Source: an uncultured Pseudobdellovibrionaceae bacterium (GTDB lineage Bacteria; Bdellovibrionota; FAC87; UBA2466). From it: a stretch of 64,000 nucleotides of DNA. The translations under genes were made by a program, and so were the position numbers. The DNA lies in contig CAZTRP010000015.1 of the NCBI GenBank assembly GCA_964616705.1, positions 1,705 through 65,704 of the forward strand, read 5' to 3'. The notes beneath the pieces are model-generated. The model saw only the letters and a list, made by a program, of their open reading frames with translations, had not been told where the DNA came from and did no database searches. Below are positions 1 to 64,000 of the stretch, piece by piece (position 1 is the stretch's first letter; each line of letters opens with the position of its first letter).

Positions 1-461
1 ATCTCAGGATCTGGAAAAGTAAGTTGCGGATCCACTTCGTACCGGTACGTCATGAGATTTCTATCTCGAAAATCTACAATATCCGGTATCTCGGTCGTAG
101 GTCCTTCTTCGATAAAAGCGGAGCGAATTACTTTTAACAGGGCGTGAAAACATCGGACGGCGGCAAATCGAGAAGGTGGAGCTGGAGGCGGCGTTGGCAA
201 TCTCAGTTCAGAGGCAAGCGCCATTCGTGCACGCGAATACCGGTGCTTGCTATGCTCCATATCGAAAAGAGGTTGGCCCCCTGCGAAGGGATGGAATTTT
301 CCTATCTCCTGCGCAAAGAGCGCGTCATTGGCGGGTCCAGATCCTGAGCCATACCAAGCTGGTTTGGCGCCATAACTCCGCACTGCTAGCAGAGAAGCGG
401 TGACGATTAAGATTCGTAAGATAGGCACAAATACGCTCCAAAGGGTCGCGCACCCTACCAT
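1..461 (-). CDS. Partial CDS (N-terminus in window at ATG 461..459, C-terminus beyond left edge); hypothetical membrane/secreted protein
   Basis: Hand translation of the minus strand gives an open frame of more than 150 codons: MVGCATLWSVFVPILRILIVTASLLAV...IPDIVDFRDRNLMTYRYEVDPQLTFPDPE. The N-terminus is hydrophobic (signal/TM-like). There is no stop before position 1. It is absent from the ORF track because it runs off the window. Confidence 0.45.
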   Translation of the reverse strand, partial: MVGCATLWSVFVPILRILIVTASLLAVRSYGAKPAWYGSGSGPANDALFAQEIGKFHPFAGGQPLFDMEHSKHRYSRARMALASELRLPTPPPAPPSRFAAVRCFHALLKVIRSAFIEEGPTTEIPDIVDFRDRNLMTYRYEVDPQLTFPDPE

Positions 462-491
462 TTTTTGTAGGGAAGCAGCAAGTTACCCGGT

Positions 492-770
492 TTAAGCAAT
501 TGAAATTATGTGGAATATCGGATGCGCTTGAAAAGCGCCTTTAACATTTATCCTTCCAACAGGATGACTGCGAAGCGGTGGTGGAGATTCAAACATGTAA
601 TGTAGTTCGGCCTCGCGGTTTTTTAGCGCCCAGGATTTAGCGAGAATTTCTAAAGAGATCCTGGCCACGTGGCGGACGAGCCTGTTCGGTTTGTCGGCTT
701 GAAGAAGAAGTGTACCGCCATCGAAACAATGAAATCGATCAAAGAGCTGTAAGCCCTTCCCTGGGTTCAT
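492..770 (-). CDS. Hypothetical small protein (92 aa)
   Basis: ORF track. It is in the same frame as the downstream partial CDS and separated from it by two TAA stops. No recognisable motif. Confidence 0.3.
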   Translation of the reverse strand: MNPGKGLQLFDRFHCFDGGTLLLQADKPNRLVRHVARISLEILAKSWALKNREAELHYMFESPPPLRSHPVGRINVKGAFQAHPIFHIISIA

Positions 771-925
771 ATGCCAAAGCCGCGGCTCGATTGGCGCCAG
801 TTCTTGGAGTTGGATAAGCCCACGTATCTCGCGAGATGTACGAGCACTCAGAACCTTTATCTTTAAGAGGGTTGGCGATCGGCTATCTTCAATTGACTAT
901 GGCTTCCAAGGAAGAACTCAAGCGC

Positions 926-1225
926 CTAGCAATTTCCTCCGTACCAGGTTTTTACGATGATCCAGCCGGCTATTTGGTCTACCCGGCCAAGGGCGAGACC
1001 AACAAGCAAATGGCTAGGAACTGTGATGGTCCGAACCGGACACATAGGTAACAATTCAAATTCCAACGCCAGATCCACAAACGCTGCGCATTCGAATACC
1101 GACCCTTTAGACACCCGAGCAAAGTTAACTTTGTCCTTAATACTTGTCCGCGAAGACCCTTCCGCAATATTCAAAACGATAGACTGACTGGCGCGCTTAA
1201 ACGGATCCCGACCGTTGATAGCCAC
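926..1225 (-). pseudogene. N-terminally truncated remnant of a four-helix-bundle protein (TIGR02436-like, 'NIAEG' family)
   Basis: The FKRASQSIVLNIAEG...VFECAAFVDLA motif matches the central and C-terminal helices of the family. It is GTG-initiated, and about 45 N-terminal residues expected for the family are missing. The upstream space is occupied by the start of the protease gene. Confidence 0.4.
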
Positions 1226-1273
1226 CCCAAAAAAGGACTATGTATCTTTTAAGTTACATAATATGTAACGCAG

Positions 1274-2239
1274 ATGTCGTTATCCCTACCGAAAGCACAA
1301 GTATCGCCTGTGGTTCGTAATATCGCATTTTTATTAGTCGGATTGCTGCTCTTCCCCCAAAGCGCCATCGCTAGCTCGGGGAGGGGGCTCATCAAGGCGT
1401 ATGACTTTCTTTTCTCGAACGAGCCCAGAAGGGAGCGGGAGCTTATTCGCAGAATAATTCCCTCTGTTATTCCTCTAGAATCGCAGAGGGCCTCCGCGTT
1501 TTTGGTGAGGTTCTCGGACAAGGCGGATACTTTGGCCCTGGTATCCGCGGCGCACTCGCTGGCAAGCGAAATGGATCATAGCGCCAACGACCGAAGTCGA
1601 AAACTAGGGGTGTCATTCGATCCTTTAGTAGATAGCTCGCCCGCCGTGACCTTCCCCTTTAATGGCCTTACGGAATATCTAACGGTCAATTTGGCCCCGG
1701 GAGACGGGGTCGCGCAAATATTGTTCGTTCCCAAACAGAGTCGGAAGAGACTCTTAGATCGCACGATGGATCCCAATGAGGACTATTCGATTAGCCAAGT
1801 AGTGAAGTGGACTGAGGGACAGCTCTCCATTCCAAATCCGTTGGAAATAGCATCGCGACCACCAGAAAAGGGGGAGCCCGTCTTTCTTTTAGGTTTTCCG
1901 GGAGTGAGTCGCGAACCACGTAAATTGGCCGTGAGTCGGGGAAAAATTCTTTCCCGTGAGGAAGCAATTGAAGCGATACAGTATGTGGGTGGTAAAGCCC
2001 CATCGGAGGGTTCTCACTTGCTTTACACCAACGCGCTTGCGATCAAGGGGATGAGTGGCGGAGTTGCGGTGAATCGAGACGGTAAAGTTGTGGGAATCAT
2101 CCAGGGGGGATACTTTTCACCAAACTTATCAATCGTTGACGCGCTAAACAGAAAAGAGATCACTACCCAACTGATTTCCATTCATGCAGTCCTAAAGCGT
2201 CTCTCAGGGCTTTCCTGTTCTACGATGCTCATGCCATGA
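1274..2239 (+). CDS. Secreted trypsin-like serine protease (S1 family)
   Basis: N-terminal signal peptide. GMSGG(V) active-site serine motif near the C-terminus (KGMSGGVAVNRDGKVVGIIQGG). Confidence 0.8.
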   Translation: MSLSLPKAQVSPVVRNIAFLLVGLLLFPQSAIASSGRGLIKAYDFLFSNEPRRERELIRRIIPSVIPLESQRASAFLVRFSDKADTLALVSAAHSLASEMDHSANDRSRKLGVSFDPLVDSSPAVTFPFNGLTEYLTVNLAPGDGVAQILFVPKQSRKRLLDRTMDPNEDYSISQVVKWTEGQLSIPNPLEIASRPPEKGEPVFLLGFPGVSREPRKLAVSRGKILSREEAIEAIQYVGGKAPSEGSHLLYTNALAIKGMSGGVAVNRDGKVVGIIQGGYFSPNLSIVDALNRKEITTQLISIHAVLKRLSGLSCSTMLMP

Positions 2240-2288
2240 AGGGCATCACCTCTTAACTAAATTTGCCGGCTCAAGCGATACTTCATAG

Positions 2289-2558
2289 CTACAAGCTGTA
2301 CCAAAACTCACCCGCAGCTTCCTTGTCCGCCTTGAGTCGGGTTTCAACCATCCTGAGAATGGCATTGCATTCCTCATTTGATGGTTTCATAAAATATACT
2401 TTCATTTTTTCGTGTAGCGCCTGAACTTCAGTTTCGGGCAATCCGCCTCGCCGAAACATTTCCAGAGTGGCAAACGCAACCGCCCCCATCGCCCCTTCTA
2501 ATTCAGCCGATTCGCTTAGCAGCTGGATGTAAAGGTCGACATTTTTCTCAGTTTCCAT
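2289..2558 (-). CDS. Hypothetical small protein (89 aa)
   Basis: ORF track, clean intergenic placement. No recognisable motif. Confidence 0.4.
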   Translation of the reverse strand: METEKNVDLYIQLLSESAELEGAMGAVAFATLEMFRRGGLPETEVQALHEKMKVYFMKPSNEECNAILRMVETRLKADKEAAGEFWYSL

Positions 2559-2708
2559 GTGCTATTCTCCATTTTTACTTCCTACCGTGAGGTTGTGGAA
2601 ATGCCGATAAATAACGTCAAGGCACGTCCTGCGACGCAATTCATTCGACGACAGGAGTCTTGTCGATTCTAAAAATCCATGGCGCCACAGAAAACGCGCA
2701 CAAAGCCC

Positions 2709-3059
2709 TTAAAACGATCGACCATCAACCTGCTTAATATCTAGCGCCTTCAGGTCAAGTCCTTCAACACAGCGAAGATTAATCGCCTTCGTGCTCTGCC
2801 CACTTCGAGTTTGACCCGTCAAGAAGGGCGTCACTCCGCAATGCCTACAGAATGTGTGATGAATTACCTTCTTATAAAACTGATAATTGGACAGTGCACT
2901 TTCCCCCGAAACCAATTTGAATTGGTCAGGCGAAAAAAACCCCAGGATCGTTCCCTTTTTAGAACACATTGAGCAATTGCACTCGATACCGGATGTTATC
3001 TCAGCGTGTACTTCGAATTGAACCGCTCCGCAATGACAGGCGCCTTTGTAGATTTTCAT
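2709..3059 (-). CDS. GFA-family (glutathione-dependent formaldehyde-activating / CENP-V-like) zinc protein
   Basis: CHCG...CNCSMC...CRHCG cysteine pattern and length (116 aa) typical of the GFA domain. Confidence 0.7.
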   Translation of the reverse strand: MKIYKGACHCGAVQFEVHAEITSGIECNCSMCSKKGTILGFFSPDQFKLVSGESALSNYQFYKKVIHHTFCRHCGVTPFLTGQTRSGQSTKAINLRCVEGLDLKALDIKQVDGRSF

Positions 3060-3161
3060 ATGTGGTATCCTCTAAACTAAAGCATCATCCCCGAAATGGA
3101 CAGCCACTTTTTCTAAAATACTTACTTTGAAAGGGCGAGAAAGCACAAACCAAGGATACAC

Positions 3162-3623
3162 ATGACCCTCACAACCCAAAGAAAAAACCAAGATCTGACT
3201 ATTTCAATTACTGTGAGCAAAACACCCTCTGAAGCTTACCAAGCCATTAAGAACGTCAAAGCCTGGTGGATGGGCGAAGTAAAAGGCAATGCGGATACGG
3301 TTGGTTCAAGGTTTACGTATCGGTACAAAGATTTTCACAGGAGTAGTCAAAAAGTGACTGAACTCATTCCAGACAAGAAAATTACTTGGCATGTGGAGGA
3401 AGCAATCTTGAGCTTCGCTAAGAACACAAAAGAGTGGGTAGGAACGGATATCGTTTTCGAAATCGCGACCAATGGCGAAAATACTGAGATTCGGTTTACT
3501 CATTACGGCCTTACTCCCGAAGCAGAATGCTTTGAAGCGTGTTCTGGCGGCTGGGAATTCTACATCACCAAAAGCCTCAAGAACCTTTTGATGAAGGGCA
3601 AAGGTCTCGATCCAGGATTTTAG
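3162..3623 (+). CDS. SRPBCC-superfamily protein (AHSA1/polyketide-cyclase-like)
   Basis: 153 aa. Sequence pattern (WW..., TYRYKDF..., beta-rich) resembles the Aha1/SRPBCC fold. Confidence 0.6.
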   Translation: MTLTTQRKNQDLTISITVSKTPSEAYQAIKNVKAWWMGEVKGNADTVGSRFTYRYKDFHRSSQKVTELIPDKKITWHVEEAILSFAKNTKEWVGTDIVFEIATNGENTEIRFTHYGLTPEAECFEACSGGWEFYITKSLKNLLMKGKGLDPGF

Positions 3624-3732
3624 CGCAAGCCTATGTTGGCGACATTATTTCGCTAACAATTCGGCGTAGACAATGCATCCCACTGAAAACCTGTTACCAA
3701 TATAACGATAGCTTGCTACCATTTATTCCAAT

Positions 3733-4182
3733 ATGGTCGACACTTTACATCCGTCAAAACTCTTCGAACTGGCGAACTTCGTGGCAATGACCTCCTGGAT
3801 CTTGCTTATTTTCTTTCCAGGAAAGCGGGTCACGAAAGCTCTGGTCCGGTCGGGTCTATCACCCCTGCTGCTAGCGGCGGGGTATTGGGCCTCGATGATC
3901 GCTATGATCATTTTTGGCATTCCCGACGGCGCGGGATTTGGCAGCTTTGAGGGAGTGCGTCGATTCTTTACAAGCGAATGGGGCCTTCTGGCCGGCTGGA
4001 TTCATTACCTGTCGTTTGATCTTCTGATTGGCATTTCAGTTCAACAAAGAATAGAGGCAAAGCCCTTCGCCATCCGATTTCTGTGCCTGTTCTTAATTTT
4101 TATGTTTGGCCCGATCGGCTGGAGCCTATCAAAACTGTTTAACCTTAAAAAAGAAGGGAATGCAGATGCTCCAATTATTTAG
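3733..4182 (+). CDS. ABA4-like / DUF4281 membrane protein
   Basis: Four-TM small protein with the LANFVAMTSWILLIFFPG N-terminal motif typical of the DUF4281 family. Confidence 0.55.
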   Translation: MVDTLHPSKLFELANFVAMTSWILLIFFPGKRVTKALVRSGLSPLLLAAGYWASMIAMIIFGIPDGAGFGSFEGVRRFFTSEWGLLAGWIHYLSFDLLIGISVQQRIEAKPFAIRFLCLFLIFMFGPIGWSLSKLFNLKKEGNADAPII

Positions 4183-4972
4183 ACGCGCCGATGGTTTAAC
4201 GTTTTATGCAGGATTCAGTTTACTAGCACTGTCTGCACTCACTCTAGTGGGCGTATTCACCGATTTACGGCTAGTTGCCGGACAAAATATATGGATAAAG
4301 CCATTTAAATTTAGCGTTTCAGTCGCTGTTTTTTTGTTAACTGTCGGTTGGATTATTCAGTACCTACCAAAACGAATTAAATCTAAATTTTCAGTGGCGT
4401 TTGTCTCCATGATGGCGGTGGAAATAGTGACAATCTACATTCAGGCACTCAGAGGGCGGCCATCCCATCACAATTTCTCCACCCCACTTGATGGTTTCTT
4501 GTACGCATCAATGGGTCTCGCCATTGGCATTAACACGATACTGCTTTTAGTACTTTTATTTCAGATAACTAAGAACACCCACAAACTTCCTCTTACCTAC
4601 CTGAGATCGATCCAATACGGGATCTTTCTATCAATAATAGGCAGTTTGATTGGCGTTATTATGTCTGCACACAAGGCACACACGTTCGGTGGAGTCGATG
4701 GCGGACAAGGAATTCCGTTTTTTAATTGGAGTACGCTTTGGGGGGATTTGAGATTTGCGCATTTTATCGGACTTCATGGCCTGCAGATATTAGTCGGCCT
4801 TGGATTTTTACTTAGTTTTACTTTTAGGGAGAAAATCAGCGATTCGCTAAGCCGCCTCGCCGTTACCTTCGTATTCCTACTTTTGTTTGCATTCACGGTC
4901 TCGGCGACAGTTACGGCCATTCGAGGCTTACCGTTTTTTTATCCGCTTGAGCTTCAAAGTCTGCAAAATTAG
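4160..4972 (+). CDS. Polytopic membrane protein, unknown function
   Basis: ORF track protein with about 8 hydrophobic segments. I placed the start at the ATG-CAG-ATG pair at 4160/4166, giving a 23-bp overlap with the upstream gene. Confidence 0.55.
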   Translation: MQMLQLFRRADGLTFYAGFSLLALSALTLVGVFTDLRLVAGQNIWIKPFKFSVSVAVFLLTVGWIIQYLPKRIKSKFSVAFVSMMAVEIVTIYIQALRGRPSHHNFSTPLDGFLYASMGLAIGINTILLLVLLFQITKNTHKLPLTYLRSIQYGIFLSIIGSLIGVIMSAHKAHTFGGVDGGQGIPFFNWSTLWGDLRFAHFIGLHGLQILVGLGFLLSFTFREKISDSLSRLAVTFVFLLLFAFTVSATVTAIRGLPFFYPLELQSLQN

Positions 4973-5084
4973 TAAATGGAGAAAATATGAGCAGACTGCG
5001 CGCTGAAAACATTTCAATGTCTCTGGATGGGATTGGAAGGGATGGTGGACTTTTATGTTTTTCGGAAGGAGATTTTGCGAGCCT

Positions 5085-5561
5085 ATGCCAAAAGCGATTA
5101 TCTGCCTAATGTTAGACAAAGGCGCCGAGCAGGCAGCCCAATTCTATGCTTCGACTTTTCCCAATAGCTCAGTCGGAAAGGTTTATCGAGCACCCAGCGA
5201 CTACCCCTCAGGAAAGGCTGGTGATGTCCTCACTGTGGAATTCACCGTTTTAGGTATCCCGTGTATCGGAGTGAATGGGGGTACCTACTTCAAACATAGC
5301 GAGGCTTTTTCCTTCCAAGTTGCAACTCGGGATCAGCAAGAAACGGATACCTATTGGAATGCCATCGTAAATAATGGTGGTGAGGAAAGTATGTGCGGAT
5401 GGTGCAAAGACCGCTGGGGAGTTTCATGGCAAATCACGCCGCAGACCCTCACGGAAGCTTTAGCAAGAGGAGGAGATGAAGCAAAACGAGCTTTCGACGC
5501 GATGATGAAAATGAAAAAGATCGATGTGGCAACAATCGATGCAGCCCGCCGGGGAGAATAG
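5085..5561 (+). CDS. VOC-family protein (PhnB / 3-demethylubiquinone-9 3-methyltransferase-like domain)
   Basis: MPKAIICLMLD...AQFYASTFPNS...VEFTVLGIPCIGVNGG...MCGWCKDRWGVSWQI is the characteristic PhnB-like VOC signature. Start moved to the ATG at 5085. Confidence 0.75.
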   Translation: MPKAIICLMLDKGAEQAAQFYASTFPNSSVGKVYRAPSDYPSGKAGDVLTVEFTVLGIPCIGVNGGTYFKHSEAFSFQVATRDQQETDTYWNAIVNNGGEESMCGWCKDRWGVSWQITPQTLTEALARGGDEAKRAFDAMMKMKKIDVATIDAARRGE

Positions 5562-5606
5562 AAGCGAGCCGTTCTCAAAATGTAATCTGCGTTAAGTTTC
5601 GATTCG

Positions 5607-6779
5607 TTATTGCAGAATCTTTTCCTTCAGAAAGCGATGAATCAAAGTAAGTGCGTAGGCAGGACTATAATACCCAACGGCCTTGCCCTGCCCGTCAAAC
5701 TGGGTCCACGGGGTAAGTACATCGTGTCGGGCTCCGGGAATAATATGTAACTCAACGTGAGGCATGCGGATCGCGAGTTCTTTGAGCCACGTAACCGTTT
5801 TTGGTGGTACTTCGGGATCATTTTCTCCAAGCAAGATCAAGGTTGGTTTCCCAAAGAAAGGGTCGGAAGCATCTGCCCAGGTCATTTCATTAACCAGGCC
5901 CGATGCCCAATGAAAAGCGTCCCAGTTGGCTAAAAATGCCCTTCCAGCGAGCAGCTGAAAACGAGCTTCACTCTCTGGACCACCCCCAGCAACCCCGGGG
6001 ATCACGGGACCAATCATAATGATTCCGTCAGCCAGATCTGGATATCTTGAATTCACTTCCCCAAGAAACGCACAACCTGCGCTCTGACAAAGGGGGACTT
6101 GTTTGGATTGAGTGGGTCTTGTTTCTACTAGGTACCTTGATAAGGTCGCCGCCGTCGCAGGAAGCGTGCCCCATAAACCATGGTTCCCGGTGCTTTTTAC
6201 ATGGCCATAAAAATTTCCAGACATTGGCCAGTCAAACGCATCACATGCTACGGTCGCAGGCTTCAACTTCTGCTTTTTGAGAAGTGCTCGCGCTTGCTGA
6301 AAGCCACTTTCGGCAGGATTGGATAAAATCGGGAACCAACGCGTTCCCGTTCCCGCGTGGCTCGTTTCCAAGCTACCGATTCCGCCGATTATCGGCATGT
6401 GAATTTCCGCACGTTCTCGGGATTCAGAATCCGACAAGTAACGAACGGTATTGGCCCAAGGAAGATACTGGGCCAATACATCCCGAAGGACCTTGCCTCT
6501 ATAGGACGTTTGATAAATTTCTTCCGAGGACACTTCTCCAAATGCAAACGCAACGACCGTTTCAGCACAGGATTCTGTTCCAGGACCGGAGCCGTCGGAA
6601 GGAGCCTTGAGCAGTTCGATCCGGCCGCGACTCTCTCGGTGCTTAGTTGCTTCCGATTGGTACCAGGCTTCGAGGAAGGCGCCGTCGTTGTCGCTGCCTT
6701 TGCCCGAAGAGCAAACAAAGGCACAAACGACATACGATAAAAAAACGAGTTTTTCCCACCGGCCTATCATAGGAGGCAC
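5607..6779 (-). CDS. Alpha/beta-hydrolase-fold lipoprotein (esterase/depolymerase-like)
   Basis: Lipoprotein-like N-terminus (…VCSSGKG). C-terminal LILLGENDPEVP...HIIPGARHDV resembles the acid/His end of alpha/beta hydrolases. Confidence 0.55.
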   Translation of the reverse strand: MPPMIGRWEKLVFLSYVVCAFVCSSGKGSDNDGAFLEAWYQSEATKHRESRGRIELLKAPSDGSGPGTESCAETVVAFAFGEVSSEEIYQTSYRGKVLRDVLAQYLPWANTVRYLSDSESRERAEIHMPIIGGIGSLETSHAGTGTRWFPILSNPAESGFQQARALLKKQKLKPATVACDAFDWPMSGNFYGHVKSTGNHGLWGTLPATAATLSRYLVETRPTQSKQVPLCQSAGCAFLGEVNSRYPDLADGIIMIGPVIPGVAGGGPESEARFQLLAGRAFLANWDAFHWASGLVNEMTWADASDPFFGKPTLILLGENDPEVPPKTVTWLKELAIRMPHVELHIIPGARHDVLTPWTQFDGQGKAVGYYSPAYALTLIHRFLKEKILQ

Positions 6780-6932
6780 GCAAGCTAGCAGAATCCGGGG
6801 GAAATTGCACTACCACAATCCCGACGGTACTGGATTGGGACTTATCAACATGCAGTAACCGAAAATGTCCAAACTAACCTAGTTTCATGCCCCTACAGTG
6901 GGTACCCATGGTGACAATTCTTGCGCCTAGAT

Positions 6933-6940
6933 CCCCCCCC
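6933..6940. repeat. Poly-C homopolymer (C8) in the intergenic region about 45 bp upstream of the 6985 start codon
   Basis: Read directly: ...ctagatCCCCCCCCtccagatct..., flanked by a short inverted repeat (AGATC/GATCT). Confidence 0.9.
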
Positions 6941-6984
6941 TCCAGATCTGCTATAAGTGCGTCCGCTGAGAAATTGGAGGCCAA

Positions 6985-7494
6985 ATGTTGAATTCTTATT
7001 CCGTTCGCGTTTTTTTCGCACTGATACTACTGACCCAAAATGCATGGGCGGACTATCCGAATTATGAATTTACTGCTGGTGATGAACGCACCACTTTTCT
7101 TGCGGTCTCCTCGGATACGTCAGCGAAGACAGCAAGCCGAATGGCAGCACAGCTTGAATCGTTTCACATTACTAAAGACAAATCTTTTATTGTTTTAGCC
7201 GCTGGCGTTATAAGCCTTCAAAGAGTCTCTGACGGCATGAAAGGCGGAAGAGACCATGGCCTTCGCACATTGCAGCTATACCTGAACAACACGCCAAAAA
7301 ACGCAAGTCTCGCGCGATTGCTGGTGGCCGCAAGATGCAATATCACTTCGTACCACTCAAAGGACAATTCCCTTCTCTACAGTAATACGGAGAAAGAATA
7401 TTCGCATGCTTACCATATAGACAAAGTGATGGTCATTAATGATGGCGATGAGGGCACCGTAGAGCAAGCTGAATACGAAGTTCGTTTCGAATAG
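6985..7494 (+). CDS. Secreted hypothetical protein (169 aa)
   Basis: Signal peptide MLNSYSVRVFFALILLTQNAWA. No recognisable domain. Confidence 0.5.
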   Translation: MLNSYSVRVFFALILLTQNAWADYPNYEFTAGDERTTFLAVSSDTSAKTASRMAAQLESFHITKDKSFIVLAAGVISLQRVSDGMKGGRDHGLRTLQLYLNNTPKNASLARLLVAARCNITSYHSKDNSLLYSNTEKEYSHAYHIDKVMVINDGDEGTVEQAEYEVRFE

Positions 7495-7500
7495 TCCGGT

Positions 7501-8670
7501 ATGTTTTTAAGAACCCTACTTTGTGGGTTTTTCCTCGTCGCGCTACCAGCCAGATCAGCATGGGATGACGAAGCCGCCGACGAACCCACTTGGTACCAAA
7601 GGCTCAGCGCCCAAGAGAAGAACCCGGTCGACCCAACAGACCCAGTGTACGAACACTACACGACGCTCTCCAATTGCACGCCCTACGCTCAGGCCGATAT
7701 GATATTCGACTTGTTGAAACGCAAGTATCCTGCGTCCAAGTTTACCTTGTTCAACGCCGGGAATATGTACTACGGACTGTCATTCATCTTCATGTTTGAG
7801 TCCGAGGGCACCGAGCTTGTGGCTAAAGTGCGTAAATTTCACTCCAGCCATTACCTAGACGATTACTACTTCTGCAAGTCAAGGTGCGGGAAATTTCCTC
7901 GTTACGATAACAACCGACGAACACTTCTCCTGTATGAGAGAGAAGCTACATTTCTAGAGCGAGCGCAGAACGAGCTAAAGAAACATAGAAACAACCTGCC
8001 TAAGCTAAAAGCCGTTCACTGGATGAATTTGGAAGCTCGCGATCCCGAGCCTATTCTTATTATCACTAAAGCCAGCGAAGGGAATTTGCGCCAAACTCGA
8101 AATAAGTTTTTTGGGCCGAATGTACCTACCACGAAGTTATTGAAAGCCTGGACTCAGTTAACTGGTACTTTGGCTGAAATTGAAACCGTCATGCAGATCA
8201 ACCACATCGATCTAAAGACGCAAAATATCTTCGTGCACAGAGAAGCGAACGGAGAACTCACACTCCAACCCGGAGATTGGGGCGCTTACTCCGTCCCCGG
8301 TCAAGAGCTGCTTCTTTTTCATACTCCTGATTGGGCGTCCCGGGAGTCCCTAACGGGCAACTTAAGCCCTAAGAAGGATTCCGTCAGAGCGCTGCAACTC
8401 ATTCTACTGGAAATGGCAACCGGAGAAACTGTGGAGAAGATGAGAAGCGGCGCGTTTGGCACCGAGTGTTTGAAACAGCTCCAGTTGGTGTACTCTGATA
8501 ATACCTTTGGTTTTTGGTACCTTGAGAATATTCCTGCGCCATTAAGGGACAAGCTCGATCCAACCCTGCTGCCATTGATTGAAGGCAGTTACCCCGACGT
8601 TCTTTCTTTGCATGAAGCAGGAAAGAAAACGCTCACGCGGACCCTCAGACGGGAAAAACGAAATCCCTAG
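7501..8670 (+). CDS. Secreted eukaryotic-like protein-kinase-fold protein
   Basis: Signal peptide MFLRTLLCGFFLVALPARSAW. Kinase subdomain motifs appear in order: LVAKVRK (beta3 Lys), INHIDLKTQNIFV (HRDLKxxN catalytic loop), GDWG (DFG-like), TPDWASRE (APE-like), LQLILLEMATGE (subdomain IX/X). Confidence 0.65.
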   Translation: MFLRTLLCGFFLVALPARSAWDDEAADEPTWYQRLSAQEKNPVDPTDPVYEHYTTLSNCTPYAQADMIFDLLKRKYPASKFTLFNAGNMYYGLSFIFMFESEGTELVAKVRKFHSSHYLDDYYFCKSRCGKFPRYDNNRRTLLLYEREATFLERAQNELKKHRNNLPKLKAVHWMNLEARDPEPILIITKASEGNLRQTRNKFFGPNVPTTKLLKAWTQLTGTLAEIETVMQINHIDLKTQNIFVHREANGELTLQPGDWGAYSVPGQELLLFHTPDWASRESLTGNLSPKKDSVRALQLILLEMATGETVEKMRSGAFGTECLKQLQLVYSDNTFGFWYLENIPAPLRDKLDPTLLPLIEGSYPDVLSLHEAGKKTLTRTLRREKRNP

Positions 8671-8679
8671 TTCACTGAA

Positions 8680-9336
8680 CTAGCGCCCTATCAAACGCAT
8701 GAGAAGGACACGGCATGCAGACGGTGCACGGAGCTCTTCAATGTTTACATCAAGTCGATCACCCTCGGAATTCGAGCCGAGCTCGACAGAATTCAGGGTG
8801 CTTCCATCTGGGGTTTCTGAAGCAACGACTGCTTTATAGTGATAGGGAGCTAGGTTCGTGTCCGAATGCAATCGCACGTTCTGCATGATCGCTTCTAGCT
8901 TCAAGGCCTGCTCTTTAGAAAAATATACTGCTTTCGCTTCCAGATCAGCCCCTAGCTCATCGCCGTCAGGCACAAAACGAAACATCTTGCCGAAAACATA
9001 CTTGGAACCAACGTTGTGAATGGCACTGAGAGCAGAATAAAGACCAAGTATATAAGGTAGCCCCGCTTTAGCCGCCGCAGGATCGAAAGACATGATTACA
9101 GACACCCCACCGACCAAAAGGCCCGGCTTGTAATTCAACTGAGTAAGCACGAATTCGCCTTGCCTCTCGCTTCCATCGAGCAATCGATAGGTCGCCGGAA
9201 TCGAGTAACGAGTTTCGATCGGAAGCAATCTATCGGGAAGGTCTTGCTTTGTGGGTTCCGCATGCAACGTGGCAGCACAAGTAACTAAAAAGTAGATACT
9301 GAATACTCCAGATAAAGTTAAAATCTTGATTAGCAC
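8680..9336 (-). CDS. Secreted hypothetical protein (218 aa)
   Basis: Signal peptide MLIKILTLSGVFSIYFLVTCAATLHA. No recognisable domain. Confidence 0.5.
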   Translation of the reverse strand: MLIKILTLSGVFSIYFLVTCAATLHAEPTKQDLPDRLLPIETRYSIPATYRLLDGSERQGEFVLTQLNYKPGLLVGGVSVIMSFDPAAAKAGLPYILGLYSALSAIHNVGSKYVFGKMFRFVPDGDELGADLEAKAVYFSKEQALKLEAIMQNVRLHSDTNLAPYHYKAVVASETPDGSTLNSVELGSNSEGDRLDVNIEELRAPSACRVLLMRLIGR

Positions 9337-9430
9337 GAAAACCCCGATAAAAGCCTTCTTCTAACAATGTCCAAATCGAGTCAACGATTTTACCGGGCAA
9401 ATCAGCTAAACTTGTTTTCAGGAACCCCGA

Positions 9431-10240
9431 ATGGTCTATCGAAGCTACCCTCCCCCGCCACAGCTCGAGCCTTATGTCGATTGCTTTTGGAGCCTTGAAC
9501 TCCCCGTGACTCAAAGCGAAATTCGCGCCGAAAGAGTACTACCGGACGGAAAAACGGAACTCCTTTTCCACTACGGAGACTGTTTCGAAAACAGCTGTGA
9601 CGGCAAATCTTTCAATGAACAAGCACGAGGACTGTTTGCCGGTCAGCTGAAAACATTTACACTTCTGAAACCGAAAGGGAATATTGGATTGGTTGCTGTG
9701 CGATTCAAACCCGCCGGCGCGGCTCAGTTTTTCGAATTTCCACTATCGGAGATCACGGATCAAGTGATGAGTCTCGATAACTTACTTGGACTTGAAGGAC
9801 GAGCGCTTCAGGAACGCATTCTGAATGCAAAAGACAACACGCTTCGCTTTGGGGTTCTTACACAGTATCTGGTAAATCGCCTTGGGCGGGGACCGGAAGA
9901 CGTTTTGGTTCGAGCTGCCGTTCGGTTGATTGGGAATGGGGAAACCAACTATGATTCTCTGGCCAGAAAAATCGGTTTGAGCAAGCGGCAAATTGAACGA
10001 GTGTTTAAGACCAATGTGGGAATTAGCCCGGCCATGCTCTCGCGTATTTTCAGATTTCAAAAGTTTTTGGCCCTAGCCAAACGCGAACCGGCAATGAAGC
10101 TAATCGACGTGTCGCAAGAGTGCGGATACTACGATCAATCGCACTTCATAAAAGAATTTAAAGCTTTCTCTGGCGTATCGCCCTCCTTCTTTCTCGCCGA
10201 AAGCCACGAAATGTCCGATTGCTTCACCGCGCCAGAGTAA
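9431..10240 (+). CDS. AraC-family transcriptional regulator
   Basis: C-terminal double HTH (…LARKIGLSKRQIERVFK…VSQECGYYDQSHFIKEFKAFSGVSP). Confidence 0.8.
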   Translation: MVYRSYPPPPQLEPYVDCFWSLELPVTQSEIRAERVLPDGKTELLFHYGDCFENSCDGKSFNEQARGLFAGQLKTFTLLKPKGNIGLVAVRFKPAGAAQFFEFPLSEITDQVMSLDNLLGLEGRALQERILNAKDNTLRFGVLTQYLVNRLGRGPEDVLVRAAVRLIGNGETNYDSLARKIGLSKRQIERVFKTNVGISPAMLSRIFRFQKFLALAKREPAMKLIDVSQECGYYDQSHFIKEFKAFSGVSPSFFLAESHEMSDCFTAPE

Positions 10241-10377
10241 TGTCGTTTTTTTACAATGCCGTCGCTGATTAAACGCTTAAGCTCGTACTGATAGGTGCTT
10301 CAAATAAAGCACGGGCAAATAAACCAGGGCTTAGCAAACTAAGTGCGCTAGCCATGAAACTACGAGCGGAGATAGGC

Positions 10378-10845
10378 ATGTCAAAATCAAAATTTTTGTT
10401 AGTTCTTGTTCTTTTTGCACTTCAAGCAGGGACCATTACGGCCGCCGGAATCCAGGACTCTCTTGAAATACTAAATGGTTGTTGGCAGAGCGACTCCAAA
10501 GGAACAATCGTTGAGGAACGTTGGGGTAGTGTGGACGGCGGGTTAATGCTTGGTACGGCAAAGACAGTGGTGGCCGGCCGTGCCGTTGAATTCGAATTTC
10601 TAAAGATAGAAACTTCCAAAAAAGGGACTATCTATACTCCGTTTATCAACGGCGTCGCCGCCGCCCCCTTTAAGATGAACGAGACCTCGTCAACTACCGA
10701 CAAACTTGTGTTTGAAAATCCGAGCAACAAATTCCCGAAAACGATCATCTACCTCAAAAATGGCTCGAATATGGAAATCTCCCTCTCGGGCGATAGCAGT
10801 GACAAGGTCGAGTACACATTGGCCGAGATCAACTGCTCACTCTAA
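10378..10845 (+). CDS. Secreted hypothetical protein
   Basis: Start moved to MSKSKFLLVLVLFALQAGTITAAG, a clean signal peptide. No domain recognised. Confidence 0.5.
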   Translation: MSKSKFLLVLVLFALQAGTITAAGIQDSLEILNGCWQSDSKGTIVEERWGSVDGGLMLGTAKTVVAGRAVEFEFLKIETSKKGTIYTPFINGVAAAPFKMNETSSTTDKLVFENPSNKFPKTIIYLKNGSNMEISLSGDSSDKVEYTLAEINCSL

Positions 10846-10928
10846 TGCCAATTCCTAGGGGGGCACTTATACACCGCGTCTTGCCACGCATCTGGTTCAG
10901 ACAAATACTTCCTGCCACTGGGGGAAAT

Positions 10929-11330
10929 ATGAAAACTATTATTGGACTGAGTTTGATGGTGGCTATCTCTGCGCCTGCGCTGGCGGGCAAGTATGGCGGC
11001 CCACTCTTGGTAAAAGCGACTGGAAAAATCTCAAACAACGGGATTGCTCACACTTGCGAAATATACCCAAAGCACCCCGACGTTGCGGGCATCGATTTAC
11101 ATACTTTAATTAATACCGCCAGTACGGCGAAGGTGAGTAATGCGTTGCACGTTGTGGCGCAGGTACCCTCTGAAGAGTACTACGCGTACCGCGTAGTTTC
11201 TCTTGGAGGAACGTCCACTGCCGTAAGAGCTGAAAGAGTTCTCCTTCGACGGGACGACAGTTCGCTACAAGAGCGAGAAGGTAAAGAGAGTCAGGAACTC
11301 ATTCAGCTTGTCGATAAAATTTGCAAATAG
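10929..11330 (+). CDS. Secreted hypothetical protein
   Basis: Start moved to MKTIIGLSLMVAISAPALAG, a signal peptide preceded by GGGGGAAAT. No domain recognised. Confidence 0.5.
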   Translation: MKTIIGLSLMVAISAPALAGKYGGPLLVKATGKISNNGIAHTCEIYPKHPDVAGIDLHTLINTASTAKVSNALHVVAQVPSEEYYAYRVVSLGGTSTAVRAERVLLRRDDSSLQEREGKESQELIQLVDKICK

Positions 11331-11425
11331 CAGATTTTCGATTTGCACTATTTGAATTCTAATCGAGGGCGAGAGTCAGCAGGCGTTGCCTGATACTCTC
11401 GCCCTCTTCTACATCGGAGTCGACC

Positions 11426-11866
11426 ATGATTTGCGGAGCGCTTGCATTAATGATTGCTTGTTTCTTTTCTGGCGCTGCATTCTATATCAATTTTGCAGAG
11501 CATCCGGCCCGGCTAGGTTTGGCAACACCTGAACTGCTTCGCCAGTGGATTCCCAGTTACAAGCGCGGCTTCATCCTTCAAGCAACGCTCGCTGTGGTCG
11601 GGGGACTACTCGGAGTAAGCGCGTATTTTATTCTTGGAGATTGGCGCTGGATGGCCGGTGCCCTGCTACTTCTAGCCAATTGGCCCTTCACCCTAGTATT
11701 TATCATGCCAACGAACTTGAAACTAATGGGCACGAAACCAGAAAACGCAAACAATGCCACTCGCTCACTGCTGATTCTTTGGGGGAAACTCCACTTTGTC
11801 CGCACATGCCTTGGAATCTGTGCTTCTGGAGTCTTACTCTGGGCCATTGTCCGAGCGCTTCCCTAA
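11426..11866 (+). CDS. DUF1772 (anthrone-oxygenase-like) membrane protein
   Basis: 146 aa, four TM segments, N-terminal FYINFAEHPARL motif. Confidence 0.55.
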   Translation: MICGALALMIACFFSGAAFYINFAEHPARLGLATPELLRQWIPSYKRGFILQATLAVVGGLLGVSAYFILGDWRWMAGALLLLANWPFTLVFIMPTNLKLMGTKPENANNATRSLLILWGKLHFVRTCLGICASGVLLWAIVRALP

Positions 11867-11935
11867 GCGGCGATGGCCTGGCGGTCCCCTTAGATTGCCT
11901 CGACAAAGCCAATAACCTGATCGAACATTCACGCG

Positions 11936-12820
11936 ATGGGTCCATGGATAAACTATCACCACCTGTACTACTTCAAGGTCATCGCTGAAGAAGACAGCGT
12001 ATCTAAAGCCGCACAAAGACTTCGGTTGGGGCAGCCCACACTAAGCGCGCAACTCAAGCAATTCGAGGAAGCCCTCGGGGTAGCACTTTTCGAGCGCCAC
12101 CACAAAAAGCTGGTGCTTACCGAACAAGGAAAGATCGCTCTCGGCTACGCCCGTAGCATCTTTACCATGGGCGCCGAAATGTATGAGGTGCTTCACGATC
12201 GTTTCGTGCCCCAGAAGATTTCTATTCATATCGGCGCACTCGATAGCATCGCTAAACAGGTTATTTTGCAGATGGTGGAAACCGCTTTTAAAGTAGCACC
12301 CTGCCAGGTCAGCCTCTCTGAGGGAAGAGCCGATGAACTCATCCGTGAACTCACTGCCCATCGGATCGATTTGCTCATTAGCAATTTCCTGCCAACAGCG
12401 ACGAACGCTAAGGGCCTCTCGCATAGAGTCGTTTCGAAGAAAGTTGTTTCTGTTTACGCCGCCCCGACCTTTAAGAAACTGAAGAATAGTTTTCCCCGCG
12501 GACTAGTAGGACAACCTTTTATACTTCCCACCTACGACAGCAGGCTGAGATATGACATCGACCATTGGTTCAAGCTCAATGAGGTGGCTCCTAACATAGT
12601 GGCCGAAAGCCAAGACATTGCAATGAATAAGCTCATGGCGATTAGCGGGTTAGGTTTAATTCCTGCAGCGCCTCACGCGGTAAGTCGCCAACTGCAGTCG
12701 GGCGAATTGATTGAGGTCGGGCAACTTAAAGGCATTCATGAGGAGCTTTTTCTAATATCCGCACACAGAAAAATCGAGAACCCTATCGCCGCCAAGCTAA
12801 TGAGCCAGTTCACAGTATAG
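11936..12820 (+). CDS. LysR-family transcriptional regulator, NhaR-like
   Basis: The N-terminal INYHHLYYFKVIAEEDSVSKAA HTH closely mirrors E. coli NhaR (INYNHLYYFWHVYKEGS). LysR substrate-binding domain follows. Confidence 0.8.
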   Translation: MGPWINYHHLYYFKVIAEEDSVSKAAQRLRLGQPTLSAQLKQFEEALGVALFERHHKKLVLTEQGKIALGYARSIFTMGAEMYEVLHDRFVPQKISIHIGALDSIAKQVILQMVETAFKVAPCQVSLSEGRADELIRELTAHRIDLLISNFLPTATNAKGLSHRVVSKKVVSVYAAPTFKKLKNSFPRGLVGQPFILPTYDSRLRYDIDHWFKLNEVAPNIVAESQDIAMNKLMAISGLGLIPAAPHAVSRQLQSGELIEVGQLKGIHEELFLISAHRKIENPIAAKLMSQFTV

Positions 12821-12901
12821 ATTTATACAATTCAAAAGACCGCTTTTATCTATTTTAGGTATTCATAGAAACTCCGTAAGCTACTTACATGGAGAAAAGA
12901 A

Positions 12902-13549
12902 ATGAATAACCTGCTACCTGGTCTGAGAAAGTTTTCCGAGGAAGTTTTCCCCCAACAACGCGATTTATTCGATGGGCTTTCCTTGGGCCAAAAACCACAC
13001 ACGCTACTTATCACTTGCTCCGATTCCCGAATCGATCCCAACTTGGTAACGCAAACCAAACCCGGAGAGATATTTGTAGTCAGGAATGCTGGCAACATCG
13101 TTCCGCCTTTCGGATCCTCTCGAGGCGGTGAAGAAGCGGCAATTGAATTTGCCATAGACGGACTCAAAGTAAGCAATATCGTTATTTGTGGGCACTCTCA
13201 TTGTGGCGCTATGGCGGGTCTAATGGGAAAGGTAAATCTCGATGCCCTACCCTCCGTGAAAGAGTGGTTGGGGCACGCACAGGCCACCAAACGAAGGCTG
13301 GCTAGCAACGAAAAAGAAGCTTCGCTGACTCAGACGGTTGAAGGGAACGTTCTGGTTCAAGCCGACAACTTGAAAACTCACCCCGCAGTTTCGGCGGCAC
13401 TGCGACAAGGTCGGGTGCGGATCTTTGGTTGGGTGTATCAGTTCGAAACTGGATTGATTTCACTCTACGACCAGAAACAAAAAACATACGTACCCTCAAC
13501 AGAAGCAAGGGAAGCGCTTACTTCAGACGGTGCAAGGTTCTGTCTGTAG
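12902..13549 (+). CDS. Beta-class carbonic anhydrase
   Basis: CSDSR...VRNAGN...GHSHCGA zinc-ligand motifs. Confidence 0.85.
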   Translation: MNNLLPGLRKFSEEVFPQQRDLFDGLSLGQKPHTLLITCSDSRIDPNLVTQTKPGEIFVVRNAGNIVPPFGSSRGGEEAAIEFAIDGLKVSNIVICGHSHCGAMAGLMGKVNLDALPSVKEWLGHAQATKRRLASNEKEASLTQTVEGNVLVQADNLKTHPAVSAALRQGRVRIFGWVYQFETGLISLYDQKQKTYVPSTEAREALTSDGARFCL

Positions 13550-13563
13550 ATTAGGAGTCGCAA

Positions 13564-14508
13564 ATGAGTGCACTAATCAGGCAAAAGGCCGCACTTGCTG
13601 AAGCGCCTAGGTCGGAGGTGATCTCCGGACTTACGAATCAAGAAGAAGCCAAGAACTTCTTTCGCACGGCTATCGCGTGGAAGGGATCCGTTACCCCCCG
13701 GGTTCTTCCGCGCGTAGCCGTGGCAGCGGTTTACTCCCTCGGAGTTGTAGTCCTTTCCACTTTTTTTCCTGATTTCACATTCTCAATCACACCGTTCGAG
13801 TATTCCGGGGCGGTTCTCGGCCTTCTGCTGGTCCTCCGCGTTAATGCAGGAATGGATCGGTGGTGGGAGGCAAGAAAGATTTGGGGCAGTATTGTAAATC
13901 AAAGCAGAAACCTCGCGATTATTGGCTACGAATACACACCGACCGAAAGACAAGACAAAGTGCATTTTCTGAGATGGGTCGCTTCTTGGCCCCACGTTAT
14001 GCGAGAGTCGCTCAGAAAGGAAAACTCATTGGTTGAAGTGGAAAACTTGCTTGGCGGAAACAACGCTAAATCCATCCGTTCGGCAGGCCACATGCCTACT
14101 TTCGTTGGCTCCAGAATCGCACAGCTTTTATTTGAAATGAGAACGAAAGGGCTCAATGACTTTTCCTTTCAGTGTGCCGAAAGAGAAAGAGCCTTGTTGA
14201 TTGATGCGATTGGCGCCTGTGAGCGAATTCGCAATACACCTATCCCGTTTGTTCTAGCAATCAAGGTGCGCCGATTTATCTTGCTGTTTCTGTTACTACT
14301 CCCCTTGGCTCTTGTAGATAGATTGGGTTGGCTTACACCTCTTGTGGTTTGCCTTGCGGCCTATCCTCTCTTTTCCCTGGATGAAATCGGAGCTGAGTTG
14401 CAGAACCCCTTTTCGCCGCGAAACCTCAGTCACCTCCCCCTAGGTTCTATTTGCTCGACGATCGAGCGGAACGTCCTGAGTGTTGGTTCAACGGGCAATG
14501 GTGATTAA
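13564..14508 (+). CDS. Bestrophin-family (YneE/UPF0187) ion channel
   Basis: RVNAGMDRWWEARKIWGSIVNQSRNL core motif and TM topology of bacterial bestrophins. Confidence 0.7.
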   Translation: MSALIRQKAALAEAPRSEVISGLTNQEEAKNFFRTAIAWKGSVTPRVLPRVAVAAVYSLGVVVLSTFFPDFTFSITPFEYSGAVLGLLLVLRVNAGMDRWWEARKIWGSIVNQSRNLAIIGYEYTPTERQDKVHFLRWVASWPHVMRESLRKENSLVEVENLLGGNNAKSIRSAGHMPTFVGSRIAQLLFEMRTKGLNDFSFQCAERERALLIDAIGACERIRNTPIPFVLAIKVRRFILLFLLLLPLALVDRLGWLTPLVVCLAAYPLFSLDEIGAELQNPFSPRNLSHLPLGSICSTIERNVLSVGSTGNGD

Positions 14509-14654
14509 ACAAGAATCACTGAGCTCGAGCGACCAGCGCCACTCGACTCGAACAAAACATGGTCGCATAATTATTCTTATATAATCATTACTTACCAAGC
14601 GATCCTTGCGCTTAACTACTGTTGTGGTAAGTGTCTCGCCGGAATAGGGAACCT

Positions 14655-17210
14655 ATGCTGGCCGATAAAACAAAATTAGCTACTGTATGGGCTATTTTCT
14701 CGGTCTACTCCCATCTCTCGGTCGCAGCGCCAAACTACCCACAAATTGACATTCTAAGCGATGCAGAAGCAAACCGCCTGGCTTCAAGTCTTCAGGCGAC
14801 GCTAGCCAAGTCGGAGATGGCCTCGCTTTCCGAGCTTCAACACTCTTCCCCAAGCATTTATTGCGATCCGAAAACGCAAAGGTTTACGAGCTGGCAAGCG
14901 CAGTTTGCCATGGATCTACGAAGCGCTCCGGAGGAGTTCCGGTCCAAGTATTTTGCTTACACCAAAATCGCTTCAGAAAGAGCACTAGCCGAAGCACTAA
15001 AGGACCTCGACGTTATTGCACTCGAGAGCATGCCCCTTCTATTTCCGGCAACTCCGGCGGCGAAGCAAGCGTTGATGACGCTCCTGCAGCTATCGGTAGA
15101 CAATGGTTCCCCTACCGCAGTTCTCTATGCTGAAGTTATTCGCGAGCACTTCCCCACTATTTGCAATCAAGATCCGATTGGGTGTTCTTTTCTGTCCGAA
15201 GCGTACAGGCAAAATGGAGAGTCAGAAATAGCAGCAGCGCTTGCAACACAGTATCCAACTGGTCCAACTGTCATTTCCGCCACCCCTTCGTCAAAAACCG
15301 AAATTCGTTTTTTTGTCCCCTTGCTACCAAACCCGAATGCAGAGGAGGTAGACGTCGCTAAGGAACCTCAGAGATCTCGAGCCAGATACTTTCTATTACT
15401 TTTAGGAAATAGAGCCAGAGTTGTTTGCGCTGAGACGAAAAAGGATGTGGCTTCGGCTCTTGACCCAAATCATTTTAAGCTGCTGCGAAATCAAAATAAT
15501 GCCTTCCCCTTTCGCTTCGTTGACCAATGGGAAAGGGAGGAGCTTCTAGGGGAACTTATTCGTAGGAACTCTTCGAATGGGAACTTAGACGCCTCGCCGC
15601 TACTTACAAAGCTTTCTGCCAATCAGCTAAGGATCCAAGTACAAAACTACCTTGAACCTCCCGCAGTTCAATCCGTATCGAATGCCTCGAACTATTCCCC
15701 CCAAGACGATTCGATCGCTAGAATTGCTCTAGCAACAGCCGTGACCGCGTTCCGGACTGAAGCGGCAAAGACGATCATTGCCTGGTTAGAAGAGTTGGAT
15801 GCTGGAAAGCAAGAATTCATCCCCCTACTCTTTCTTCTATCGGACATGGGATCGAGAATGCAACTTCTCGCCCGAAGCGATCAGATATCTATTTCGAAGT
15901 TACTGGGCAGAATTGCGAAAGATGTAGGCTCTGAACTAAACCGGAAACTTTCAACGTCCGACCACGCCTTATCAACGCTGACCCAACTCAATCTCTCGGG
16001 CAGCACAAGAGTTATAAGGCAAAATTACCAAGAAATTTATTCAAAAAGGGAAAACTTGTTTCATCTTTCCCTGCAGGCGCTGCGTTATTTGGCAAGAAGG
16101 GACCAGCCAGAGGAACAGCGCCAATTTGCCTTCGAAGAATTGAATAGATTGCAGACTTGGACATGGAATAGTTACAACGCAAATAAAACCTTCAATTCAC
16201 TATTTGAACTCCATACTTCTTACGAGGCCATTGCCGAACCCCTTGCTCTATTTGGTGCGAAAGCCAAGCCACTATTGACTAAGATGGTGAAGCAAACATC
16301 CGGCCCCTTCGCCAATGGACGAAACAGTGAAATCTTGGAAAGTCTATTTATGGCCGACAACAGTGCCATGGCCGACTATCTCATAACTGCGAATCAACGC
16401 TCTGAAACAGGAGCAACAGCCCCTACTCTTGCGTCTTTGGTATCCGAATTCGCGATGCGGAACGATCCCAATCTAGTGATTACAGATGAAACCGCACAAC
16501 TCCTCTCGAATATTCTCTTGGAAAGGGGCAAAGCGAAGCACGTCGATTTCTACGAGCATAAGTTCACCGCTGAGGCGCTGGCCAAATATGCTCCCTCATC
16601 ATTTTACGAACTAAGTTCGAGGCTTACCCCACTACAAAAACGTTTTGTTTATCCCTACGGATGTAGTGCCTTGGCCCATTACCTACTTTCAGCGCCGCTC
16701 TCCGCGGTTAAGCTCTGGACGGAGGGACAAGCTGTCTGTTCAGAAGAGAGAGAACTGCACCAAGAGTTGGGAAACGCGCTCGCATCAGGATTCCCTATTT
16801 CGAAGAGCGCTGTACAAACTATTTTTGAGTCCCCCTACTATTCCAAGTTTTTTGAAAGTGCCCCCGCCATCTTTTTTCGTCTCGTAAATGCCACTGGCAC
16901 ATCATTGAATATATCGGAATCCATTCGGGCTCGAGCATCCGAACTGGCACGCAACACCAATGAAAGCACGGAGCGCAGAGTCGAAAGTTTTCTATTCTTA
17001 GCGCACCACGCGTGGAAAGAACACGCCGCACTTTTTCTAGATATCGTGGAGCGCGACACCAACCCCCAAGTTCGTAGGATTGCCGCAAGTGCGTTTGTCT
17101 CAAGGAGCAAGGAAGCCACCCAAGAAATAATCGCGCGAGCAAAACAGATGAGCGAGAATATCTTCCTGGACTACCGTTACGAATTTGCGCATTGGTTTTC
17201 GAAACAATGA
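14655..17210 (+). CDS. Large secreted alpha-helical protein with C-terminal HEAT-like repeat
   Basis: Start moved to the ATG at 14655 (MLADKTKLATVWAIFSVYSHLSVAAP, signal-like). 851 aa, predominantly helical. C-terminal DTNPQVRRIAASAF HEAT-like motif. No other domain recognised. Confidence 0.55.
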   Translation: MLADKTKLATVWAIFSVYSHLSVAAPNYPQIDILSDAEANRLASSLQATLAKSEMASLSELQHSSPSIYCDPKTQRFTSWQAQFAMDLRSAPEEFRSKYFAYTKIASERALAEALKDLDVIALESMPLLFPATPAAKQALMTLLQLSVDNGSPTAVLYAEVIREHFPTICNQDPIGCSFLSEAYRQNGESEIAAALATQYPTGPTVISATPSSKTEIRFFVPLLPNPNAEEVDVAKEPQRSRARYFLLLLGNRARVVCAETKKDVASALDPNHFKLLRNQNNAFPFRFVDQWEREELLGELIRRNSSNGNLDASPLLTKLSANQLRIQVQNYLEPPAVQSVSNASNYSPQDDSIARIALATAVTAFRTEAAKTIIAWLEELDAGKQEFIPLLFLLSDMGSRMQLLARSDQISISKLLGRIAKDVGSELNRKLSTSDHALSTLTQLNLSGSTRVIRQNYQEIYSKRENLFHLSLQALRYLARRDQPEEQRQFAFEELNRLQTWTWNSYNANKTFNSLFELHTSYEAIAEPLALFGAKAKPLLTKMVKQTSGPFANGRNSEILESLFMADNSAMADYLITANQRSETGATAPTLASLVSEFAMRNDPNLVITDETAQLLSNILLERGKAKHVDFYEHKFTAEALAKYAPSSFYELSSRLTPLQKRFVYPYGCSALAHYLLSAPLSAVKLWTEGQAVCSEERELHQELGNALASGFPISKSAVQTIFESPYYSKFFESAPAIFFRLVNATGTSLNISESIRARASELARNTNESTERRVESFLFLAHHAWKEHAALFLDIVERDTNPQVRRIAASAFVSRSKEATQEIIARAKQMSENIFLDYRYEFAHWFSKQ

Positions 17211-17252
17211 AATGGCGCAAGACTAAAGAATAAACTTCGGCTCTACTAATTT

Positions 17253-17921
17253 CTAATCATCGTGAAAGTCGACCTTGCCGGTTGCTAAATCATAGACCGC
17301 CTCTACCACCCTAAAACTGCCCGTTTCTTTCAGGCCGATCAAAATAGGACTTTGAGAGAATACCTGCTTGGCCGTCCGCGTGACATGACTGTGGGTGACT
17401 AAGAAAGTAAGTTTCGATGGTTCCACCTGGGCAGCCGAGGCGACTGAAGACTCAACAGAAGGCAAAATCCGTGCGACCAATTCCTGAAGATTATCGCTCG
17501 GCATGGGCTGGCCGCTTTTAAAATGCTCAATGGCGGCAGTAATTGCCCCACACTGGGTGTGCCCCATAACGACACAAAGCTGGGTCCGAAAAGTAGAAGC
17601 CGCGAATTCGATACTTGCCAATAGAGACGGTGCTAAGACGTTGCCTGCGACCCGAATTACGAATAAATCTCCCAAGCCTTGATCGAAGAGAATTTCTGCA
17701 GGGGCCCTAGAGTCGGAACAGGCCAGAATAATAGCAAATGGAGACTGCCCCTTTTCGACCAGTTCCTTTCTAAGCAAGACGGTGGTCATTGCCTCAACCG
17801 ACCTCAATCCCCCGGCGTACCGGGCATTGCCTTGCTTCAATCGATCTAGTGCCTCAGCTGCGGTTATTTGTCCTTGCATAATCTCTCTCTCACGAATTCC
17901 AATAGGTGCCTTTAGAGGCAT
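17253..17921 (-). CDS. Beta-class carbonic anhydrase (second copy)
   Basis: CSDSRAPAE...IRVAGNV...GHTQCGA motifs. Confidence 0.85.
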   Translation of the reverse strand: MPLKAPIGIREREIMQGQITAAEALDRLKQGNARYAGGLRSVEAMTTVLLRKELVEKGQSPFAIILACSDSRAPAEILFDQGLGDLFVIRVAGNVLAPSLLASIEFAASTFRTQLCVVMGHTQCGAITAAIEHFKSGQPMPSDNLQELVARILPSVESSVASAAQVEPSKLTFLVTHSHVTRTAKQVFSQSPILIGLKETGSFRVVEAVYDLATGKVDFHDD

Positions 17922-18130
17922 TCATAATAATAGACAAAAATTATAGAATAGCTCGCTTTTACGAGTTCGTTCAGCGCCCCGATCCTGACGCTGTGAATCA
18001 ATAAATATTAGCGAACTTAAGCATACTCTTTAACCGTTTTTTTAACATTGAGGATGCCGCTACCGTTTAGATGAATGGGCATTTGTTCGCCCCGATATAC
18101 CAGCCTAAACACTCACGGTTTTCGCCGTAG

Positions 18131-19849
18131 TTGCCGATAACACATGGAGTTCTGACCCATTTTTTCAATAGGGAGAATCAGTTGGGTAAAGGGGCACACA
18201 AGGTATCGGCATCGCGGCTTCTAGTTTCACTCTTGGAGGGTGAACGAAAGGAGGTTGCCGTCATATTGGTATACGGCGTCGGCGTGGGTATTCTTTCCTT
18301 GGCCGTACCCATCGGCATCCAGACGCTAGTCAATACCGTGACGTTTGGCGCGTTCAGCCAGCCGGTGCTTTTCCTTGTACTTGCCGTGTTTGCCGGGCTT
18401 TCGATTGCGGCGGTTTTGCGAGGAATTCAAGTTGTTGTTGTAGAACAACTTCAGAAAAGATTCTTCGGTCAGTTAGCATTGGAACTTTGCTATAGAATTC
18501 CCCGAATTCGTTTAGATGAGGTTACAAAATCCAAGTTTCCGGAGCTAGTGAATCGTTTCTTTGATGTACTAACAGTTCAGAAAAGCACAGCCATGTTGCT
18601 CTTGGAGGGGTTTGCGCTCGCCCTACAGATTACGTTCGGCCTTATCCTCCTCGCGTTCTACCATTGGTTTCTTTTAGCTTTTGCGATCTTATTGGTAGCA
18701 GCGATCGGCGCCGTACTTTTTGCTTTCGGACGTGGCGCGATAGAAACGAGCATAGAAGAATCCGTTCAGAAGTACCACGTCGCTGCGTGGCTTGAGGACC
18801 TTGCCTCACGTCCACTCCTTTTCCGATCCGCTCAAGCTAGAAAAATGGCGCTGGAACGGGCAGACACAATACTCGGAAAATATCTGAGAGCGAGATCGGC
18901 ACATTTCAACATCTTGATGCGGCAGGTGGCGGGATCGCTGGCCCTACAAGCGATTGGAAGCTCTGCTTTACTGGGAATCGGAGCCCTGCTTGTGGTTAAA
19001 AACCAACTAACTCTCGGACAGCTCGTCGCGGCAGAAATAGTTGTCACCACTGCCCTAGGCTCGCTTGCCAAGTTTCAGAAACACCTGGAAGCGTACTACG
19101 ACCTCATTGCGGCACTAGATAAGATCAACAGCCTACTTTCCCTTCCTCTGGAACGACTTGAGGGAGAATCGATTCCCTTGATGACTGGTCCAGCAGCGAT
19201 AGAAATTAGAGGGCTATGCTTTCGTTACGCTGAAGGCCCGTTGGTTTTTGATAATCTTGATTTCGCAGCGGCACCCGGATCAAGAATTGCTCTTTTGGGG
19301 AGCAACGCTTCAGGAAAGACAACTCTGGTCGACTTACTCTTCGGCATCAAAGAACCTCAAAGCGGTACAGTCATTATCGATGGAGTGGACTACCGAGATC
19401 TCTCTCCAGAACTGCTACGCGAACACGTCTGCCTAGTTCGTGGGCTTGAATTCCTGCCCGATTCAATAATCGAGAATGTCCGCATGGGGCGAGAAGATCT
19501 AAGCCTAGACCAAGTTCGAGAAGCGTTACGCCGAGTGGGTCTATTGGAGGATATTGTGGGCCTTTCAAACGGCCTTCAAACGAAACTTGGCGGAGACGGT
19601 GCCCCGCTTTCTGTCGCGCAAGGTCATGCCCTTGTTCTTGCTCGAGCCATCATCGGCTCGCCGAGACTCCTCTTGGTCGATGAGACGTTGGACGAACTGG
19701 ACGACGATGCTCGCGATGCTGCCCTCAAAGTTCTGCTAGATCCCGACGCGCCATGGACACTGGTTCTATCGACAAACAGCGAATCACTGGCACGCCGGCT
19801 CCACAAGATTCTTTCTCTCGATGCACTCCGAGAGAGGAGAAGCGCCTAA
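18131..19849 (+). CDS. ABC exporter, fused TMD-NBD, PrtD/AprD-type (type I secretion ATPase) with degenerate NBD
   Basis: Six-TM N-terminal domain. Walker A GSNASGKTT and Walker B LLLVDET are present. The signature is LSVAQ instead of LSGGQ. The H-loop position reads TLVLSTNSES, with no His. No N-terminal C39/CLD domain. Putative TTG start. Confidence 0.7.
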   Translation: MPITHGVLTHFFNRENQLGKGAHKVSASRLLVSLLEGERKEVAVILVYGVGVGILSLAVPIGIQTLVNTVTFGAFSQPVLFLVLAVFAGLSIAAVLRGIQVVVVEQLQKRFFGQLALELCYRIPRIRLDEVTKSKFPELVNRFFDVLTVQKSTAMLLLEGFALALQITFGLILLAFYHWFLLAFAILLVAAIGAVLFAFGRGAIETSIEESVQKYHVAAWLEDLASRPLLFRSAQARKMALERADTILGKYLRARSAHFNILMRQVAGSLALQAIGSSALLGIGALLVVKNQLTLGQLVAAEIVVTTALGSLAKFQKHLEAYYDLIAALDKINSLLSLPLERLEGESIPLMTGPAAIEIRGLCFRYAEGPLVFDNLDFAAAPGSRIALLGSNASGKTTLVDLLFGIKEPQSGTVIIDGVDYRDLSPELLREHVCLVRGLEFLPDSIIENVRMGREDLSLDQVREALRRVGLLEDIVGLSNGLQTKLGGDGAPLSVAQGHALVLARAIIGSPRLLLVDETLDELDDDARDAALKVLLDPDAPWTLVLSTNSESLARRLHKILSLDALRERRSA

Positions 19850-20895
19850 TGCCACTGCGAAGACACAATTTCTATGTTTATCGAGTACAGCCAGCTCCTA
19901 AATCGCTCACCGCGGTAACACCCCGAAGGAACTACCCTGCCTTCTTCTGGGGGGTTCTGCTTTTATTCATGTTCTGTTTTATTTCACTTACCTTTCTCCC
20001 TTGGCAGCAGACCGCGACGGGCTACGGCCGAGTCATCGCTTATGCACCTAATGACCGGCAGCAGGAAATCAGCGCTCCGGTCGATGGCCGTATCCAAAAG
20101 TGGCACGTTTTTGAAGGATCAAAAGTATCGGCCGGCGATTTGATAGTGGAACTAACCGACAATGATCCTGAAATCCTCAAACGGCTTAGAGTCGAGCGAG
20201 ATGCTCTGTTCAAAAGATCGGCCGCAGCCGAAGCCGGTGTCCAGACAGCAAAACTGAACTTAGACCGACAACAGACTCTTTTTGAAAAGGGCCTAAGCGC
20301 AAAACGCTCGGTCGAGCAGGCGAATCTGGAATATACGAAGTACTTGATCGACGAAGCGAATGCCTCAGCAGAATTAGCTCGTATGGATGTGAGACTCGCC
20401 CGTCAACTGACCCAGTCGGTGCGTGCGCCCGTTGCGGGAACAATATTGCGAGTTGTCGCAGGCCAAGGAGCGCAAATCGTAAAGGCAGGCCAGATGCTTG
20501 CCTTGATAGTTCCAAGTACCGCCTCGCGAGCAGTTGAACTTTGGATAAATGGAAACGACATGCCGCTTATTCGCGAAGGCGCGCATGTGAGACTACAGTT
20601 CGAAGGGTGGCCAGCGCTTCAGTTTAGCGGTTGGCCCGGAGCTTCGGTGGGAACTTTCGGAGGCAACGTCACTCTTATCGATGCAAGCGACAATGGGTTG
20701 GGAAAATTCAGGGTATTAATCTCCCCCTCCCCCAAGGAGCCATGGCCCGACGGTCAGTATTTGCTTCAAGGCGTACGCGCCCAAGGCTGGGTCCTGTTAA
20801 GCGAAGTTCGCCTTGGATTCGAGCTCTGGCGAAAATTCAACGGTTTCCCACCGTCCCTGCCTGCCAATACCAAGAATGAGCGGGAGTCAAAATGA
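19849..20895 (+). CDS. HlyD-family membrane fusion protein
   Basis: Start moved to the ATG overlapping the ABC gene stop (TAATG). N-terminal TM followed by a coiled-coil and beta-barrel pattern typical of HlyD. Confidence 0.75.
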   Translation: MPLRRHNFYVYRVQPAPKSLTAVTPRRNYPAFFWGVLLLFMFCFISLTFLPWQQTATGYGRVIAYAPNDRQQEISAPVDGRIQKWHVFEGSKVSAGDLIVELTDNDPEILKRLRVERDALFKRSAAAEAGVQTAKLNLDRQQTLFEKGLSAKRSVEQANLEYTKYLIDEANASAELARMDVRLARQLTQSVRAPVAGTILRVVAGQGAQIVKAGQMLALIVPSTASRAVELWINGNDMPLIREGAHVRLQFEGWPALQFSGWPGASVGTFGGNVTLIDASDNGLGKFRVLISPSPKEPWPDGQYLLQGVRAQGWVLLSEVRLGFELWRKFNGFPPSLPANTKNERESK

Positions 20896-22274
20896 CCCGA
20901 CTCTTTCAGGGCTTGATTCTTCTGCTAGTAGTTTCGTTCTCCAAAGTCTTCGGGGCGGAAACACTACAGCTTGAAGAAGTCTTAAAGGCCGTGGAAGAAC
21001 GTTTTCCGCTGATTGGAGCGGCCAGAAAGGACGCGGAAGCGGCCCGTGGTGATGTCCGCTCGTCGGAAGGTGCTTTTGATATCCAATGGAAGACTCGTGC
21101 AACATACGCTGCCGTTGGCTTTTATCAAAATGAGCGCATTGATTCGGTCATCGAGCAACCAACAACGCTATGGGGTACTACCGTCTTTGGTGGTTATCGA
21201 CTCGGCGCCGGAAAATTTGCTGATTACGACGGAAAACTCGAAACAAATCCCGGTGGAGAACTTCGGCTTGGAGTGAGTGTCCCCGTACTCAGAGATGGTC
21301 CAACCGATCGAAGACGAGCAAACATCCGTCGCGCGAACCTGGGAGTGGACGCTGCGGAATCGCAGTTCGAACAGCAGCGGCTAGAGTCCATAAGGAATGC
21401 ATGTAACCGCTATTGGGATTGGGTTGCAGCGGGAAAGCGCCTGTCAATCTACCGAACCGTTTTGAAGATTGCCGAGGAACGCGACTTGGGGCTAGCGGAT
21501 CGCGTTCGGCACGGTGATTTACCCGAATTCGAAAGAAGAGATAACGAACGCGCCATTCTTCAACGTCGATCTCAGCTGGTTGCAGCAGAGAGAAGTTTTC
21601 AGCAGGCGGCCATCGAACTTTCTCTCTATTTCAGGGACCAAGCCAGCGAGCCTCTGCTTCTAACCGAGGAAAGGCTTCCCGCGACGATTCCCGAGCCGAC
21701 GGCCACCGAAGTTCCGCAAAAGACTATCGCGGATGCGCTAATTAGGCGCCCCGAACTCGCAAGATTGTCCGCGATGAAGTCCCAAAATGAGGTCGAAAGG
21801 GCTCTTGCGACAAATCAGAGCGGACCGAAGTTCGACTTGCAGTTACAAGCCATCCAAAACTTGCAACAGGGAGATCCGGCTCGTAATGGCACCCAAGTAG
21901 AGGCAGGCGTACTACTTGAAATCCCGCTCCAAGCAAATGTTGCCCGAGGGCGAGAGGACAATGCCGTAGCGACTGCGGCGCGATTTGAACTTCAAGAACG
22001 CTTTCTGAAGGATCGAGTGGGAGCGGAGGTACGGGACGCCAAGTCTGCACTGGATGCGGCCCTAATGCGATTTCAAGTGATTCGAAAGGAAGTCGAACTC
22101 GCTAGGAAGATGGAGCAGGGAGAGAGAGAACGCTTTAATCAAGGAGACAGCACGCTTTTGTTTGTGAATCTTCGAGAGCAGGCTACCGTTGATGCCGCTA
22201 TCCGAGAACTCGAAGCCCTCGCCGATTACCGAAAGAGTCTCGCCACACTCCGAGCCGCTCTCGCGGACTTCTGA
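20892..22274 (+). CDS. TolC-family outer-membrane efflux protein
   Basis: Signal peptide. Two repeated coiled-coil halves typical of TolC. ATGA overlap with the upstream HlyD gene. Confidence 0.8.
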   Translation: MTRLFQGLILLLVVSFSKVFGAETLQLEEVLKAVEERFPLIGAARKDAEAARGDVRSSEGAFDIQWKTRATYAAVGFYQNERIDSVIEQPTTLWGTTVFGGYRLGAGKFADYDGKLETNPGGELRLGVSVPVLRDGPTDRRRANIRRANLGVDAAESQFEQQRLESIRNACNRYWDWVAAGKRLSIYRTVLKIAEERDLGLADRVRHGDLPEFERRDNERAILQRRSQLVAAERSFQQAAIELSLYFRDQASEPLLLTEERLPATIPEPTATEVPQKTIADALIRRPELARLSAMKSQNEVERALATNQSGPKFDLQLQAIQNLQQGDPARNGTQVEAGVLLEIPLQANVARGREDNAVATAARFELQERFLKDRVGAEVRDAKSALDAALMRFQVIRKEVELARKMEQGERERFNQGDSTLLFVNLREQATVDAAIRELEALADYRKSLATLRAALADF

Positions 22275-22410
22275 TGTACCGCAATGGGCCCCCACCGATA
22301 AGACAACACCCTTTCGGTTAAGTATCTATTCTACGTTTACAAAACTTCGCCAAACTTGCGTCGTGCAGTTTTTAAGGAAAAGGCGCAGAATGAGAAGTGG
22401 GAGAGAAAAT

Positions 22411-22878
22411 ATGAATCCAGCCCAACTACATCTTGCACTAAATCACTTTCCACTTTTCGCTACACTGATCGGTGTCGGCATTTTAGGAATCGGCATACTC
22501 AAAGGCAACGGCGCATTGAAGAAGGCTGGGCTCTGGCTTTTTCTCATAGCAGCCGTATCAACCGTTCCCGTGTTCAAGAGCGGCGAGCCCGCGGAAGAGC
22601 TGGTGGAACACCGAACAGGGGTAACTAAAGAAACCATCCACGCCCATGAGGAAGCGGCCGATTTTGCCCTAATTGCCGTAGGCCTTTTGGGCCTGGCAAG
22701 CCTAGTAACTCTCTTCCTGCTTAAAAAAGGGCGCACTCCCCAGGTCGTCGTTTTGCCCGGACTTCTGCTTCTGGGTATTTTTGTTGTGGTAGTGATGGCA
22801 AGAACGGCTCACTTGGGTGGCCTCATCCGCCATGACGAGATTGGTTCAAACGCGACTCCTACTGGAGAAAAAGAATGA
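22411..22878 (+). CDS. Small polytopic membrane protein
   Basis: Start moved to MNPAQLHLALNHFPLF, preceded by GGGAGAGAAAAT. Four TM segments. Confidence 0.5.
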   Translation: MNPAQLHLALNHFPLFATLIGVGILGIGILKGNGALKKAGLWLFLIAAVSTVPVFKSGEPAEELVEHRTGVTKETIHAHEEAADFALIAVGLLGLASLVTLFLLKKGRTPQVVVLPGLLLLGIFVVVVMARTAHLGGLIRHDEIGSNATPTGEKE

Positions 22879-22954
22879 GTTTCCAAAAGAACATTGGCTG
22901 ATACGGGAAATCTGGTAAGACCCTTTCGAAAACGACGAAAGGCTGAAGCCCAGA

Positions 22955-24280
22955 TTGACGCAACCCACGCGTAGAAGCAAATCCAAGGAATATTGGATAT
23001 TTAAGCTGCTCCCTCCCTCTCCAGGGGAGCCCCTTACTGAAAAGACCACTACGCTTGCTTGGCTTATTCGCTTGCGTTGGACGGCCATACTCATCGCAGC
23101 TCTGGGTGGAATAGCTGCGTTTAAGTTTGTTTTTCTGCAGCCAAGTTTGGCCTATCCATATTTTGGCGTGGTGGCCTTCCTCGTTTTTTTCAACCTGTAC
23201 GCCACACTTGAACTCAAAGAAGACAAACCGCTGGCAAATCTAAGTGTGTTTTTCCCTTTGGCGGTCGACACCCTAAGTCTCACGCTTCTGCTCGCAATCA
23301 GCGGCGGAATTAGAAACCCTTTCATCTCGCTGTTCTTCGTACAAACCGCCATGGGCGCACTCTTGCTCGAACGCAACGACAGGATTCGATTCGCGACGCT
23401 TGTTCTTATGTGTCTGATTGCTGTTTTCTTAACCCGAGACTGGCAAGTACTCTCTGCAGATATCTATGTTCAAGACTTCGCTCCTCTTGTTGCAATGATG
23501 CTTTCGCTCTGCGTTTCGTGGGTGCTCGTTGCTTCACTTACCGACACATTGACCACCGCTCGTCAAAAGTTAGATGAAGCTAAATCTCGCGACGCACGCA
23601 TTTACCATTTGCTTGCCTTGGGCGCATTAAGCTCCGAGTTCGCTCACCAGTTTGCAACACCTCTAAATACTCTGCGACTCCGGATTGACCGACTTAGAAA
23701 GCTCTCTCACCCGCAACCAACCGAAAGCGAGATTGCGGCAGCTGCTGATGCGCTGACACAAGCAGAAGAGATCCTTCGAGAAAGCGCTTCGACCCCACTC
23801 GATTCATCCATGCTCACCCGACGACAACTGCCTATGACTGGTTATCTGGAACAGGCGATTGCGGATTGGGAGGTCAAAAATCCCGCCACTAAAGTGCGAT
23901 CACAAGTGTCTCTCTCGCCCCATCTTCGCTACGCTCTTCCCACAGCCCTTTTCTCCAAATCACTTTTTAACCTCCTGGACAATGCCCTTTGGGCTCAAGG
24001 CCCCAGCATGGACATAGAGGTCGTCGCCCGAGAAACGGATGAGCAGATAATCATTGAAGTCCTGGATCGCGGTCCAGGATGGCCCGAGGAACTCAGAACC
24101 CAGGGGATCCGACCGTTTGGGACTTTGCGAGCGGGCGGCACTGGACTGGGGCTTTTCAACTGTCAGAGTTTGTGTGAAATCATGAGTGGGTCCTTGGAAC
24201 TCGTTGATAGAAAAGGAGGGGGAGCCATTGCTCAAATCAGACTTCCCAAAACCAGCGCGACTGCTCATCTTAGAGGATGA
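22955..24280 (+). CDS. Sensor histidine kinase, RegB/PrrB-like
   Basis: Polytopic N-terminus. H-box SEFAHQFATPLNTL, N-box LFNLLDNALWA, G-box GTGLGLFNCQ. Confidence 0.8.
   Translation: MTQPTRRSKSKEYWIFKLLPPSPGEPLTEKTTTLAWLIRLRWTAILIAALGGIAAFKFVFLQPSLAYPYFGVVAFLVFFNLYATLELKEDKPLANLSVFFPLAVDTLSLTLLLAISGGIRNPFISLFFVQTAMGALLLERNDRIRFATLVLMCLIAVFLTRDWQVLSADIYVQDFAPLVAMMLSLCVSWVLVASLTDTLTTARQKLDEAKSRDARIYHLLALGALSSEFAHQFATPLNTLRLRIDRLRKLSHPQPTESEIAAAADALTQAEEILRESASTPLDSSMLTRRQLPMTGYLEQAIADWEVKNPATKVRSQVSLSPHLRYALPTALFSKSLFNLLDNALWAQGPSMDIEVVARETDEQIIIEVLDRGPGWPEELRTQGIRPFGTLRAGGTGLGLFNCQSLCEIMSGSLELVDRKGGGAIAQIRLPKTSATAHLRG
24213..24219 (+). promoter_or_regulatory. Shine-Dalgarno (AAGGAGG) for the response-regulator gene, inside the 3' end of the kinase gene
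   Basis: Perfect AAGGAGG 8 nt upstream of the in-frame TTG at 24228. Confidence 0.55.
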
Positions 24281-24779
24281 TGAAAATTTCCTGAACACTT
24301 TGAAGTTGGAGTTTTCCGAACGGGGCTATCAGGTGTTAACTGCAAGCTCCCAGAAACAAATTGGCTCGCACTGCGCAGAAGATGTTCGGTTTGCCATTGT
24401 GGACTTGCGAATCGGACCGGATAGCGGCATTTCTTCTTTAGACGAGATAAAAAAACGATGGCCGAATTGCCGAGTTGTGATTCTCACCGGCTACGGGAGC
24501 ATTTCCACTGCCGTCCAGGCAATCAAACTTGGAGCGGCAAATTACCTCACCAAGCCAGTATCAATTGAAACGCTAGAACGTGCTCTTTGGATAGATTTAG
24601 CGAATCAAACGAGCGAAGCAGAACCGGCCGATCGCGCATCATTAGCACGTCATGAGCGCGAATACATAGAGTACGTCCTCGCCGAGTGCGGCGGCAATAT
24701 TTCCAAAGCGGCCGAGTGGTTAGGAGTTTACCGCCAAAGCTTGCAGAGAAAGCTCAAGAAGTTCACGCCAAGAACTTAA
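24228..24779 (+). CDS. Response regulator, RegA/PrrA/ActR-like (REC + Fis-type HTH)
   Basis: LLILEDDENFL...DLRIGPDSG...LTGYGSISTAVQAIKLGAANYLTKP plus C-terminal ECGGNISKAAEWLGVYRQSLQRKLKK. Start assigned to the TTG at 24228, 8 nt after the AAGGAGG RBS. The ORF track's GTG at 24186 is the alternative. Confidence 0.8.
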   Translation: MLKSDFPKPARLLILEDDENFLNTLKLEFSERGYQVLTASSQKQIGSHCAEDVRFAIVDLRIGPDSGISSLDEIKKRWPNCRVVILTGYGSISTAVQAIKLGAANYLTKPVSIETLERALWIDLANQTSEAEPADRASLARHEREYIEYVLAECGGNISKAAEWLGVYRQSLQRKLKKFTPRT

Positions 24780-25696
24780 CGCTCAAACCGTTTCTGCAAC
24801 AAAACGCCGACACTTCGATTAAGCGGCGCATTTTCAGAGACTGAAAGCAGAAGTGAATCTGCGTAGCTAAGTCCCAGCGAAACATCTTCGCTTAAACGGT
24901 AACCCATCTGAAAAACGACAGGAAACAAAACCTGTCTGCCTCCCTTCCCATCAACTAACCCCTGTGTGGTAACCCCTTCTTCGAAACTTGGAGAAAGGCC
25001 AAGGCCCAATCTAAAGTCTCCGCCTCCGGGGCTCAATCCTACAGAGGCGGTGCCAGACACTCCCCAACCGGGAATCAGCCTTAAGGTGCCATTCGGATTG
25101 TCCAAGTACCTTGGGAGCGATCGATTCACTTGCGCCAAAAATGCAACATCCCAAGGGCCCCAGACCTTCACCAAAAGAACACCCAAAGAGAAACTAAAAA
25201 AACCTTTGCCTCGGGAATCAATTCGATAAAGTTCGGTGGAGTCGAATATTGAACTCCCGGTTGGCAGTGTGACAGACAAAAAAGCTAGCCCTTTTGGACG
25301 CAAGGCACTGTAAGTCCATTCAGGCAGAACCTCGTAGGCGAAGGCGACCCCTATATCGCCGATACCGAAAGATTGTGCGCCCACGCCGCCCCGGGATCGA
25401 CTGCGCCGAAGAACGGGAACAGTGAGTCCCACCTGAGCGCGATCGCTTACCAAAGTAGCGCCATCGAAACGCAGCGATTGCGACACTTCCCTGTCGTTCA
25501 TCGCGCGTTGGATTTTCTCGCCCGATTCTCTGGCCTCAGCCACCGTGGCTCCGGTAGACATCGAAAGCGAAAACTGGCGCCGATCGTCTCCGGAAATAAA
25601 TGCGGGAAAACCGGCTGAACCTCCACAACAGGGCGCACAAATGGCTCGCTGTGCGGAAATTAGCAGAGCCAAGACTATGGCCCTCGTCCTATTCAC
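24776..25696 (-). CDS. Secreted protein, possible outer-membrane beta-barrel
   Basis: Signal peptide MNRTRAIVLALLISAQRAICA. Gly/aromatic-rich alternating pattern. C-terminal ...RF. Confidence 0.5.
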   Translation of the reverse strand: MNRTRAIVLALLISAQRAICAPCCGGSAGFPAFISGDDRRQFSLSMSTGATVAEARESGEKIQRAMNDREVSQSLRFDGATLVSDRAQVGLTVPVLRRSRSRGGVGAQSFGIGDIGVAFAYEVLPEWTYSALRPKGLAFLSVTLPTGSSIFDSTELYRIDSRGKGFFSFSLGVLLVKVWGPWDVAFLAQVNRSLPRYLDNPNGTLRLIPGWGVSGTASVGLSPGGGDFRLGLGLSPSFEEGVTTQGLVDGKGGRQVLFPVVFQMGYRLSEDVSLGLSYADSLLLSVSENAPLNRSVGVLLQKRFER

Positions 25697-26138
25697 CTAG
25701 ACTGACCGGAATAAAAGTTTTTTCTGCGCCGGACGCACTTTTAATCTGCACGTATACCTCCCAGCTTCCTTCGCTAAACTGGGCATCGCTTACAAGATAA
25801 ACTCCTTCGGACAATTTCTTAACTTTCGGGAAAAATAGACTGCCGCAGCATTTCATTCTCAAATAAGAACCGGCGATCCCTGGTGGCTCAACAAAAGGGC
25901 CAGTATCAGAGCCCAGGTCTTTATTCCAAAAGGAGACCTTGTATGACGAGAGCTTTTCTGAGGTTGGGCCAGTAACCCAATCAATCTTTGCGCAAAAACC
26001 TGCCTTGGGGAAATCCATCGGGCATGTAGTTCCCCTCACCTGGCTGGCACTCACTCTTTCACTGACTAATGGATGCTTGGTCTCATGGCCACAGCCCACA
26101 AGTAAAATAAGAGACATTCCCAAAAAACATCGCACCAT
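25689..26138 (-). CDS. Lipoprotein, hypothetical
   Basis: Start moved to MVRCFLGMSLILLVGCG, which carries a lipobox. Confidence 0.45.
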   Translation of the reverse strand: MVRCFLGMSLILLVGCGHETKHPLVSERVSASQVRGTTCPMDFPKAGFCAKIDWVTGPTSEKLSSYKVSFWNKDLGSDTGPFVEPPGIAGSYLRMKCCGSLFFPKVKKLSEGVYLVSDAQFSEGSWEVYVQIKSASGAEKTFIPVSLGE

Positions 26139-26175
26139 GACGACGGACTTCCGAAAGATTTTCACCCTTTTCTCC

Positions 26176-26745
26176 TCATCGTTTGATAACGCAACCCAAG
26201 GTTCTTGCAAGTTTCACGGCAGGAACTTCCCCACGGCTCACGCTTTCCAACGCCGCTTTGAGATAAAACCCAGTGGCCCGACCCGCATCCCGGCTATTGT
26301 CGACCCCACCCTGAAAAACACACTCACCGGAAGGACTTACGACAAACGCATGGGGAGTCTTAAAAGCGCCGAAGGCATTCGCAAGACGAAGCTCTCGATC
26401 ACGAACTACTGGAAAGCCAATGGGCGACTGCTGAAAATGAAAGGTCGAAGGCACTAGTTCTTCCTCGGCATTCGAATGAACTCCCACAAATTGAAAACCA
26501 GGAAAATCGCCAGAAAGCCTTGCTAGACTAGGCTCGTGACTTATCGAGCAAGGGCACTTGGCCGAGAGAAAAACCACTACCGTGCCGAGCGACGCTTTTT
26601 TCGGATCCACGGAAACCGACTTTCCAGTGCGTAAATCGACTCCCGCAATAACTTCCCCGCTGCAAGCCAAGGAGCGCACTGAAATGGCTGTCATTAACAA
26701 CAGAAGCCAAAGCGCAGCAAAGGGTCTTTTATAGCGAGCTTGCAT
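26176..26745 (-). CDS. TlpA-like thiol-disulfide oxidoreductase (redoxin family)
   Basis: Signal/TM N-terminus. VVVFLSAKCPCS redox-active CxxC in a thioredoxin-fold context. Start moved to MQARYKRPFAALWLLLLM. Confidence 0.6.
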   Translation of the reverse strand: MQARYKRPFAALWLLLLMTAISVRSLACSGEVIAGVDLRTGKSVSVDPKKASLGTVVVFLSAKCPCSISHEPSLARLSGDFPGFQFVGVHSNAEEELVPSTFHFQQSPIGFPVVRDRELRLANAFGAFKTPHAFVVSPSGECVFQGGVDNSRDAGRATGFYLKAALESVSRGEVPAVKLARTLGCVIKR

Positions 26746-26863
26746 TGGCCAAGCAGCATAAAGCCATTGGCCCCAAAGTGCTATGCAACAAGTTGTTGCA
26801 TAGTTCGGACAACGTTGCGTAACCCCCCTAAGCATTGTTAAGTAGAGCACGAGGGGTTCAACC

Positions 26864-27481
26864 ATGCGCTTTTTAAAATGGGCGGCTGTCGCCACGCTAG
26901 TTTTTGTGGCACTTTCGACTTCCTGGATTGTGTACCGTCAGAAGCAGCAATCAAACTCGCTGCCGGTATATGGATCGGTTGAAGATTTTCAACTTGTCGA
27001 TCAAAACGGTTCCGTTTTTTCGAGTCGGACCCTGGCTGGGCACGTGTGTATTGTTAACTTTATTTTCACATCGTGTCGGAATGTTTGTCCCCTTCTGACC
27101 CAGCAAATGGCCCGACTCCAAGAGAAAACCAAAAACCTGCCGGGCGGGCTCAAACTTGTATCCATTTCGGTAGATCCGGATCACGACTCGCCCAAAGTTC
27201 TTTCCGAATACGCAAAGCATTACGGAGCTGACTTCTCGCGCTGGGTATTTCTCACTGGCCCCCTCGATGCGATACGTAAAGTCGTCGTCCATAACTTCAT
27301 GAGCGCCATTGACGCTAACGCAGTGGAAAACGGCGAGAATCAAGACCTGGTGGACATTACCCACGGCGAAAATTTTGCGATCGTAGACAAAGCGGGAAAT
27401 ATCCGTGCCTTTAGACACGCTAAAACCGAAGAAGACCTCACGGAAATCCTCAAAATAGTCTCGGGTCTGGCAAAGAACTAG
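26864..27481 (+). CDS. SCO1/SenC-family copper chaperone
   Basis: N-terminal TM. FIFTSCRNVCP CxxxCP copper-binding motif and a downstream conserved His region. Confidence 0.8.
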   Translation: MRFLKWAAVATLVFVALSTSWIVYRQKQQSNSLPVYGSVEDFQLVDQNGSVFSSRTLAGHVCIVNFIFTSCRNVCPLLTQQMARLQEKTKNLPGGLKLVSISVDPDHDSPKVLSEYAKHYGADFSRWVFLTGPLDAIRKVVVHNFMSAIDANAVENGENQDLVDITHGENFAIVDKAGNIRAFRHAKTEEDLTEILKIVSGLAKN

Positions 27482-27621
27482 GGACTTTGTACAAAAACTC
27501 AGCCTGGTTTTCTCTAAAATATTAGAAACTTAAACTCGCGTTTCATTTTTGCTTGAATTTTCGGCCTATGGCTGCAAAGGTGCGCGCCTAAACGCCATTC
27601 TAATTTTTACCCGGAGATGCC

Positions 27622-28722
27622 ATGCCTGCTGTACTAGCTGGATTAGCACTGTTTTTTTCTGCACTCTGCACAAACGCCCTAGGCGAAGAACTCACAAAAA
27701 CACTGGAAAAGGTGAAAATTCTCGAAGCTGAAAAGACCGGCTCAAGCGTGGTGACACCGGCTATTGTCATTGAGGGAAAGACTCTCGTCGATTGTGTCGT
27801 ACGAATTCATCCCAACGAGGGGGTCTCCATGAGCATTCCTTCGAGTACACCAAACACTCGATCCTTGAAGCGAGTTTTTGCGGACCCTAAAACTGGGGGA
27901 CTGTTTATCACTGATGAAAAACATCCTGAAGCTGTTGCGGCCGGCGGTTCGACTCGCTACCTAAAAATCAAGGCCCCCGAAAAAACTGCCCCCCTCACTC
28001 TTGTGGAACGAATCGAGAATCTATTTATAAAACAGATGGCGTACTTGCTCATTCAAAGACACAAAGACGACCCCATCACTTCAAAGTTCTTTGATTGGTA
28101 TTTCCCCATTCAGGAAGAAGAAAGTGCCTTTGACCTTGGTAAGGGCGCTCCTAAATTCGTTATTGGTGAGGATCCAAAGACTAAGTTATTCCACTTCATG
28201 GAGAAACCCTCGGATTGGGAAGGCCAGGCCTGCACGGATACCGAGTGCCGCTTCGTTAACCCCAATTTGGGCGAGTTGGTTCTCCCTCATCCTGGAGCCG
28301 CCGACCTCGTGGTAAGCCCCGAAGAGCTTGCAGAGACTTCAGAACTGCACCAGCCTTTGGCTCCCGAAGTTCAAGATGCCAGTGAGCTTGAGGCACAATT
28401 AAGCCAGCTTCCCGCCGACGTCGAAACTGTGTATTTCCTTATTTCACACAAAAACTGCGCGCCATGCCAGGCCATCAAGAGAAACGATCGTGAAGTACAG
28501 GGGCTTTGGACGAAGTTTTGTCGCAAAATTAAAAAATCCAAACGCTTGGCGGCCCTTATGGAAAATGCCTCGATGGAGCCAAAGGCCCTCTCGCCTATCA
28601 TGACTAAATACGGGTGTGTTTTGACGTACCCGCAGATCTTGATATTTCATCGTGATCAAAATGGAGCTTGGGAAGCCCCTCAGGTGGTTCCGTTTCAAAA
28701 GTTCGAGGAAATTCTGCGATAG
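27622..28722 (+). CDS. Secreted protein with C-terminal thioredoxin-like CxxC domain
   Basis: Signal peptide. C-terminal ...ISHKNCAPCQAIK... Upstream WEGQACTDTECRF Cys pair. Paralogue of the CDS at 40879..42048. Confidence 0.55.
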   Translation: MPAVLAGLALFFSALCTNALGEELTKTLEKVKILEAEKTGSSVVTPAIVIEGKTLVDCVVRIHPNEGVSMSIPSSTPNTRSLKRVFADPKTGGLFITDEKHPEAVAAGGSTRYLKIKAPEKTAPLTLVERIENLFIKQMAYLLIQRHKDDPITSKFFDWYFPIQEEESAFDLGKGAPKFVIGEDPKTKLFHFMEKPSDWEGQACTDTECRFVNPNLGELVLPHPGAADLVVSPEELAETSELHQPLAPEVQDASELEAQLSQLPADVETVYFLISHKNCAPCQAIKRNDREVQGLWTKFCRKIKKSKRLAALMENASMEPKALSPIMTKYGCVLTYPQILIFHRDQNGAWEAPQVVPFQKFEEILR

Positions 28723-28768
28723 TTCATCCAGGATTGGCAGAGTCACTCTGCCTTGTTAGCTTCTTGGG

Positions 28769-29839
28769 ATGTCGAAACTCTTTGAACCATTCCACTTAAA
28801 GTCCGTTGTCTTGAAAAATCGTATTGGCGTGTCTCCCATGTGCCAGTACAGCTCGGTAGACGGGGCAGCCAACGACTGGCACCTGGTCCACCTAGGTGGA
28901 TTTGCATTGGGTGGGGCCGCTCTCATCATCATGGAGGCCACCGCCGTGGAGGCGATTGGCCGGATTTCAGCCTCTGACAGTGGGCTGTACTCAGAAAACC
29001 ACGTAGCTCCATTAAAACGCATTACCGAGTTTCTACACGACCATGGCGCTATTGCCGGAATTCAACTTGCGCACGCTGGACGAAAAGCGAGTAGAACACC
29101 TCCCTGGGAAGGCGACTCAAAACTTGAAGTGGCAAAGGGAGGATGGGAACCCGTCGGCCCCTCCGCATTGACCTTTGGCCCAGGGTACGACAAACCCCGT
29201 GAACTTACGATTTCTGAAATTACACACATCGTCGAATGTTTTGGGCAGTCCGCTCGAAGAGCCTTCCTGGCCGGCTTTCGATGGATTGAGATCCACGCGG
29301 CTCATGGCTACTTGATACATTCTTTCTTGTCTCCTGCATCGAATCTACGCACTGATAGCTATGGCGGAAGTTTTGAAAATCGCACTCGGATTTTGCGCGA
29401 AATCATCGAAGCAGTCCAAAGAAACTGGCCGAGTGAACTCCCCCTGACTGTGCGGCTCTCCTGCACCGACTATACAGAAGGTGGTTGGACTTTAGACGAC
29501 TCGATTTCGCTGTCTAAGCAACTCAAAGCATGGGGCGTTGATTTAGTGGACTGTAGTTCGGGAGGAAACGTAAAAGCGGCAAGAATCCCCGTCGGCCCAG
29601 GCTACCAAGTGCCTTTTGCTGAGGCGATTCGCAAAAATGCCGAAATTCCGACGGCAGCAGTGGGAATGATCACCGAAGCACTTCAAGCGGAACAGATAAT
29701 TAAGGAAGGAAAAGCAGACTTAGTTCTGCTCGCCAGGCAAATGCTTCGGGATCCGCATTGGGCGTTTGGGGCAATGAAAACCTTGATTGAAAATCCTACT
29801 GGGTTGATTGTTCCGCAGTACCAACGCTCTTTTTTGTAG
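28769..29839 (+). CDS. NADH:flavin oxidoreductase, Old Yellow Enzyme family
   Basis: FEPFHLKSVVLKNRIGVSPMCQY...HAAHGYL...RLSCTDY motifs of the OYE/NamA family. Confidence 0.85.
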   Translation: MSKLFEPFHLKSVVLKNRIGVSPMCQYSSVDGAANDWHLVHLGGFALGGAALIIMEATAVEAIGRISASDSGLYSENHVAPLKRITEFLHDHGAIAGIQLAHAGRKASRTPPWEGDSKLEVAKGGWEPVGPSALTFGPGYDKPRELTISEITHIVECFGQSARRAFLAGFRWIEIHAAHGYLIHSFLSPASNLRTDSYGGSFENRTRILREIIEAVQRNWPSELPLTVRLSCTDYTEGGWTLDDSISLSKQLKAWGVDLVDCSSGGNVKAARIPVGPGYQVPFAEAIRKNAEIPTAAVGMITEALQAEQIIKEGKADLVLLARQMLRDPHWAFGAMKTLIENPTGLIVPQYQRSFL

Positions 29840-29848
29840 TGAAAACTA

Positions 29849-30043
29849 ATGATGGATTTAAAAGAAAAAGAAAAACTGGCCGAACTGCGCAAGCTGGAGC
29901 GACAGGCCAAGATGCTGATTATTAAAATGGGCCGAATCGAATCGGCGTGGAATAACGTCAGAGAGGAACTAAAAGCGCTTGGGCGCAACGTACCCAATCA
30001 CTTAGGCGATGTCCTTCACGGTTGGCACAAAAAATCTCGCTAA
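29849..30043 (+). CDS. Hypothetical small coiled-coil protein (64 aa)
   Basis: ORF track only. Charged helical composition. Confidence 0.3.
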   Translation: MMDLKEKEKLAELRKLERQAKMLIIKMGRIESAWNNVREELKALGRNVPNHLGDVLHGWHKKSR

Positions 30044-30047
30044 AGAC

Positions 30048-30980
30048 TCATTCGCCTTGGTTCCGCTCAGTTAGCAAAGCCACAATCGCCCGCAGGGTTT
30101 CCGGCGAGCAGCCCTCGAGCCGATTGTTTACATAAACATAGGCCTCAATGCCAAGATTCATTGCTTCCGAAATCAGCATGACTGCTGCCTTTCGTACTCC
30201 ATCTTGAGTCTTGTGAATTCGATCATACGGAGCGAAAGCCTCTACTGCCTCTTGATAGGCCACTCCGGGCTCCAAAAGCAAACGCCCGCAGATAAATGGA
30301 AGACGGTACGGTTTTGCCAATTCAAGCTGTTCCAAAACGCTCGGCATTCTGGTCCAGCTATTAAATACGTGCCCCACTCCATGGTGCTCCAGCATTTGGA
30401 AATACGGGGGCTTTAGCCAATTTGCGTTTCGTAGTTCAATCGCAAAACGAAACTCACCGTGGCTCTTTAACTGAGTGAAAAACTTTCCGGTCCTTTCAAC
30501 AAACTCAGTACCCGATGAGATGGTGCCCGGATAGAACTGGGAAAATTCCAGCACAATAGGAGCAAGGCGCCCGGCAAACCGCTCGAGCGGCTTCAAGAAA
30601 CGTTGCGCGAAGGCGTCGGCGTCGAGAAATTCAGCATTCACAAGGCCCGCTTTTTTGCCGTAACGCTTGTGGGTGGGAAATTTAAAAACGGTAGTATTTT
30701 CAGTGGCTTTCAGCCCAAATCGAAAGGTCTCAGGAGTTTGGGATACGTATTTTTCAAATTGGCGTTCGGTCGGCCAGGTGTAGTAGGTGTGATCGACCCC
30801 AACTGTCGGGAAAGTCTCTGCGTACTCCTCTAAACAAGTTTCGTTGAAACTCTTCTCGCTCTTGTACTCGCGGCGGTAAACCAGGCCTTTCCAGCCGGGG
30901 TACTTCCAGCTCGACGTGCCTAGGTAGATCCTCTTTTTTCGCAAACCCTCAAAATCCAAATCAACACCCCTCTTGCGCAA
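30048..30980 (-). CDS. DUF72-family protein
   Basis: IYLGTSSWKYPGWKG N-terminal motif characteristic of DUF72 (UPF0759). Confidence 0.7.
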   Translation of the reverse strand: MRKRGVDLDFEGLRKKRIYLGTSSWKYPGWKGLVYRREYKSEKSFNETCLEEYAETFPTVGVDHTYYTWPTERQFEKYVSQTPETFRFGLKATENTTVFKFPTHKRYGKKAGLVNAEFLDADAFAQRFLKPLERFAGRLAPIVLEFSQFYPGTISSGTEFVERTGKFFTQLKSHGEFRFAIELRNANWLKPPYFQMLEHHGVGHVFNSWTRMPSVLEQLELAKPYRLPFICGRLLLEPGVAYQEAVEAFAPYDRIHKTQDGVRKAAVMLISEAMNLGIEAYVYVNNRLEGCSPETLRAIVALLTERNQGE

Positions 30981-31008
30981 GGCGTTACGCCCGCTGTAGC
31001 ATAGCCCG

Positions 31009-32265
31009 GTGTACGGTGATTTTTCAAAAGACTCCTGTGTGGTTCAAAAGTACGGCGGAACCAGCGTCGGAAACCCTTTGCGAATTGTCGAAGTGGCTTC
31101 ACGTACCGCCCGGCTTCACCGAGCCGGCTGGAAAAACCTCGCCATAGTCGTAAGCGCCATGGCCGGGGAAACCAACCGGTTGATTGGCCTGCTTAAAGAA
31201 ATCAACCCCAACGGCGACTCCAGAAGCAGAAGTTATGACTTGGCTGTGTCGGCCGGAGAACAGATCAGCGTGGGTCTTGTCGCAGCTGCCCTAGAGGCTC
31301 AAGGGATTCGCGCCCTTCCTCTTTTGGCCTACCAGCTGCAGATTCTAACGGACGAGCGACATGGCCAAGCAAAAATACAATCGATCCGAACCGAACTGAT
31401 CCGTAACGCCTGGAAGGAAGGAGCCATTCCGGTAGTAGCGGGTTTTCAGGGCATTACATCTACCCAAGAAATCACGACTCTTGGGAGAGGCGGAAGCGAT
31501 ACCAGCGCAGTTGCCTTGGCGGCGGCACTCGGCGCCGCTTTCTGCGAGATCAATACAGATGTAGATGGTGTGTTCACCGCAGATCCGCGCTACGTGAAAG
31601 AAGCACGACTAATAGAAGAACTCGACTATGAAACCACTCTGGAACTTGCAGCACTGGGGGGCAAAGTACTCCACAGCCGTTGTGTAGAACTAGCGGCAAA
31701 ACACCATGTCCCTTTGGTGGTGCGCAACACCTTCCAACCCGACGATGCAAGGAGAACTCGGATCATGCGATTTGGAACTGAAAAAACCCTAGAAGCCCCT
31801 GTGGTTTCCGGAATAACTCTAGACGAAGACGTCGCCAAGGTGAGCGTTCACTGGATCCCAAAAAACAATGCCGTGTTGACTCGTATCTTCTCTGCTTTGG
31901 CCGAGAGCGAAATCAACGTCGATATTATTGTCCATGATCGCCATCCAAATGAGCCCACGAGCCAAGTGGGCTTTACTGTTGCACGCCAAGACCTTGCTCG
32001 AGCCGTCAGCGCGCTAAATTCCGAAGAACTCGACTTAGGCAAAGTAGAAATCACCACACGGACAGACCTAGCCAAAGTTTCGGCGGTTGGGCTGGGCATG
32101 AGAAGCCACTCGGGCGTTGCGCTGAGTGTCTTTGATTCGCTCGCAGAGCACGGAATTGAAATTTTAATGGTATCGACTTCCGAAATTAAGATTTCCTGCG
32201 TCGTTCCCCTCGACCAGGGAAAACGGGCTGCGCACTTGCTACACAGTGTCTTTTTCGCTCAGTGA
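31009..32265 (+). CDS. lysC: Aspartate kinase
   Basis: VQKYGGTSVG...AGFQG...GRGGSDTSAVALAAAL, plus two C-terminal ACT-like regions. The true start may be a few codons downstream of 31009. Confidence 0.85.
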   Translation: MYGDFSKDSCVVQKYGGTSVGNPLRIVEVASRTARLHRAGWKNLAIVVSAMAGETNRLIGLLKEINPNGDSRSRSYDLAVSAGEQISVGLVAAALEAQGIRALPLLAYQLQILTDERHGQAKIQSIRTELIRNAWKEGAIPVVAGFQGITSTQEITTLGRGGSDTSAVALAAALGAAFCEINTDVDGVFTADPRYVKEARLIEELDYETTLELAALGGKVLHSRCVELAAKHHVPLVVRNTFQPDDARRTRIMRFGTEKTLEAPVVSGITLDEDVAKVSVHWIPKNNAVLTRIFSALAESEINVDIIVHDRHPNEPTSQVGFTVARQDLARAVSALNSEELDLGKVEITTRTDLAKVSAVGLGMRSHSGVALSVFDSLAEHGIEILMVSTSEIKISCVVPLDQGKRAAHLLHSVFFAQ

Positions 32266-32307
32266 ATCGGGATTGCGTCGGCCCCGAAAGCCTCGTAGAT
32301 TACGGGC

Positions 32308-32943
32308 ATGAGCATTCTGCACGCAATAGTGCTTTGGGCCTCTTCTTCCTACGCAGTCTCTGTATTACCTGAGGCCACTTCCACATCTACTCCTCCAACA
32401 ACCGAGTGGACTTGCATGGCAGACTGCCAGTCTCGCAAGGCGGGTGAAAAACCGACTAGCCAGGCAAAAACGATCGAACAAAAAGGCTCTAGCGACAAAG
32501 AAGCTTTTTCCAATTTAGTAAGCGCATGCCTTCAAACCTTTCCTTCGCAAGAAGGACACGTTACGGGCTTTTCACGCAAAGAAGTTTTCCCGCTCAAAGC
32601 AGGTAAGCTTGAAGATACGTCCCGAGCTCTTGCGATACTCTGCCACAAGGATTCCAATTCCTGCGCAGCAAACTGTGTCGGCCAGGAGAGAAAAACTAAA
32701 AAGGCCGTGGACGTTTTGTTAAAAACAAAAACTTTTGCATCGCTCAGTGAAGCGCTCAGCGATCTTGGGAAGAAATGCCAGAGCCGTCTTGGAAACAAGG
32801 CAAGTACCTCTCTCACCACTGAACATTTTTTCTCTACAAATATTTTCTCAACAAAAGAAGCAGATGAAAACGGTATGGAAACCACCTGGAAAATGGAAGA
32901 TCCCTCTGCGGAACAACTTCTGCTTTTTTGCCACACACCATGA
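32308..32943 (+). CDS. Secreted Cys-containing hypothetical protein
   Basis: Signal-like N-terminus. Multiple Cys residues. No domain recognised. Confidence 0.4.
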   Translation: MSILHAIVLWASSSYAVSVLPEATSTSTPPTTEWTCMADCQSRKAGEKPTSQAKTIEQKGSSDKEAFSNLVSACLQTFPSQEGHVTGFSRKEVFPLKAGKLEDTSRALAILCHKDSNSCAANCVGQERKTKKAVDVLLKTKTFASLSEALSDLGKKCQSRLGNKASTSLTTEHFFSTNIFSTKEADENGMETTWKMEDPSAEQLLLFCHTP

Positions 32944-33878
32944 GCATGGCTAACGGAACCTCTGCAACGAATGTTTGTTTGGGCATTCATGGCGGTACGG
33001 GTGTTTCCCGTTCTCAAATGACTCCTGAGTTCGACAAAGCTATCCGACAGGGACTACTCGAAGCGCTTCAAGCGGGATACTCCGCCCTAAAATCCGGCCG
33101 CGGCACGAGTCTAGACGCGGTGGAGGCCGCTGTCAGATCCCTCGAGAATGCCCCCCAGTTCAATGCCGGCCGAGGTGCTGTATTCAGCCATGAAGGTAAG
33201 AATGAGTTGGATGCCTCAATCATGGAGGGGGCCAGTAAACGCGCCGGTGCAATTACGGGGGTGACTCACATAAAGAACCCCATTTCGGCCGCGCGCTGTG
33301 TAATGGAAAAATCTCCCCACGTTTTCTTGGCTAGCTCGGGAGCCGAAGAATTTGCCAAAACCCAGGCTATTGAAATGGTGGACTCTCAGTATTTTTGGAC
33401 CGACTTTCGCTGGCAGGAACTACAAGAAGCGCTCAAGAATGAAGGATCTTCCTCGCCCCACCAGTGGGGAACGGTCGGCGCCGTCGCTGTAGACTCTTTC
33501 GGTACAGTCGCTGCGGGCACCTCCACAGGGGGAATGACCAATAAACGATTTGGAAGAGTGGGCGATTCTCCCATACTTGGAGCAGGAACCTATGCCGACA
33601 ATCATTCGGGCGCTGTATCTGCCACTGGGCACGGTGAATTCTTTCTTCGCTTTGCAGTGGCCCACGAAATACTTTCTTTGATTAAGTACAAAGGCCTCAG
33701 CGTGTCGGATGCCGCGAGTGAAGTGGTTCAAAACCAATTGCGCACTGCGGGCGGAGAAGGTGCTGTGATTGTTTTGGATCCTGCTGGAAATTTTGCGATG
33801 TCTCGCAATTGTGAGTCGCTCTACCGCGGCTATGTTCAGCAAGATGGCACAATGCGCGTCTTTGTTTTTGACTCCTAA
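32928..33878 (+). CDS. Isoaspartyl peptidase / L-asparaginase (Ntn hydrolase)
   Basis: GTVGAVAVD...GGMTNKRFGRVGDSPILGAGTYA contains the autoprocessing Thr and the glycine-rich motif. Confidence 0.8.
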   Translation: MPHTMSMANGTSATNVCLGIHGGTGVSRSQMTPEFDKAIRQGLLEALQAGYSALKSGRGTSLDAVEAAVRSLENAPQFNAGRGAVFSHEGKNELDASIMEGASKRAGAITGVTHIKNPISAARCVMEKSPHVFLASSGAEEFAKTQAIEMVDSQYFWTDFRWQELQEALKNEGSSSPHQWGTVGAVAVDSFGTVAAGTSTGGMTNKRFGRVGDSPILGAGTYADNHSGAVSATGHGEFFLRFAVAHEILSLIKYKGLSVSDAASEVVQNQLRTAGGEGAVIVLDPAGNFAMSRNCESLYRGYVQQDGTMRVFVFDS

Positions 33879-34573
33879 TGCCGCCCCCAAAGAAAAAACA
33901 CCTTTACTGGCGTTTCGGGTTTGGAGTGGGGTTCCTTCTCCTCGGCGCGGCGATCGCTTGGAGCAAGTACCCGGGAAACTACGATTGGCGCTACCAAGTA
34001 GTCAGCGACCTGATTTCCCCGAAGCGCAATCCGGATGGGTACCGCTGGCTCGGCCTTGCACTGGTCCTTTGCTTTAGCTTCTTATTCCCTCTGTGTAATA
34101 CATTGCGCTCCCGTTTAAACTCCCAGTCTCGAGTGCTTGCTCGCCTGTCGTTTGAATCGCTTCGTTGTGGCATGGTGGCGAGCATTGCTATTGGAGTAGA
34201 GAGAACTTTCTTAGACGGTTTGTCTGCGTTTTTTCCCAAGGGCCACGAAGCCATTGCCTTGGTAGCCTTCGCGGGCCTTTGCATTGGAATTCTTGGATTT
34301 TGGTGGCTCTTAGTGAACGAAAGACTGAAAGACAAGAAACAGAGTACTCTGTTCCTATTCTTGCTCTTTGCGATCTCCACGGCGCCGTTTATCGGGATAG
34401 CCTTCAGCCAAGCCTATCTTTACGTTGTGCCAAACTCTTTGGGCTGGGTCGCTCCGCATTGGGCCGAGTGGGGAGTACCTGTGTACTTGAGCTTTGCATT
34501 TTGGGAATGGCTCTGCGCTGGCGCTCTGTTCACCTACTTGTTTGGACTGATTTGGTGGCTGCCTCGCGCCTAA
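33878..34573 (+). CDS. Polytopic membrane protein, hypothetical
   Basis: Six predicted TM segments. No motif. Confidence 0.5.
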
Positions 34574-36021
34574 TCGAGCGCCACCCAAACAGATTTAACT
34601 TGGCTGTAGAGTTCAATGGCGTGCTGGCCAAGCTCTCTTCCGAAACCGCTTTCTTTGTAACCTCCAAAAGGCGAAGCAGCGTCGAAACAGTTGTAGCAGT
34701 TCACCCAAACTGTCCCAGCCTTAAGCGCTCGCGCCACAGAATGTACCTTGCCGACATCGCGAGTCCACACTCCGGCGGACAAACCGTATCGAGTGTTGTT
34801 GGCGCGAGGAATGATTTCTTCCACCGAATCAAACGTCGTCGCCGCCACAACCGGCCCAAAAATCTCTTCTTTGAATATGGTGAGGTCATCTCGCTTGGAA
34901 TCAAATACTGTCGGTTTTAAGAAATACCCCTTATCAAACGCCGGTGAACCGCCAGTAACGAGCGAAGCACCTTCCCGCTTCCCACACTCGATAAAGCCCA
35001 AAATCTTGTCGAACTGTTCTTTCGAAACTTGCGCGCCCATTTGAGTGGCCGGATTGAGCGGATCTCCGAGTACCAATTTCTCTGAGTATGTTTTTAGTCG
35101 CTCCAAAAACTCGTCATGAATCGCAGATTGAAGAAAGAGCCTGGAGCCTGCGCAACAGACCTCTCCTTGATTGAAAAATATCCCGCGAATGGCGCCCCTT
35201 ACTGCGGCGTCCAGATCTGCATCGGCAAATACGATGTTAGGAGCCTTTCCACCCAACTCTAACGACACCCGTTTCAAGTTGCTTTCAGCGGCCATTTTCA
35301 TAATTAGCTTGCCGACTTCCGTCGAGCCCGTAAAAGCCACTTTGTCGACGTCGCCGTGGGTAGCCAAAGCCGCACCCGCAGTGGGGCCAAAACCAGGAAC
35401 TATGTTCACCACGCCCGGAGGCAAACCTGCCTCAAGCAGCAACTCTCCCAAGCGCAAAGCGCTCAGGGGCGTTTGCTCGGCGGGTTTTAATACGACCGTG
35501 CACCCCATGGCCAAAGCAGGCCCCAACTTCCACGCAGCCATGAGCAGAGGAAAGTTCCACGGAATAATTTGCGCCACCACACCTACGGGCTCGCGAAGCG
35601 TGTAGTTCAAGTAATTTCCATTTACCGGAATCGTTTCGCCCTGAATTTTGTCGGCAAGCCCGCCGTAGTATCGAAATGTTTCAATCGATAAAGGTAAGTC
35701 AACATTGGCTGTTTCAGAGATCGGTTTTCCATTGTTGATGCTCTCAAGCTCCGCCAACTCCTGGCGGTGGGACTCTAAGACATCGGCAATTTTATAGAGC
35801 ACCCTACCGCGCTCTCTTGCGGAACAGCGCGCCCACGGTCCGGACACTAGCGCTTTACGTGCCGCTGCCACCGCCATATCGACATCGGCCTTGTCACCTT
35901 CAGCAACGTAAGCCACCACTTCTTCGGTCGCAGGATTAATCACCGGAAAAGTTTTGCCACTCAGTGCATTTACCCACTCGCCGTGAATCAGAATTCGCGC
36001 TTGAACAGATTTAAGTACCAT
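34570..36021 (-). CDS. NAD(P)-dependent aldehyde dehydrogenase (betaine-aldehyde-DH-like)
   Basis: ELGGKAP (catalytic Glu) and [13 protein letters not shown] (catalytic Cys) motifs. Confidence 0.85.
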
Positions 36022-36109
36022 TGTCTTTCCCCCTCGCCATTCTCGTTCGAAGCTCCCTTAACCCACCTCGTCTTGTCAAATGCGACACGTCATGGCTAAA
36101 ATTTTCACC

Positions 36110-36787
36110 ATGAAGAAATCAGCTTCGTATTTTCTAGTCATTTTGCTTTTGGCTTCTTGTGGATCAACGGGCCCAAAGGAACTCGATCAAACACTTAACA
36201 ACCGTTCCGATGGCGACGGAGAAAAAATTGGATTGCGAGACGACAAAGTCGTCATTCAGAAGAAAATCCACCTTGAAGAGCAGCTTTGGTCCCTAAAGTC
36301 GGAAGTCGACGATCTGCAACGCACTTTATACGGCGCTTCCAAGCAAGAGCCCGGAGGCATTTGGCTGGGGCTAAGCGAGTGCCGTAAACGCCTTGCCGAT
36401 CCTCGGATCGGTGGTTCTGGAAAACCGGAAGCAATGGAAGCTTGGACAAACATTACCAAAAAAGACGAGGCTTTCTTTTACAAGGTCGACAAGAAAACCA
36501 ATAGTTTGATCGGCGTCACCGAAGAGGCACTAGATGAGCGCATCGCGCGCTTCAATACGCACAAACGAGTACTGGATCAGAAGTACGATGAATTAAAAGG
36601 GAAGCTAGACTCTTGCGAAGACAAATACGAGTCAACCTTGGTCCAAAACGGGCTAAACCCCAATGACACAAAGGCCAAGGGAGAATGGGTAGACGGTCCA
36701 AACGGATACAAAGTGTGGACCATGAAAAAAGCGCCCACGAAAGATCCTGAAGAACTCGCAAAGCGAAAAGTAAAAAGCGAAGAGTAG
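36110..36787 (+). CDS. Coiled-coil lipoprotein, hypothetical
   Basis: Start moved to MKKSASYFLVILLLASCGS, which carries a lipobox. Confidence 0.5.
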   Translation: MKKSASYFLVILLLASCGSTGPKELDQTLNNRSDGDGEKIGLRDDKVVIQKKIHLEEQLWSLKSEVDDLQRTLYGASKQEPGGIWLGLSECRKRLADPRIGGSGKPEAMEAWTNITKKDEAFFYKVDKKTNSLIGVTEEALDERIARFNTHKRVLDQKYDELKGKLDSCEDKYESTLVQNGLNPNDTKAKGEWVDGPNGYKVWTMKKAPTKDPEELAKRKVKSEE

Positions 36788-36795
36788 CCGTCTCT

Positions 36796-37356
36796 CTATT
36801 TCAGCGCTTTTTCAAGAATTCTTACAACGTGTAGAACCTTGTCGACGAAAGTGGCCTGGCAGGGAACCGTTATCAAATTGGAGTGACGGGCCCATATTGC
36901 ATGGGTGGCTGCATCAAGCGCCTGCGCCTGTTCCCAGTCTTCGTTGCGTGTAGGGTTCTTCCCCTTATAGCGGTAGTAATCTTTTTGTCCCGCACTTTCC
37001 AAGTAGATCACTTGATCGTAACGGGCTAATTCGGCTTTCTCCGTGGTATCCATCGCCTTGAAAAACGCGTCGGGCCCATCGGGCCAATAGGCTGCGCCGT
37101 CGACCGTACCCCGGTCGAGAACCAGCAATTTACCCGGATAATGCTTGCTGAAAAGGTTCTCGACTTCGACTTGAAGGCGGTAAATAGAGGTTTGGAAGGC
37201 CGCAACCGCATAGGGCTCTGGCCATCGGGGAAATCCGCCTTTCAGCAACATCGAGGCAGATTCAGGGACTATAACGGCTCTATCGAAAAAGGCGCTACTG
37301 AGTAGGCCCCCTATGGTGGTTTTGCCGGCGCAAGGGCCGCCCGTGAGTACTATCTT
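36796..37356 (-). CDS. Stand-alone P-loop NTPase (AAA_28 / NadR-C-terminal-like)
   Basis: MKIVLTGGPCAGKTT Walker A directly at the N-terminus. Start moved to this Met. Confidence 0.55.
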   Translation of the reverse strand, partial: KIVLTGGPCAGKTTIGGLLSSAFFDRAVIVPESASMLLKGGFPRWPEPYAVAAFQTSIYRLQVEVENLFSKHYPGKLLVLDRGTVDGAAYWPDGPDAFFKAMDTTEKAELARYDQVIYLESAGQKDYYRYKGKNPTRNEDWEQAQALDAATHAIWARHSNLITVPCQATFVDKVLHVVRILEKALK

Positions 37357-37437
37357 CATGGCGGGTACGATTCTTACCTGAAACTTGGCATAAACACGAC
37401 TCAAAGTTACGATATACACCTCACGAAAGGACACACC

Positions 37438-38637
37438 ATGTTTCGCCCAGTCGGGACCCGTTTCTTTACCCTAGTTGCCCTATTTTGCTATCTCGCAGAG
37501 GGCGCCGATAAGCCCACCCCGAGCTGGGCAAGCAAAATGCAGGCGCTTTCTAAGACTTTCTCAGAAATGATGCCCGACTTAGTGAGCAGCGCATCGCCCG
37601 ATGCAAAGGCTCGCAAGCGCCTCACGGAAGGGGCGAAGCTCCTCTCCACCCTTTCGCACGAAATTAAAGCAACGGCCGATGGCAAAACCACCGCTTCGGC
37701 ACCCGATGCAGACCCGAGCCTTGCGCTACTGTCATCGCTTTTTGAACGAGAATCCCAGTCGGCATACCGTTCACTAAAAAACGGCAATGTAGAATATGGT
37801 AAAGCGTCGCTCCGGGCTGTAACTAGCTACTGTATTTCGTGCCACACCCGCACGGACCAGGGACCACAGTTTCCGGCGCTCCCCTTGAATCCCAAGATTG
37901 CCCACCTGAGTAAGATGGAACTTGCTCAGCTTTATTCAGCCACCCGGCAATTTGACAAGGCACTCGAAGAATTTGAAGCCGTAATCTCCGACAAGGCCCT
38001 TGCTGCGAAGCGCCAACTTGAATGGGGAAGAGCCGTGCGCCATGCCTTTACCATCGCTATTCGCGTGCAACAGGACCCCGATCGCGCTTTGAAAATCCTA
38101 AAATCGATAGACTCCCTCCCTTCAATTCCACCGCTCTTTAAGGACTTTGTTACGAGCTGGAGAGCCTCGTTGATTGCATGGAAAAACGAAGGCAGAAAGA
38201 ATCTCACGAGTGAAACTGCTTTGTTTGAAGAGTCGGTTCGCCTTGCGAAACTCGCTGAAGCCAGCCAGAAGTACCCAATGGATCATTCGGCGGATGTACT
38301 TTACCTACGCGTTTCGCTAGCGGCGCACGAGTTGCTATCAAAATATCCGAATGGAAAGCACCTCAGTGAAACGCTTCTGCTGCTGGGCAATGCGTACGAT
38401 CTTTTGGACGATCACTTAATTTCCCCACTGCCGGAAATGTATTACGAAACTTGCATTCGGCGTAGCCCTCACTCTCCTACGGCCGAAAAGTGCTACCAAC
38501 GCTACGAGGCGAATATGTATTTCGGTTATTCTGGTAGCTCGGGAACTTCTATTCCAGAAGACATTGCTTCGGTAATGAAGGAACTCAAGACTCTTGCCGG
38601 TCCAACCAGCAGTAAGGGTGCTAAGACTGATTCATAG
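37438..38637 (+). CDS. Secreted protein with a single c-type haem-binding motif (CxxCH) and helical repeat region
   Basis: Signal peptide. YCISCHTRT contains CxxCH. Remainder helical and TPR-like. Confidence 0.5.
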   Translation: MFRPVGTRFFTLVALFCYLAEGADKPTPSWASKMQALSKTFSEMMPDLVSSASPDAKARKRLTEGAKLLSTLSHEIKATADGKTTASAPDADPSLALLSSLFERESQSAYRSLKNGNVEYGKASLRAVTSYCISCHTRTDQGPQFPALPLNPKIAHLSKMELAQLYSATRQFDKALEEFEAVISDKALAAKRQLEWGRAVRHAFTIAIRVQQDPDRALKILKSIDSLPSIPPLFKDFVTSWRASLIAWKNEGRKNLTSETALFEESVRLAKLAEASQKYPMDHSADVLYLRVSLAAHELLSKYPNGKHLSETLLLLGNAYDLLDDHLISPLPEMYYETCIRRSPHSPTAEKCYQRYEANMYFGYSGSSGTSIPEDIASVMKELKTLAGPTSSKGAKTDS

Positions 38638-40075
38638 GAAGCAGGGTTCTTGGCGGGGGGCGCAAAACGAAAGTTCTAAGCTCCGTCATTTCTTCGATCG
38701 CAAAGCGCACCCCCTCGCGACCCTGGCCACTTTCTTTTACACCACCGTAGGGCATGGCGTCTGACCGCCACGTGGGCACATCCCCTACTATTACGCCCCC
38801 CACTTCCAAAGTCTCCCAGGCGAGTTGTGCCTTGTGAATATCCCGAGTAAATACCCCGGCCTGTAATCCAAATTTGGAATTGTTTATTTCTCGAATACCG
38901 TCCTCAAATGACGAAACGGGGGCGAGTACCAGCACAGGTCCAAATGCCTCTTCTGCATAAACTGGCTCTTTTGTGGGTACTCCCTCCAGCAAGCAAGGCG
39001 GCAACAACGCCCCCTTTCGTTCGCCACCGACCAGACGCTTAGCCCCGGCCTTACAGGCCGACTCGATCCACGACTCCAAGCGTTTGGCTTCAGCCTCTGA
39101 AATCATTGGGCCCACGACAGTAGATTCCAAACTCGGGTCTCCCCATACCAACCCCTCAACCGCCTTCACCAGCGCCTCGCGAAACTTTGAATAAATATTT
39201 TGATGAACAAGAACCCGCTGAACGCTAATGCAGCTTTGCCCACTATTGCCAAACGCTCCTGCTACGACTCGCGACACCACCTCTTGAATTTCCGAATCCT
39301 CATCGACTAGGCAGGCTGCATTGCCGCCGAGTTCGAGCACTACTTTTTTCTTCGTCGCCCGCGCCTTCAAATCCCAACCCACAGCAGGAGACCCCGTAAA
39401 ACTTAGAATGGACACGCGCGGATCGACGCTTAAAGGGCCGGCGATGCTTTTATTGCAAGGCAGAATGGAAAAGCCCCCCTTAGGAATCGCAGTCGCCGCA
39501 AGGACCTCCCCCAGCAACAGCGCCGAAAGTGGTGTGAGGGTGGCAGGTTTCAAAATAAAGGGACAACCCGCTGCAATTGCGGGCGCCACTTTATGGGCTA
39601 CTAAGTTGAGAGGAAAATTAAACGGCGTAATAAACGCACACACTCCCAACGGAAAGCGTCGATACGACCCGCTTGTCCCTCGCGTAGCTTCCGAAACATC
39701 CAAAGATAGCAGTTCACCTCTGAGCCGAGTCGATTCCTCCGCGGCAATTCGAAATGTTTCGATACAACGATCTACTTCCAAACGGGCATCTTTGATGGGT
39801 TTTCCGACCTCTGCGCAAAGTGTGCGAATAAACTCATCTCGTCTAGCTGTAATGCCAGAAACACAAGCATATAGAATGTCTCGCCGCTCAAACGAGGCGA
39901 GCCGACGCATTTTTTCTTTTGCTTCTGAGGCCAACGCCAGCGCCTGTTCTAGTAACGCTTCAGAGGCAAGAGAGACTCGCGCCACCTGACGCCCTGAGTA
40001 CTTTTCGAACACCTCCAGATCCAAGTTTGGAACCATCGGTTGATTGCCTAAGAAAAGCGGATAGTCGCGTAACAT
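38621..40075 (-). CDS. Aldehyde dehydrogenase family protein
   Basis: LELGGNAA, GQSCISVQRV (catalytic Cys) and the GSPAVG NAD-binding motif. Start trimmed to the MLRDYPLF Met, since the long upstream extension in the ORF track has no support. Confidence 0.8.
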   Translation of the reverse strand: MLRDYPLFLGNQPMVPNLDLEVFEKYSGRQVARVSLASEALLEQALALASEAKEKMRRLASFERRDILYACVSGITARRDEFIRTLCAEVGKPIKDARLEVDRCIETFRIAAEESTRLRGELLSLDVSEATRGTSGSYRRFPLGVCAFITPFNFPLNLVAHKVAPAIAAGCPFILKPATLTPLSALLLGEVLAATAIPKGGFSILPCNKSIAGPLSVDPRVSILSFTGSPAVGWDLKARATKKKVVLELGGNAACLVDEDSEIQEVVSRVVAGAFGNSGQSCISVQRVLVHQNIYSKFREALVKAVEGLVWGDPSLESTVVGPMISEAEAKRLESWIESACKAGAKRLVGGERKGALLPPCLLEGVPTKEPVYAEEAFGPVLVLAPVSSFEDGIREINNSKFGLQAGVFTRDIHKAQLAWETLEVGGVIVGDVPTWRSDAMPYGGVKESGQGREGVRFAIEEMTELRTFVLRPPPRTLLPMNQS

Positions 40076-40117
40076 TGGGTACTCCCGAACTTTTAGCGTC
40101 TGTGCTAGAAGCAAAGC

Positions 40118-40882
40118 ATGCGACTTTTTTCTTGGAATGTGAATGGGATTCGATCGGTTCGAGCAAAAGGATTCGAAGATTGGATGAAGAAGGAGTCTCC
40201 GGATATCTTGTGCCTTCAGGAAATCAAGGCACAGCCCGAACAGCTCGAAGCGTCTGCGGTTAACCCGGCTGGCTACCACAGCGCTTGGTTCCCAGCCCAG
40301 AAAAAGGGCTACAGCGGAACTGCGATTTTTTCTCGCACGGAGCCCATCAGCGTTCGTTACGGATTGGGGGCGCCAGAGTTTGATTGTGAAGGACGCACAT
40401 TGATTGCCGAGTTCCCTGATTTCACTTTGATCAATGCCTACTTCCCCAACACACAGCGAGACTTAGGTCGCTTGAGCTATAAACTGGAGTTTTGCCGCAC
40501 TTTAGAAGCGTTCACCCAAAGCCTTCGCAAAAAAGGCAAGCAGGTGATCGTTTGCGGTGATTTCAATGTGGCGCACACGGAAATAGATTTGAAAAACCCG
40601 AAATCAAACCAAAACAATGCCGGTTTCTTGCCTGAAGAGCGAGCCTGGATTGACCAGTACCTCAAGAGTGGCTACGTCGATACGTTTCGGCATTTTAATC
40701 CCGATCCGGGCCACTACACTTGGTGGAGCTACCGTCCGGGAGTACGAGAAAAAAACATTGGGTGGCGCATTGACTACTTCGTGACGAGCGAAGAAATGAA
40801 AGACCGACTATTGGAAGCGCGCCACCACACTACAGTTCCAGGGTCTGATCACTGCCCCATAGAACTCCGGCTCCGACCCTAG
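40118..40882 (+). CDS. xth: Exodeoxyribonuclease III
   Basis: MRLFSWNVNGIRS...LCLQEIK...GDFNVAH...SDHCPIEL. Confidence 0.85.
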   Translation: MRLFSWNVNGIRSVRAKGFEDWMKKESPDILCLQEIKAQPEQLEASAVNPAGYHSAWFPAQKKGYSGTAIFSRTEPISVRYGLGAPEFDCEGRTLIAEFPDFTLINAYFPNTQRDLGRLSYKLEFCRTLEAFTQSLRKKGKQVIVCGDFNVAHTEIDLKNPKSNQNNAGFLPEERAWIDQYLKSGYVDTFRHFNPDPGHYTWWSYRPGVREKNIGWRIDYFVTSEEMKDRLLEARHHTTVPGSDHCPIELRLRP

Positions 40883-42048
40883 CGAGGATTCGTTCGCCGT
40901 GAGTTCACTTCCGCAGCAAGCCTGTCTGCTTTTTGCCAGGCCGCAATAAATGGTGGGTGTACTTTTCTCTCGGGGCCCAGCAGCTCTACCACTATGACGG
41001 AAGGGATTTTTTGAACCTGAAATTTCCCGGCCTGACGGTTGATCGCATCAACATAAGGCAGTTTCAGAACGGTGCCCGCCCCTCCAACTAAATCCTTTAA
41101 CTTATCGAGCTCAGGCTCTAACTCCTTACAAGGCGCACAGGTTTCTGGATTTCCGACTACAACAACCGCGAAAGTTTTCTTATCCTTTTTTTGGGCAACA
41201 TCTAGTTGTGCCCCCAACTCGGAAAGTATGTCGCCTTTAACGGCTTCAGTGGCGTGGCCCGATGACTCGATTTCCTTTGGCGATTCCAACAACCACTTCA
41301 AATGGCTTTGGTCCTTGTAGACGGAAACCGTACGAGTGGGGTTCGAGAGATTCGAATAAGTGCATTTTTCTCCGGAACAGTCCATGGCCTTCCACTCTTC
41401 CGGGTGACGTAGCGCTTCCCACACCGACCCATCACTACCCACCGAAGCCCGCGGACGTTTTGGTAGGCCGTTTTTTATTTTATCCGCTGAAGAATGTTGT
41501 GAACCCGTAGCGCTTTTAGGTACATCAAAACTGAGGTCAGTCCCCTCGGCCTCAGGGGAGGTATGAAAATAGGCCTGAAAGAATCGACTCGCCTCGGGGG
41601 ATTGGATGTCTACTTCGTCCCGACCCAACAATGCTCGAGCGATGTCCCGAATCGCCTTATGATGTTCTGGGTTTTTATCGTCTAGAAAGGTCTTCTTACA
41701 GTCGCTGGTAGAGCTATTGGCACAAAAATACAAACGTCCATCGTCGCTTTGGTAGAGTTCATCGAGCGTTCCTTCCTGCGCGAGCCTTCCACCCTTTTGA
41801 TTAACTGCAAATCCCCCTTTCGTTCGAATCCTCACCTGAGAATCCCACTTCACTCCCATTTGCGTTAGCTTAAGGGGCGGGTACTCCCGGCCCGGCGAGG
41901 CAGCCAACTCTTCTTTGCTAGGAGTTAGAGTTGAGAAGAAAAGATGGGGTTTGGTTGCTTCCGCCATCGATCGAGGCGCCTCACCAAGCGCGCAAATCGA
42001 AGACAAGAATGCCGATGCCCAAATAACAAACGTGCCCGTTTTGTTCAT
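40879..42048 (-). CDS. Secreted protein with C-terminal thioredoxin-like CxxC domain (paralogue of 27622..28722)
   Basis: Signal peptide. ...VVVGNPETCAPCKELEP. Upstream WKAMDCSGEKCTY Cys pair matches WEGQACTDTECRF in the paralogue. Confidence 0.55.
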   Translation of the reverse strand: MNKTGTFVIWASAFLSSICALGEAPRSMAEATKPHLFFSTLTPSKEELAASPGREYPPLKLTQMGVKWDSQVRIRTKGGFAVNQKGGRLAQEGTLDELYQSDDGRLYFCANSSTSDCKKTFLDDKNPEHHKAIRDIARALLGRDEVDIQSPEASRFFQAYFHTSPEAEGTDLSFDVPKSATGSQHSSADKIKNGLPKRPRASVGSDGSVWEALRHPEEWKAMDCSGEKCTYSNLSNPTRTVSVYKDQSHLKWLLESPKEIESSGHATEAVKGDILSELGAQLDVAQKKDKKTFAVVVVGNPETCAPCKELEPELDKLKDLVGGAGTVLKLPYVDAINRQAGKFQVQKIPSVIVVELLGPERKVHPPFIAAWQKADRLAAEVNSRRTNPR

Positions 42049-42068
42049 AATAGCCCCCAGGTGCTTGA

Positions 42069-44486
42069 CTAAAATTTAAAACGCTTGCCCAAATTCTCTA
42101 TAGCTTTTTGTACTGCGGGTGGTGCTTTCTGCTCAAGTTTCTTGAGTTCCGATTGAACTTTAGCAGTCGCCTCGGCTTTGATCTTGGCTTCAGCTGCACG
42201 ACCCATATTTGCCAATGCTGTTCTTGCAAGGGATTCAGCTACCGCAGTATACGACGGCTCAGGACGAAAGAGTGTTCCGCCGACTTTAATGGGAAAACGT
42301 ACGGGCTGATTTGGCGCAGCAAGTAACGGATCTACCCGAACTCCATTCACTTCAACTGAGATGTTCCGGGCGCCGGTCAGATTATTGGTGTCGATTAAAT
42401 CCCACTCTGCACTTAATCGATGATCCGCAAGACCAATTGTAGTCACGCCCTTTAGGTCAAAGCCACGGTTCTTCCCGGAAATCGCCTGGAAGTCGGGCAT
42501 GGAGAAAACCGATTTTGAAATTGAAAAACTAGCAGACATTTTTTCAAAACCACTGCCGGTATTCGCTGGCGGAGTAAGCTTTTTCCCTCGGACCTGTGGC
42601 ACCTTACTTTCCAAGCCTTCTAAAGCTTTATTCACGGCATCAGTCGCCATGCGCCCCACATCAAGAGTCGCAAAGCGCGCGTCCAAGACCGAGAATGCAC
42701 CGTCTGCTTTTAGGTTCGCCACGGCACTGCCTGGATTAAAACTTGCGCCCATCCCCTTCATCTTGAATGAAGCAACCCCCAGTACAGAGTTTTGGAAAAC
42801 TTCAAACTGAGAAGCCACAGCGCGCTTCATATCTAACCCATTCACTCCGAGCGAAAAATCGTAGGTCGGGGCTTTGGGCTTAAGAGAAAAAGCTGCTTCG
42901 GACGTTACTTCTGAATCAAAAACCGAGAGATGGAACTTGCGTAAGCTTGCCACTAACCCCTGAAGAGACATCTGCCCTTCGATGCGCTCGAGTGGAATAT
43001 TCATAGCCTTGAGTGAGTTCATGGCTACATCGACGACCAGGTCGGTATTTCTGGCCACCGGGGAGTTCCTAAGAGAATCCAAAAGCGCGTCGTAATCATA
43101 GCCCGTCTCTCCCGAGGCAGCAGACGAGTGCACAACCTCACTCGTTTTGGCCGCAGTCTGTGGCGACGAAGCAGGAGCCGGAGGTTTCTTAGCTTTTGGA
43201 AAGACAATCATTTGATCGAGATCCATACCGGACGAGGAAACGACCATTCTTACTTTCGGTTTAGAGAAAGAAGTGACGGAACCCTTTATCCTTAAATCAT
43301 TTCCAGGTGCAGTTAATTCCAAGCCCATTCTTTCCACTTTATCGGTGACTACTTTGATTGCGGCGTCGATTTGCGGCTGGCTTTTCAAAAGACTCGATTT
43401 GATTTTCAAGGCCTGAATGGATCCTTCACCGGAATAGTTCAACTTATCCATGGTGCCACTGCCTTCAGCCTTAAATGAGGCGTGGCCCGACAGCTCAAAG
43501 GCTTTGAGCACTGGGACCAAGTAGCCCCACGGGCCCAGTGAAACGCTATTGGATCGCACTGAAAATCGCACCTTGGGACTGGCCTGAGAAAACCCACTTG
43601 CTTCAGCAGCTACATCTAGCTCGGCATTATGAAAGCGTCCAACGGCCTTGGAAACCTGCACCATGTCCTTGCGCCCAGACAAGGTACCCTCGAGGTGACA
43701 TAAGATTCCGGGGACTTTATGAAAGTATTCACCGTAGCGAATTTCCACACCATCGAGCTCCGCTTTAAACTGCAAAGCCACGCTATCAAACTTTGTTCCT
43801 TCCAAAGTGGGCTGGAGTGTCGCGCGGACAGAGGCAGGGCCTCGTAGAGAAATCTGTTTTCCCATTCTAGTATCAAGCAGTGCTGTCGCCTGTATTTCAG
43901 TGGGACGTAAAAGCGAAAAGTCTCGAATTCCGACATTCAAAGAATCAACATCAAAGGTAAAATCCGTAAGCTTATCGATATACGACAGCTTTGCGTTCTG
44001 CATCTGCATTCCTACTCTTGCCCGAATGACCAAGGCTGGAAGCGCTGGATGATTGCGCTGCTCCACTGGGGCCGAGGAGGGCTCCGCAGAAGTTTTCACG
44101 AGTGAGAGCACGTTAATTCCACTAACGTCCTTAACTACCTTCACCTCAGGTGCACTCAAGATGAGGGTCAACTCGGGAGCCCCAGAAATCAAGGACGAGA
44201 AAGGCATACGAAAGTGAACGTCCTGGGCCGAAACCACTTCCTGGCCCTTTGCGTCCAATAACTTAAATCCCGCCACTTGAACTTTGACCTGCCCCCAAAG
44301 TGACAGGCGCAGTTTACCCAATTCAAGTTTTCCATGAATGTACTGATTTGCCGTTTCAATAAGCTGTGGGCGAAACCGATCTACTTCTACAAACAGAGGC
44401 ACGAAGATTGCGGCCGCCACCATAAGCACAGTCAGCGCCCCGAGGCCAAATGCAGACCACTTAAATACTTTTTTTAAGCGCTTCAT
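42069..44486 (-). CDS. AsmA-family outer-membrane assembly protein
   Basis: N-terminal TM anchor (MKRLKKVFKWSAFGLGALTVLMVAAAIFVPLF) and a long beta-rich periplasmic region typical of AsmA-like proteins. Confidence 0.7.
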   Translation of the reverse strand: MKRLKKVFKWSAFGLGALTVLMVAAAIFVPLFVEVDRFRPQLIETANQYIHGKLELGKLRLSLWGQVKVQVAGFKLLDAKGQEVVSAQDVHFRMPFSSLISGAPELTLILSAPEVKVVKDVSGINVLSLVKTSAEPSSAPVEQRNHPALPALVIRARVGMQMQNAKLSYIDKLTDFTFDVDSLNVGIRDFSLLRPTEIQATALLDTRMGKQISLRGPASVRATLQPTLEGTKFDSVALQFKAELDGVEIRYGEYFHKVPGILCHLEGTLSGRKDMVQVSKAVGRFHNAELDVAAEASGFSQASPKVRFSVRSNSVSLGPWGYLVPVLKAFELSGHASFKAEGSGTMDKLNYSGEGSIQALKIKSSLLKSQPQIDAAIKVVTDKVERMGLELTAPGNDLRIKGSVTSFSKPKVRMVVSSSGMDLDQMIVFPKAKKPPAPASSPQTAAKTSEVVHSSAASGETGYDYDALLDSLRNSPVARNTDLVVDVAMNSLKAMNIPLERIEGQMSLQGLVASLRKFHLSVFDSEVTSEAAFSLKPKAPTYDFSLGVNGLDMKRAVASQFEVFQNSVLGVASFKMKGMGASFNPGSAVANLKADGAFSVLDARFATLDVGRMATDAVNKALEGLESKVPQVRGKKLTPPANTGSGFEKMSASFSISKSVFSMPDFQAISGKNRGFDLKGVTTIGLADHRLSAEWDLIDTNNLTGARNISVEVNGVRVDPLLAAPNQPVRFPIKVGGTLFRPEPSYTAVAESLARTALANMGRAAEAKIKAEATAKVQSELKKLEQKAPPAVQKAIENLGKRFKF

Positions 44487-44501
44487 AGTACCCCTGTTTT
44501 T

Positions 44502-46178
44502 TTAGCGAAGTTGCCGACGCAGAATTTTACCTACGTTTGTCTTTGGGAGAGCATCACAAAACTGTATTTGCTTCGGTACTTTGTACGCGGTGAGTGAAAG
44601 CTTGGCGAATTCCCGCAACTCACTCTCAGTAACGGAAGCATCTTTCTTCACTACGAACGCCTTTACTACCTCGCCAGAGTGTTCGTCGGGAATACCCACC
44701 ACCCCGACCTCTAGCACTTTTGGGTGGGCAGCAAGAACATCTTCCACTTCATTCGGATAAACTTTAAATCCAGACACGATAATCATGTCTTTCTGTCTAT
44801 CGACAATTTTCAGATATCCTTCGCTTGAGAACTCACCCACATCGCCGGTTCTAAGCCAACCGTCACCCGGCATCACGTTTTTCGTTTCTTCAGGTCGCTG
44901 CCAATACCCAAGCATAACTTGGGGGCCGCGCACCCAAATTTCTCCAGCTTGCCCGACTGCAACTTCCTTTCCCGACTCATCCATGAGCTTTACTTCAGTC
45001 GACGATACCGGCATTCCCACTGTGCCGATCTTGAGACCTTCTTTAGTTAAAGGGTTTACGCATACGACAGGCGCGGTTTCTGTCAGCCCATAGCCCTCAA
45101 TGAGCAACGAACCCGTGATTCGATTCCACTTCTCAGAAACCGCTCGCTGCACAGCCATAGCTCCGCCGACCACAAACTTCAAAGCGCTGAAATCCACTTT
45201 CACGAAATCATCGTGGTTCAATAGCGCATTAAACAAAGTATTTACGCCGGTCATTAGGGTGAGTCGGTAACGCCGCATTTCTCCAATCAGCGCGGGGATA
45301 TCGCGCGGATTGGTAATAAGAATATTGTGCGTACCAAACTTAAATAGCGCCATTGAGTTAACCGAAAGCGAAAACACATGGTAAAGCGGCAAAGGCATCA
45401 GACAAACATCTTCGCCCTCAGTGAGCACAGGGCTCATCCACGCCCCGATTTGCTCCATGTTCGCAATGATGTTTCGATTGGTCAGCATGGCGCCCTTCGA
45501 AACCCCCGTGGTTCCACCCGTATATTGAATAAACGCCAAGTCCTGTCCCTTGGGCGCCACCTTCTTAAACGGCAGAGAAGCGCCTTTTTTCAAAACCTGC
45601 AGATAAGAGTCTTGAAACGGCAAACGATAGGCGGGAACCATTCGTTTCACGTAGCGCAAAACCGCATTTACGAGCCATCGCTTAGGTGCTGGCAGCGCGT
45701 CGCCCACTTCCGTGACTATTACTGTTTGTAATTGCGTATTGGACAGAACCGATTCGAGTTGTTTTGCAAAGTTCGCGCAAATCACTAAAACCTTCGCGCC
45801 GGAATCTCGGAACTGGTGCTCCATTTCTCGGGAGGTATAAAGCGGGTTGGTATTCACCACCACCAAACCCGCACGGAGTGCACCAAAAAGAACGATCGGG
45901 TACTGCAAAAGATTGGGCAGCTGAATGGCGATGCGATCGCCCGGCACAAGTCCCGGCAAGCTTTGCAAGTAGGCGGCAAATGCGCGACTCTGACGTTCAA
46001 CTTCCCGAAAATTGAGCGTGTGTCCAAGATTGCTAAAACACGGCCTATCTGCGAACTTCAGACAAGTTGCCTCGATTACTTCGGCAAGAGACTCAAAGGT
46101 CTCCGGATTGATGTCTGCCGGGACACCCTTCGGATAGTTGGCAACCCATGGACGATTCTCGATGCTTTGCTGTTTCAC
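44502..46178 (-). CDS. fadD: Long-chain-fatty-acid--CoA ligase
   Basis: AMP-binding signature YTGGTTGVSKGAM, GYGLTE, and C-terminal ...GKILRR. Confidence 0.85.
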   Translation of the reverse strand: MKQQSIENRPWVANYPKGVPADINPETFESLAEVIEATCLKFADRPCFSNLGHTLNFREVERQSRAFAAYLQSLPGLVPGDRIAIQLPNLLQYPIVLFGALRAGLVVVNTNPLYTSREMEHQFRDSGAKVLVICANFAKQLESVLSNTQLQTVIVTEVGDALPAPKRWLVNAVLRYVKRMVPAYRLPFQDSYLQVLKKGASLPFKKVAPKGQDLAFIQYTGGTTGVSKGAMLTNRNIIANMEQIGAWMSPVLTEGEDVCLMPLPLYHVFSLSVNSMALFKFGTHNILITNPRDIPALIGEMRRYRLTLMTGVNTLFNALLNHDDFVKVDFSALKFVVGGAMAVQRAVSEKWNRITGSLLIEGYGLTETAPVVCVNPLTKEGLKIGTVGMPVSSTEVKLMDESGKEVAVGQAGEIWVRGPQVMLGYWQRPEETKNVMPGDGWLRTGDVGEFSSEGYLKIVDRQKDMIIVSGFKVYPNEVEDVLAAHPKVLEVGVVGIPDEHSGEVVKAFVVKKDASVTESELREFAKLSLTAYKVPKQIQFCDALPKTNVGKILRRQLR

Positions 46179-46227
46179 TCCAACATTCCCCCTGCATTAC
46201 AGACGTAAGATTCTATCGTTTAAAGCG

Positions 46228-46710
46228 CTAGAAATAAACCCAAGTCACTCCTGGATTCTGATCATCTACTCGATAATTTTCGATAATCGGAAGAGTGGAA
46301 AGGTATTGATGCAGCGCCGCACGAATTTTCCCAGCCCCAATTCCATGAACAATTTCCATGCGCACAGTTCCTTCAAGTATAGCCTTGTCCATCGCGGTCT
46401 CCACGGCCCGCATTGCGTCTTCTACTCGAAGCCCGTGTAAATCGAGTTTAACGGGTTTGTCCGAGAGAGTTTTGCGACTTCCCGAAACTGGCTTTGCCAA
46501 ACCACGTAGAGTTTTTTCGAGGGTTTTGCTCAAGGCGGCTCGGGGAGTAAGGTCCTCAGCCTTGCATTGCAAGCGCACGGGACCCACTTGAACTTCATAC
46601 AAACCAGGCTTGACCTTTGAAAGTACGACCCCCAGCCGCTTCACCGATGCAACAAAGACTTCATCTTTTGCTTTAAACTCACTAGACACGCGCGGTATAC
46701 CGCCCTTCAT
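46228..46710 (-). CDS. Smr-domain protein
   Basis: C-terminal LDLHGLRVEDAMRAVETAMDKA...VHGIGAGKIR Smr motif. Confidence 0.65.
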   Translation of the reverse strand: MKGGIPRVSSEFKAKDEVFVASVKRLGVVLSKVKPGLYEVQVGPVRLQCKAEDLTPRAALSKTLEKTLRGLAKPVSGSRKTLSDKPVKLDLHGLRVEDAMRAVETAMDKAILEGTVRMEIVHGIGAGKIRAALHQYLSTLPIIENYRVDDQNPGVTWVYF

Positions 46711-47262
46711 ATGGAAATCGATCTCAATCTAGACCAACGCATTAACTTCATAAAGGTGACATCCCAACTGAATTGGGACGAATACTTCATGCTGCTCGCC
46801 ATGATGGCAAGCTTTCGCAGCAAAGACCCAAGCACGAAAGTGGGCTGCGTTCTAGTAGATCAGCACAACCATCAAATCAGCATGGGGTACAACGGTACCG
46901 TGGCAGGGATCGACGAATCACAAATACCGTGGGGCAATAACCGGAGCGTGCCCTTGGAGAACCAAAAGTACGGCTATGTGATCCACAGCGAATCCAACGC
47001 GATATCTCACGCCAGCGCCCCACTAGAGGGCGCTCGAGCGTACGTAACGCTCTTTCCCTGCAACGAGTGCGCAAAGCTGATCGCCACCCACCGAATTAAG
47101 GAGATCATCTACCTTTCAGACAAATACCAGGACACCCCGGAAATTCGCATGTCCAAGCACCTTTTTGACCTATCGGGCATCCAATACCGGCAACTCACGA
47201 TATCGGGGAACCTGGTAGAACGGCTACACCAGCACCTCTTGGGGCTACTCCCCCCTGCCTAA
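46711..47262 (+). CDS. dCMP deaminase (CMP/dCMP deaminase zinc-binding)
   Basis: HSESNAI...PCNECAKLI zinc-ligand motifs. Confidence 0.8.
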   Translation: MEIDLNLDQRINFIKVTSQLNWDEYFMLLAMMASFRSKDPSTKVGCVLVDQHNHQISMGYNGTVAGIDESQIPWGNNRSVPLENQKYGYVIHSESNAISHASAPLEGARAYVTLFPCNECAKLIATHRIKEIIYLSDKYQDTPEIRMSKHLFDLSGIQYRQLTISGNLVERLHQHLLGLLPPA

Positions 47263-47304
47263 GGGTGTATTGATCCCAATACGCCAGAAAAGGTATAAGG
47301 AGGG

Positions 47305-48102
47305 ATGGGAAAACTCCGGACATGGCTTGCCCGAGAGGATTGGATCGCGGCCTGCGAATTCCATCCAGAACAAGAGTCGGATGTATTCACCCGCATCGCA
47401 GATAAAATCAATGAAAACAGCGGGTTGAAGCGAAAGCCTTTCGTATTACTTGACCTTGACTCCACCCTTTACGAAGTCGGCCCCAGGACCCTTCACATTT
47501 TGCGTGAGGCCGCGACGACTCTTGGTACATCCATGCCGGCGCCGGTGCGAACAGCATTGGACCAGCTTTCGGAGCCCAAAACAGGTTACTCAATTGAAGA
47601 CACCTGGGAGAAACTCGGCCTTTGTCTAAAGAGCCCAGAGCTTTCCCCCGCAAGAGACCGGCTGCGATCATTTTGGCGGGAGCGCTTTTTTTCAAATGAG
47701 TACCTAGCGCTTGATATTCCGTACCCTGGAACGCGTGACTTTGCCTGTCAACTCCATGACTTAGGCGCGGAAATTGTCTATCTCACGGGGCGCGATGAAG
47801 CTGGAATGAAGGAAGGAACCTTGCGAAATCTCGCTCGCGACGGCTTTCCAATTGGACCCAATACGCAGCTTCGCATGAAGGCCGATCGCGAAGACGACGA
47901 CGTGGAACACAAGGTGGGTGTCGCCCTGCACTTGCAGAAGCAAGGTGAGGTGGTGGCGTCGTTTGAGAATGAACCACGCAACTTCGTTGCCCTCTTTCAG
48001 GCTCTCCCAAAGTCCATTCATGTTTTCGTCGACACCATTTGCAGCGATAAGCCAGCGCCTGCCGTCCGCGGCGCTTACCGCCTCAAGCGCTTCCGGGCCT
48101 AG
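47305..48102 (+). CDS. HAD-superfamily hydrolase
   Basis: LLDLDSTLYE DxDxT motif I. Later GRDE and D-containing motifs. Confidence 0.55.
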   Translation: MGKLRTWLAREDWIAACEFHPEQESDVFTRIADKINENSGLKRKPFVLLDLDSTLYEVGPRTLHILREAATTLGTSMPAPVRTALDQLSEPKTGYSIEDTWEKLGLCLKSPELSPARDRLRSFWRERFFSNEYLALDIPYPGTRDFACQLHDLGAEIVYLTGRDEAGMKEGTLRNLARDGFPIGPNTQLRMKADREDDDVEHKVGVALHLQKQGEVVASFENEPRNFVALFQALPKSIHVFVDTICSDKPAPAVRGAYRLKRFRA

Positions 48103-48177
48103 CCTTTAGAACCAAATACGGCTTGGAAATCGGGCCCCTAGGAATTACCTTAGAATGCTTGAGGAGCCCTACACCCT

Positions 48178-50931
48178 ATGGAGTTGTTCGACTTTTTCTC
48201 TCGTGCAAATGCGGAATACATTGAGCAGCTGTACCAACAGTACCAGCAGAACCCCGAAGCCGTCGATGAGCGGTGGGCGGTGTTCTTCGCGGGTTTTGAA
48301 GCCGGAAACTCCGGCGGTTCAGTACTGGAAAAGCTGCTTTCATCAAAATCGGGCTCCCCGGCCGAAGGGGTAAACCACTTAGTCCACTCCTACCGAGAGC
48401 TCGGGCATCGCATTGCCAATCTGAATCCTTTGGGCGGGAATAGAGAAGACCATCCACTTCTCGCGCTTTCTGAATTTGGATTTAATGCTACCGAAGACTT
48501 GAACCGCACTGTTGGCAACGGCGGGTTTACTGGCCCCACGGGACCCACTCTGTCGGAACTCTTGAATAGTCTTAAAACTACGTACTGCGGCACGTTTGCC
48601 GTGGAGTACATGGATATTTCCGATAAGGCCCAGCGAGAGTGGCTTCAGGCGCGCATGGAGCCCTGTTTAAATCATCCACCACTTTCTGCCGACCAAAAGA
48701 AGCACTTACTCACCAAGCTTGCTGCCGCAGAGGGATTTGAAACCTTCCTGCATACCAAATACGTCGGAGCCAAACGATTTTCCCTTCAAGGGGCGGAGTC
48801 TGTCATCCCCTTACTCGACGCGCTTGTATCCGAAGCGGGTGAACTCGGTGCCGAAGAAATCCTTATGGGGATGGCTCATCGTGGGCGACTCAACGTTTTG
48901 ACTAATATTTTTGGAAAACCTTACGAACTTGTTTTGCGTGAGTTCGAAGGAACCGCCGTGCTTCCGAATGAGGAAGGCGACGGCGACGTTAAATACCACC
49001 TTGGCTATACAAACCGCATCACTTCTCCTAGCGGAAACCCACTCCAGGTAAGCCTCGTCCCGAATCCGAGTCACCTTGAAGTTGTAGACCCGGTTGTAGT
49101 GGGGATGTGCAAAGCAAAACAAGATGCAAAGCAAGATCTCGATGGAAGCCGGGTTATTCCCATCTTGATACACGGCGAGGCAGCTTTTACTGGGCAAGGG
49201 GTAGTTCCAGAAACGATCAGCCTCTCCGAGCTCGACGCGTACCGCACAGGCGGCACCATCCACCTGATCATCAATAACCAAGTCGGCTTTACCGCAACCG
49301 CGGCGCAAACTCGTTTTACACCGTATCCGACGGACGTCGCCAAGATGATCCAAGCCCCCATCTTCCATGTGAACGGCGATGATCCGGAAGCGGTAGTGCA
49401 CGCAGCCAGACTCGCCATGCAGTTTAGGCAGGCATTTAAGGTGGATGTCTTTATCGACCTTTGGTGTTACCGACGCTACGGACACAATGAAACAGACGAT
49501 CCATCCTTCACTCAGCCAGTGATGTATCGCAAAATCGATAGCCTTAGCTCGGTAAGAACTCTTTACGCAGCTAAACTCATCGAACAAGGCGTTTTGACCC
49601 AAGAAGAGTCAGAAGCAATCAACGCACAATTCAAGGAACTCTTGGAGCAAGCGCAAGTCAGCGCGCGAGGAGAGCGCCGTCCTGGTTCGATCATGGGACA
49701 CCGCGATCTCTGGGAAGGGTTTGAACGAGCCAAAGGTGACTGGTCGGCAGACACACGCGTGGATCGAGAAACCCTATTAAAGATTACCGCCCTAGCGACT
49801 CAAGTGCCCGACGGTTTTTCCGTGAACCGAAAACTTGTGAAGCTCCTTGAAACGCGACGCCAAATGGCGAAGGGCGACAAAAATGCAGATTGGGGCTGTG
49901 CCGAAATGTGGGCTTTTGGAAGCCTACTCCAGGAAGGCATTCCCGTACGGCTGATGGGGCAGGATTGTGAACGCGGGACTTTTAGTCACCGCCACGCGGT
50001 TCTTCACGATTCAGAAAACGGGGAAGAATGCACCCCACTCGCGCAGTTTCCTGCTCGCTTTCAAGTTAAGAACTCGATGCTTTCAGAATTGGCGGTTCTC
50101 GGATTTGAATATGGCTACAGCCTTGCAGATCCTCGAAACCTCGTCATTTGGGAAGCTCAGTTCGGAGACTTCGTGAATGGCGCGCAAGCGGTTTTGGATC
50201 AGTTTTTGGTGAGTGGCGAATCGAAATGGGATCGAATGAGCGGCTTAGTGCTACTTCTGCCCCATGGCTACGAGGGTCAAGGCCCGGAGCACTCAAGCGC
50301 CCGGCTTGAGCGATTCTTACAAAGCTGCGCCGAGAATAATATTCAGGTTTGTTACCCTTCAGTTCCGTCGCAATACTTTCACTTGCTTCGCAGGCAGATG
50401 CATCGAAAGTTCCGCAAGCCTCTTGTACTCATGATGCCCAAGAGCATGTTGCGCGATGAACGTTCAAGTTCAAGTCTAGAAGACTTCTCGGACTCTGGAC
50501 TCCAGCTCGTCATCGACGACAAAAAGGCAGATCCAGCACAGATTCAGCGAGTTCTATTTTGCACTGGGAAAGTCTATTTCGGCCTAGCGGCAGCAAAAGA
50601 GGAAACCGGCGCTCAGAACATTGCGATTGTGCGAGTGGAGCAACTTTATCCATTCCCGAAATCGGAACTAGAAAAAGTGATAGCGAAATACCCAAGTGCC
50701 ACCGAGTTTTTCTGGGTTCAGGAAGAACCCATGAATATGGGCTCCTGGTCGTTTATAGCCCCTCTTCTGGGAACAATCCTTCCGGGCGGGGCTAAGCTTG
50801 AGTACCGAGGCAGAACGCCAGCGGCAAGCCCGGCCCATGGTTTTTACAAAGTTCACTTACAAGAAGAGCAAGAATTCATCAAAAGCGCACTCGCCTCGAA
50901 GAGTGACGCAAAGGAGCGACATGGCAACTAA
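48178..50931 (+). CDS. sucA: 2-oxoglutarate dehydrogenase E1 component
   Basis: 917 aa with the characteristic N-terminal FLSGANAAYIEQLY-like region, ThDP-binding core, and C-terminal motifs of OGDH E1. Confidence 0.9.
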
Positions 50932-52162
50932 GGTCACTATCCCAACCCTGGGCGAATCTGTTTCTGAAGCGGTTTTGATTCGCTGGATTAAACAAGATGG
51001 TGAATCGGTCGCTATCGATGATCCCCTTTGCGAACTAGAAACCGACAAAGCCAATGTCGATCTCCCCTCACCAGCTGCGGGTGTAGTACGGCACAAGGTG
51101 GCACAAGGTACCACTGTTAAAATCGGCGACACGGTAGCAGAAGTGGAGGCCGGAACTGGCACAGTAGCTTCGCCCGTACCCGCTGCTAAAGCGGCCCCTG
51201 TGGCCCAACCTCCCGCGGAAGCAACGATCGCCGCCGAATCTACGCGCGCACCCGTCGACATGGAAGACCTCGCGCCCTCAGTGCGTCGTCTTGCAAAGGA
51301 ACATGGAATTAGTCCTGAAGCACTGCATGGCAGCGGGCCTCGGGGACGTATCGTTAAGGAAGATGTACTCGCAGCAGTAGGAAAAAAACCTGCGGCTCCG
51401 ACTTCCGGGTTTTCGACCCCTGCCACTCCGGCAGTTCCTGCGAGCGCAAAAACTCCTACTGCCGACGGCGTTCGCCGCGAACCCATGACAAAGATTAGGA
51501 AGAAAATCGCGGAGCGGTTGGTTCAGGCACAACATACCGCTGCTATGTTGACGACATTCAATGAAGTCGACATGTCGGAAGTTTTGGGCCTTCGTGAGCG
51601 TTACAAGGAACAATTTCAAAAGACGTATGGTGTTTCGCTTGGCTTGATGTCCTTCTTTGCCCGAGCAGTAGCGCTCGCATTGAAAGAGTTTCCAGTAGTA
51701 AATGCTTTCATCGAAGGCGATGAAATTATCTTCCACGAACACGTAAATCTGGGAATTGCTGTCAGCACAGAAAGAGGCTTGGTAGTCCCTGTTCTACGCA
51801 AGTGCGAAGACATGTCGTTTAGTAGGATTGAATCCGAAATCAAGCGCATGGCAGTGGCCGCACGCGAAGGAAAACTGAGTCTTAATGAGCTGGGCGGAGG
51901 AACGTTTACCATTACAAACGGTGGCGTGTTTGGATCGCTCCTATCCACTCCGATACTGAATACCCCTCAGAGCGGGATCTTGGGGATGCATGCCACGCAA
52001 AAACGTGCAGTAGTCGTAAACGATAAGATCGAAATCAGACCAATGATGTACTTGGCGCTTTCCTACGACCACCGACTTGTCGATGGTAAGGATTCGGTGT
52101 CTTTCTTGGTACGCGTGAAGAACTTGCTCGAAGATCCACACCGCCTAATGCTGGCGGTGTAG
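50921..52162 (+). CDS. sucB: Dihydrolipoyllysine-residue succinyltransferase (OGDH E2)
   Basis: Lipoyl domain (…[12 protein letters not shown]…), Ala/Pro linker, E3-binding domain, and catalytic domain with a DHRLVDG active site. Start moved to [13 protein letters not shown], overlapping sucA by 11 bp. Confidence 0.9.
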
Positions 52163-52174
52163 TCTTTGAGGTTA

Positions 52175-54634
52175 TCACCAGCCAATGACCTGGCTTGGGA
52201 AATACACATTTGAAAGAGTGTTATTGCCGACCTGTCCCCAGTTGTTGCGGCCCCAGCAGTACAAGACAGATTGCTTCATAGCGCATGAGCTATCCTGTCC
52301 TTCCTTGGATACCAGCTCGACGTTTGCGTTCATTCCGTAAACTAAGACCGGTACGTTGCTGCCAATTGTGTTTCCAATTCCTAACTGGCCATCTGAGTTA
52401 TTACCCCAGCAATACAGAGCACCGGATTTGACAGCGCAGGTGTGGTCCGTACCACCGCCGATTGCTGTAACCCCGATATCCATTCCCAAAGGCACAACAG
52501 GCACCATTCGGTTTGCGACAGAACCATCACCCAAAACACCTTGAGCACCCTGACCCCAGCACTTCATCGTGGTGTTCTGCAAAGCGCACGTGCGATAAGA
52601 CAGAGCAGCAACCGCGCTCACGCCTCCACTAAACGCTGGAATCGCGTAGGGTGCATTTCGATTTTGCGTGCTTCCATCTCCAACTTGCCCTTGGGCGTTG
52701 TATCCCCAGCACTTCAACCCGCCATATTGAACCGCGCAGGTCGTACTTCGACTTGTTACAGTTTGGTTTGAAATCGATACGGAACTGACGCCCGACTCCA
52801 ATCCAAAAATCGGCACGGGTGTGAGCGCTGTCCCAGTCGACCCGTCTCCCACCTGCCCGTACGCATTAAAGCCCCAACATTTCAGCCCACCGTTCTGGAT
52901 TGCGCAGGTGGTATAACCGCCAGCCGCTACCGAAGTAACGCCTGAACTCATACCGACGACTGCTACAGGACTCAGGCGCAAGGCAGCAGTACCATCGCCG
53001 AGATTTCCGTAAGGGTTGTAGCCCCAACAAAAGAGTCCACCGTTTTTAATTGCACACCCATGAAGCAAGCCCGCTGCGACGGAAGTAACACCGGTGTCCA
53101 TGCCAACCACTCGGGTGGGAACGCTCTTCGTTGCAACAGTGCCGTTACCCAACCCACCCAGCGTATTCTGACCCCAACAATAAGCGGCTCCGGCTCGTAC
53201 CGCACACTGAAATGACTCACCTGAAGCAACTATGTCGTAGCTGCCGGAGGAAATCCCTGTAAACGTCATCGATGAGAGGTAATTTGCGCCGTAGCTATCT
53301 TGGAAAGTTAAATTGAAACTCGCATTATAGACGCCCGCGACTGAGGGATTGAAAACAAAACCAAGAGAGCAGGAAGATCCTGCCGAAAGAGAAAGCTGCT
53401 GGGTTGAGTACCAGGGACAGGTATCTGACTGAACTTTAAAAACGGCATTTGAAACTTGAACCGAAATCAGGCGCGCTTGCCCAGGCCCCAAGTTATTGAT
53501 TACCACTGGAATAACCGATGAAGTGGTTCCAGGAGGAACTGTTCCAAAGTTCAGTCCCGTGCTTGACGATGAAATTGAAACCGCTGCACCGACCTGCGCG
53601 GTTCCTTGCAAAGAAACTACGGCAGTCCGTGAAGACTGCGAGGTAGTAGAATACGCAATCGATAGGCTTGCGCTTCTTAGTCCGGTCGAGCCGGCAGAAG
53701 CGTCAAACTTCACCGTAACCGTACATGAGTCACCGCCGGCTAGAGTTCCAGCGCAAGCATCGGTGAGAATAGTAAAGTCAGAAGCACCTACAATGGTGGC
53801 CGCTTGAAGTGACATGCTAAGTGACCCGGAGTTGGTTGCTACGATACTACGTGTCACTGGGCTTGATGAAGAAACGGAAGTACCGAACTGCACCATCGTA
53901 CCGGGGAAACTCAGGACACCTTCGTTGCCCACTTGAGCTACGGCGTTACAAGTTGCTACACGAGCTGAGTTAGCAGCATCCTGAATATCGAAGGCAAAAA
54001 CGTGCTGCCCTTGAGCAGACAAACTAATTTGTAGATTCACGCCCGAAGCAACCGCGCTAGGAACCGGAGTAGAAGAGCTAAGAGTCGCGCCTCCACCTGA
54101 CATATAGCGATAGGCAGTTACCCTAAATGTGGACGCTCCAGAAGCCGAAATGGCCACGTTTGCCGTAACGGTCGGCGAGGCAGAACTTATCGCAAGCGAC
54201 GAAGGCGTAATGGCCGTGGCACAGCTAATCGCCCCTGCCCCTGCATTGACTACGTTGAACTGCACCATCGCCGTCGAAACGCGTGTGGGGAAGTTCACAT
54301 CCTGAACTTGAACCGTCTCAATCACAGATTGGGCCGAGCTATAGGTGTGCGAGTAGTACAAAGGTGAAGCCTGGGAGAAAGTAGTGCCTTGAGCCGAGAA
54401 GGTGTACTGACCCGAGCAACCAGAAGCTTCCAAACGAAAAAATACTTCCTGACCAACTACGGCATCGGCCGAGCTCACCCGAGCAAGGCTCACGGACAGC
54501 GGACTCGCACAAGTCGGATTCACAGTGCTATTAGAAGTCGTGCTTAAGCTAGACCGACGAACCGCGCAGGATGAAAGTAGTCCCATTGCAAGAAGTGCAA
54601 ATCCGGCTAAACGAAAAGTTTTGGAAGGCAGCAT
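52175..54634 (-). CDS. Secreted RCC1-repeat (alpha-tubulin-suppressor-like) protein with N-terminal Ig-like/Ser-Thr-rich region
   Basis: Signal peptide. The C-terminal half has seven or more GxGxxGQLGDG-type repeats (CWGxNxxGQVGDGS...). The N-terminal half is Ser/Thr/Ala-rich and beta-like. Confidence 0.75.
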   Translation of the reverse strand: MLPSKTFRLAGFALLAMGLLSSCAVRRSSLSTTSNSTVNPTCASPLSVSLARVSSADAVVGQEVFFRLEASGCSGQYTFSAQGTTFSQASPLYYSHTYSSAQSVIETVQVQDVNFPTRVSTAMVQFNVVNAGAGAISCATAITPSSLAISSASPTVTANVAISASGASTFRVTAYRYMSGGGATLSSSTPVPSAVASGVNLQISLSAQGQHVFAFDIQDAANSARVATCNAVAQVGNEGVLSFPGTMVQFGTSVSSSSPVTRSIVATNSGSLSMSLQAATIVGASDFTILTDACAGTLAGGDSCTVTVKFDASAGSTGLRSASLSIAYSTTSQSSRTAVVSLQGTAQVGAAVSISSSSTGLNFGTVPPGTTSSVIPVVINNLGPGQARLISVQVSNAVFKVQSDTCPWYSTQQLSLSAGSSCSLGFVFNPSVAGVYNASFNLTFQDSYGANYLSSMTFTGISSGSYDIVASGESFQCAVRAGAAYCWGQNTLGGLGNGTVATKSVPTRVVGMDTGVTSVAAGLLHGCAIKNGGLFCWGYNPYGNLGDGTAALRLSPVAVVGMSSGVTSVAAGGYTTCAIQNGGLKCWGFNAYGQVGDGSTGTALTPVPIFGLESGVSSVSISNQTVTSRSTTCAVQYGGLKCWGYNAQGQVGDGSTQNRNAPYAIPAFSGGVSAVAALSYRTCALQNTTMKCWGQGAQGVLGDGSVANRMVPVVPLGMDIGVTAIGGGTDHTCAVKSGALYCWGNNSDGQLGIGNTIGSNVPVLVYGMNANVELVSKEGQDSSCAMKQSVLYCWGRNNWGQVGNNTLSNVYFPSQVIGW

Positions 54635-54898
54635 GAAGAATCCCCCAAGGAAAAACCTGTATGCCCCCTAAGCGTGCAATCGCCAGACCAAGAACGCCAA
54701 CCTTACGACAACCGTCAAATTTGAGTTCGTTCGTACAAGAAACAGACAAATCCAGAAGGACGGCTGAAAAAGAAATGCAATAAAGAGGGTTTACCACGCC
54801 TTTTGGTTGGACAGCAGGCGGCAAGTTCCAAACCAGCCGCGAAAACCAAGTAATACTGAGTACCTAAGAAGTACTGCTCGCCTGGTGGTGCCTACCTT

Positions 54899-55816
54899 TT
54901 AGTCACACGGAAAGCAGCCCGTCTCGAAATAAGCCGCGAGAATTCTATCTTTGCGAACGAAGCGGTCTTTCAACCACTGGGCCTGATCAGGCTCGCTGCT
55001 GGGGAGGCTAGTTAGTGGAAAGCGCCTAACATCTATAAAGATCCTACGAACATAACCGCCATAAATCTGGCCGAGCTTCGGAATTCCACCATCAAATGCG
55101 ATCGTTATGTCGTACACAGCATCAAGATGCCCTTGCAAACCCTCGAGTGCTGCAGTGAATCCCCTCGTTTTGGGGATCATCACATGATTCAGAACCGGCA
55201 ATCCTTTTCGTCCACAGTGCATTTGACTGTTCTGAAGCTTTTTAGAGGTAATACGCGTTCCCTCTACAAACGTAATAAGCCAAATGGGAATCTTGTTTTG
55301 TAGAAATTTTTCAAAAGTTGCCCGAATTCGATGCTTATCGGATAGCCAATCCCTCTTAACAAACAAGCAATCTAGGAACTGCATTCCCCAACCGATTCCC
55401 GGAACATACTTAAGGGCGTCTTTTACAAACCACTTCATATCCCCCAGGCGACCCTTTCGAGAGGCAACCATCATGATCGCTAGGATATCGGCCATTTGTT
55501 GGTGGTTCGCAAACACTAGTGCATTTTCATTTTCCGGCAGAACGTCCCCGGATATCACGGGCTGAACACCACACACTCGCTCGGCTCCGATTACACAAGA
55601 CTCCCACCACGCCTCAGCGAGACTGCGATTCACCGCACGAAACAGCCTTCGAGAAAATGGCAAAAGGACCAACGAAAGCACTTGCACTGCGTTAATGGCG
55701 AGCACAGAACCCAGGTAAAAAACCAGCGCAACAGCCCTTAAAAGGAAAGCCCTGACAGCCTGACCAAAGGTGGGATGAAAAACGAGAGTCTGCTGGCCCT
55801 TTACTAGTTTCGACAT
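54899..55816 (-). CDS. 1-acyl-sn-glycerol-3-phosphate acyltransferase-like (lysophospholipid acyltransferase)
   Basis: NHQQMADI (HxxxxD) acyltransferase motif. N-terminal TM segments. Confidence 0.65.
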   Translation of the reverse strand: MSKLVKGQQTLVFHPTFGQAVRAFLLRAVALVFYLGSVLAINAVQVLSLVLLPFSRRLFRAVNRSLAEAWWESCVIGAERVCGVQPVISGDVLPENENALVFANHQQMADILAIMMVASRKGRLGDMKWFVKDALKYVPGIGWGMQFLDCLFVKRDWLSDKHRIRATFEKFLQNKIPIWLITFVEGTRITSKKLQNSQMHCGRKGLPVLNHVMIPKTRGFTAALEGLQGHLDAVYDITIAFDGGIPKLGQIYGGYVRRIFIDVRRFPLTSLPSSEPDQAQWLKDRFVRKDRILAAYFETGCFPCD

Positions 55817-55876
55817 GCAACTAATCCGTAGCAGACTTGGCTTTATATAGGCAACGTCCTATAATTTAAGAATAAC

Positions 55877-56572
55877 ATGATCACAAATCGCCTTTGGAGT
55901 TTACGAAATTCCGTCGACTTCGTATTGCGCCAATATTTCCCGTGGTCGTTAAACACTGCTGTCATTGGCCCCACCGCACAAGACGTAAAAGCAGCACAAG
56001 AAGTTGAAACCTTTCTTGAGTTGTTCACCTGGCCCGACGCAAAAACCCCCCGAGAAACGATTCGCATCGTAGATGTGGGCTGCAGAAATTTCTACCTAGC
56101 ACCCATTTTGGACAGAATGTTTCGAAACCGTGGCTACTGCCCACGGATAGATGGCGTCGAACTAGATGCTTACCGACGACTTCGAAATTTGCGAACGCGC
56201 AAAGCTTATGGCGATTATTTTGCCTCAAGCGTTCCCCAAGCTAAATTCCATGCCTGCAACTTTTTGGATTGGAAAGAGGAGGCCGAGCTTATTTTCCTCC
56301 TGAATCCCTTTGTATTAGAGCGATCGCTCTTAGCATGGGGACTTCCACTAAAGTACTTGCAGCCCAAACAGATTGTTGAACATTGCGTCCGCAGACTCAC
56401 CGCGGGGGGCAGGTTGCTACTGAGCACTCCTTCCGTAAAAGAAATGTCAGTGGTATCCGAAATTGTAGAGTCATTCGGAATGGAACGACTTCAGGCGGGC
56501 AATTGGAAGGCTTCCTCTAAAACCACCCAAAAACAATCGAGATTCGGCGCGCTGTTTCGCAAGCCAGTGTAG
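55877..56572 (+). CDS. Putative class I SAM-dependent methyltransferase
   Basis: IRIVDVGCRNFY (motif I-like), GVELDA (motif II-like), and LIFLLNPF and GGRLLLSTP motifs. Weak. Confidence 0.4.
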   Translation: MITNRLWSLRNSVDFVLRQYFPWSLNTAVIGPTAQDVKAAQEVETFLELFTWPDAKTPRETIRIVDVGCRNFYLAPILDRMFRNRGYCPRIDGVELDAYRRLRNLRTRKAYGDYFASSVPQAKFHACNFLDWKEEAELIFLLNPFVLERSLLAWGLPLKYLQPKQIVEHCVRRLTAGGRLLLSTPSVKEMSVVSEIVESFGMERLQAGNWKASSKTTQKQSRFGALFRKPV

Positions 56573-56580
56573 CTCAAAAA

Positions 56581-57864
56581 TTAGCCCCAGTTACCATTCT
56601 CGACAATCAAGAGCACCAAGCAAAGCACGCTCAATAGCCCGAGAGTTGGAGAAATTTCCCGTCGCCTCCCAACCATCACGTAAAGCACCGTGTGGGCAAC
56701 AATTCCCCACAAAATCCCCTGGGTAATAGAGAAAGTAAGCGGTATGAGAATCAATGTAAGAAAAGAAGGAACTAGGTCTTCCAATTTTTCCAATTTGAGC
56801 TCTAAGACGGTTCTAAACATCTGAGCACCAACCAAAATCAAAGCAGGTGCCGTCGCATACACCGGCACCATCCCAGCAACCGGGGCAAAGAAAAAACAAG
56901 GCAAGAAACACAAAGCGGCAAATACAGCTGTAAGCCCTGTACGCCCACCCGCCTCTATTCCGGCAGCGCTTTCGATAAAGGCCGTACCTGACGAAGTGCC
57001 CGCCAAGCCCGCCGTGAGCGTTGCAATCGCGTCGACGACAAGGCCTTCCTTAAGTCGGACTGGCTCGCCCTTTCGATCCACCAAACCGGTGGCCGTTGAT
57101 ACTCCCACAAACGTCGACAGTGAATCGAATAGATCGGTAAACATAACGGCCAAAATCGCCGGAACAAAAGCCAGCTTCAGCGATCCAAAAAAATCTAGGC
57201 GCAAAAACACCGATTGAAAATCGGGCAACTCAAGCCACTTCTCTGGAGCTTCAATCCAACCAAACGCCGCCGCCGCAAGGGTAACGACGGCGATGGAAAT
57301 TAGGAAAGAGAGTGGATTCCTCTTACGAACCATCACCACCATGATGAATAGGCCCGCGAGACTCAAGAGGGCTTTTCCATCGAGCTTTGCTAGCCGAACC
57401 AGCGTGTTGGGATCAGAAGCAACCAAACCAGCATTTTTAAATCCGATGAATGTAAGAAAAATCCCAATCCCCGCTGCAGACGCGAGTCGTAGGTTGGGCG
57501 GAATGGCTCTCGCAATATTGACCCGTAAGGGCGTAGCTGAAACCAAAAGAAAAAGTACCCCCGCCCAAAACACCATCCCAAGAGCAATCGGCCAGGGAAT
57601 CTGACGTCCGGCCACCAGACTTAGAGCGAAAAAGGCGTTGACCCCCATTCCGGGTGCTACCGCAAAAGGGAGTTTTGCGTACAACCCCATGAGCAAAGTC
57701 ATGGAAAAACTCAGCAACACCGTCGCCGTAAGCACCCCAGAAAACGGCATCCCCGTTCCGGTCGATAAAATGGCGGGATTCACCACCACAATGTAGGACA
57801 TTGTTAAGAACGTAGTAAAACCCGCTATGGCTTCCTGCTTCCAATTTACTTTCTTCGTACTCAC
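56581..57864 (-). CDS. NCS2-family purine permease (AzgA-like adenine/guanine/hypoxanthine transporter)
   Basis: FLTMSYIVVVNPAIL N-terminal motif. 12 or more TM segments. Confidence 0.8.
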   Translation of the reverse strand: MSTKKVNWKQEAIAGFTTFLTMSYIVVVNPAILSTGTGMPFSGVLTATVLLSFSMTLLMGLYAKLPFAVAPGMGVNAFFALSLVAGRQIPWPIALGMVFWAGVLFLLVSATPLRVNIARAIPPNLRLASAAGIGIFLTFIGFKNAGLVASDPNTLVRLAKLDGKALLSLAGLFIMVVMVRKRNPLSFLISIAVVTLAAAAFGWIEAPEKWLELPDFQSVFLRLDFFGSLKLAFVPAILAVMFTDLFDSLSTFVGVSTATGLVDRKGEPVRLKEGLVVDAIATLTAGLAGTSSGTAFIESAAGIEAGGRTGLTAVFAALCFLPCFFFAPVAGMVPVYATAPALILVGAQMFRTVLELKLEKLEDLVPSFLTLILIPLTFSITQGILWGIVAHTVLYVMVGRRREISPTLGLLSVLCLVLLIVENGNWG

Positions 57865-59552
57865 GGAGCTCTCACGTCGATAATCTGAAACTTTTCCACA
57901 TCCACCAACCCCTTATCGGTTAACTTCAAAGAGGGAATAACGGGAAGACTCAAAAATGCAAGCTGCAAAAAAGGCTCATCCAACTCACACCCTTGATTGC
58001 GGCAAACGAAACGCATTTTCTTAAGCGCTTTTCGAATTTCTTCTGCGGGCTCGGGGCTCATCAATCCTCCCAGAGGAAGTTTCAGCAAAGCCTTGACCGA
58101 TCCGTTTTGAGCCACGCTGTACCCACCGCCACTTTCAATAATTGCACCGAGCGCTAGGGCCATATCCTGTAGAGATGAACCCACCGCGATGAGGTTGTGA
58201 CTGTCGTGTCCGACACTAGATGCAATTGCGCCCCTAAAGCCCGATCCAAATCCCCGAACATAGCCATTCGCGGGAGGAGATTTCTTTCCATGCCTTTCCA
58301 GCACACTTAAATGAGCAACTCCCCGAGCATCGTGATTCTCAATACTACGACTCGTAAGAATTTTCCCGGACTCCACTCCGATAACATGCACTCTTCCCTC
58401 GGGCCCTCTTAGTTCTTCGGGACTCGGAGGCTTTGCACGCACGGAATTTGGGTACCTTACCGAGCGCACAGGAGCAAGAGCCGCATCCTCGAGGGGAACC
58501 CCTGCAGTAAGAACACTCTCGACTGCACAAGTCTCTCTATCTCCAAGCAACACAATGTCCGCACGATAGCCCGGCGCCAAGGCCCCAATACCACGCAGAC
58601 CGTAGTGACGCGCAACGGTCCAAGAACTACTACGATAGGCAGCTTCCATCGGAACGCCCTGGGCAATAGCGGAACGAATCAAATGATCGATGTGACCTTC
58701 CATGCCAATATCTAAGGGATTTCTATCGTCCGTGCAAAAACCCACTCTCGCCGAGCTAGCTAAGTCCAGCAGCGGCGCAAGACGTTTCAGATCTTTGGCC
58801 ACGCTGCCCTCACGAATCCAAACAGCAATGCCCTTAAGCAGCTTTTCCTGGGCTTCGTCTAGTCGGGTAGATTCATGACAGCTGGATATGCCAGCTGCGG
58901 TGTAGGCAGAAAGAGCAGGCCCACTTAACAAGGGACAGTGCCCATCAATGACCGAATCGCTAAACTCTTTGAGCTTTGCCCACACTCCAGCGTCGCCGTT
59001 TAGAACGCCAGGAACATTCATCATCTCGGCAAGGCCCAAAGCTTTAGGGTGGGAGCGCAATGGACGCAAGTCCGTCGCCTTGATATTGCCACCGCCATTT
59101 GTTTCAAGATGGGTCGCGGGCACACAAGAACTGAGCATCACCCTAAGATCGAGCGCCAACTTTTCTGACGCTTTCAGGAAGTAACGAATCCCTTCAATCC
59201 CCTGAACATTCGCCAACTCGTGAGGATCGCAAATCGCCGTTGTGGTTCCGCGGGCGAGAACCGCTTTTTGAAACTCTTGGGGTACCATCATGGAACTTTC
59301 CAGATGGACGTGGGCATCAATAAAGCCGGGAACAGCAAACTTTCCGCGCCCACGAATTTCCCGTTTTGCTTTTAGTCCCGAATCCAAACCCACTATGGTC
59401 CCAGCAAAAACAGCGACATCGCATTCTTTCCAGCGGCAGGAAAAAACATCAAATAGGGTGACGTTTCTAACAATCAAGTCGCAAAGGCGCTGGCCCAGGG
59501 CTGCTTCAACCACCGTCCGACGAACCGAGATTTCAGATTTCAACTTGGCCAT
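57861..59552 (-). CDS. ade: Adenine deaminase
   Basis: VPGFIDAHVHLESSM metal-binding motif and overall length. 4-bp overlap with the permease gene. Confidence 0.85.
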   Translation of the reverse strand: MAKLKSEISVRRTVVEAALGQRLCDLIVRNVTLFDVFSCRWKECDVAVFAGTIVGLDSGLKAKREIRGRGKFAVPGFIDAHVHLESSMMVPQEFQKAVLARGTTTAICDPHELANVQGIEGIRYFLKASEKLALDLRVMLSSCVPATHLETNGGGNIKATDLRPLRSHPKALGLAEMMNVPGVLNGDAGVWAKLKEFSDSVIDGHCPLLSGPALSAYTAAGISSCHESTRLDEAQEKLLKGIAVWIREGSVAKDLKRLAPLLDLASSARVGFCTDDRNPLDIGMEGHIDHLIRSAIAQGVPMEAAYRSSSWTVARHYGLRGIGALAPGYRADIVLLGDRETCAVESVLTAGVPLEDAALAPVRSVRYPNSVRAKPPSPEELRGPEGRVHVIGVESGKILTSRSIENHDARGVAHLSVLERHGKKSPPANGYVRGFGSGFRGAIASSVGHDSHNLIAVGSSLQDMALALGAIIESGGGYSVAQNGSVKALLKLPLGGLMSPEPAEEIRKALKKMRFVCRNQGCELDEPFLQLAFLSLPVIPSLKLTDKGLVDVEKFQIIDVRAP

Positions 59553-60546
59553 GAGACTTTCCGCGCCTTAACAAGGCACGCATCGGAGAAGGAAACACAG
59601 CGCGGTAGAGGAAGGCAATGCGCTCGGCGGTTTCTACACCGATCCAACTTGCAATCCACCGATAAACAGAATTTTGAGTATAAAACCGAGAACCATGGCT
59701 AAAACTAAAAGCCCGTCTTGCCAACGGTGTATTACCCAATCGGTACAACGCAGATCCCGTTTCAGCAAATGCGTCAGCCAACTCTAAAGGGTGGCTCGTA
59801 CGCAAAATCGGCGCAAGTGATTCGAGGCCCTGTAAACGGCCTTCCCAAACCTCGCTCCGCTTTTGGCTCCGGCTTTGGTCTCGAACTCGGATTTCAACCA
59901 ACGGGTCGACAATTGCAACATACCTTCCTCCCCGTTCCGCAAGGCGGATATGAAACTCGTAGTCTTCTGACTGCCAAAGATCTTCCCGGTATCCCCCGCA
60001 AGTCTGAATGTATTCGCGTCGGTACGTCCCGGCAGCGGGCAATATCGCGCTCGAAAGGCAAAAGGCCACCAAATCGGGCCGACTTTGCAGGCGCTTTAGC
60101 CCAAGAAAACACTGCCCGTAAGGTAAGCCGGCGCGGGTAGAACGTAGCTCAGTTAGGATAATGTCTGGCCGACCAACATCGATGGCGTGACGAATCGCGT
60201 GGGTCCAACCCTCTAAAAAAACATCGTCCGAATCGTGAAAGTGCACGTACTCGCTTTGAGCTTGGGCCAGAAGAAGGTTCCGGCCGCGCGCGGGTCCAAT
60301 GTTTCGCTCACCGCGATGTACTTTGAGTGTTCGAAAGGGATGATTCGACGGAAGATAATCTGACGCGGGAAACTGGGATGCATCATCGTAAATGAGCACC
60401 TCTTCGGGAGGGGCTGGCAACGCGGCCAGCGAAGCGAGCGCTTCCGTAAGCAAGCCTCTTTCATTAAAGTAGGTAAACAAAACCCCAAGACTCATACTTT
60501 CATGATACCCCCCAAAAAACCGCTTTCCACCTCGAATCAACCCCAT
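59533..60546 (-). CDS. Family 2 glycosyltransferase
   Basis: VLFTYFNE...VLIYDDAS(Q) DxD-type motif. The true start may be the internal Met at about 60495. Confidence 0.7.
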   Translation of the reverse strand: MGLIRGGKRFFGGYHESMSLGVLFTYFNERGLLTEALASLAALPAPPEEVLIYDDASQFPASDYLPSNHPFRTLKVHRGERNIGPARGRNLLLAQAQSEYVHFHDSDDVFLEGWTHAIRHAIDVGRPDIILTELRSTRAGLPYGQCFLGLKRLQSRPDLVAFCLSSAILPAAGTYRREYIQTCGGYREDLWQSEDYEFHIRLAERGGRYVAIVDPLVEIRVRDQSRSQKRSEVWEGRLQGLESLAPILRTSHPLELADAFAETGSALYRLGNTPLARRAFSFSHGSRFYTQNSVYRWIASWIGVETAERIAFLYRAVFPSPMRALLRRGKSHGQVEI

Positions 60547-60623
60547 TATCGTTCTTTAAGGATGGGGGTGGCTTAGATGCTGCACTTTCAGGGAACCGAA
60601 ATCCACGAAGGGGCTTAAACGCC

Positions 60624-61265
60624 CTATTTCTCGATGGCCGAGGCCAGCGACTCGAAAAACGTGCAGATCTGAGAAAAGCTATCGAATCCCATGCATTCTT
60701 GCGCCGGCGTGCCAAATCCGTAACGCGCATGGTAAAAATCCAAGCCCGCTTGACGAGAAGCGATTTGATCGCCGGCCGTATCTCCAATGTAGGCACCCCT
60801 GGACTTTGTATTTCTGCGCATTACCAAAGAAATATTGTCGCCTTTCGGCTTTCGAGTTGCCCCAAAGCATTCAACGTCTTGAAAGAGCTTTGCCAAGCCG
60901 CTGACGTTCATGAAGCGATCTAAGTACGCAGTCTCACAATTACTCACCACAAAAAGCGGGTAGTGCTTGGCTAGCATGGCAATACCACTGGCAACTCCGG
61001 GGTAAAGGTAGCTTTGCTGCAAATGGGCCACTTGCTCGGCGTAGAATTCCTCGACTGCCGATCTAGCGAGTTCAGGCTTGGTCCCCTTTAATAACCTTTC
61101 AATCGCTTCGTCATGCGGGAGACCCATGACGGATTGAATTTCCGAATCTGAAATATTGGGCAACTCTGCCCGCCGGCTGGCGACATGATTCCAAGCTTCT
61201 ACTGCCGGGCGAGTCGCATTCCACAGCGTGCCGTCCAAATCGAAAACAAGCGCGTCATAAGACAT
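60624..61265 (-). CDS. HAD-family hydrolase (phosphoglycolate-phosphatase-like)
   Basis: ALVFDLDGTLWN motif I. Later ...SN... and ...GDTAGD... motifs. Confidence 0.75.
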   Translation of the reverse strand: MSYDALVFDLDGTLWNATRPAVEAWNHVASRRAELPNISDSEIQSVMGLPHDEAIERLLKGTKPELARSAVEEFYAEQVAHLQQSYLYPGVASGIAMLAKHYPLFVVSNCETAYLDRFMNVSGLAKLFQDVECFGATRKPKGDNISLVMRRNTKSRGAYIGDTAGDQIASRQAGLDFYHARYGFGTPAQECMGFDSFSQICTFFESLASAIEK

Positions 61266-61310
61266 ACTTCACTCTAGACAACCCAGACTTCCCGCGTAAA
61301 GCTGCTTCCT

Positions 61311-61766
61311 ATGCTAAAAGTTGGCGATAAGGCACCGGCGTTTAACCTTCCCAGCCAGGAAGGCAAGATTTCACTCAAGGACTTTAAGGGCAAAACCGTT
61401 GTCCTGTATTTTTACCCCAAAGACCTGACTCCGGGGTGCACCACCGAAGCATGCGACTTCCGCGACAATCTGGGACGACTGAAGAAAGCGGGTGCGATTG
61501 TGCTGGGGGTAAGCAAAGACCCTTTGACCCAACACTCGAAGTTTCAAGAGAAACATGCACTGAACTTTCCGTTGCTCTCAGATGAAGACGGCGAAGTTTG
61601 TGAAGCCTATGGTGTGTGGCAAAAGAAAACGCTGTACGGAAAAAAGTTCATGGGAATCGTGCGTTCGACCTTCATCATTGATCCCGCTGGTAAGGTGAAG
61701 AACGTTTTTTCCCCTGTTAAAGTAAAGGGCCACGTCGAGGCCGTTCTCCTAGCCGTTCAGACTTAA
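61311..61766 (+). CDS. bcp: Thiol peroxidase Bcp (peroxiredoxin Q-type)
   Basis: [19 protein letters not shown] with peroxidatic and resolving Cys. Confidence 0.85.
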
Positions 61767-61786
61767 ATCCGATATGACTTAGTTAC

Positions 61787-62500
61787 ATGGATCCAAAAAC
61801 ACGCCTTATTCTTGCACTAGATGTCGACAGTCTTTCTCGAGCCACCCCACTCATTGAGGCCCTTGCGCCGTACGTGGGTTATTTCAAAGTCGGACTTGAG
61901 CTGATTACCGCAGCGGGGGGACCCGCTGTTGTCCACCACGTTCAGCGACTTGGAGGCCAGGTATTTTACGATGCTAAGTTCAACGATATTCCCAATACCA
62001 TGGCGGGCGCTTGCCGGACGGTGGGGTCTATCGGTGCCAAACTATTCACAGTACATGCTTCGGCGGGACACGCTGCTTTAGTGGCGGCGGCCGAAAACAA
62101 AGGCTCTGCGGATTGCTTCGCTGTGACAGTGCTCACTTCCCTCGATGAAAGCGCTTCCCAACACATTTTTGGCCATAACCCGTTGGATCAAGTTCTTCGT
62201 TTCGCCAAAGACGCCGTAGACGCAAAGTTGGATGGCATAGTCTGCTCCCCTGTGGAACTTGAAAGCTTGGGTAGGGACGAAGCATTCAAAGACCTAAAAA
62301 AGATCACACCAGGAATTCGTCCATCTTGGAGCCACGGTGGAGACGACCAAAAACGCGTTCTTACTCCGTCGGAGGCCATTAAGGCAGGTGCGGACTATTT
62401 GGTAATTGGAAGGCCAATCACTAACCCTCCCATCGGAATCGGCAGTCCGATTGACGCGGTAAAGAAAATATTGGCTGAAATCCAAGAGGCCTCTGCGTGA
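61787..62500 (+). CDS. pyrF: Orotidine-5'-phosphate decarboxylase
   Basis: LILALDV...FKVGLEL...DAKFNDIPNT. Confidence 0.85.
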   Translation: MDPKTRLILALDVDSLSRATPLIEALAPYVGYFKVGLELITAAGGPAVVHHVQRLGGQVFYDAKFNDIPNTMAGACRTVGSIGAKLFTVHASAGHAALVAAAENKGSADCFAVTVLTSLDESASQHIFGHNPLDQVLRFAKDAVDAKLDGIVCSPVELESLGRDEAFKDLKKITPGIRPSWSHGGDDQKRVLTPSEAIKAGADYLVIGRPITNPPIGIGSPIDAVKKILAEIQEASA

Positions 62501-63105
62501 GCCGGTCCCAAGCCCTCGCACTCTTTGAAAAGTGTGGTGCAATTGTTCAGGGCAGCCATTTGATCTACACCTCAGGTCGTCACGGTAGTGACTATGTGAA
62601 TAAGGATGCGCTCTACCCGCAGACCGAAATCATCTCCGAACTATGCCTGGAGATCGCAAAGGCTTTTGCATCCGATCGAATTGAAAGAGTTCTTGCTCCA
62701 GCTCTGGGCGGAATCATTCTGACACAGTGGACTGCGCACCATCTTCAGGCACTGACACGGCAACCTGTTTTAGCGCTCTTTGCCGAAAAAGCCGAAACCC
62801 CGGAAGGCTTCGTTCTAAAGCGCGGCTATGAAAAGCTCCTAAGCTCAAAGAGGACGCTTATTCTTGAGGATATTCTCACTACGGGTGGTTCGGTGAAAAA
62901 AGTAGTCCAACTTGCGCGCGGACTTGGAGCCGATGTCGTGGGAGTTGCGGCGCTTTGTAACCGAGGAAACATCAGTGCAGAGGAAATCGATGCTCCTCGG
63001 CTATTCTCACTTGCTGAAGTTTCCTTACAGTCTTGGGAATCAAAAGACTGCCCGCTCTGTAAACAAGGTATCGCCTTGCATCCTAGCCTAGGAAAACGCG
63101 CCTAG
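62497..63105 (+). CDS. pyrE: Orotate phosphoribosyltransferase
   Basis: LILEDILTTGGS PRPP-binding motif. GTGA overlap with pyrF. Confidence 0.85.
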   Translation: MSRSQALALFEKCGAIVQGSHLIYTSGRHGSDYVNKDALYPQTEIISELCLEIAKAFASDRIERVLAPALGGIILTQWTAHHLQALTRQPVLALFAEKAETPEGFVLKRGYEKLLSSKRTLILEDILTTGGSVKKVVQLARGLGADVVGVAALCNRGNISAEEIDAPRLFSLAEVSLQSWESKDCPLCKQGIALHPSLGKRA

Positions 63106-63491
63106 TTCGACTTCAATACAGCTAGAAGTAGCAGCGCCCACGCGACAAGTAGAGCAACTCCACCAATTGGAGTGACTGCGCCCAACCATCTTGCCTGCGT
63201 GAGTACGAGCAAATACAGCGTTCCGCTAAATATGACAGTTCCGGCGACAAATAAGCTGCCAGCCCTGTACAACCACACAGAATTGCCTAGCGACAAACCG
63301 CTGCCGATAAGAAGCAAAACGATTGCGTGAAACATTTGGTAGTGGGTGGCGGTTTTGAAAATTTCTAGATCTTCGGCGGAAACTTTAGCTTTTAAAGCAT
63401 GGGCACCGAACGCACCCAAGGCAACAGCAAGGAAACCCAGAATAGAACCAATGGCCAAGAATAAACGACTCATGGCCAATAGCCATACCAA
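63102..63491 (-). CDS. DUF423 membrane protein
   Basis: Four-TM protein of 129 aa with a GAFGAHAL motif. Confidence 0.65.
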   Translation of the reverse strand: MVWLLAMSRLFLAIGSILGFLAVALGAFGAHALKAKVSAEDLEIFKTATHYQMFHAIVLLLIGSGLSLGNSVWLYRAGSLFVAGTVIFSGTLYLLVLTQARWLGAVTPIGGVALLVAWALLLLAVLKSN

Positions 63492-63502
63492 GCCGAATTC
63501 AA

Positions 63503-64000
63503 TTAGACCAGCTCTGGAACCAACCCCATGCAGTCTGAAACTGTGTTTTGTTTTTCGTACCAGCTGACGGTTTTTTCAATTCCCTTGTGAAGGCTCCAGC
63601 TGGGAGAAAAGCTTAGTAGCTCCTGAGCCCGGCTAATATCCACACACCGTCTTGGCTGTCCGTTAGGTTTGGAAACATCCCATCGAATTTTCCCACTAAA
63701 CCCTGTCACCTGGGCAATGGTTTGTGCCAACGCCGCAATCGAAATTTCTTGGCCAGTACCGAGATTAATCGGCTCTGCCCCATCGTACATCTGACCCGCG
63801 CGAACTATCCCCTCAGCGGCATCCTCGACGTACAGAAACTCACGAGTCGCAGTACCATCTCCCCACAACACTATTTCAGAGTCGTTTGAGTGCACGGCAT
63901 CCAGGCATTTTCGTATGAGAGCTGGAATGACGTGGGAAGTCTGCAAGTCGAAGTTATCGCCTGGGCCGAAAAGATTCACCGGCAAGAGGTAAATCGAATT
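63503..64000 (-). CDS. fcl: GDP-L-fucose synthase, C-terminal part (N-terminus beyond right edge)
   Basis: NLFGPGDNFDLQTSHVIPALIRK...YVEDAA...NLGTG motifs. The ORF is open to the window edge. Confidence 0.75.
   Translation of the reverse strand, partial: NSIYLLPVNLFGPGDNFDLQTSHVIPALIRKCLDAVHSNDSEIVLWGDGTATREFLYVEDAAEGIVRAGQMYDGAEPINLGTGQEISIAALAQTIAQVTGFSGKIRWDVSKPNGQPRRCVDISRAQELLSFSPSWSLHKGIEKTVSWYEKQNTVSDCMGLVPELV

Follow-up and report, generated by a model that had tools for sequence, protein, structure and literature searches.

A Hanks-type kinase with a predicted Sec signal peptide in an uncultured Pseudobdellovibrionaceae bacterium: a candidate exported effector kinase

Introduction

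The Hanks-type kinases of bacteria are regarded as enzymes of cytoplasmic signalling. In PknB-like proteins (M. tuberculosis PknB, S. aureus Stk1/PknB), an N-terminal cytoplasmic kinase domain precedes a membrane segment and a sensor on the outside. Fam20C and VLK/PKDCC are signal-sequence kinases acting outside the cytosol; their site of action is the Golgi lumen, into which ATP is imported, and we know of no comparable ATP supply for the periplasm. To our knowledge, the known bacterial effector kinases reach other cells by injection systems, without Sec signal peptides. An incomplete literature search, which is weak evidence of absence, yielded no account of a Hanks-type kinase in bacteria that is Sec-exported or periplasmic.

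Here we analysed a 64-kb window, a stretch of 64,000 nucleotides from an uncultured Pseudobdellovibrionaceae bacterium. A first-pass annotation of this DNA had singled out a 389-aa protein (w389) as a kinase carrying a Sec-type signal peptide, and had suggested that it forms a small secreted-effector locus together with the two flanking proteins, of 169 aa (w169) and 218 aa (w218).

Results

The features of the locus are listed in Table 1. The window resembles an ordinary chromosome with full central metabolism, and neither Rfam families nor mobile-element-like repeats were found at 5-12 kb. Twelve metagenome contigs carry the kinase gene, and the DNA of the four that were compared was 100% identical to the window; Logan runs with this stretch are SRR28520273, SRR28520274, SRR28520279 and SRR35672346. 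The host of w389 is a diderm, since genes for a TolC-like OEP, HlyD and AsmA lie within the window. Among GTDB representatives, the SucA protein encoded here was matched best, at 57%, by a MAG labelled Latescibacteria; Binatia, a 'delta proteobacterium' MAG, Eisenbacteria and Bdellovibrionia came next, at 47-56%. The kinase gene encodes one soluble protein of about 42 kDa.

The annotated frame gave the highest codon-usage log-odds for w169, w389 and w218. Because w169 and w389 are co-oriented and only 6 nt separate the w169 stop codon from the w389 ATG, the two genes are probably co-transcribed. Between the in-frame stop upstream and the ATG at 7501 there is no other start codon. This ATG lacks a Shine-Dalgarno sequence of its own, and translation of w389 may be coupled to that of w169. 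The GGAGG sequence in front of w169 is the likely ribosome entry site of the two-gene operon. The suggested three-gene locus was not supported, in that only w169 could be placed as a (probable) operon partner of w389; w218 is convergent with w389 and divergent from the AraC-type gene, with which it shares a promoter region of 94 bp between the two genes. The neighbouring regulator itself had been correctly recognised as AraC-type, as indicated by its Pfam matches. The palindrome between w389 and w218 is possibly a weak bidirectional terminator, and this function is uncertain because terminator-like sites are not commoner in the region than in shuffled sequences (5 versus 4.6).

Table 1. Positions of the genes, sites and protein segments of the kinase locus in the window.
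Feature	Position	Strand	Description
Alpha/beta-hydrolase gene	5607-6779	-	Signal-peptide-like N-terminus; divergent from w169
GGAGG Shine-Dalgarno	6976-6980	+	4 nt 5' of w169 ATG; read directly from sequence
w169	6985-7494	+	ORF, 169 aa
w389 kinase gene	7501-8670	+	ORF, 389 aa
Predicted Sec signal peptide	7501-7557	+	Residues 1-19; heuristic and Kyte-Doolittle scan
Linker	7558-7680	+	Residues 20-60, between signal peptide and kinase domain; acidic, Pro-rich, low-confidence
Kinase catalytic domain, both lobes	7726-8595	+	About residues 76-365
K109 codon, beta3 ATP-anchoring lysine (VAK)	7825-7827	+	Alignment A2; profile alignment to ULK1 VAVK
Insert with C125 and C129	7834-7902	+	Residues 112-134 (22-residue), between beta3 and alphaC; only in w389
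E148 codon, alphaC glutamate	7942-7944	+	At least 90% conserved in alignment A2
Catalytic loop H235-I-D237-L-K239-T-Q-N242	8203-8226	+	Aligned to HRDxKxxN of Aurora A and DCLK1
D259-W-G261, Mg-binding DFG-equivalent	8275-8283	+	DxG variant; D259 and G261 invariant
C-lobe beta-hairpin, family-specific			Residues 324-341, within kinase domain
Palindrome CTAGTTC-ACT-GAACTAG	8667-8683	.	Perfect 7-bp stem; holds stop codons of w389 and w218
w218	8680-9336	-	ORF, 218 aa, GTG start
AraC-type regulator gene	9431-10240	+	ORF, 269 aa; DUF6597 and HTH_18, Pfam 89.6 and 60.5 bits
DUF6265 protein gene	10354-10845	+	Small, predicted exported
Orphan gene	10845-11330	+	Small, predicted exported; signal peptide from internal Met29

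Profile comparison and structure prediction showed that w389 is a complete Hanks-type kinase core with a Ser/Thr-type catalytic loop, in agreement with the first-pass annotation. Searched against PDB sequences, the profile of alignment A1 matched ULK1 with an E-value of 3e-21 (profile positions 71-326) and an S. aureus kinase with an E-value of 2e-20 over the whole domain; 2578 PDB sequences were matched at E <=0.001, and those listed were protein kinases. The AlphaFold2 model (pLDDT 82.7, pTM 0.81) had a bilobal protein-kinase fold, and the HxD and DWG residues were located inside it. The top structural matches of the model were generic kinases, and its activation segment, alphaF and following C-lobe helices aligned with those of protein kinases. 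Pkinase (PF00069) was the sole Pfam match of w389 at E <=1 (E 1.5e-4, residues 168-313), with a score of 21.7 bits that lies below the gathering threshold of 31.7 bits, whereas the other families named beforehand as candidates, Fam20/FJ, CotH, HipA and SelO, gave none. The NCBIfam search with w389 also gave no match. Pkinase was matched by all 21 sequences of alignment A2 (17 family members and four generic kinases), the best E-value of the other 20 being 7e-54; the APH and Kdo kinase families gave weaker matches in 14 and 6 of the 21, respectively.

The motifs of w389 follow the canonical order: K109, E148, the H235-N242 loop, D259-W-G261, T275-P276, E282 and G308. Residues H235, D237, N242, D259 and G261 were invariant in A2 (21 sequences), and K239 reached at least 90% conservation in A2 and is shared by all eight family sequences of A1. 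The catalytic loop is non-RD (HID), and its lysine, K239, marks it as Ser/Thr-type. The DWG motif is common to w389, P0001, P0002 and the Gemmataceae-type clade. In the activation segment, T275-P276 and E282 are present and SRE replaces APE. The alphaF Asp column is occupied by Ser294, with Asp293 one residue before it. In the Gly-rich loop, the segment AGNMYYGLS, which carries a 4-residue insert, is degenerate and does not fit GxGxxG; the family consensus at this site is only G-G-E-S. The beta3 lysine is replaced in some relatives, by Arg in the Gemmataceae-type clade and by Ser in P0001. The insert between beta3 and alphaC was missing from all 20 aligned relatives, and the pLDDT was below 50 at residues 118-134. 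Activity is not guaranteed because of the degenerate Gly-rich loop and the shifted alphaF Asp; on balance, w389 is probably catalytically active.

Export signals were called by a simple home-made heuristic (positive n-region, h-region of about 7-15 residues, small residues at -3 and -1). As a control within the window, it flagged the TolC-like protein and a secreted protease, and none of about 20 proteins (enzymes and regulators) that are clearly cytoplasmic. In w389, the n-region MFLR is followed by the h-region TLLCGFFLVAL (11 aa) and the c-region PARS, and the predicted SPase I cut falls between ARS and AWD, an A-R-S/A site. The hydrophobic core of 11 residues is too short to span the membrane, and the Kyte-Doolittle scan gave no 19-residue window above 1.6 anywhere in w389, so that the protein has no other membrane segment. 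The part C-terminal to the core would be translocated, because the net charge is -3 after the core versus +1 before it. Residues 1-60 had pLDDT values of 40-54; the homologues have linkers of a comparable kind, Pro-rich or acidic. Judged by these features, the N-terminus is like a cleavable signal peptide and unlike a membrane anchor, and the short core and the charge pattern argue against the ordinary topology with a cytoplasmic kinase domain. We consider it likely that w389 is cleaved and exported, and the protein probably works outside the cytoplasm.

Other candidate assignments of w389 were rejected. A lipoprotein would have a lipobox, which is absent (C8 lies within the h-region, with Leu at -1), and a Tat substrate a twin arginine, also absent. 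For a defence-system kinase, the best PADLOC E-value was 0.013 (12 bits), and the flanking proteins had no match. For a phage or plasmid origin, there was no PHROG match, and tblastn against phage and plasmid collections was empty.

The flanking proteins were as first described, with signal-peptide-like N-termini by the heuristic and no recognisable domain. In w169, the N-terminus MLNSYSVRVFFALILLTQNAWA would be cut off in front of DY; that of w218 is hydrophobic, with a possible cut between LHA and EP, and may be a signal peptide or a signal anchor. Neither protein had a match in Pfam, NCBIfam, PHROG or PADLOC, and comparison with PDB sequences gave only E-values above 0.3. Homologues of w169 and w218 were absent from a collection of 5.8 billion proteins, in which the joined query returned only w218 itself. 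A single-sequence AlphaFold model of mature w169 was unusable (pLDDT 41.7). According to the heuristic, six of the seven consecutive genes at 5607-11330, a run that begins with the alpha/beta-hydrolase gene, look exported.

Relatives of w389 were very rare, with about 7 clusters at no more than 31% identity among 1.84 billion representatives; identity to kinases outside this small family was about 15-20% or less. A word-indexed homology search with w389 alone gave no match, w389 itself included, the search of one genome per GTDB species with w389 alone gave no relative, and alignment A3 gave 278 pattern matches in metagenome contigs, of which none was confirmed. Outside the Gemmataceae-type clade, a signal-peptide-like N-terminus was found in every one of the seven members (w389 included); inside it, the count was 0 of 10, and among generic kinases 1 of 21. 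It was present as annotated in P0002, P0005, P0008 and P0010; in P0001 and P0006, classic signal peptides appear with an upstream in-frame ATG or GTG, so that two of the seven rest on corrected start codons. Neighbour-joining nested the clade that lacks a signal peptide within the members that have one, and thus the signal peptide looks ancestral. Because the signal recurs in seven of seven members versus only 1 of 21 generic kinases, export would be a conserved family trait. Co-occurrence of the three genes found no support: no relative of w169, w218 or the AraC-type regulator was found beside the seven homologous kinases, on contigs that are mostly short. Likewise, these seven loci held no conserved gene partner or candidate substrate. 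The P0006 homologue is also located among signal-peptide proteins, one of them a serpin.

Discussion

As described above, w389 combines a complete kinase core with a predicted export signal. We propose that this non-RD Hanks kinase of the Ser/Thr type is catalytically competent, and that it would be synthesised as a precursor bearing a cleavable Sec signal peptide, cross the inner membrane of its diderm host and act outside the cytoplasm of the producer. The mature protein (~370 aa) would leave the cell via a second step or in vesicles, and would then phosphorylate proteins of another cell, be it prey, host or competitor, in which ATP is abundant; w389 would be a Sec-dependent effector kinase. 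The w169 protein, predicted to be exported and probably co-translated, may have a role with w389, as a partner in the form of a chaperone, inhibitor or adaptor. This reading as a whole is tentative, and action of w389 on another cell is possible but somewhat doubtful. No route across the outer membrane for w389 is indicated within the 64-kb window, where the secretion genes are limited to a type I-like ABC/HlyD/OEP set; type I secretion of this kind does not take Sec substrates.

The signal-peptide evidence is identical for a kinase that is exported but kept in the periplasm or at the outer membrane. Such a kinase would phosphorylate the producer's own envelope proteins or glycans, as a bacterial counterpart of the eukaryotic secretory-pathway kinases, and would be fed by ATP passing through the periplasm. 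The periplasm, as is well established, has no ATP-generating system, the literature search found no bacterial periplasmic Hanks-type kinase, and no candidate substrate is conserved beside the homologues. On the other hand, no outer-membrane crossing signal was recognised in w389, and its small exported neighbours could be substrates. Furthermore, ATP does pass through the periplasm in E. coli, where a periplasmic apyrase abolishes ATP release (PMC6335424). Taken together, retention in the envelope appears unlikely. A purely cytoplasmic kinase would result if the N-terminus were not a working export signal, owing to a wrong start or to its being a short tether. The start at 7501 lacks a Shine-Dalgarno sequence, an in-frame Met67 immediately precedes the structured domain, signal peptides are absent from the closely related Gemmataceae-type clade, and bacterial Hanks kinases are normally cytoplasmic. 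However, Met67 equally lacks a Shine-Dalgarno sequence, and the first 66 codons also score best in the annotated frame by codon-usage log-odds. Being the first start after the upstream stop and 6 nt past the w169 stop, position 7501 is typical of coupling. Seven of seven signal-peptide-like N-termini at only 23-31% identity would not be produced by chance or mis-annotation, and even an uncleaved protein would have its C-terminal side translocated by virtue of its charge distribution. We regard a soluble cytoplasmic w389 as very unlikely.

Export could also be real and protein phosphorylation not, in which case w389 would be a pseudokinase, a nucleotide-binding scaffold, or an enzyme with other chemistry or a small-molecule or lipid substrate. 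The degenerate Gly-rich loop with its 4-residue insert, the shifted alphaF Asp, the 22-residue insert near alphaC, the replacement of the beta3 Lys in some relatives and the weaker APH and Kdo kinase matches described above are all in line with this. It is nevertheless improbable, given that H, D, N and D-x-G never vary, and the catalytic-loop Lys hardly does, despite identities of ~20-30%. In addition, Pkinase is by far the best Pfam family, SelO, Fam20, CotH and HipA are all without a match, and the C-lobe with the activation segment, alphaF and the later helices aligns to protein kinases; small-molecule kinases, as is well established, lack this part of the C-lobe.

The family of w389 is small and very rare, and it has kept both the catalytic residues and a Sec-type signal peptide before the kinase domain. 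It points to Sec-dependent effector kinases in uncultivated diderms, or to phosphorylation outside the inner membrane; either reading, if true, widens the range of places in which bacterial kinase signalling is thought to occur. That the family represents genuine extracytoplasmic protein phosphorylation, by Sec-exported Hanks kinases active in the periplasm, on the surface or in vesicles, seems quite unlikely. If true, it would be a prokaryotic counterpart of the Fam20C/VLK-type secretory-pathway kinases, and would imply a usable pool of ATP or another phosphate donor outside the inner membrane.

The generic kinases fetched for comparison show the PknB-like layout. Unlike PknB, w389 has its hydrophobic segment before the kinase domain, none after it, and no sensor or extra domain; it also differs from PknB-like kinases in its non-RD catalytic loop (HID), in DWG instead of DFG, and in the degenerate Gly-rich loop. 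Fam20C and VLK/PKDCC resemble w389 as kinase-fold proteins with a signal sequence that act outside the cytosol, and may serve as a functional analogy for the periplasmic reading, although they have no sequence relationship to w389 (no Fam20/FJ Pfam match at E <=1). YpkA/YopO, NleH/OspG, the LegK family and Coxiella CstK are bacterial kinase-fold proteins acting in another cell, as the effector reading would have it. Such type III and type IV effector kinases are not known to have a Sec signal peptide and need dedicated injection systems. Unlike those effectors, w389 has no injection system in its window, and none of YpkA/YopO, NleH/OspG, LegK and CstK was among its best structural matches. The ROP kinases of Toxoplasma and the FIKK kinases of Plasmodium differ from w389 as eukaryotic proteins with eukaryotic secretory organelles or export elements, and no specific sequence or structural affinity of w389 to them was seen. 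They carry, like w389, an export signal before a canonical kinase domain, and are secreted and active in the cytosol of another cell; these apicomplexan kinases would be the closest analogy for w389 as an effector.

The 389-aa protein is a Hanks-type kinase

By its fold and chemistry, the 389-aa protein (w389) belongs among the Hanks-type protein kinases, as found from profile-level homology, the fold and all catalytic residues considered. On its own, w389 matched Pfam Pkinase at 21.7 bits (E 1.5e-4; residues 168-313 on profile positions 57-198), below the gathering threshold of 31.7 bits, and no match was found in NCBIfam. A profile of w389 and seven full-length relatives (alignment A1) matched full-length solved kinase domains, with ULK1 (E 3e-21) and the S. 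aureus kinase 4eqm (2e-20) followed in the PDB by PKR, NEK1, TTK and others, and all 21 sequences of an extended alignment matched Pkinase. The catalytic residues of w389 are K109 (VAK), E148, H235-I-D237-L-K239-T-Q-N242, D259-W-G261, T275-P276 and E282. H235, D237, N242, D259, G261 and T275 were invariant in the 21-sequence alignment, in which K239 was at least 90% conserved; K239 was invariant among the eight A1 sequences. The catalytic Asp, Lys and Asn read by the first-pass annotation were therefore in place (D237, K239 and N242). A catalytic-loop Lys together with a GT/TP motif is a Ser/Thr-type signature. Because Ile replaces Arg before the catalytic Asp, w389 is a non-RD kinase.

Four departures from the canonical core were counted. 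The Gly-rich loop is degenerate, has a 4-residue insert and does not conform to GxGxxG; the alphaF Asp position is Ser294, with Asp293 one residue earlier; residues 112-134 form a unique insert with two cysteines, modelled with low confidence; and the C-lobe has a beta-hairpin (residues 324-341). The Pfam families Fam20/FJ, CotH, HipA and SelO, proposed earlier for an HMM search, gave no match, and w389 belongs to no tested family of atypical secreted kinases. Defence-system and phage families (PADLOC, PHROGs) were likewise without a match, and a phage or plasmid link was rejected because w389 matched nothing in phage and plasmid records.

Relatives and host lineage

An exhaustive phmmer search with w389 against 1.84 billion representative proteins yielded only 12 matches at E up to 0.001, including seven full-length relatives of 320-388 aa (P0001, P0002, P0005, P0006, P0008, P0009 and P0010) with at most 31% identity (best E 2e-23). 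Among the remaining matches, P0003 is a tandem-kinase protein, and P0007 is a repeat protein matched by chance. In a 5.8-billion-protein collection, the A1 profile added about 14 clusters that form a tight clade and score 155-369 bits, with one labelled as a Gemmataceae MAG protein; generic kinases came next, at 84 bits or less.

The Gemmataceae-type clade (P0009 and P0013-P0025) has no signal peptide, carries Arg for the beta3 Lys (IARV) and HGD instead of HRD or HID, and keeps DWG. This clade may be an offshoot that works in the cytoplasm, perhaps with weak activity; the genes around its members showed no conservation.

The exact w389 protein was encoded, within an identical gene order, by 12 contigs assembled from several sequencing runs, and four of these, compared with the window, showed 100% DNA identity and no population variation. 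All seven window proteins looked up were in the collection; six, SucA included, were singletons at 90% identity, and the only other member of the w389 cluster was a 52-aa fragment. Among 185,579 species representatives, SucA best matched a Latescibacteria-labelled MAG (57%), followed by Binatia, a 'delta proteobacterium' MAG, Eisenbacteria and Bdellovibrionia (47-56%). Judged by sequence, the organism represents a deep lineage that has been poorly sampled. The remainder of the window carries ordinary chromosomal metabolism, and the genome is not that of a reduced endosymbiont.

Predicted export signal of w389 and its relatives

Export was called by explicit sequence criteria, applied as one fixed rule to all proteins, and not by a trained predictor. 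Of the roughly 20 window proteins that are clearly cytoplasmic (SucA, SucB, FadD, aldehyde dehydrogenases, aspartokinase and regulators), the rule flagged none; a trypsin-like protease and the TolC-like protein were flagged. The N-terminus of w389 (MFLR/TLLCGFFLVAL/PARS↓AWDDEAADE; arrow, predicted cleavage) has one positive residue, an 11-residue hydrophobic core and small residues at -3 and -1, and the 20 residues after the cut have a net charge of -3. Nowhere in w389 did a stretch of 19 residues reach membrane-helix hydrophobicity. The core is too short for a stable anchor. By the positive-inside rule, the charge difference would place the C-terminal side outside even if uncleaved. The short core, this charge difference and the lack of another membrane segment thus argue, as the first-pass annotation had proposed, for a cleavable signal peptide rather than an anchor. 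Lipoprotein and Tat readings were rejected, there being no lipobox and no twin-arginine motif.

Signal-peptide-like N-termini were present as called in P0002, P0005, P0008 and P0010. P0001 and P0006 lacked one as called; both genes are open upstream, where an in-frame ATG or GTG gives the textbook signal peptides MRNVFRRSMARAITGMILLMVGLSTPARA↓ES and MERVHSLHSLRIHAALWTAFLFLSPAFA↓GE. With these starts, the rule flagged 7/7 members outside the Gemmataceae-type clade, 0/10 within it and 1/21 generic kinases, the last having a multi-span N-terminal region. We consider this comparison the strongest argument for export of w389. In a neighbour-joining tree (253 core columns, no bootstrap), the clade without a signal peptide was nested among members having one, for which reason the signal peptide looks ancestral and lost once, an indication only. 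The host is a diderm, because the window codes for a TolC-type outer-membrane protein, an HlyD protein and an AsmA-family protein; Sec export would take w389 at least to the periplasm.

A single Cys lies 7-13 residues past the predicted cleavage site in P0001, P0005, P0006 (upstream start), P0008 and P0010 (loci L001, L007, L091, L009 and L090), outside any lipobox context; P0010 has no other Cys. It is absent from w389 and P0002. Another conserved Cys is shared by w389 (as C323), P0001 and P0002.

Gene neighbourhood

The ORF coordinates of all four genes at the locus and the AraC identity of the fourth were confirmed (Table). Codon-usage log-odds, with 14 window genes of confident assignment as the training set, were highest in the annotated frame for w389 and its flanking genes w169 and w218. 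GGAGG lies 4 nt ahead of the w169 ATG, and the w389 ATG follows the w169 stop by 6 nt with no Shine-Dalgarno of its own, so that w169-w389 look like a translationally coupled operon. The convergent w389 and w218 have both stop codons within a perfect 17-nt palindrome (CTAGTTC-ACT-GAACTAG), which may be their common hairpin terminator; terminator-like sites around it were not commoner than in shuffled sequence. w218 is divergent from the AraC-type gene, with 94 bp between them.

Features of the window and of homologous loci
Feature	Position	Strand	Description
Membrane-protein ORFs	3733-4972		ABA4-like ORF (3733-4182); overlaps longest reading of next ORF (TTG start at 4106) by 77 nt
Putative exported-protein island	5607-11330		alpha/beta-hydrolase, w169, w389, w218, DUF6265 protein, 161-aa orphan, AraC regulator
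w169	6985-7494	+	ORF, 169 aa
w389	7501-8670	+	ORF, 389 aa
Palindrome	8667-8683
w218	8680-9336	-	ORF, 218 aa, GTG start
AraC-type regulator	9431-10240	+	269 aa; Pfam DUF6597 89.6 bits, HTH_18 60.5 bits
Carbonic anhydrase region	11936-17921		LysR regulator, beta-carbonic anhydrase, bestrophin-type channel, 859-aa protein (signal-peptide-like start, no family match), second beta-carbonic anhydrase (opposite strand)
Type I secretion-like operon	18131-22274		LssB/HlyB-type ABC transporter, HlyD-family adaptor, TolC-like outer-membrane protein
SucA	48178-50931
819-aa protein	52175-54634	-	signal-peptide or lipoprotein-like start; choice-of-anchor D, HYDIN/ASH-type Ig-like domains, RCC1 repeats
L091 (322-kb JGI contig)	4494-20089		P0006 kinase adjoining 531-aa serpin; signal-peptide proteins of 1191, 1203, 522 and 434 aa without family match
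L092	3907-4869		Gemmataceae-type kinase
L093	6001-6975		Gemmataceae-type kinase

Both flanking proteins were flagged by the rule, in agreement with the earlier reading of two secreted proteins with no recognisable domain: w169 has the site AWA↓DY, and the longer hydrophobic segment of w218 is a signal peptide or a signal anchor. Neither matched Pfam, NCBIfam, PHROGs, PADLOC or PDB sequences, the window holds no paralogues, and a concatenated query of both mature proteins found only w218 itself in the 5.8-billion-protein collection. The three genes had been proposed as a secreted-effector locus whose co-occurrence in related genomes should be checked; around seven homologous kinases, on mostly short contigs, neither w169 nor w218 had a relative, nor did the AraC gene, and the proposed three-gene locus is therefore not conserved as a module. 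Exported proteins do recur as neighbours: on the one long homologue contig, the P0006 kinase lies among signal-peptide proteins including a serpin. In the window, 6/7 consecutive genes at the locus were flagged as exported vs 7/33 elsewhere, the AraC regulator being the sole unflagged gene and the 161-aa orphan being flagged when read from internal Met29. The region resembles a small secreted-protein island.

Elsewhere in the window, the genes of the carbonic anhydrase region could form a module for handling CO2/bicarbonate. For the type I secretion-like operon, no gene stood out as coding for a substrate. The 819-aa protein has a eukaryote-like repeat architecture. The TTG start of the second membrane-protein ORF is probably wrong, since gene callers on metagenome contigs begin that gene later.

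Proposed action of w389

w389 combines a complete conserved kinase active site and a canonical fold with a conserved Sec-type leader and no other membrane segment, in a diderm host, and its gene stands in an operon-like arrangement with that of another orphan flagged as exported. Its localisation, activity and target we infer as follows. The precursor would be exported and cleaved near Ser19/Ala20, and the mature protein, a disordered acidic, Pro-rich linker followed by the kinase domain and a C-terminal helix, would act outside the cytoplasm. We favour release and action in another cell, as a Sec-dependent effector kinase, because kinases require ATP and we know of no ATP supply in the periplasm. 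That lack counts against the main rival, a true periplasmic or surface kinase, for which it speaks that ATP passes through the E. coli periplasm, as periplasmic apyrase abolishes ATP release (PMC6335424).

Less likely is an ordinary cytoplasmic kinase with a misread N-terminus; in the first 66 codons, too, the annotated frame had the highest codon-usage score. A use of the kinase fold other than phosphotransfer, in a protein with its catalytic residues present and a degenerate Gly-rich loop, is also a less likely reading than an effector kinase.

A conserved leader on an intact kinase would surprise a specialist and is easily tested; in the full-text literature, incompletely covered, we came across no account of a bacterial Hanks kinase that is periplasmic or exported by Sec. 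From PknB-like membrane kinases, w389 differs in its reversed domain order and absence of a sensor domain, and that assignment was rejected on these grounds. The proposed action would resemble that of the exported kinases of apicomplexan parasites more than that of type III or IV effectors.

Follow-up and report, generated by a model that had tools for sequence, protein, structure and literature searches.

What a bestrophin channel does in a bacterium, and why its gene should stand beside one for a carbonic anhydrase (CA), is the question raised by a locus in the genome of an uncultured Pseudobdellovibrionaceae bacterium, which was analysed within a 64-kb stretch of DNA (hereafter the window). 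KpBest, the only characterised prokaryotic bestrophin, was investigated for its structure, as a model of the human disease channel. In the window, three open reading frames lie head to tail on the plus strand: a LysR-type regulator (11936..12820; 294 amino acids, Pfam HTH_1 and LysR_substrate), a beta-CA (12902..13549; 215 amino acids, Pro_CA, 155.7 bits) and a bestrophin-family protein (13564..14508; 314 amino acids, Bestrophin_2, 237.9 bits). All domain scores are far above their cutoffs, and the genes, separated by 81 and 14 bp, lie exactly where the initial annotation had placed them.

The gap of 14 bp between the CA and bestrophin genes contains an AGGAG ribosome-binding site (13553-13557), and no terminator was predicted there. 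Judging from this spacing, translation of the bestrophin is probably coupled to that of the CA. A check for separate promoters pointed to one promoter region common to both genes, and in related loci the two frequently overlap or abut (L004, L007-L013, L048 and others). The best explanation of the locus as a whole, put forward tentatively, is that CA and bestrophin form a two-gene operon. A scan of the whole 64-kb window with Rfam at gathering thresholds returned no RNA element, and therefore no riboswitch explanation applies.

The zinc site of the CA is intact, being formed by CxDxR (CSDSR) from residue 39 and HxxC (HSHCG) from residue 98. The Pro_CA domain (PF00484), the Cys-His-Cys ligands and the Asp-Arg dyad assign it to the beta class. 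No signal peptide was predicted, and the protein is predicted to be an active cytoplasmic enzyme. It falls in CA clade 1, together with the bestrophin-linked CAs of Planctomycetota and Melainabacteria; every bestrophin-linked CA carries both motifs and no signal peptide.

The bestrophin matches Bestrophin_2 (PF25539) over residues 29-305, against a cutoff of 27 bits, and can be aligned with KpBest from end to end (E 2e-33, residues 31-307). It shares the fold of KpBest (PDB 4WD7/4WD8) and E. coli YneE, although it is only about 25-30% identical; in its AF2 model (pLDDT 85) the top Foldseek matches are all KpBest chains, with TM(target) of 0.83-0.86 and an rmsd of about 3 Å. The protein is probably a KpBest-type inner-membrane channel, presumably pentameric and with a cytoplasmic N-terminus. 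As anticipated for a functional channel, the pore-lining positions are kept as a hydrophobic neck and aperture: A83/L87/L91 align to KpBest I62/I66/F70, and aperture F200 to I180. Across 80 subfamily members these positions hold A/V/L, L, L/F and F. The neck thus reads A/L/L instead of I/I/F, with Phe in place of Ile at the aperture, and its first residue, A83, is smaller than in known channels.

The pairing with a CA extends well beyond this genome. Of 83 loci, 27 have a beta-CA gene within 500 bp of the bestrophin gene, and in 25 of these both genes share a strand; by comparison, about four CA reading frames were counted elsewhere in the flanks, which span roughly 10 kb per locus. The linked loci belong to Bdellovibrionota, Planctomycetota, Methylococcales, Legionella, Melainabacteria and Myxococcota (Archangium), and their carriers are heterotrophs or methanotrophs. 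The adjacency is conserved across at least five phylum-level groups, five CA clades and both gene orders, with the CA up- or downstream. The LysR-CA-bestrophin trio recurs with varied flanking genes (L004, L006, L007, L013, L034, L173 and L174), and its retention amid different flanks argues for more than chance. All-against-all clustering of about 1,390 reading frames, which could also have caught other CA classes, transporters and carboxylases, yielded only beta-CA, LysR and a small ArsR-like regulator as recurrent, beta-CA being the sole real recurrent neighbour family besides LysR; the other recurrent clusters were spurious antisense reading frames in GC-rich genomes. The pair also occurs without the LysR gene and its promoter element, in Planctomycetota, in Melainabacteria and as a TetR-bestrophin-CA arrangement in Methylobacter. 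These pairs use different CA clades and gene orders, a pattern which shows that the pair as such is under selection. Conserved adjacency, a shared promoter region and retained pore positions, the three points on which the initial annotation had staked its idea, thus all speak in favour of it.

Not every bestrophin gene is paired in this way: some two thirds of the subfamily members have no adjacent CA, and the genes often stand alone or with TetR or ArsR regulators. The gene for the KpBest-type homologue of E. coli, yneE, has no CA neighbour, in contrast to the roughly one third of loci that are CA-linked here. No published description of a bacterial CA-bestrophin cluster was found; a 2026 survey of CA genes contains no neighbourhood analysis and does not mention bestrophins, nor does a review of the DIC toolkit (PMC10880623). 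The pairing provides the first testable clue to bacterial bestrophin function, which probably lies in the handling of bicarbonate and protons, and linkage to CA in several phyla, along with an identifiable regulator and operator, makes this role directly testable.

The 81-bp spacer between the regulator and CA genes has, as read from its sequence, the classical layout of a LysR-type promoter, to which the regulator would bind. A degenerate T-N11-A inverted repeat, ATAG-N7-CAAT (12817..12831, plus strand), overlaps the stop codon of the LysR gene and is a putative LysR recognition site. It is followed on the same strand by the core element TTATCTATTTTA (12846..12857), which overlaps the -35 region and may serve in activation by LysR, and, 19 nt past the core, by a candidate -10-like hexamer, TAAGCT (12877..12882). 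Transcription would start near 12889, about 65 nt downstream of the centre of the T-N11-A box. A simple sigma-70 scan made no call at the hexamer because the -35 region is weak, as expected of an activator-dependent promoter.

The -65/-35 arrangement of T-N11-A box, TTATCYATTTTA core and -10-like hexamer is common to 24 loci. The core TTATCTATTTTA occurs once in the window and is kept in those loci, where it precedes CA-bestrophin operons and immediately follows orthologous LysR genes. In an anchored alignment of 22 promoters, the box position holds ATCG-N7-CGAT or TTCG-N7-CGAA palindromes and the -10-like position GATACT, TAAAGT or GATAAT; L173 and L174 also have the T-N11-A box, and the promoter element is present in L008 with no LysR gene nearby. 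Two other readings of the spacer were dropped. A TCTAT-N11-ATAGA inverted repeat (12849-12869) was rejected as an operator since related loci conserve the upstream box, core and hexamer instead, and a sigma-28-type promoter in the CCGTAAAG / GCCGATAA segment has an unfit spacing to any TAAA -35 element.

The regulator was initially taken to be of the NhaR type, on the strength of an N-terminus unusually close to that of E. coli NhaR. Locally this resemblance is real: INYHHLYYF matches INYNHLYYF of NhaR at eight of nine positions, and identity over the first 60 aligned residues is about 42% by manual count. Over the whole protein, identity to NhaR drops to 26% (E 7e-31). NhaR (NF008284) is the best NCBIfam model, at 133.1 bits and 51 bits ahead of the next, CynR (82 bits), but the equivalog cutoff is 219. 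Because of this score and the low overall identity the regulator is not an NhaR orthologue, and its sequence places it in an NhaR-related clade, distantly NhaR-like. Its own orthologues, with 64-75% identity, are abundant in Bdellovibrionota, the group to which the nearest named metagenome-assembled genomes also assign the window.

The arrangement was compared with two E. coli systems. Like NhaR and nhaA, it joins a regulator of the same family, with a shared N-terminal motif, to an adjacent, co-directional ion-transport gene; it differs in having no nhaA, in the regulator coming first and in its cis-element, which has no significant counterpart upstream of E. coli nhaA, where weak matches occur at chance level (6 found, 3.5 expected). 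The absence of the antiporter, noted from the outset, was borne out for the 64-kb window: it contains no homologue of NhaA, nor of SbtA or TerC. NhaA is likewise missing from all 84 loci of the LysR clade, and no Na+/H+ antiporter was linked in any locus examined. In cynR-cynTSX a LysR gene also stands beside an operon with a beta-CA as its first gene, but there cynR is divergent from the operon, whereas cyanase and CynX are absent here and the partner is an ion channel instead of a cyanate pathway.

That an NhaR-type regulator governs the operon can be kept only in part. Ten of the 83 loci, drawn from three phyla, have an NhaR-related LysR gene upstream of the bestrophin operon, as do L173 and L174, but the regulator is neither an NhaR equivalog nor dedicated to this operon: no bestrophin was found in 80 metagenomic loci of the regulator (0/80). 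TerC is the commonest partner of the LysR clade, HPF-like and baeRF3 genes also being among the frequent ones, and elsewhere HPF-like, baeRF3 or CBS-HPF-SbtA genes come under the same promoter element, so varied is its cargo. In L089 the slot behind the orthologous LysR holds a CBS/HPF-like/SbtA-family operon (Sbt_1, 316 bits), with a gene for a TMEM175 K+ channel nearby; L006 joins both arrangements, with HPF-like, CA and bestrophin genes, and L125 has SbtA and CA near a related LysR. The Pfam name of the SbtA family is Na+-dependent bicarbonate transporter superfamily, and SbtA-type transporters import HCO3-, the direction opposite to the efflux considered below. NhaR is a regulator of the response to high salt and high pH (PMC6307784), and alkali induces Alx, the TerC homologue of E. 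coli (PMC10197570). The promoter may reflect a general stress regulon and not one for pH and bicarbonate. Its element defines a Bdellovibrionota regulon of TerC, HPF-like, baeRF3, SbtA and CA-bestrophin genes, of which no published description was found in searches aimed at other subjects.

The reading preferred here, with somewhat less than even confidence, is that the CA-bestrophin operon serves alkaline-pH homeostasis by HCO3- efflux and proton retention, under control of the NhaR-related LysR. The adjacent regulator, on receiving its signal, would act on the activator-dependent promoter in the 81-bp spacer and drive both genes. The cytoplasmic CA would catalyse CO2 + H2O <-> HCO3- + H+, and the bestrophin would give one of the CA products a conductive path across the inner membrane. 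Metabolic or incoming CO2 would be hydrated, HCO3- would exit electrophoretically and the proton would stay, so that the cytoplasm would become more acidic at the cost of membrane potential. Since a channel only dissipates gradients and the membrane is inside-negative, the expected net anion flux is outward. Electrogenic Na+/H+ antiport at high pH by the E. coli NhaR-nhaA system has the same outcome, and acidification of the cytoplasm would fit a regulator related to NhaR. Permeability to HCO3- has precedent among eukaryotic bestrophins, which conduct it besides Cl- (PMC8496536; PMC6708349).

The closest functional parallel is found in algae. The BST1-3 channels of Chlamydomonas are likewise bestrophins paired with CA, lumenal CAH3 on one side and stromal LCIB/LCIC on the other. 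The LCIB and LCIC subunits are beta-CA-like. BST1-3 interact with LCIB/LCIC and pass HCO3- across the thylakoid membrane, out of the n-side and into the p-side (PMC6708349). The path proposed for the bacterial pair would run in the same sense, leaving the n-side (stroma or cytoplasm) for the p-side (lumen or periplasm), with a beta-CA-type protein on the n-side, and in both cases transcriptional control would be tied to carbon or pH state. In contrast to the algal module, the bacterial operon occurs in non-photosynthetic heterotrophs and lacks RuBisCO, a pyrenoid and a p-side CA. The 64-kb window has bestrophin and CA but no RuBisCO, carboxysome or pyrenoid context, so that the operon is not a member of the algal BST/CA CCM module, although by analogy it may work like one. 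In a heterotroph with neither RuBisCO nor pyrenoid, its purpose cannot be delivery of CO2 to RuBisCO.

A bolder extension, possible but doubtful, is that the bestrophins of this subfamily are HCO3- channels in general, which together with a cytoplasmic beta-CA would form a widespread and hitherto unrecognised system, a "bicarbonate valve" driven by membrane potential. Such a valve would use respiratory CO2 as a source of protons that stay in the cell and serve pH homeostasis, and the CA may dock on the cytoplasmic vestibule of the channel as a transport metabolon. If true, prokaryotic bestrophins would gain their first physiological role, and the algal BST/LCIB/CAH3 arrangement a plausible evolutionary forerunner. 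Should the channel conduct HCO3-, a CA-plus-channel route for bicarbonate and protons would exist outside the known SbtA, BicA, Dab and Cmp toolkits, in heterotrophs, methanotrophs and planctomycetes as well as in non-photosynthetic relatives of cyanobacteria. The algal thylakoid BST-CA module would then have its bacterial equivalent, and compact parts would be at hand for engineering bicarbonate fluxes.

The alternative that survives best, though it is rather unlikely, is a cation channel as in KpBest, through which Na+ (or K+ or H+) would re-enter in support of Na+/H+ antiport cycling or adjustment of potential at high pH or salt, with the CA producing protons separately and HCO3- not being carried. 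KpBest, the only bacterial bestrophin characterised, is a Na+ channel, and its I-I-F neck lacks the middle Phe of the eukaryotic I-F-F, as does the A/L/L neck of the present protein. E79, near-invariant in this subfamily (74 of 80 sequences) and a point of difference from KpBest, lies one helical turn above the neck, where a ring of carboxylates could favour cations; the hBest1 mutation I76E flips selectivity to Na+. Set against the hydrophobic neck, the E79 ring leaves the sequence signals on ion selectivity ambiguous. The kinship of the regulator with Na+-responsive NhaR and the TMEM175 and SbtA-family genes of L089 would also suit a cation channel. Such a channel would nevertheless leave unexplained why CA, from five clades and in tight operons whose genes often overlap, is the sole recurrent partner, and no locus examined has a linked Na+/H+ antiporter.

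An inorganic-carbon supply module comes next and is unlikely as well. Here the LysR would induce the CA at low CO2 or high pH, the CA would trap CO2 as HCO3- for carboxylases, and the bestrophin would admit external HCO3- in place of an SbtA-family transporter. The SbtA-family gene behind the same LysR and element in L089 and the SbtA and CA genes of L125 are in line with this, as is the need of algae for BST1-3 for growth at low CO2; heterotrophs are also known to depend, at ambient CO2, on either a CA or a transporter for bicarbonate (PMC8567241, PMC8552792). However, a passive anion channel would leak the HCO3- made by the CA: with an inside-negative membrane its accumulation is impossible, which on thermodynamic grounds disfavours DIC uptake relative to HCO3- efflux with retention of protons. 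The organism is a heterotroph with no RuBisCO or carboxysome genes in the window, and in physiology of the E. coli type a CA alone suffices, a channel being superfluous or harmful. The initial annotation had rightly set the arrangement apart from the described DIC systems (SbtA, BicA/SulP, DabAB/MpsAB and CmpABCD). Pfam gives only Pro_CA and Bestrophin_2, and neither homology of the operon parts to SbtA, BicA, Dab or Cmp nor a match in the literature was found. The vectorial CA and DIC pumps DabAB, MpsAB and cyanobacterial NDH-1 CupA/B, and the transporter SbtA, do resemble the pair in that a CA-type protein stands beside a membrane protein that translocates ions, which would link CO2/HCO3- chemistry to the membrane. 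They differ in that the present proteins have no homology to DabA/DabB or SbtA, the CA is a plain soluble beta-CA, and the membrane partner is a channel and not a pump subunit, so that accumulation of HCO3- is not expected.

It is improbable that CA and bestrophin are merely co-captured members of a broad LysR stress regulon, with TerC, HPF-like, baeRF3 and HtpX genes, held together by a strong regulated promoter and with no direct coupling. The widely varying cargo behind the element, the pairing of the LysR clade chiefly with TerC and the many bestrophins that are solo or beside TetR or ArsR regulators would agree with this, but the CA-bestrophin pairs that lack both LysR and element, in different clades and orders, do not. 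Handling of divalent metals, with the bestrophin conducting or binding Zn2+ or Mn2+ for the zinc enzyme CA and for TerC, is very improbable: TerC proteins export Mn2+ or act as metalation factors, bound Zn was used to phase KpBest crystals (title of PDB 4WD7) and E79 might form a carboxylate ring at the pore entrance, but neither a metal-sensor regulator nor a metallochaperone is present in the loci, transport of divalent metals is not known for any bestrophin, and the CA is cytoplasmic, an enzyme that other bacteria supply with zinc without a dedicated channel.

Two further genes of the window were considered as parts of the module, an 859-amino-acid reading frame and a second beta-CA, and both were ruled out, neither being kept beside bestrophin in other genomes. 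The second CA, also cytoplasmic (17253..17921, minus strand; 222 amino acids, Pro_CA 121 bits), lies 2.7 kb downstream of the operon, outside it and on the opposite strand, and may be unrelated to it. Its clade, CA clade 3, is the one that supplies the bestrophin partner in L004 and L007.

The LysR regulator (11936-12820, + strand; 294 aa; Pfam HTH_1 and LysR_substrate), the beta-carbonic anhydrase (CA; 12902-13549, +; 215 aa; Pfam Pro_CA, 155.7 bits) and the bestrophin-family protein (13564-14508, +; 314 aa; Pfam Bestrophin_2, 237.9 bits) lie in the order and with the 81-bp and 14-bp gaps described in the initial annotation. An AGGAG ribosome-binding site lies inside the 14-bp gap, and an Rfam scan of the whole window found no RNA family. 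The remaining window is an ordinary heterotroph chromosome, with genes for 2-oxoglutarate dehydrogenase, aldehyde dehydrogenases, aspartokinase and an ABC/HlyD/OEP efflux system; RuBisCO and carboxysome genes are absent from its 64 kb. The nearest named protein relatives come from MAGs of Bdellovibrionota, Oligoflexales and Pseudobdellovibrionaceae.

A genome-collection scan returned at least 593 relatives of the bestrophin. The best 80 of these, with 40-72% identity, were examined together with three further loci from exact look-ups, making 83 loci; the 80 come from Bdellovibrionota/Oligoflexales, Legionella, Methylococcales, Planctomycetota, Melainabacteria/Obscuribacterales, Archangium and Abditibacterium. 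A beta-CA was found within 500 bp of the bestrophin in 27 of the 83 loci, on the same strand in 25 of these 27 and often overlapping, while only about four CA ORFs occurred elsewhere in the flanks. In all-against-all clustering of approximately 1,390 neighbouring ORFs, the only real recurrent families were the beta-CA and an NhaR-related LysR; a small ArsR-like regulator was present as well, in six loci. The adjacent CAs fall into five distinct clades (clustering at 45% identity), and the CA is upstream of the bestrophin in most paired loci, being downstream in Methylobacter and in a Pirellulaceae genome. Both the variable order and the five clades indicate repeated selection for the pairing, not one inherited ancestral cluster. 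The adjacency expected by the initial annotation is conserved in related genomes. Pairing is optional, since about two thirds of the subfamily members stand alone or beside TetR/ArsR regulators, and no CA gene was found in the neighbourhood of yneE, the E. coli homologue.

The window bestrophin aligns over its full length with KpBest, the Klebsiella pneumoniae bestrophin of known structure (E 2e-33), and more distantly with the plant thylakoid channel VCCN1 and a bestrophin-rhodopsin fusion. For an AlphaFold2 model based on 21 homologues (pLDDT 85), the best PDB matches were without exception KpBest chains (TM 0.83-0.86). In KpBest the neck is formed by I62/I66/F70 and the aperture by I180 (PMC8496536); the aligned residues are A83/L87/L91 and F200, and these positions are hydrophobic throughout the 80 subfamily members, so that the pore-lining residues, on which the channel reading had been made to depend, are kept. 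One helical turn above the neck lies Glu79 (codon 13798-13800), which is Glu in 74 of 80 subfamily sequences and corresponds to Ser58 in KpBest and Tyr72 in hBest1. This near-invariant residue could determine selectivity, sense pH or bind metal. A change of charge at the first neck position flips selectivity in both KpBest and hBest1 (PMC8496536), and in view of E79 the channel may therefore prefer either anions or cations. The window CA has intact zinc-site motifs (CxDxR and HxxC) and no signal peptide, as does every other bestrophin-linked CA examined.

The model tentatively preferred here is that HCO3- leaves the cell through the bestrophin while the CA drives retention of protons. The cytoplasmic CA would continually hydrate CO2, and an HCO3--permeable bestrophin would let the HCO3- out; flow would be outward because a channel only conducts passively and the inside of the bacterial membrane is at negative potential. 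The net outcome would be one proton retained per CO2, with the cost paid in membrane potential, which is the same outcome as that of electrogenic Na+/H+ antiport at high pH. The LCIB and LCIC subunits of algae are beta-CA-like. The algal channels BST1-3 interact with the LCIB/LCIC complex and move HCO3- from the n-side (stroma) to the p-side (lumen) of the thylakoid (PMC6708349), a topology that matches the path proposed for the bacterial cell, and this algal BST/CA module is the nearest analogue of the CA-plus-channel pairing.

The composition of the neck and the presence of E79 would also suit a KpBest-like cation channel working alongside the CA; this explanation is rather unlikely, as it does not account for the choice of a CA specifically as the partner. 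A role of the pair in supplying dissolved inorganic carbon (DIC) is doubtful as well, being thermodynamically awkward for a channel. Each of the three proteins belongs to an already known family, but the CA-bestrophin combination is outside the described bacterial DIC systems, as had been claimed. Full-text literature searches turned up no account of a CA-bestrophin cluster in bacteria, bestrophin is not mentioned in a review of the DIC toolkit (PMC10880623), and a 2026 survey of CA genes contains no neighbourhood analysis. The operon offers a concrete, testable handle on the physiology of prokaryotic bestrophins.

The best NCBIfam model for the window LysR was NhaR, with 133 bits, which is 51 bits over the next model (CynR) and below the equivalog cutoff of 219 bits. 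E. coli NhaR shares 26% identity with it across 287 residues (E 7e-31), and the likeness is concentrated at an N-terminal motif (INYHHLYYF in the window LysR vs INYNHLYYF in E. coli). Judged by this score and identity, the regulator belongs to an NhaR-related LysR clade but is no orthologue of NhaR. LysR orthologues at 64-75% identity are abundant in Bdellovibrionota. No NhaA homologue was found in the 64-kb window, in agreement with the reported absence of the Na+/H+ antiporter, nor were SbtA or TerC homologues.

Alignment of the upstream regions of the operons revealed a common T-N11-A palindrome, (A/T)TCG-N7-CGA(T/A), followed after about 15 nt by a core, TTATCYATTTTA, and about 19 nt past the core by a -10-like hexamer (GATACT, TAAAGT or TAAGCT). 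In the window, a degenerate copy of the palindrome (12817-12831) overlaps the LysR stop codon, the only copy of the core lies at 12846-12857, and the hexamer is at the aligned position, 12877-12882. Measured from the inferred transcription start (near 12889), the palindrome is about 65 nt and the core about 35 nt upstream, which is the textbook layout of a putative LysR-activated promoter. No intrinsic terminator was predicted between the trio genes, and the reading of a shared promoter for CA and bestrophin holds. Locus L008, from another genome, carries the element without any LysR within 4 kb, implying regulation in trans.

In 10 of the 83 loci the bestrophin operon has an NhaR-related LysR upstream; these loci belong to Bdellovibrionota, one Methylococcaceae genome and three Planctomycetota with a Usp-like gene in place of the CA. 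The exact co-directional trio recurs in loci L173 and L174, with unrelated flanks. The commonest neighbour in 84 loci of the LysR clade is a TerC-family gene (about 35 loci), and none of the 80 metagenomic loci among them had a bestrophin. In most loci of close orthologues the promoter element directly follows the LysR stop codon and the cargo differs: a single HPF/S30AE-like gene, baeRF3 with an HPF-like gene, an operon of CBS, HPF-like and SbtA-family genes (L089; Sbt_1, 316 bits), an HPF-like gene with CA and bestrophin (L006), or a small membrane protein, HtpX, CA and bestrophin (L009). In L113 and L121, beta-CAs are found beside TerC and LysR too, and thus the CA-bestrophin pair is one cargo of a broader LysR regulon. 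The interpretation of the pair as a candidate ion/pH or carbon-handling unit is partly supported. Its coupling, shared promoter and pore residues hold; the term NhaR-like overstates the kinship beyond the N-terminal motif, and the regulator is not dedicated to the operon.

An SbtA-family transporter in the equivalent promoter slot ties the regulon to bicarbonate/Na+ chemistry. The TerC and NhaR links point to alkaline or ionic stress: alkaline conditions induce Alx, the TerC homologue of E. coli (PMC10197570), and NhaR is a high-salt/high-pH regulator (PMC6307784). That CA and bestrophin are merely co-members of a stress regulon is improbable, as CA-bestrophin pairs exist without the LysR. Divalent-metal handling by the pair is very improbable.

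The TerC partner is divergent from or downstream of a LysR with 34-66% identity (for example L089 3861-4883 and L090 3871-4884). A near-copy of the core (TTATCTATTTGA) occurs at L089 4930-4950, minus strand, on the TerC-facing side of the divergent TerC-LysR spacer, which suggests control of TerC by the same regulator. No description of a LysR-TerC regulator-target pair was found in the literature, in a search not aimed at that pair. Behind the promoter element there is often a baeRF_family3 gene (about 380 aa) and, after it, one for a small HPF/S30AE-like protein (L088 5951-7518, L093 1704-3160, L097 5944-7119, L103 6026-7558); this cargo suggests a link of the regulon to ribosome hibernation or rescue. 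Just after the -10-like hexamer, baeRF3-type loci have stem-loops (L088 ~5955-5985, L093 ~1700-1725, L098 ~3445-3475, L101 ~1745-1770) that differ in sequence and keep their pairing (e.g., TTCGGA...TCCGGA; TAGTCAGAG...CTCTGACTA) and may constitute a structured 5' leader; the CA leader of the window has no such stem-loop.

The small ArsR-type HTH regulator lies beside, or between, CA and bestrophin in its six loci (including L019 4597-4962 and L074 3895-4278), and a divergent TetR regulator precedes the bestrophin-CA pair in Methylobacter, so the pair has been placed under several different regulators. In Planctomycetota loci L038 and L068, a divergent LysR is separated from the bestrophin by the Usp-like gene (about 270-350 aa). 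A beta-CA encoded 4 kb upstream in L038 (50-766, +) carries a twin-arginine (Tat) signal; no other CA seen near a bestrophin was predicted to be periplasmic. The CA of L006 (5365-6004), from a Bdellovibrionota MAG, is split into 178-aa and 117-aa ORFs in different frames, either by an assembly frameshift or as a pseudogene.

The opposite strand of the window encodes a second cytoplasmic beta-CA (17253-17921, -), 2.7 kb downstream of the bestrophin. In loci L004 and L007 the direct partner of the bestrophin is a CA of this second clade, and the genome thus has both partner types near the channel. Between the bestrophin and the second CA, an 859-aa ORF (14631-17210, +) has no Pfam/NCBIfam match; its N-terminus is hydrophobic and signal-like, and HEAT-like repeats lie close to its C-terminus. 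It was seen only in the near-identical contigs L001 and L002, and not beside bestrophin in other genomes. An 819-aa protein without relation to the trio (52175-54634, -) carries RCC1 repeats and HYDIN/ASH-type Ig-like domains, which are best known from eukaryotic proteins.
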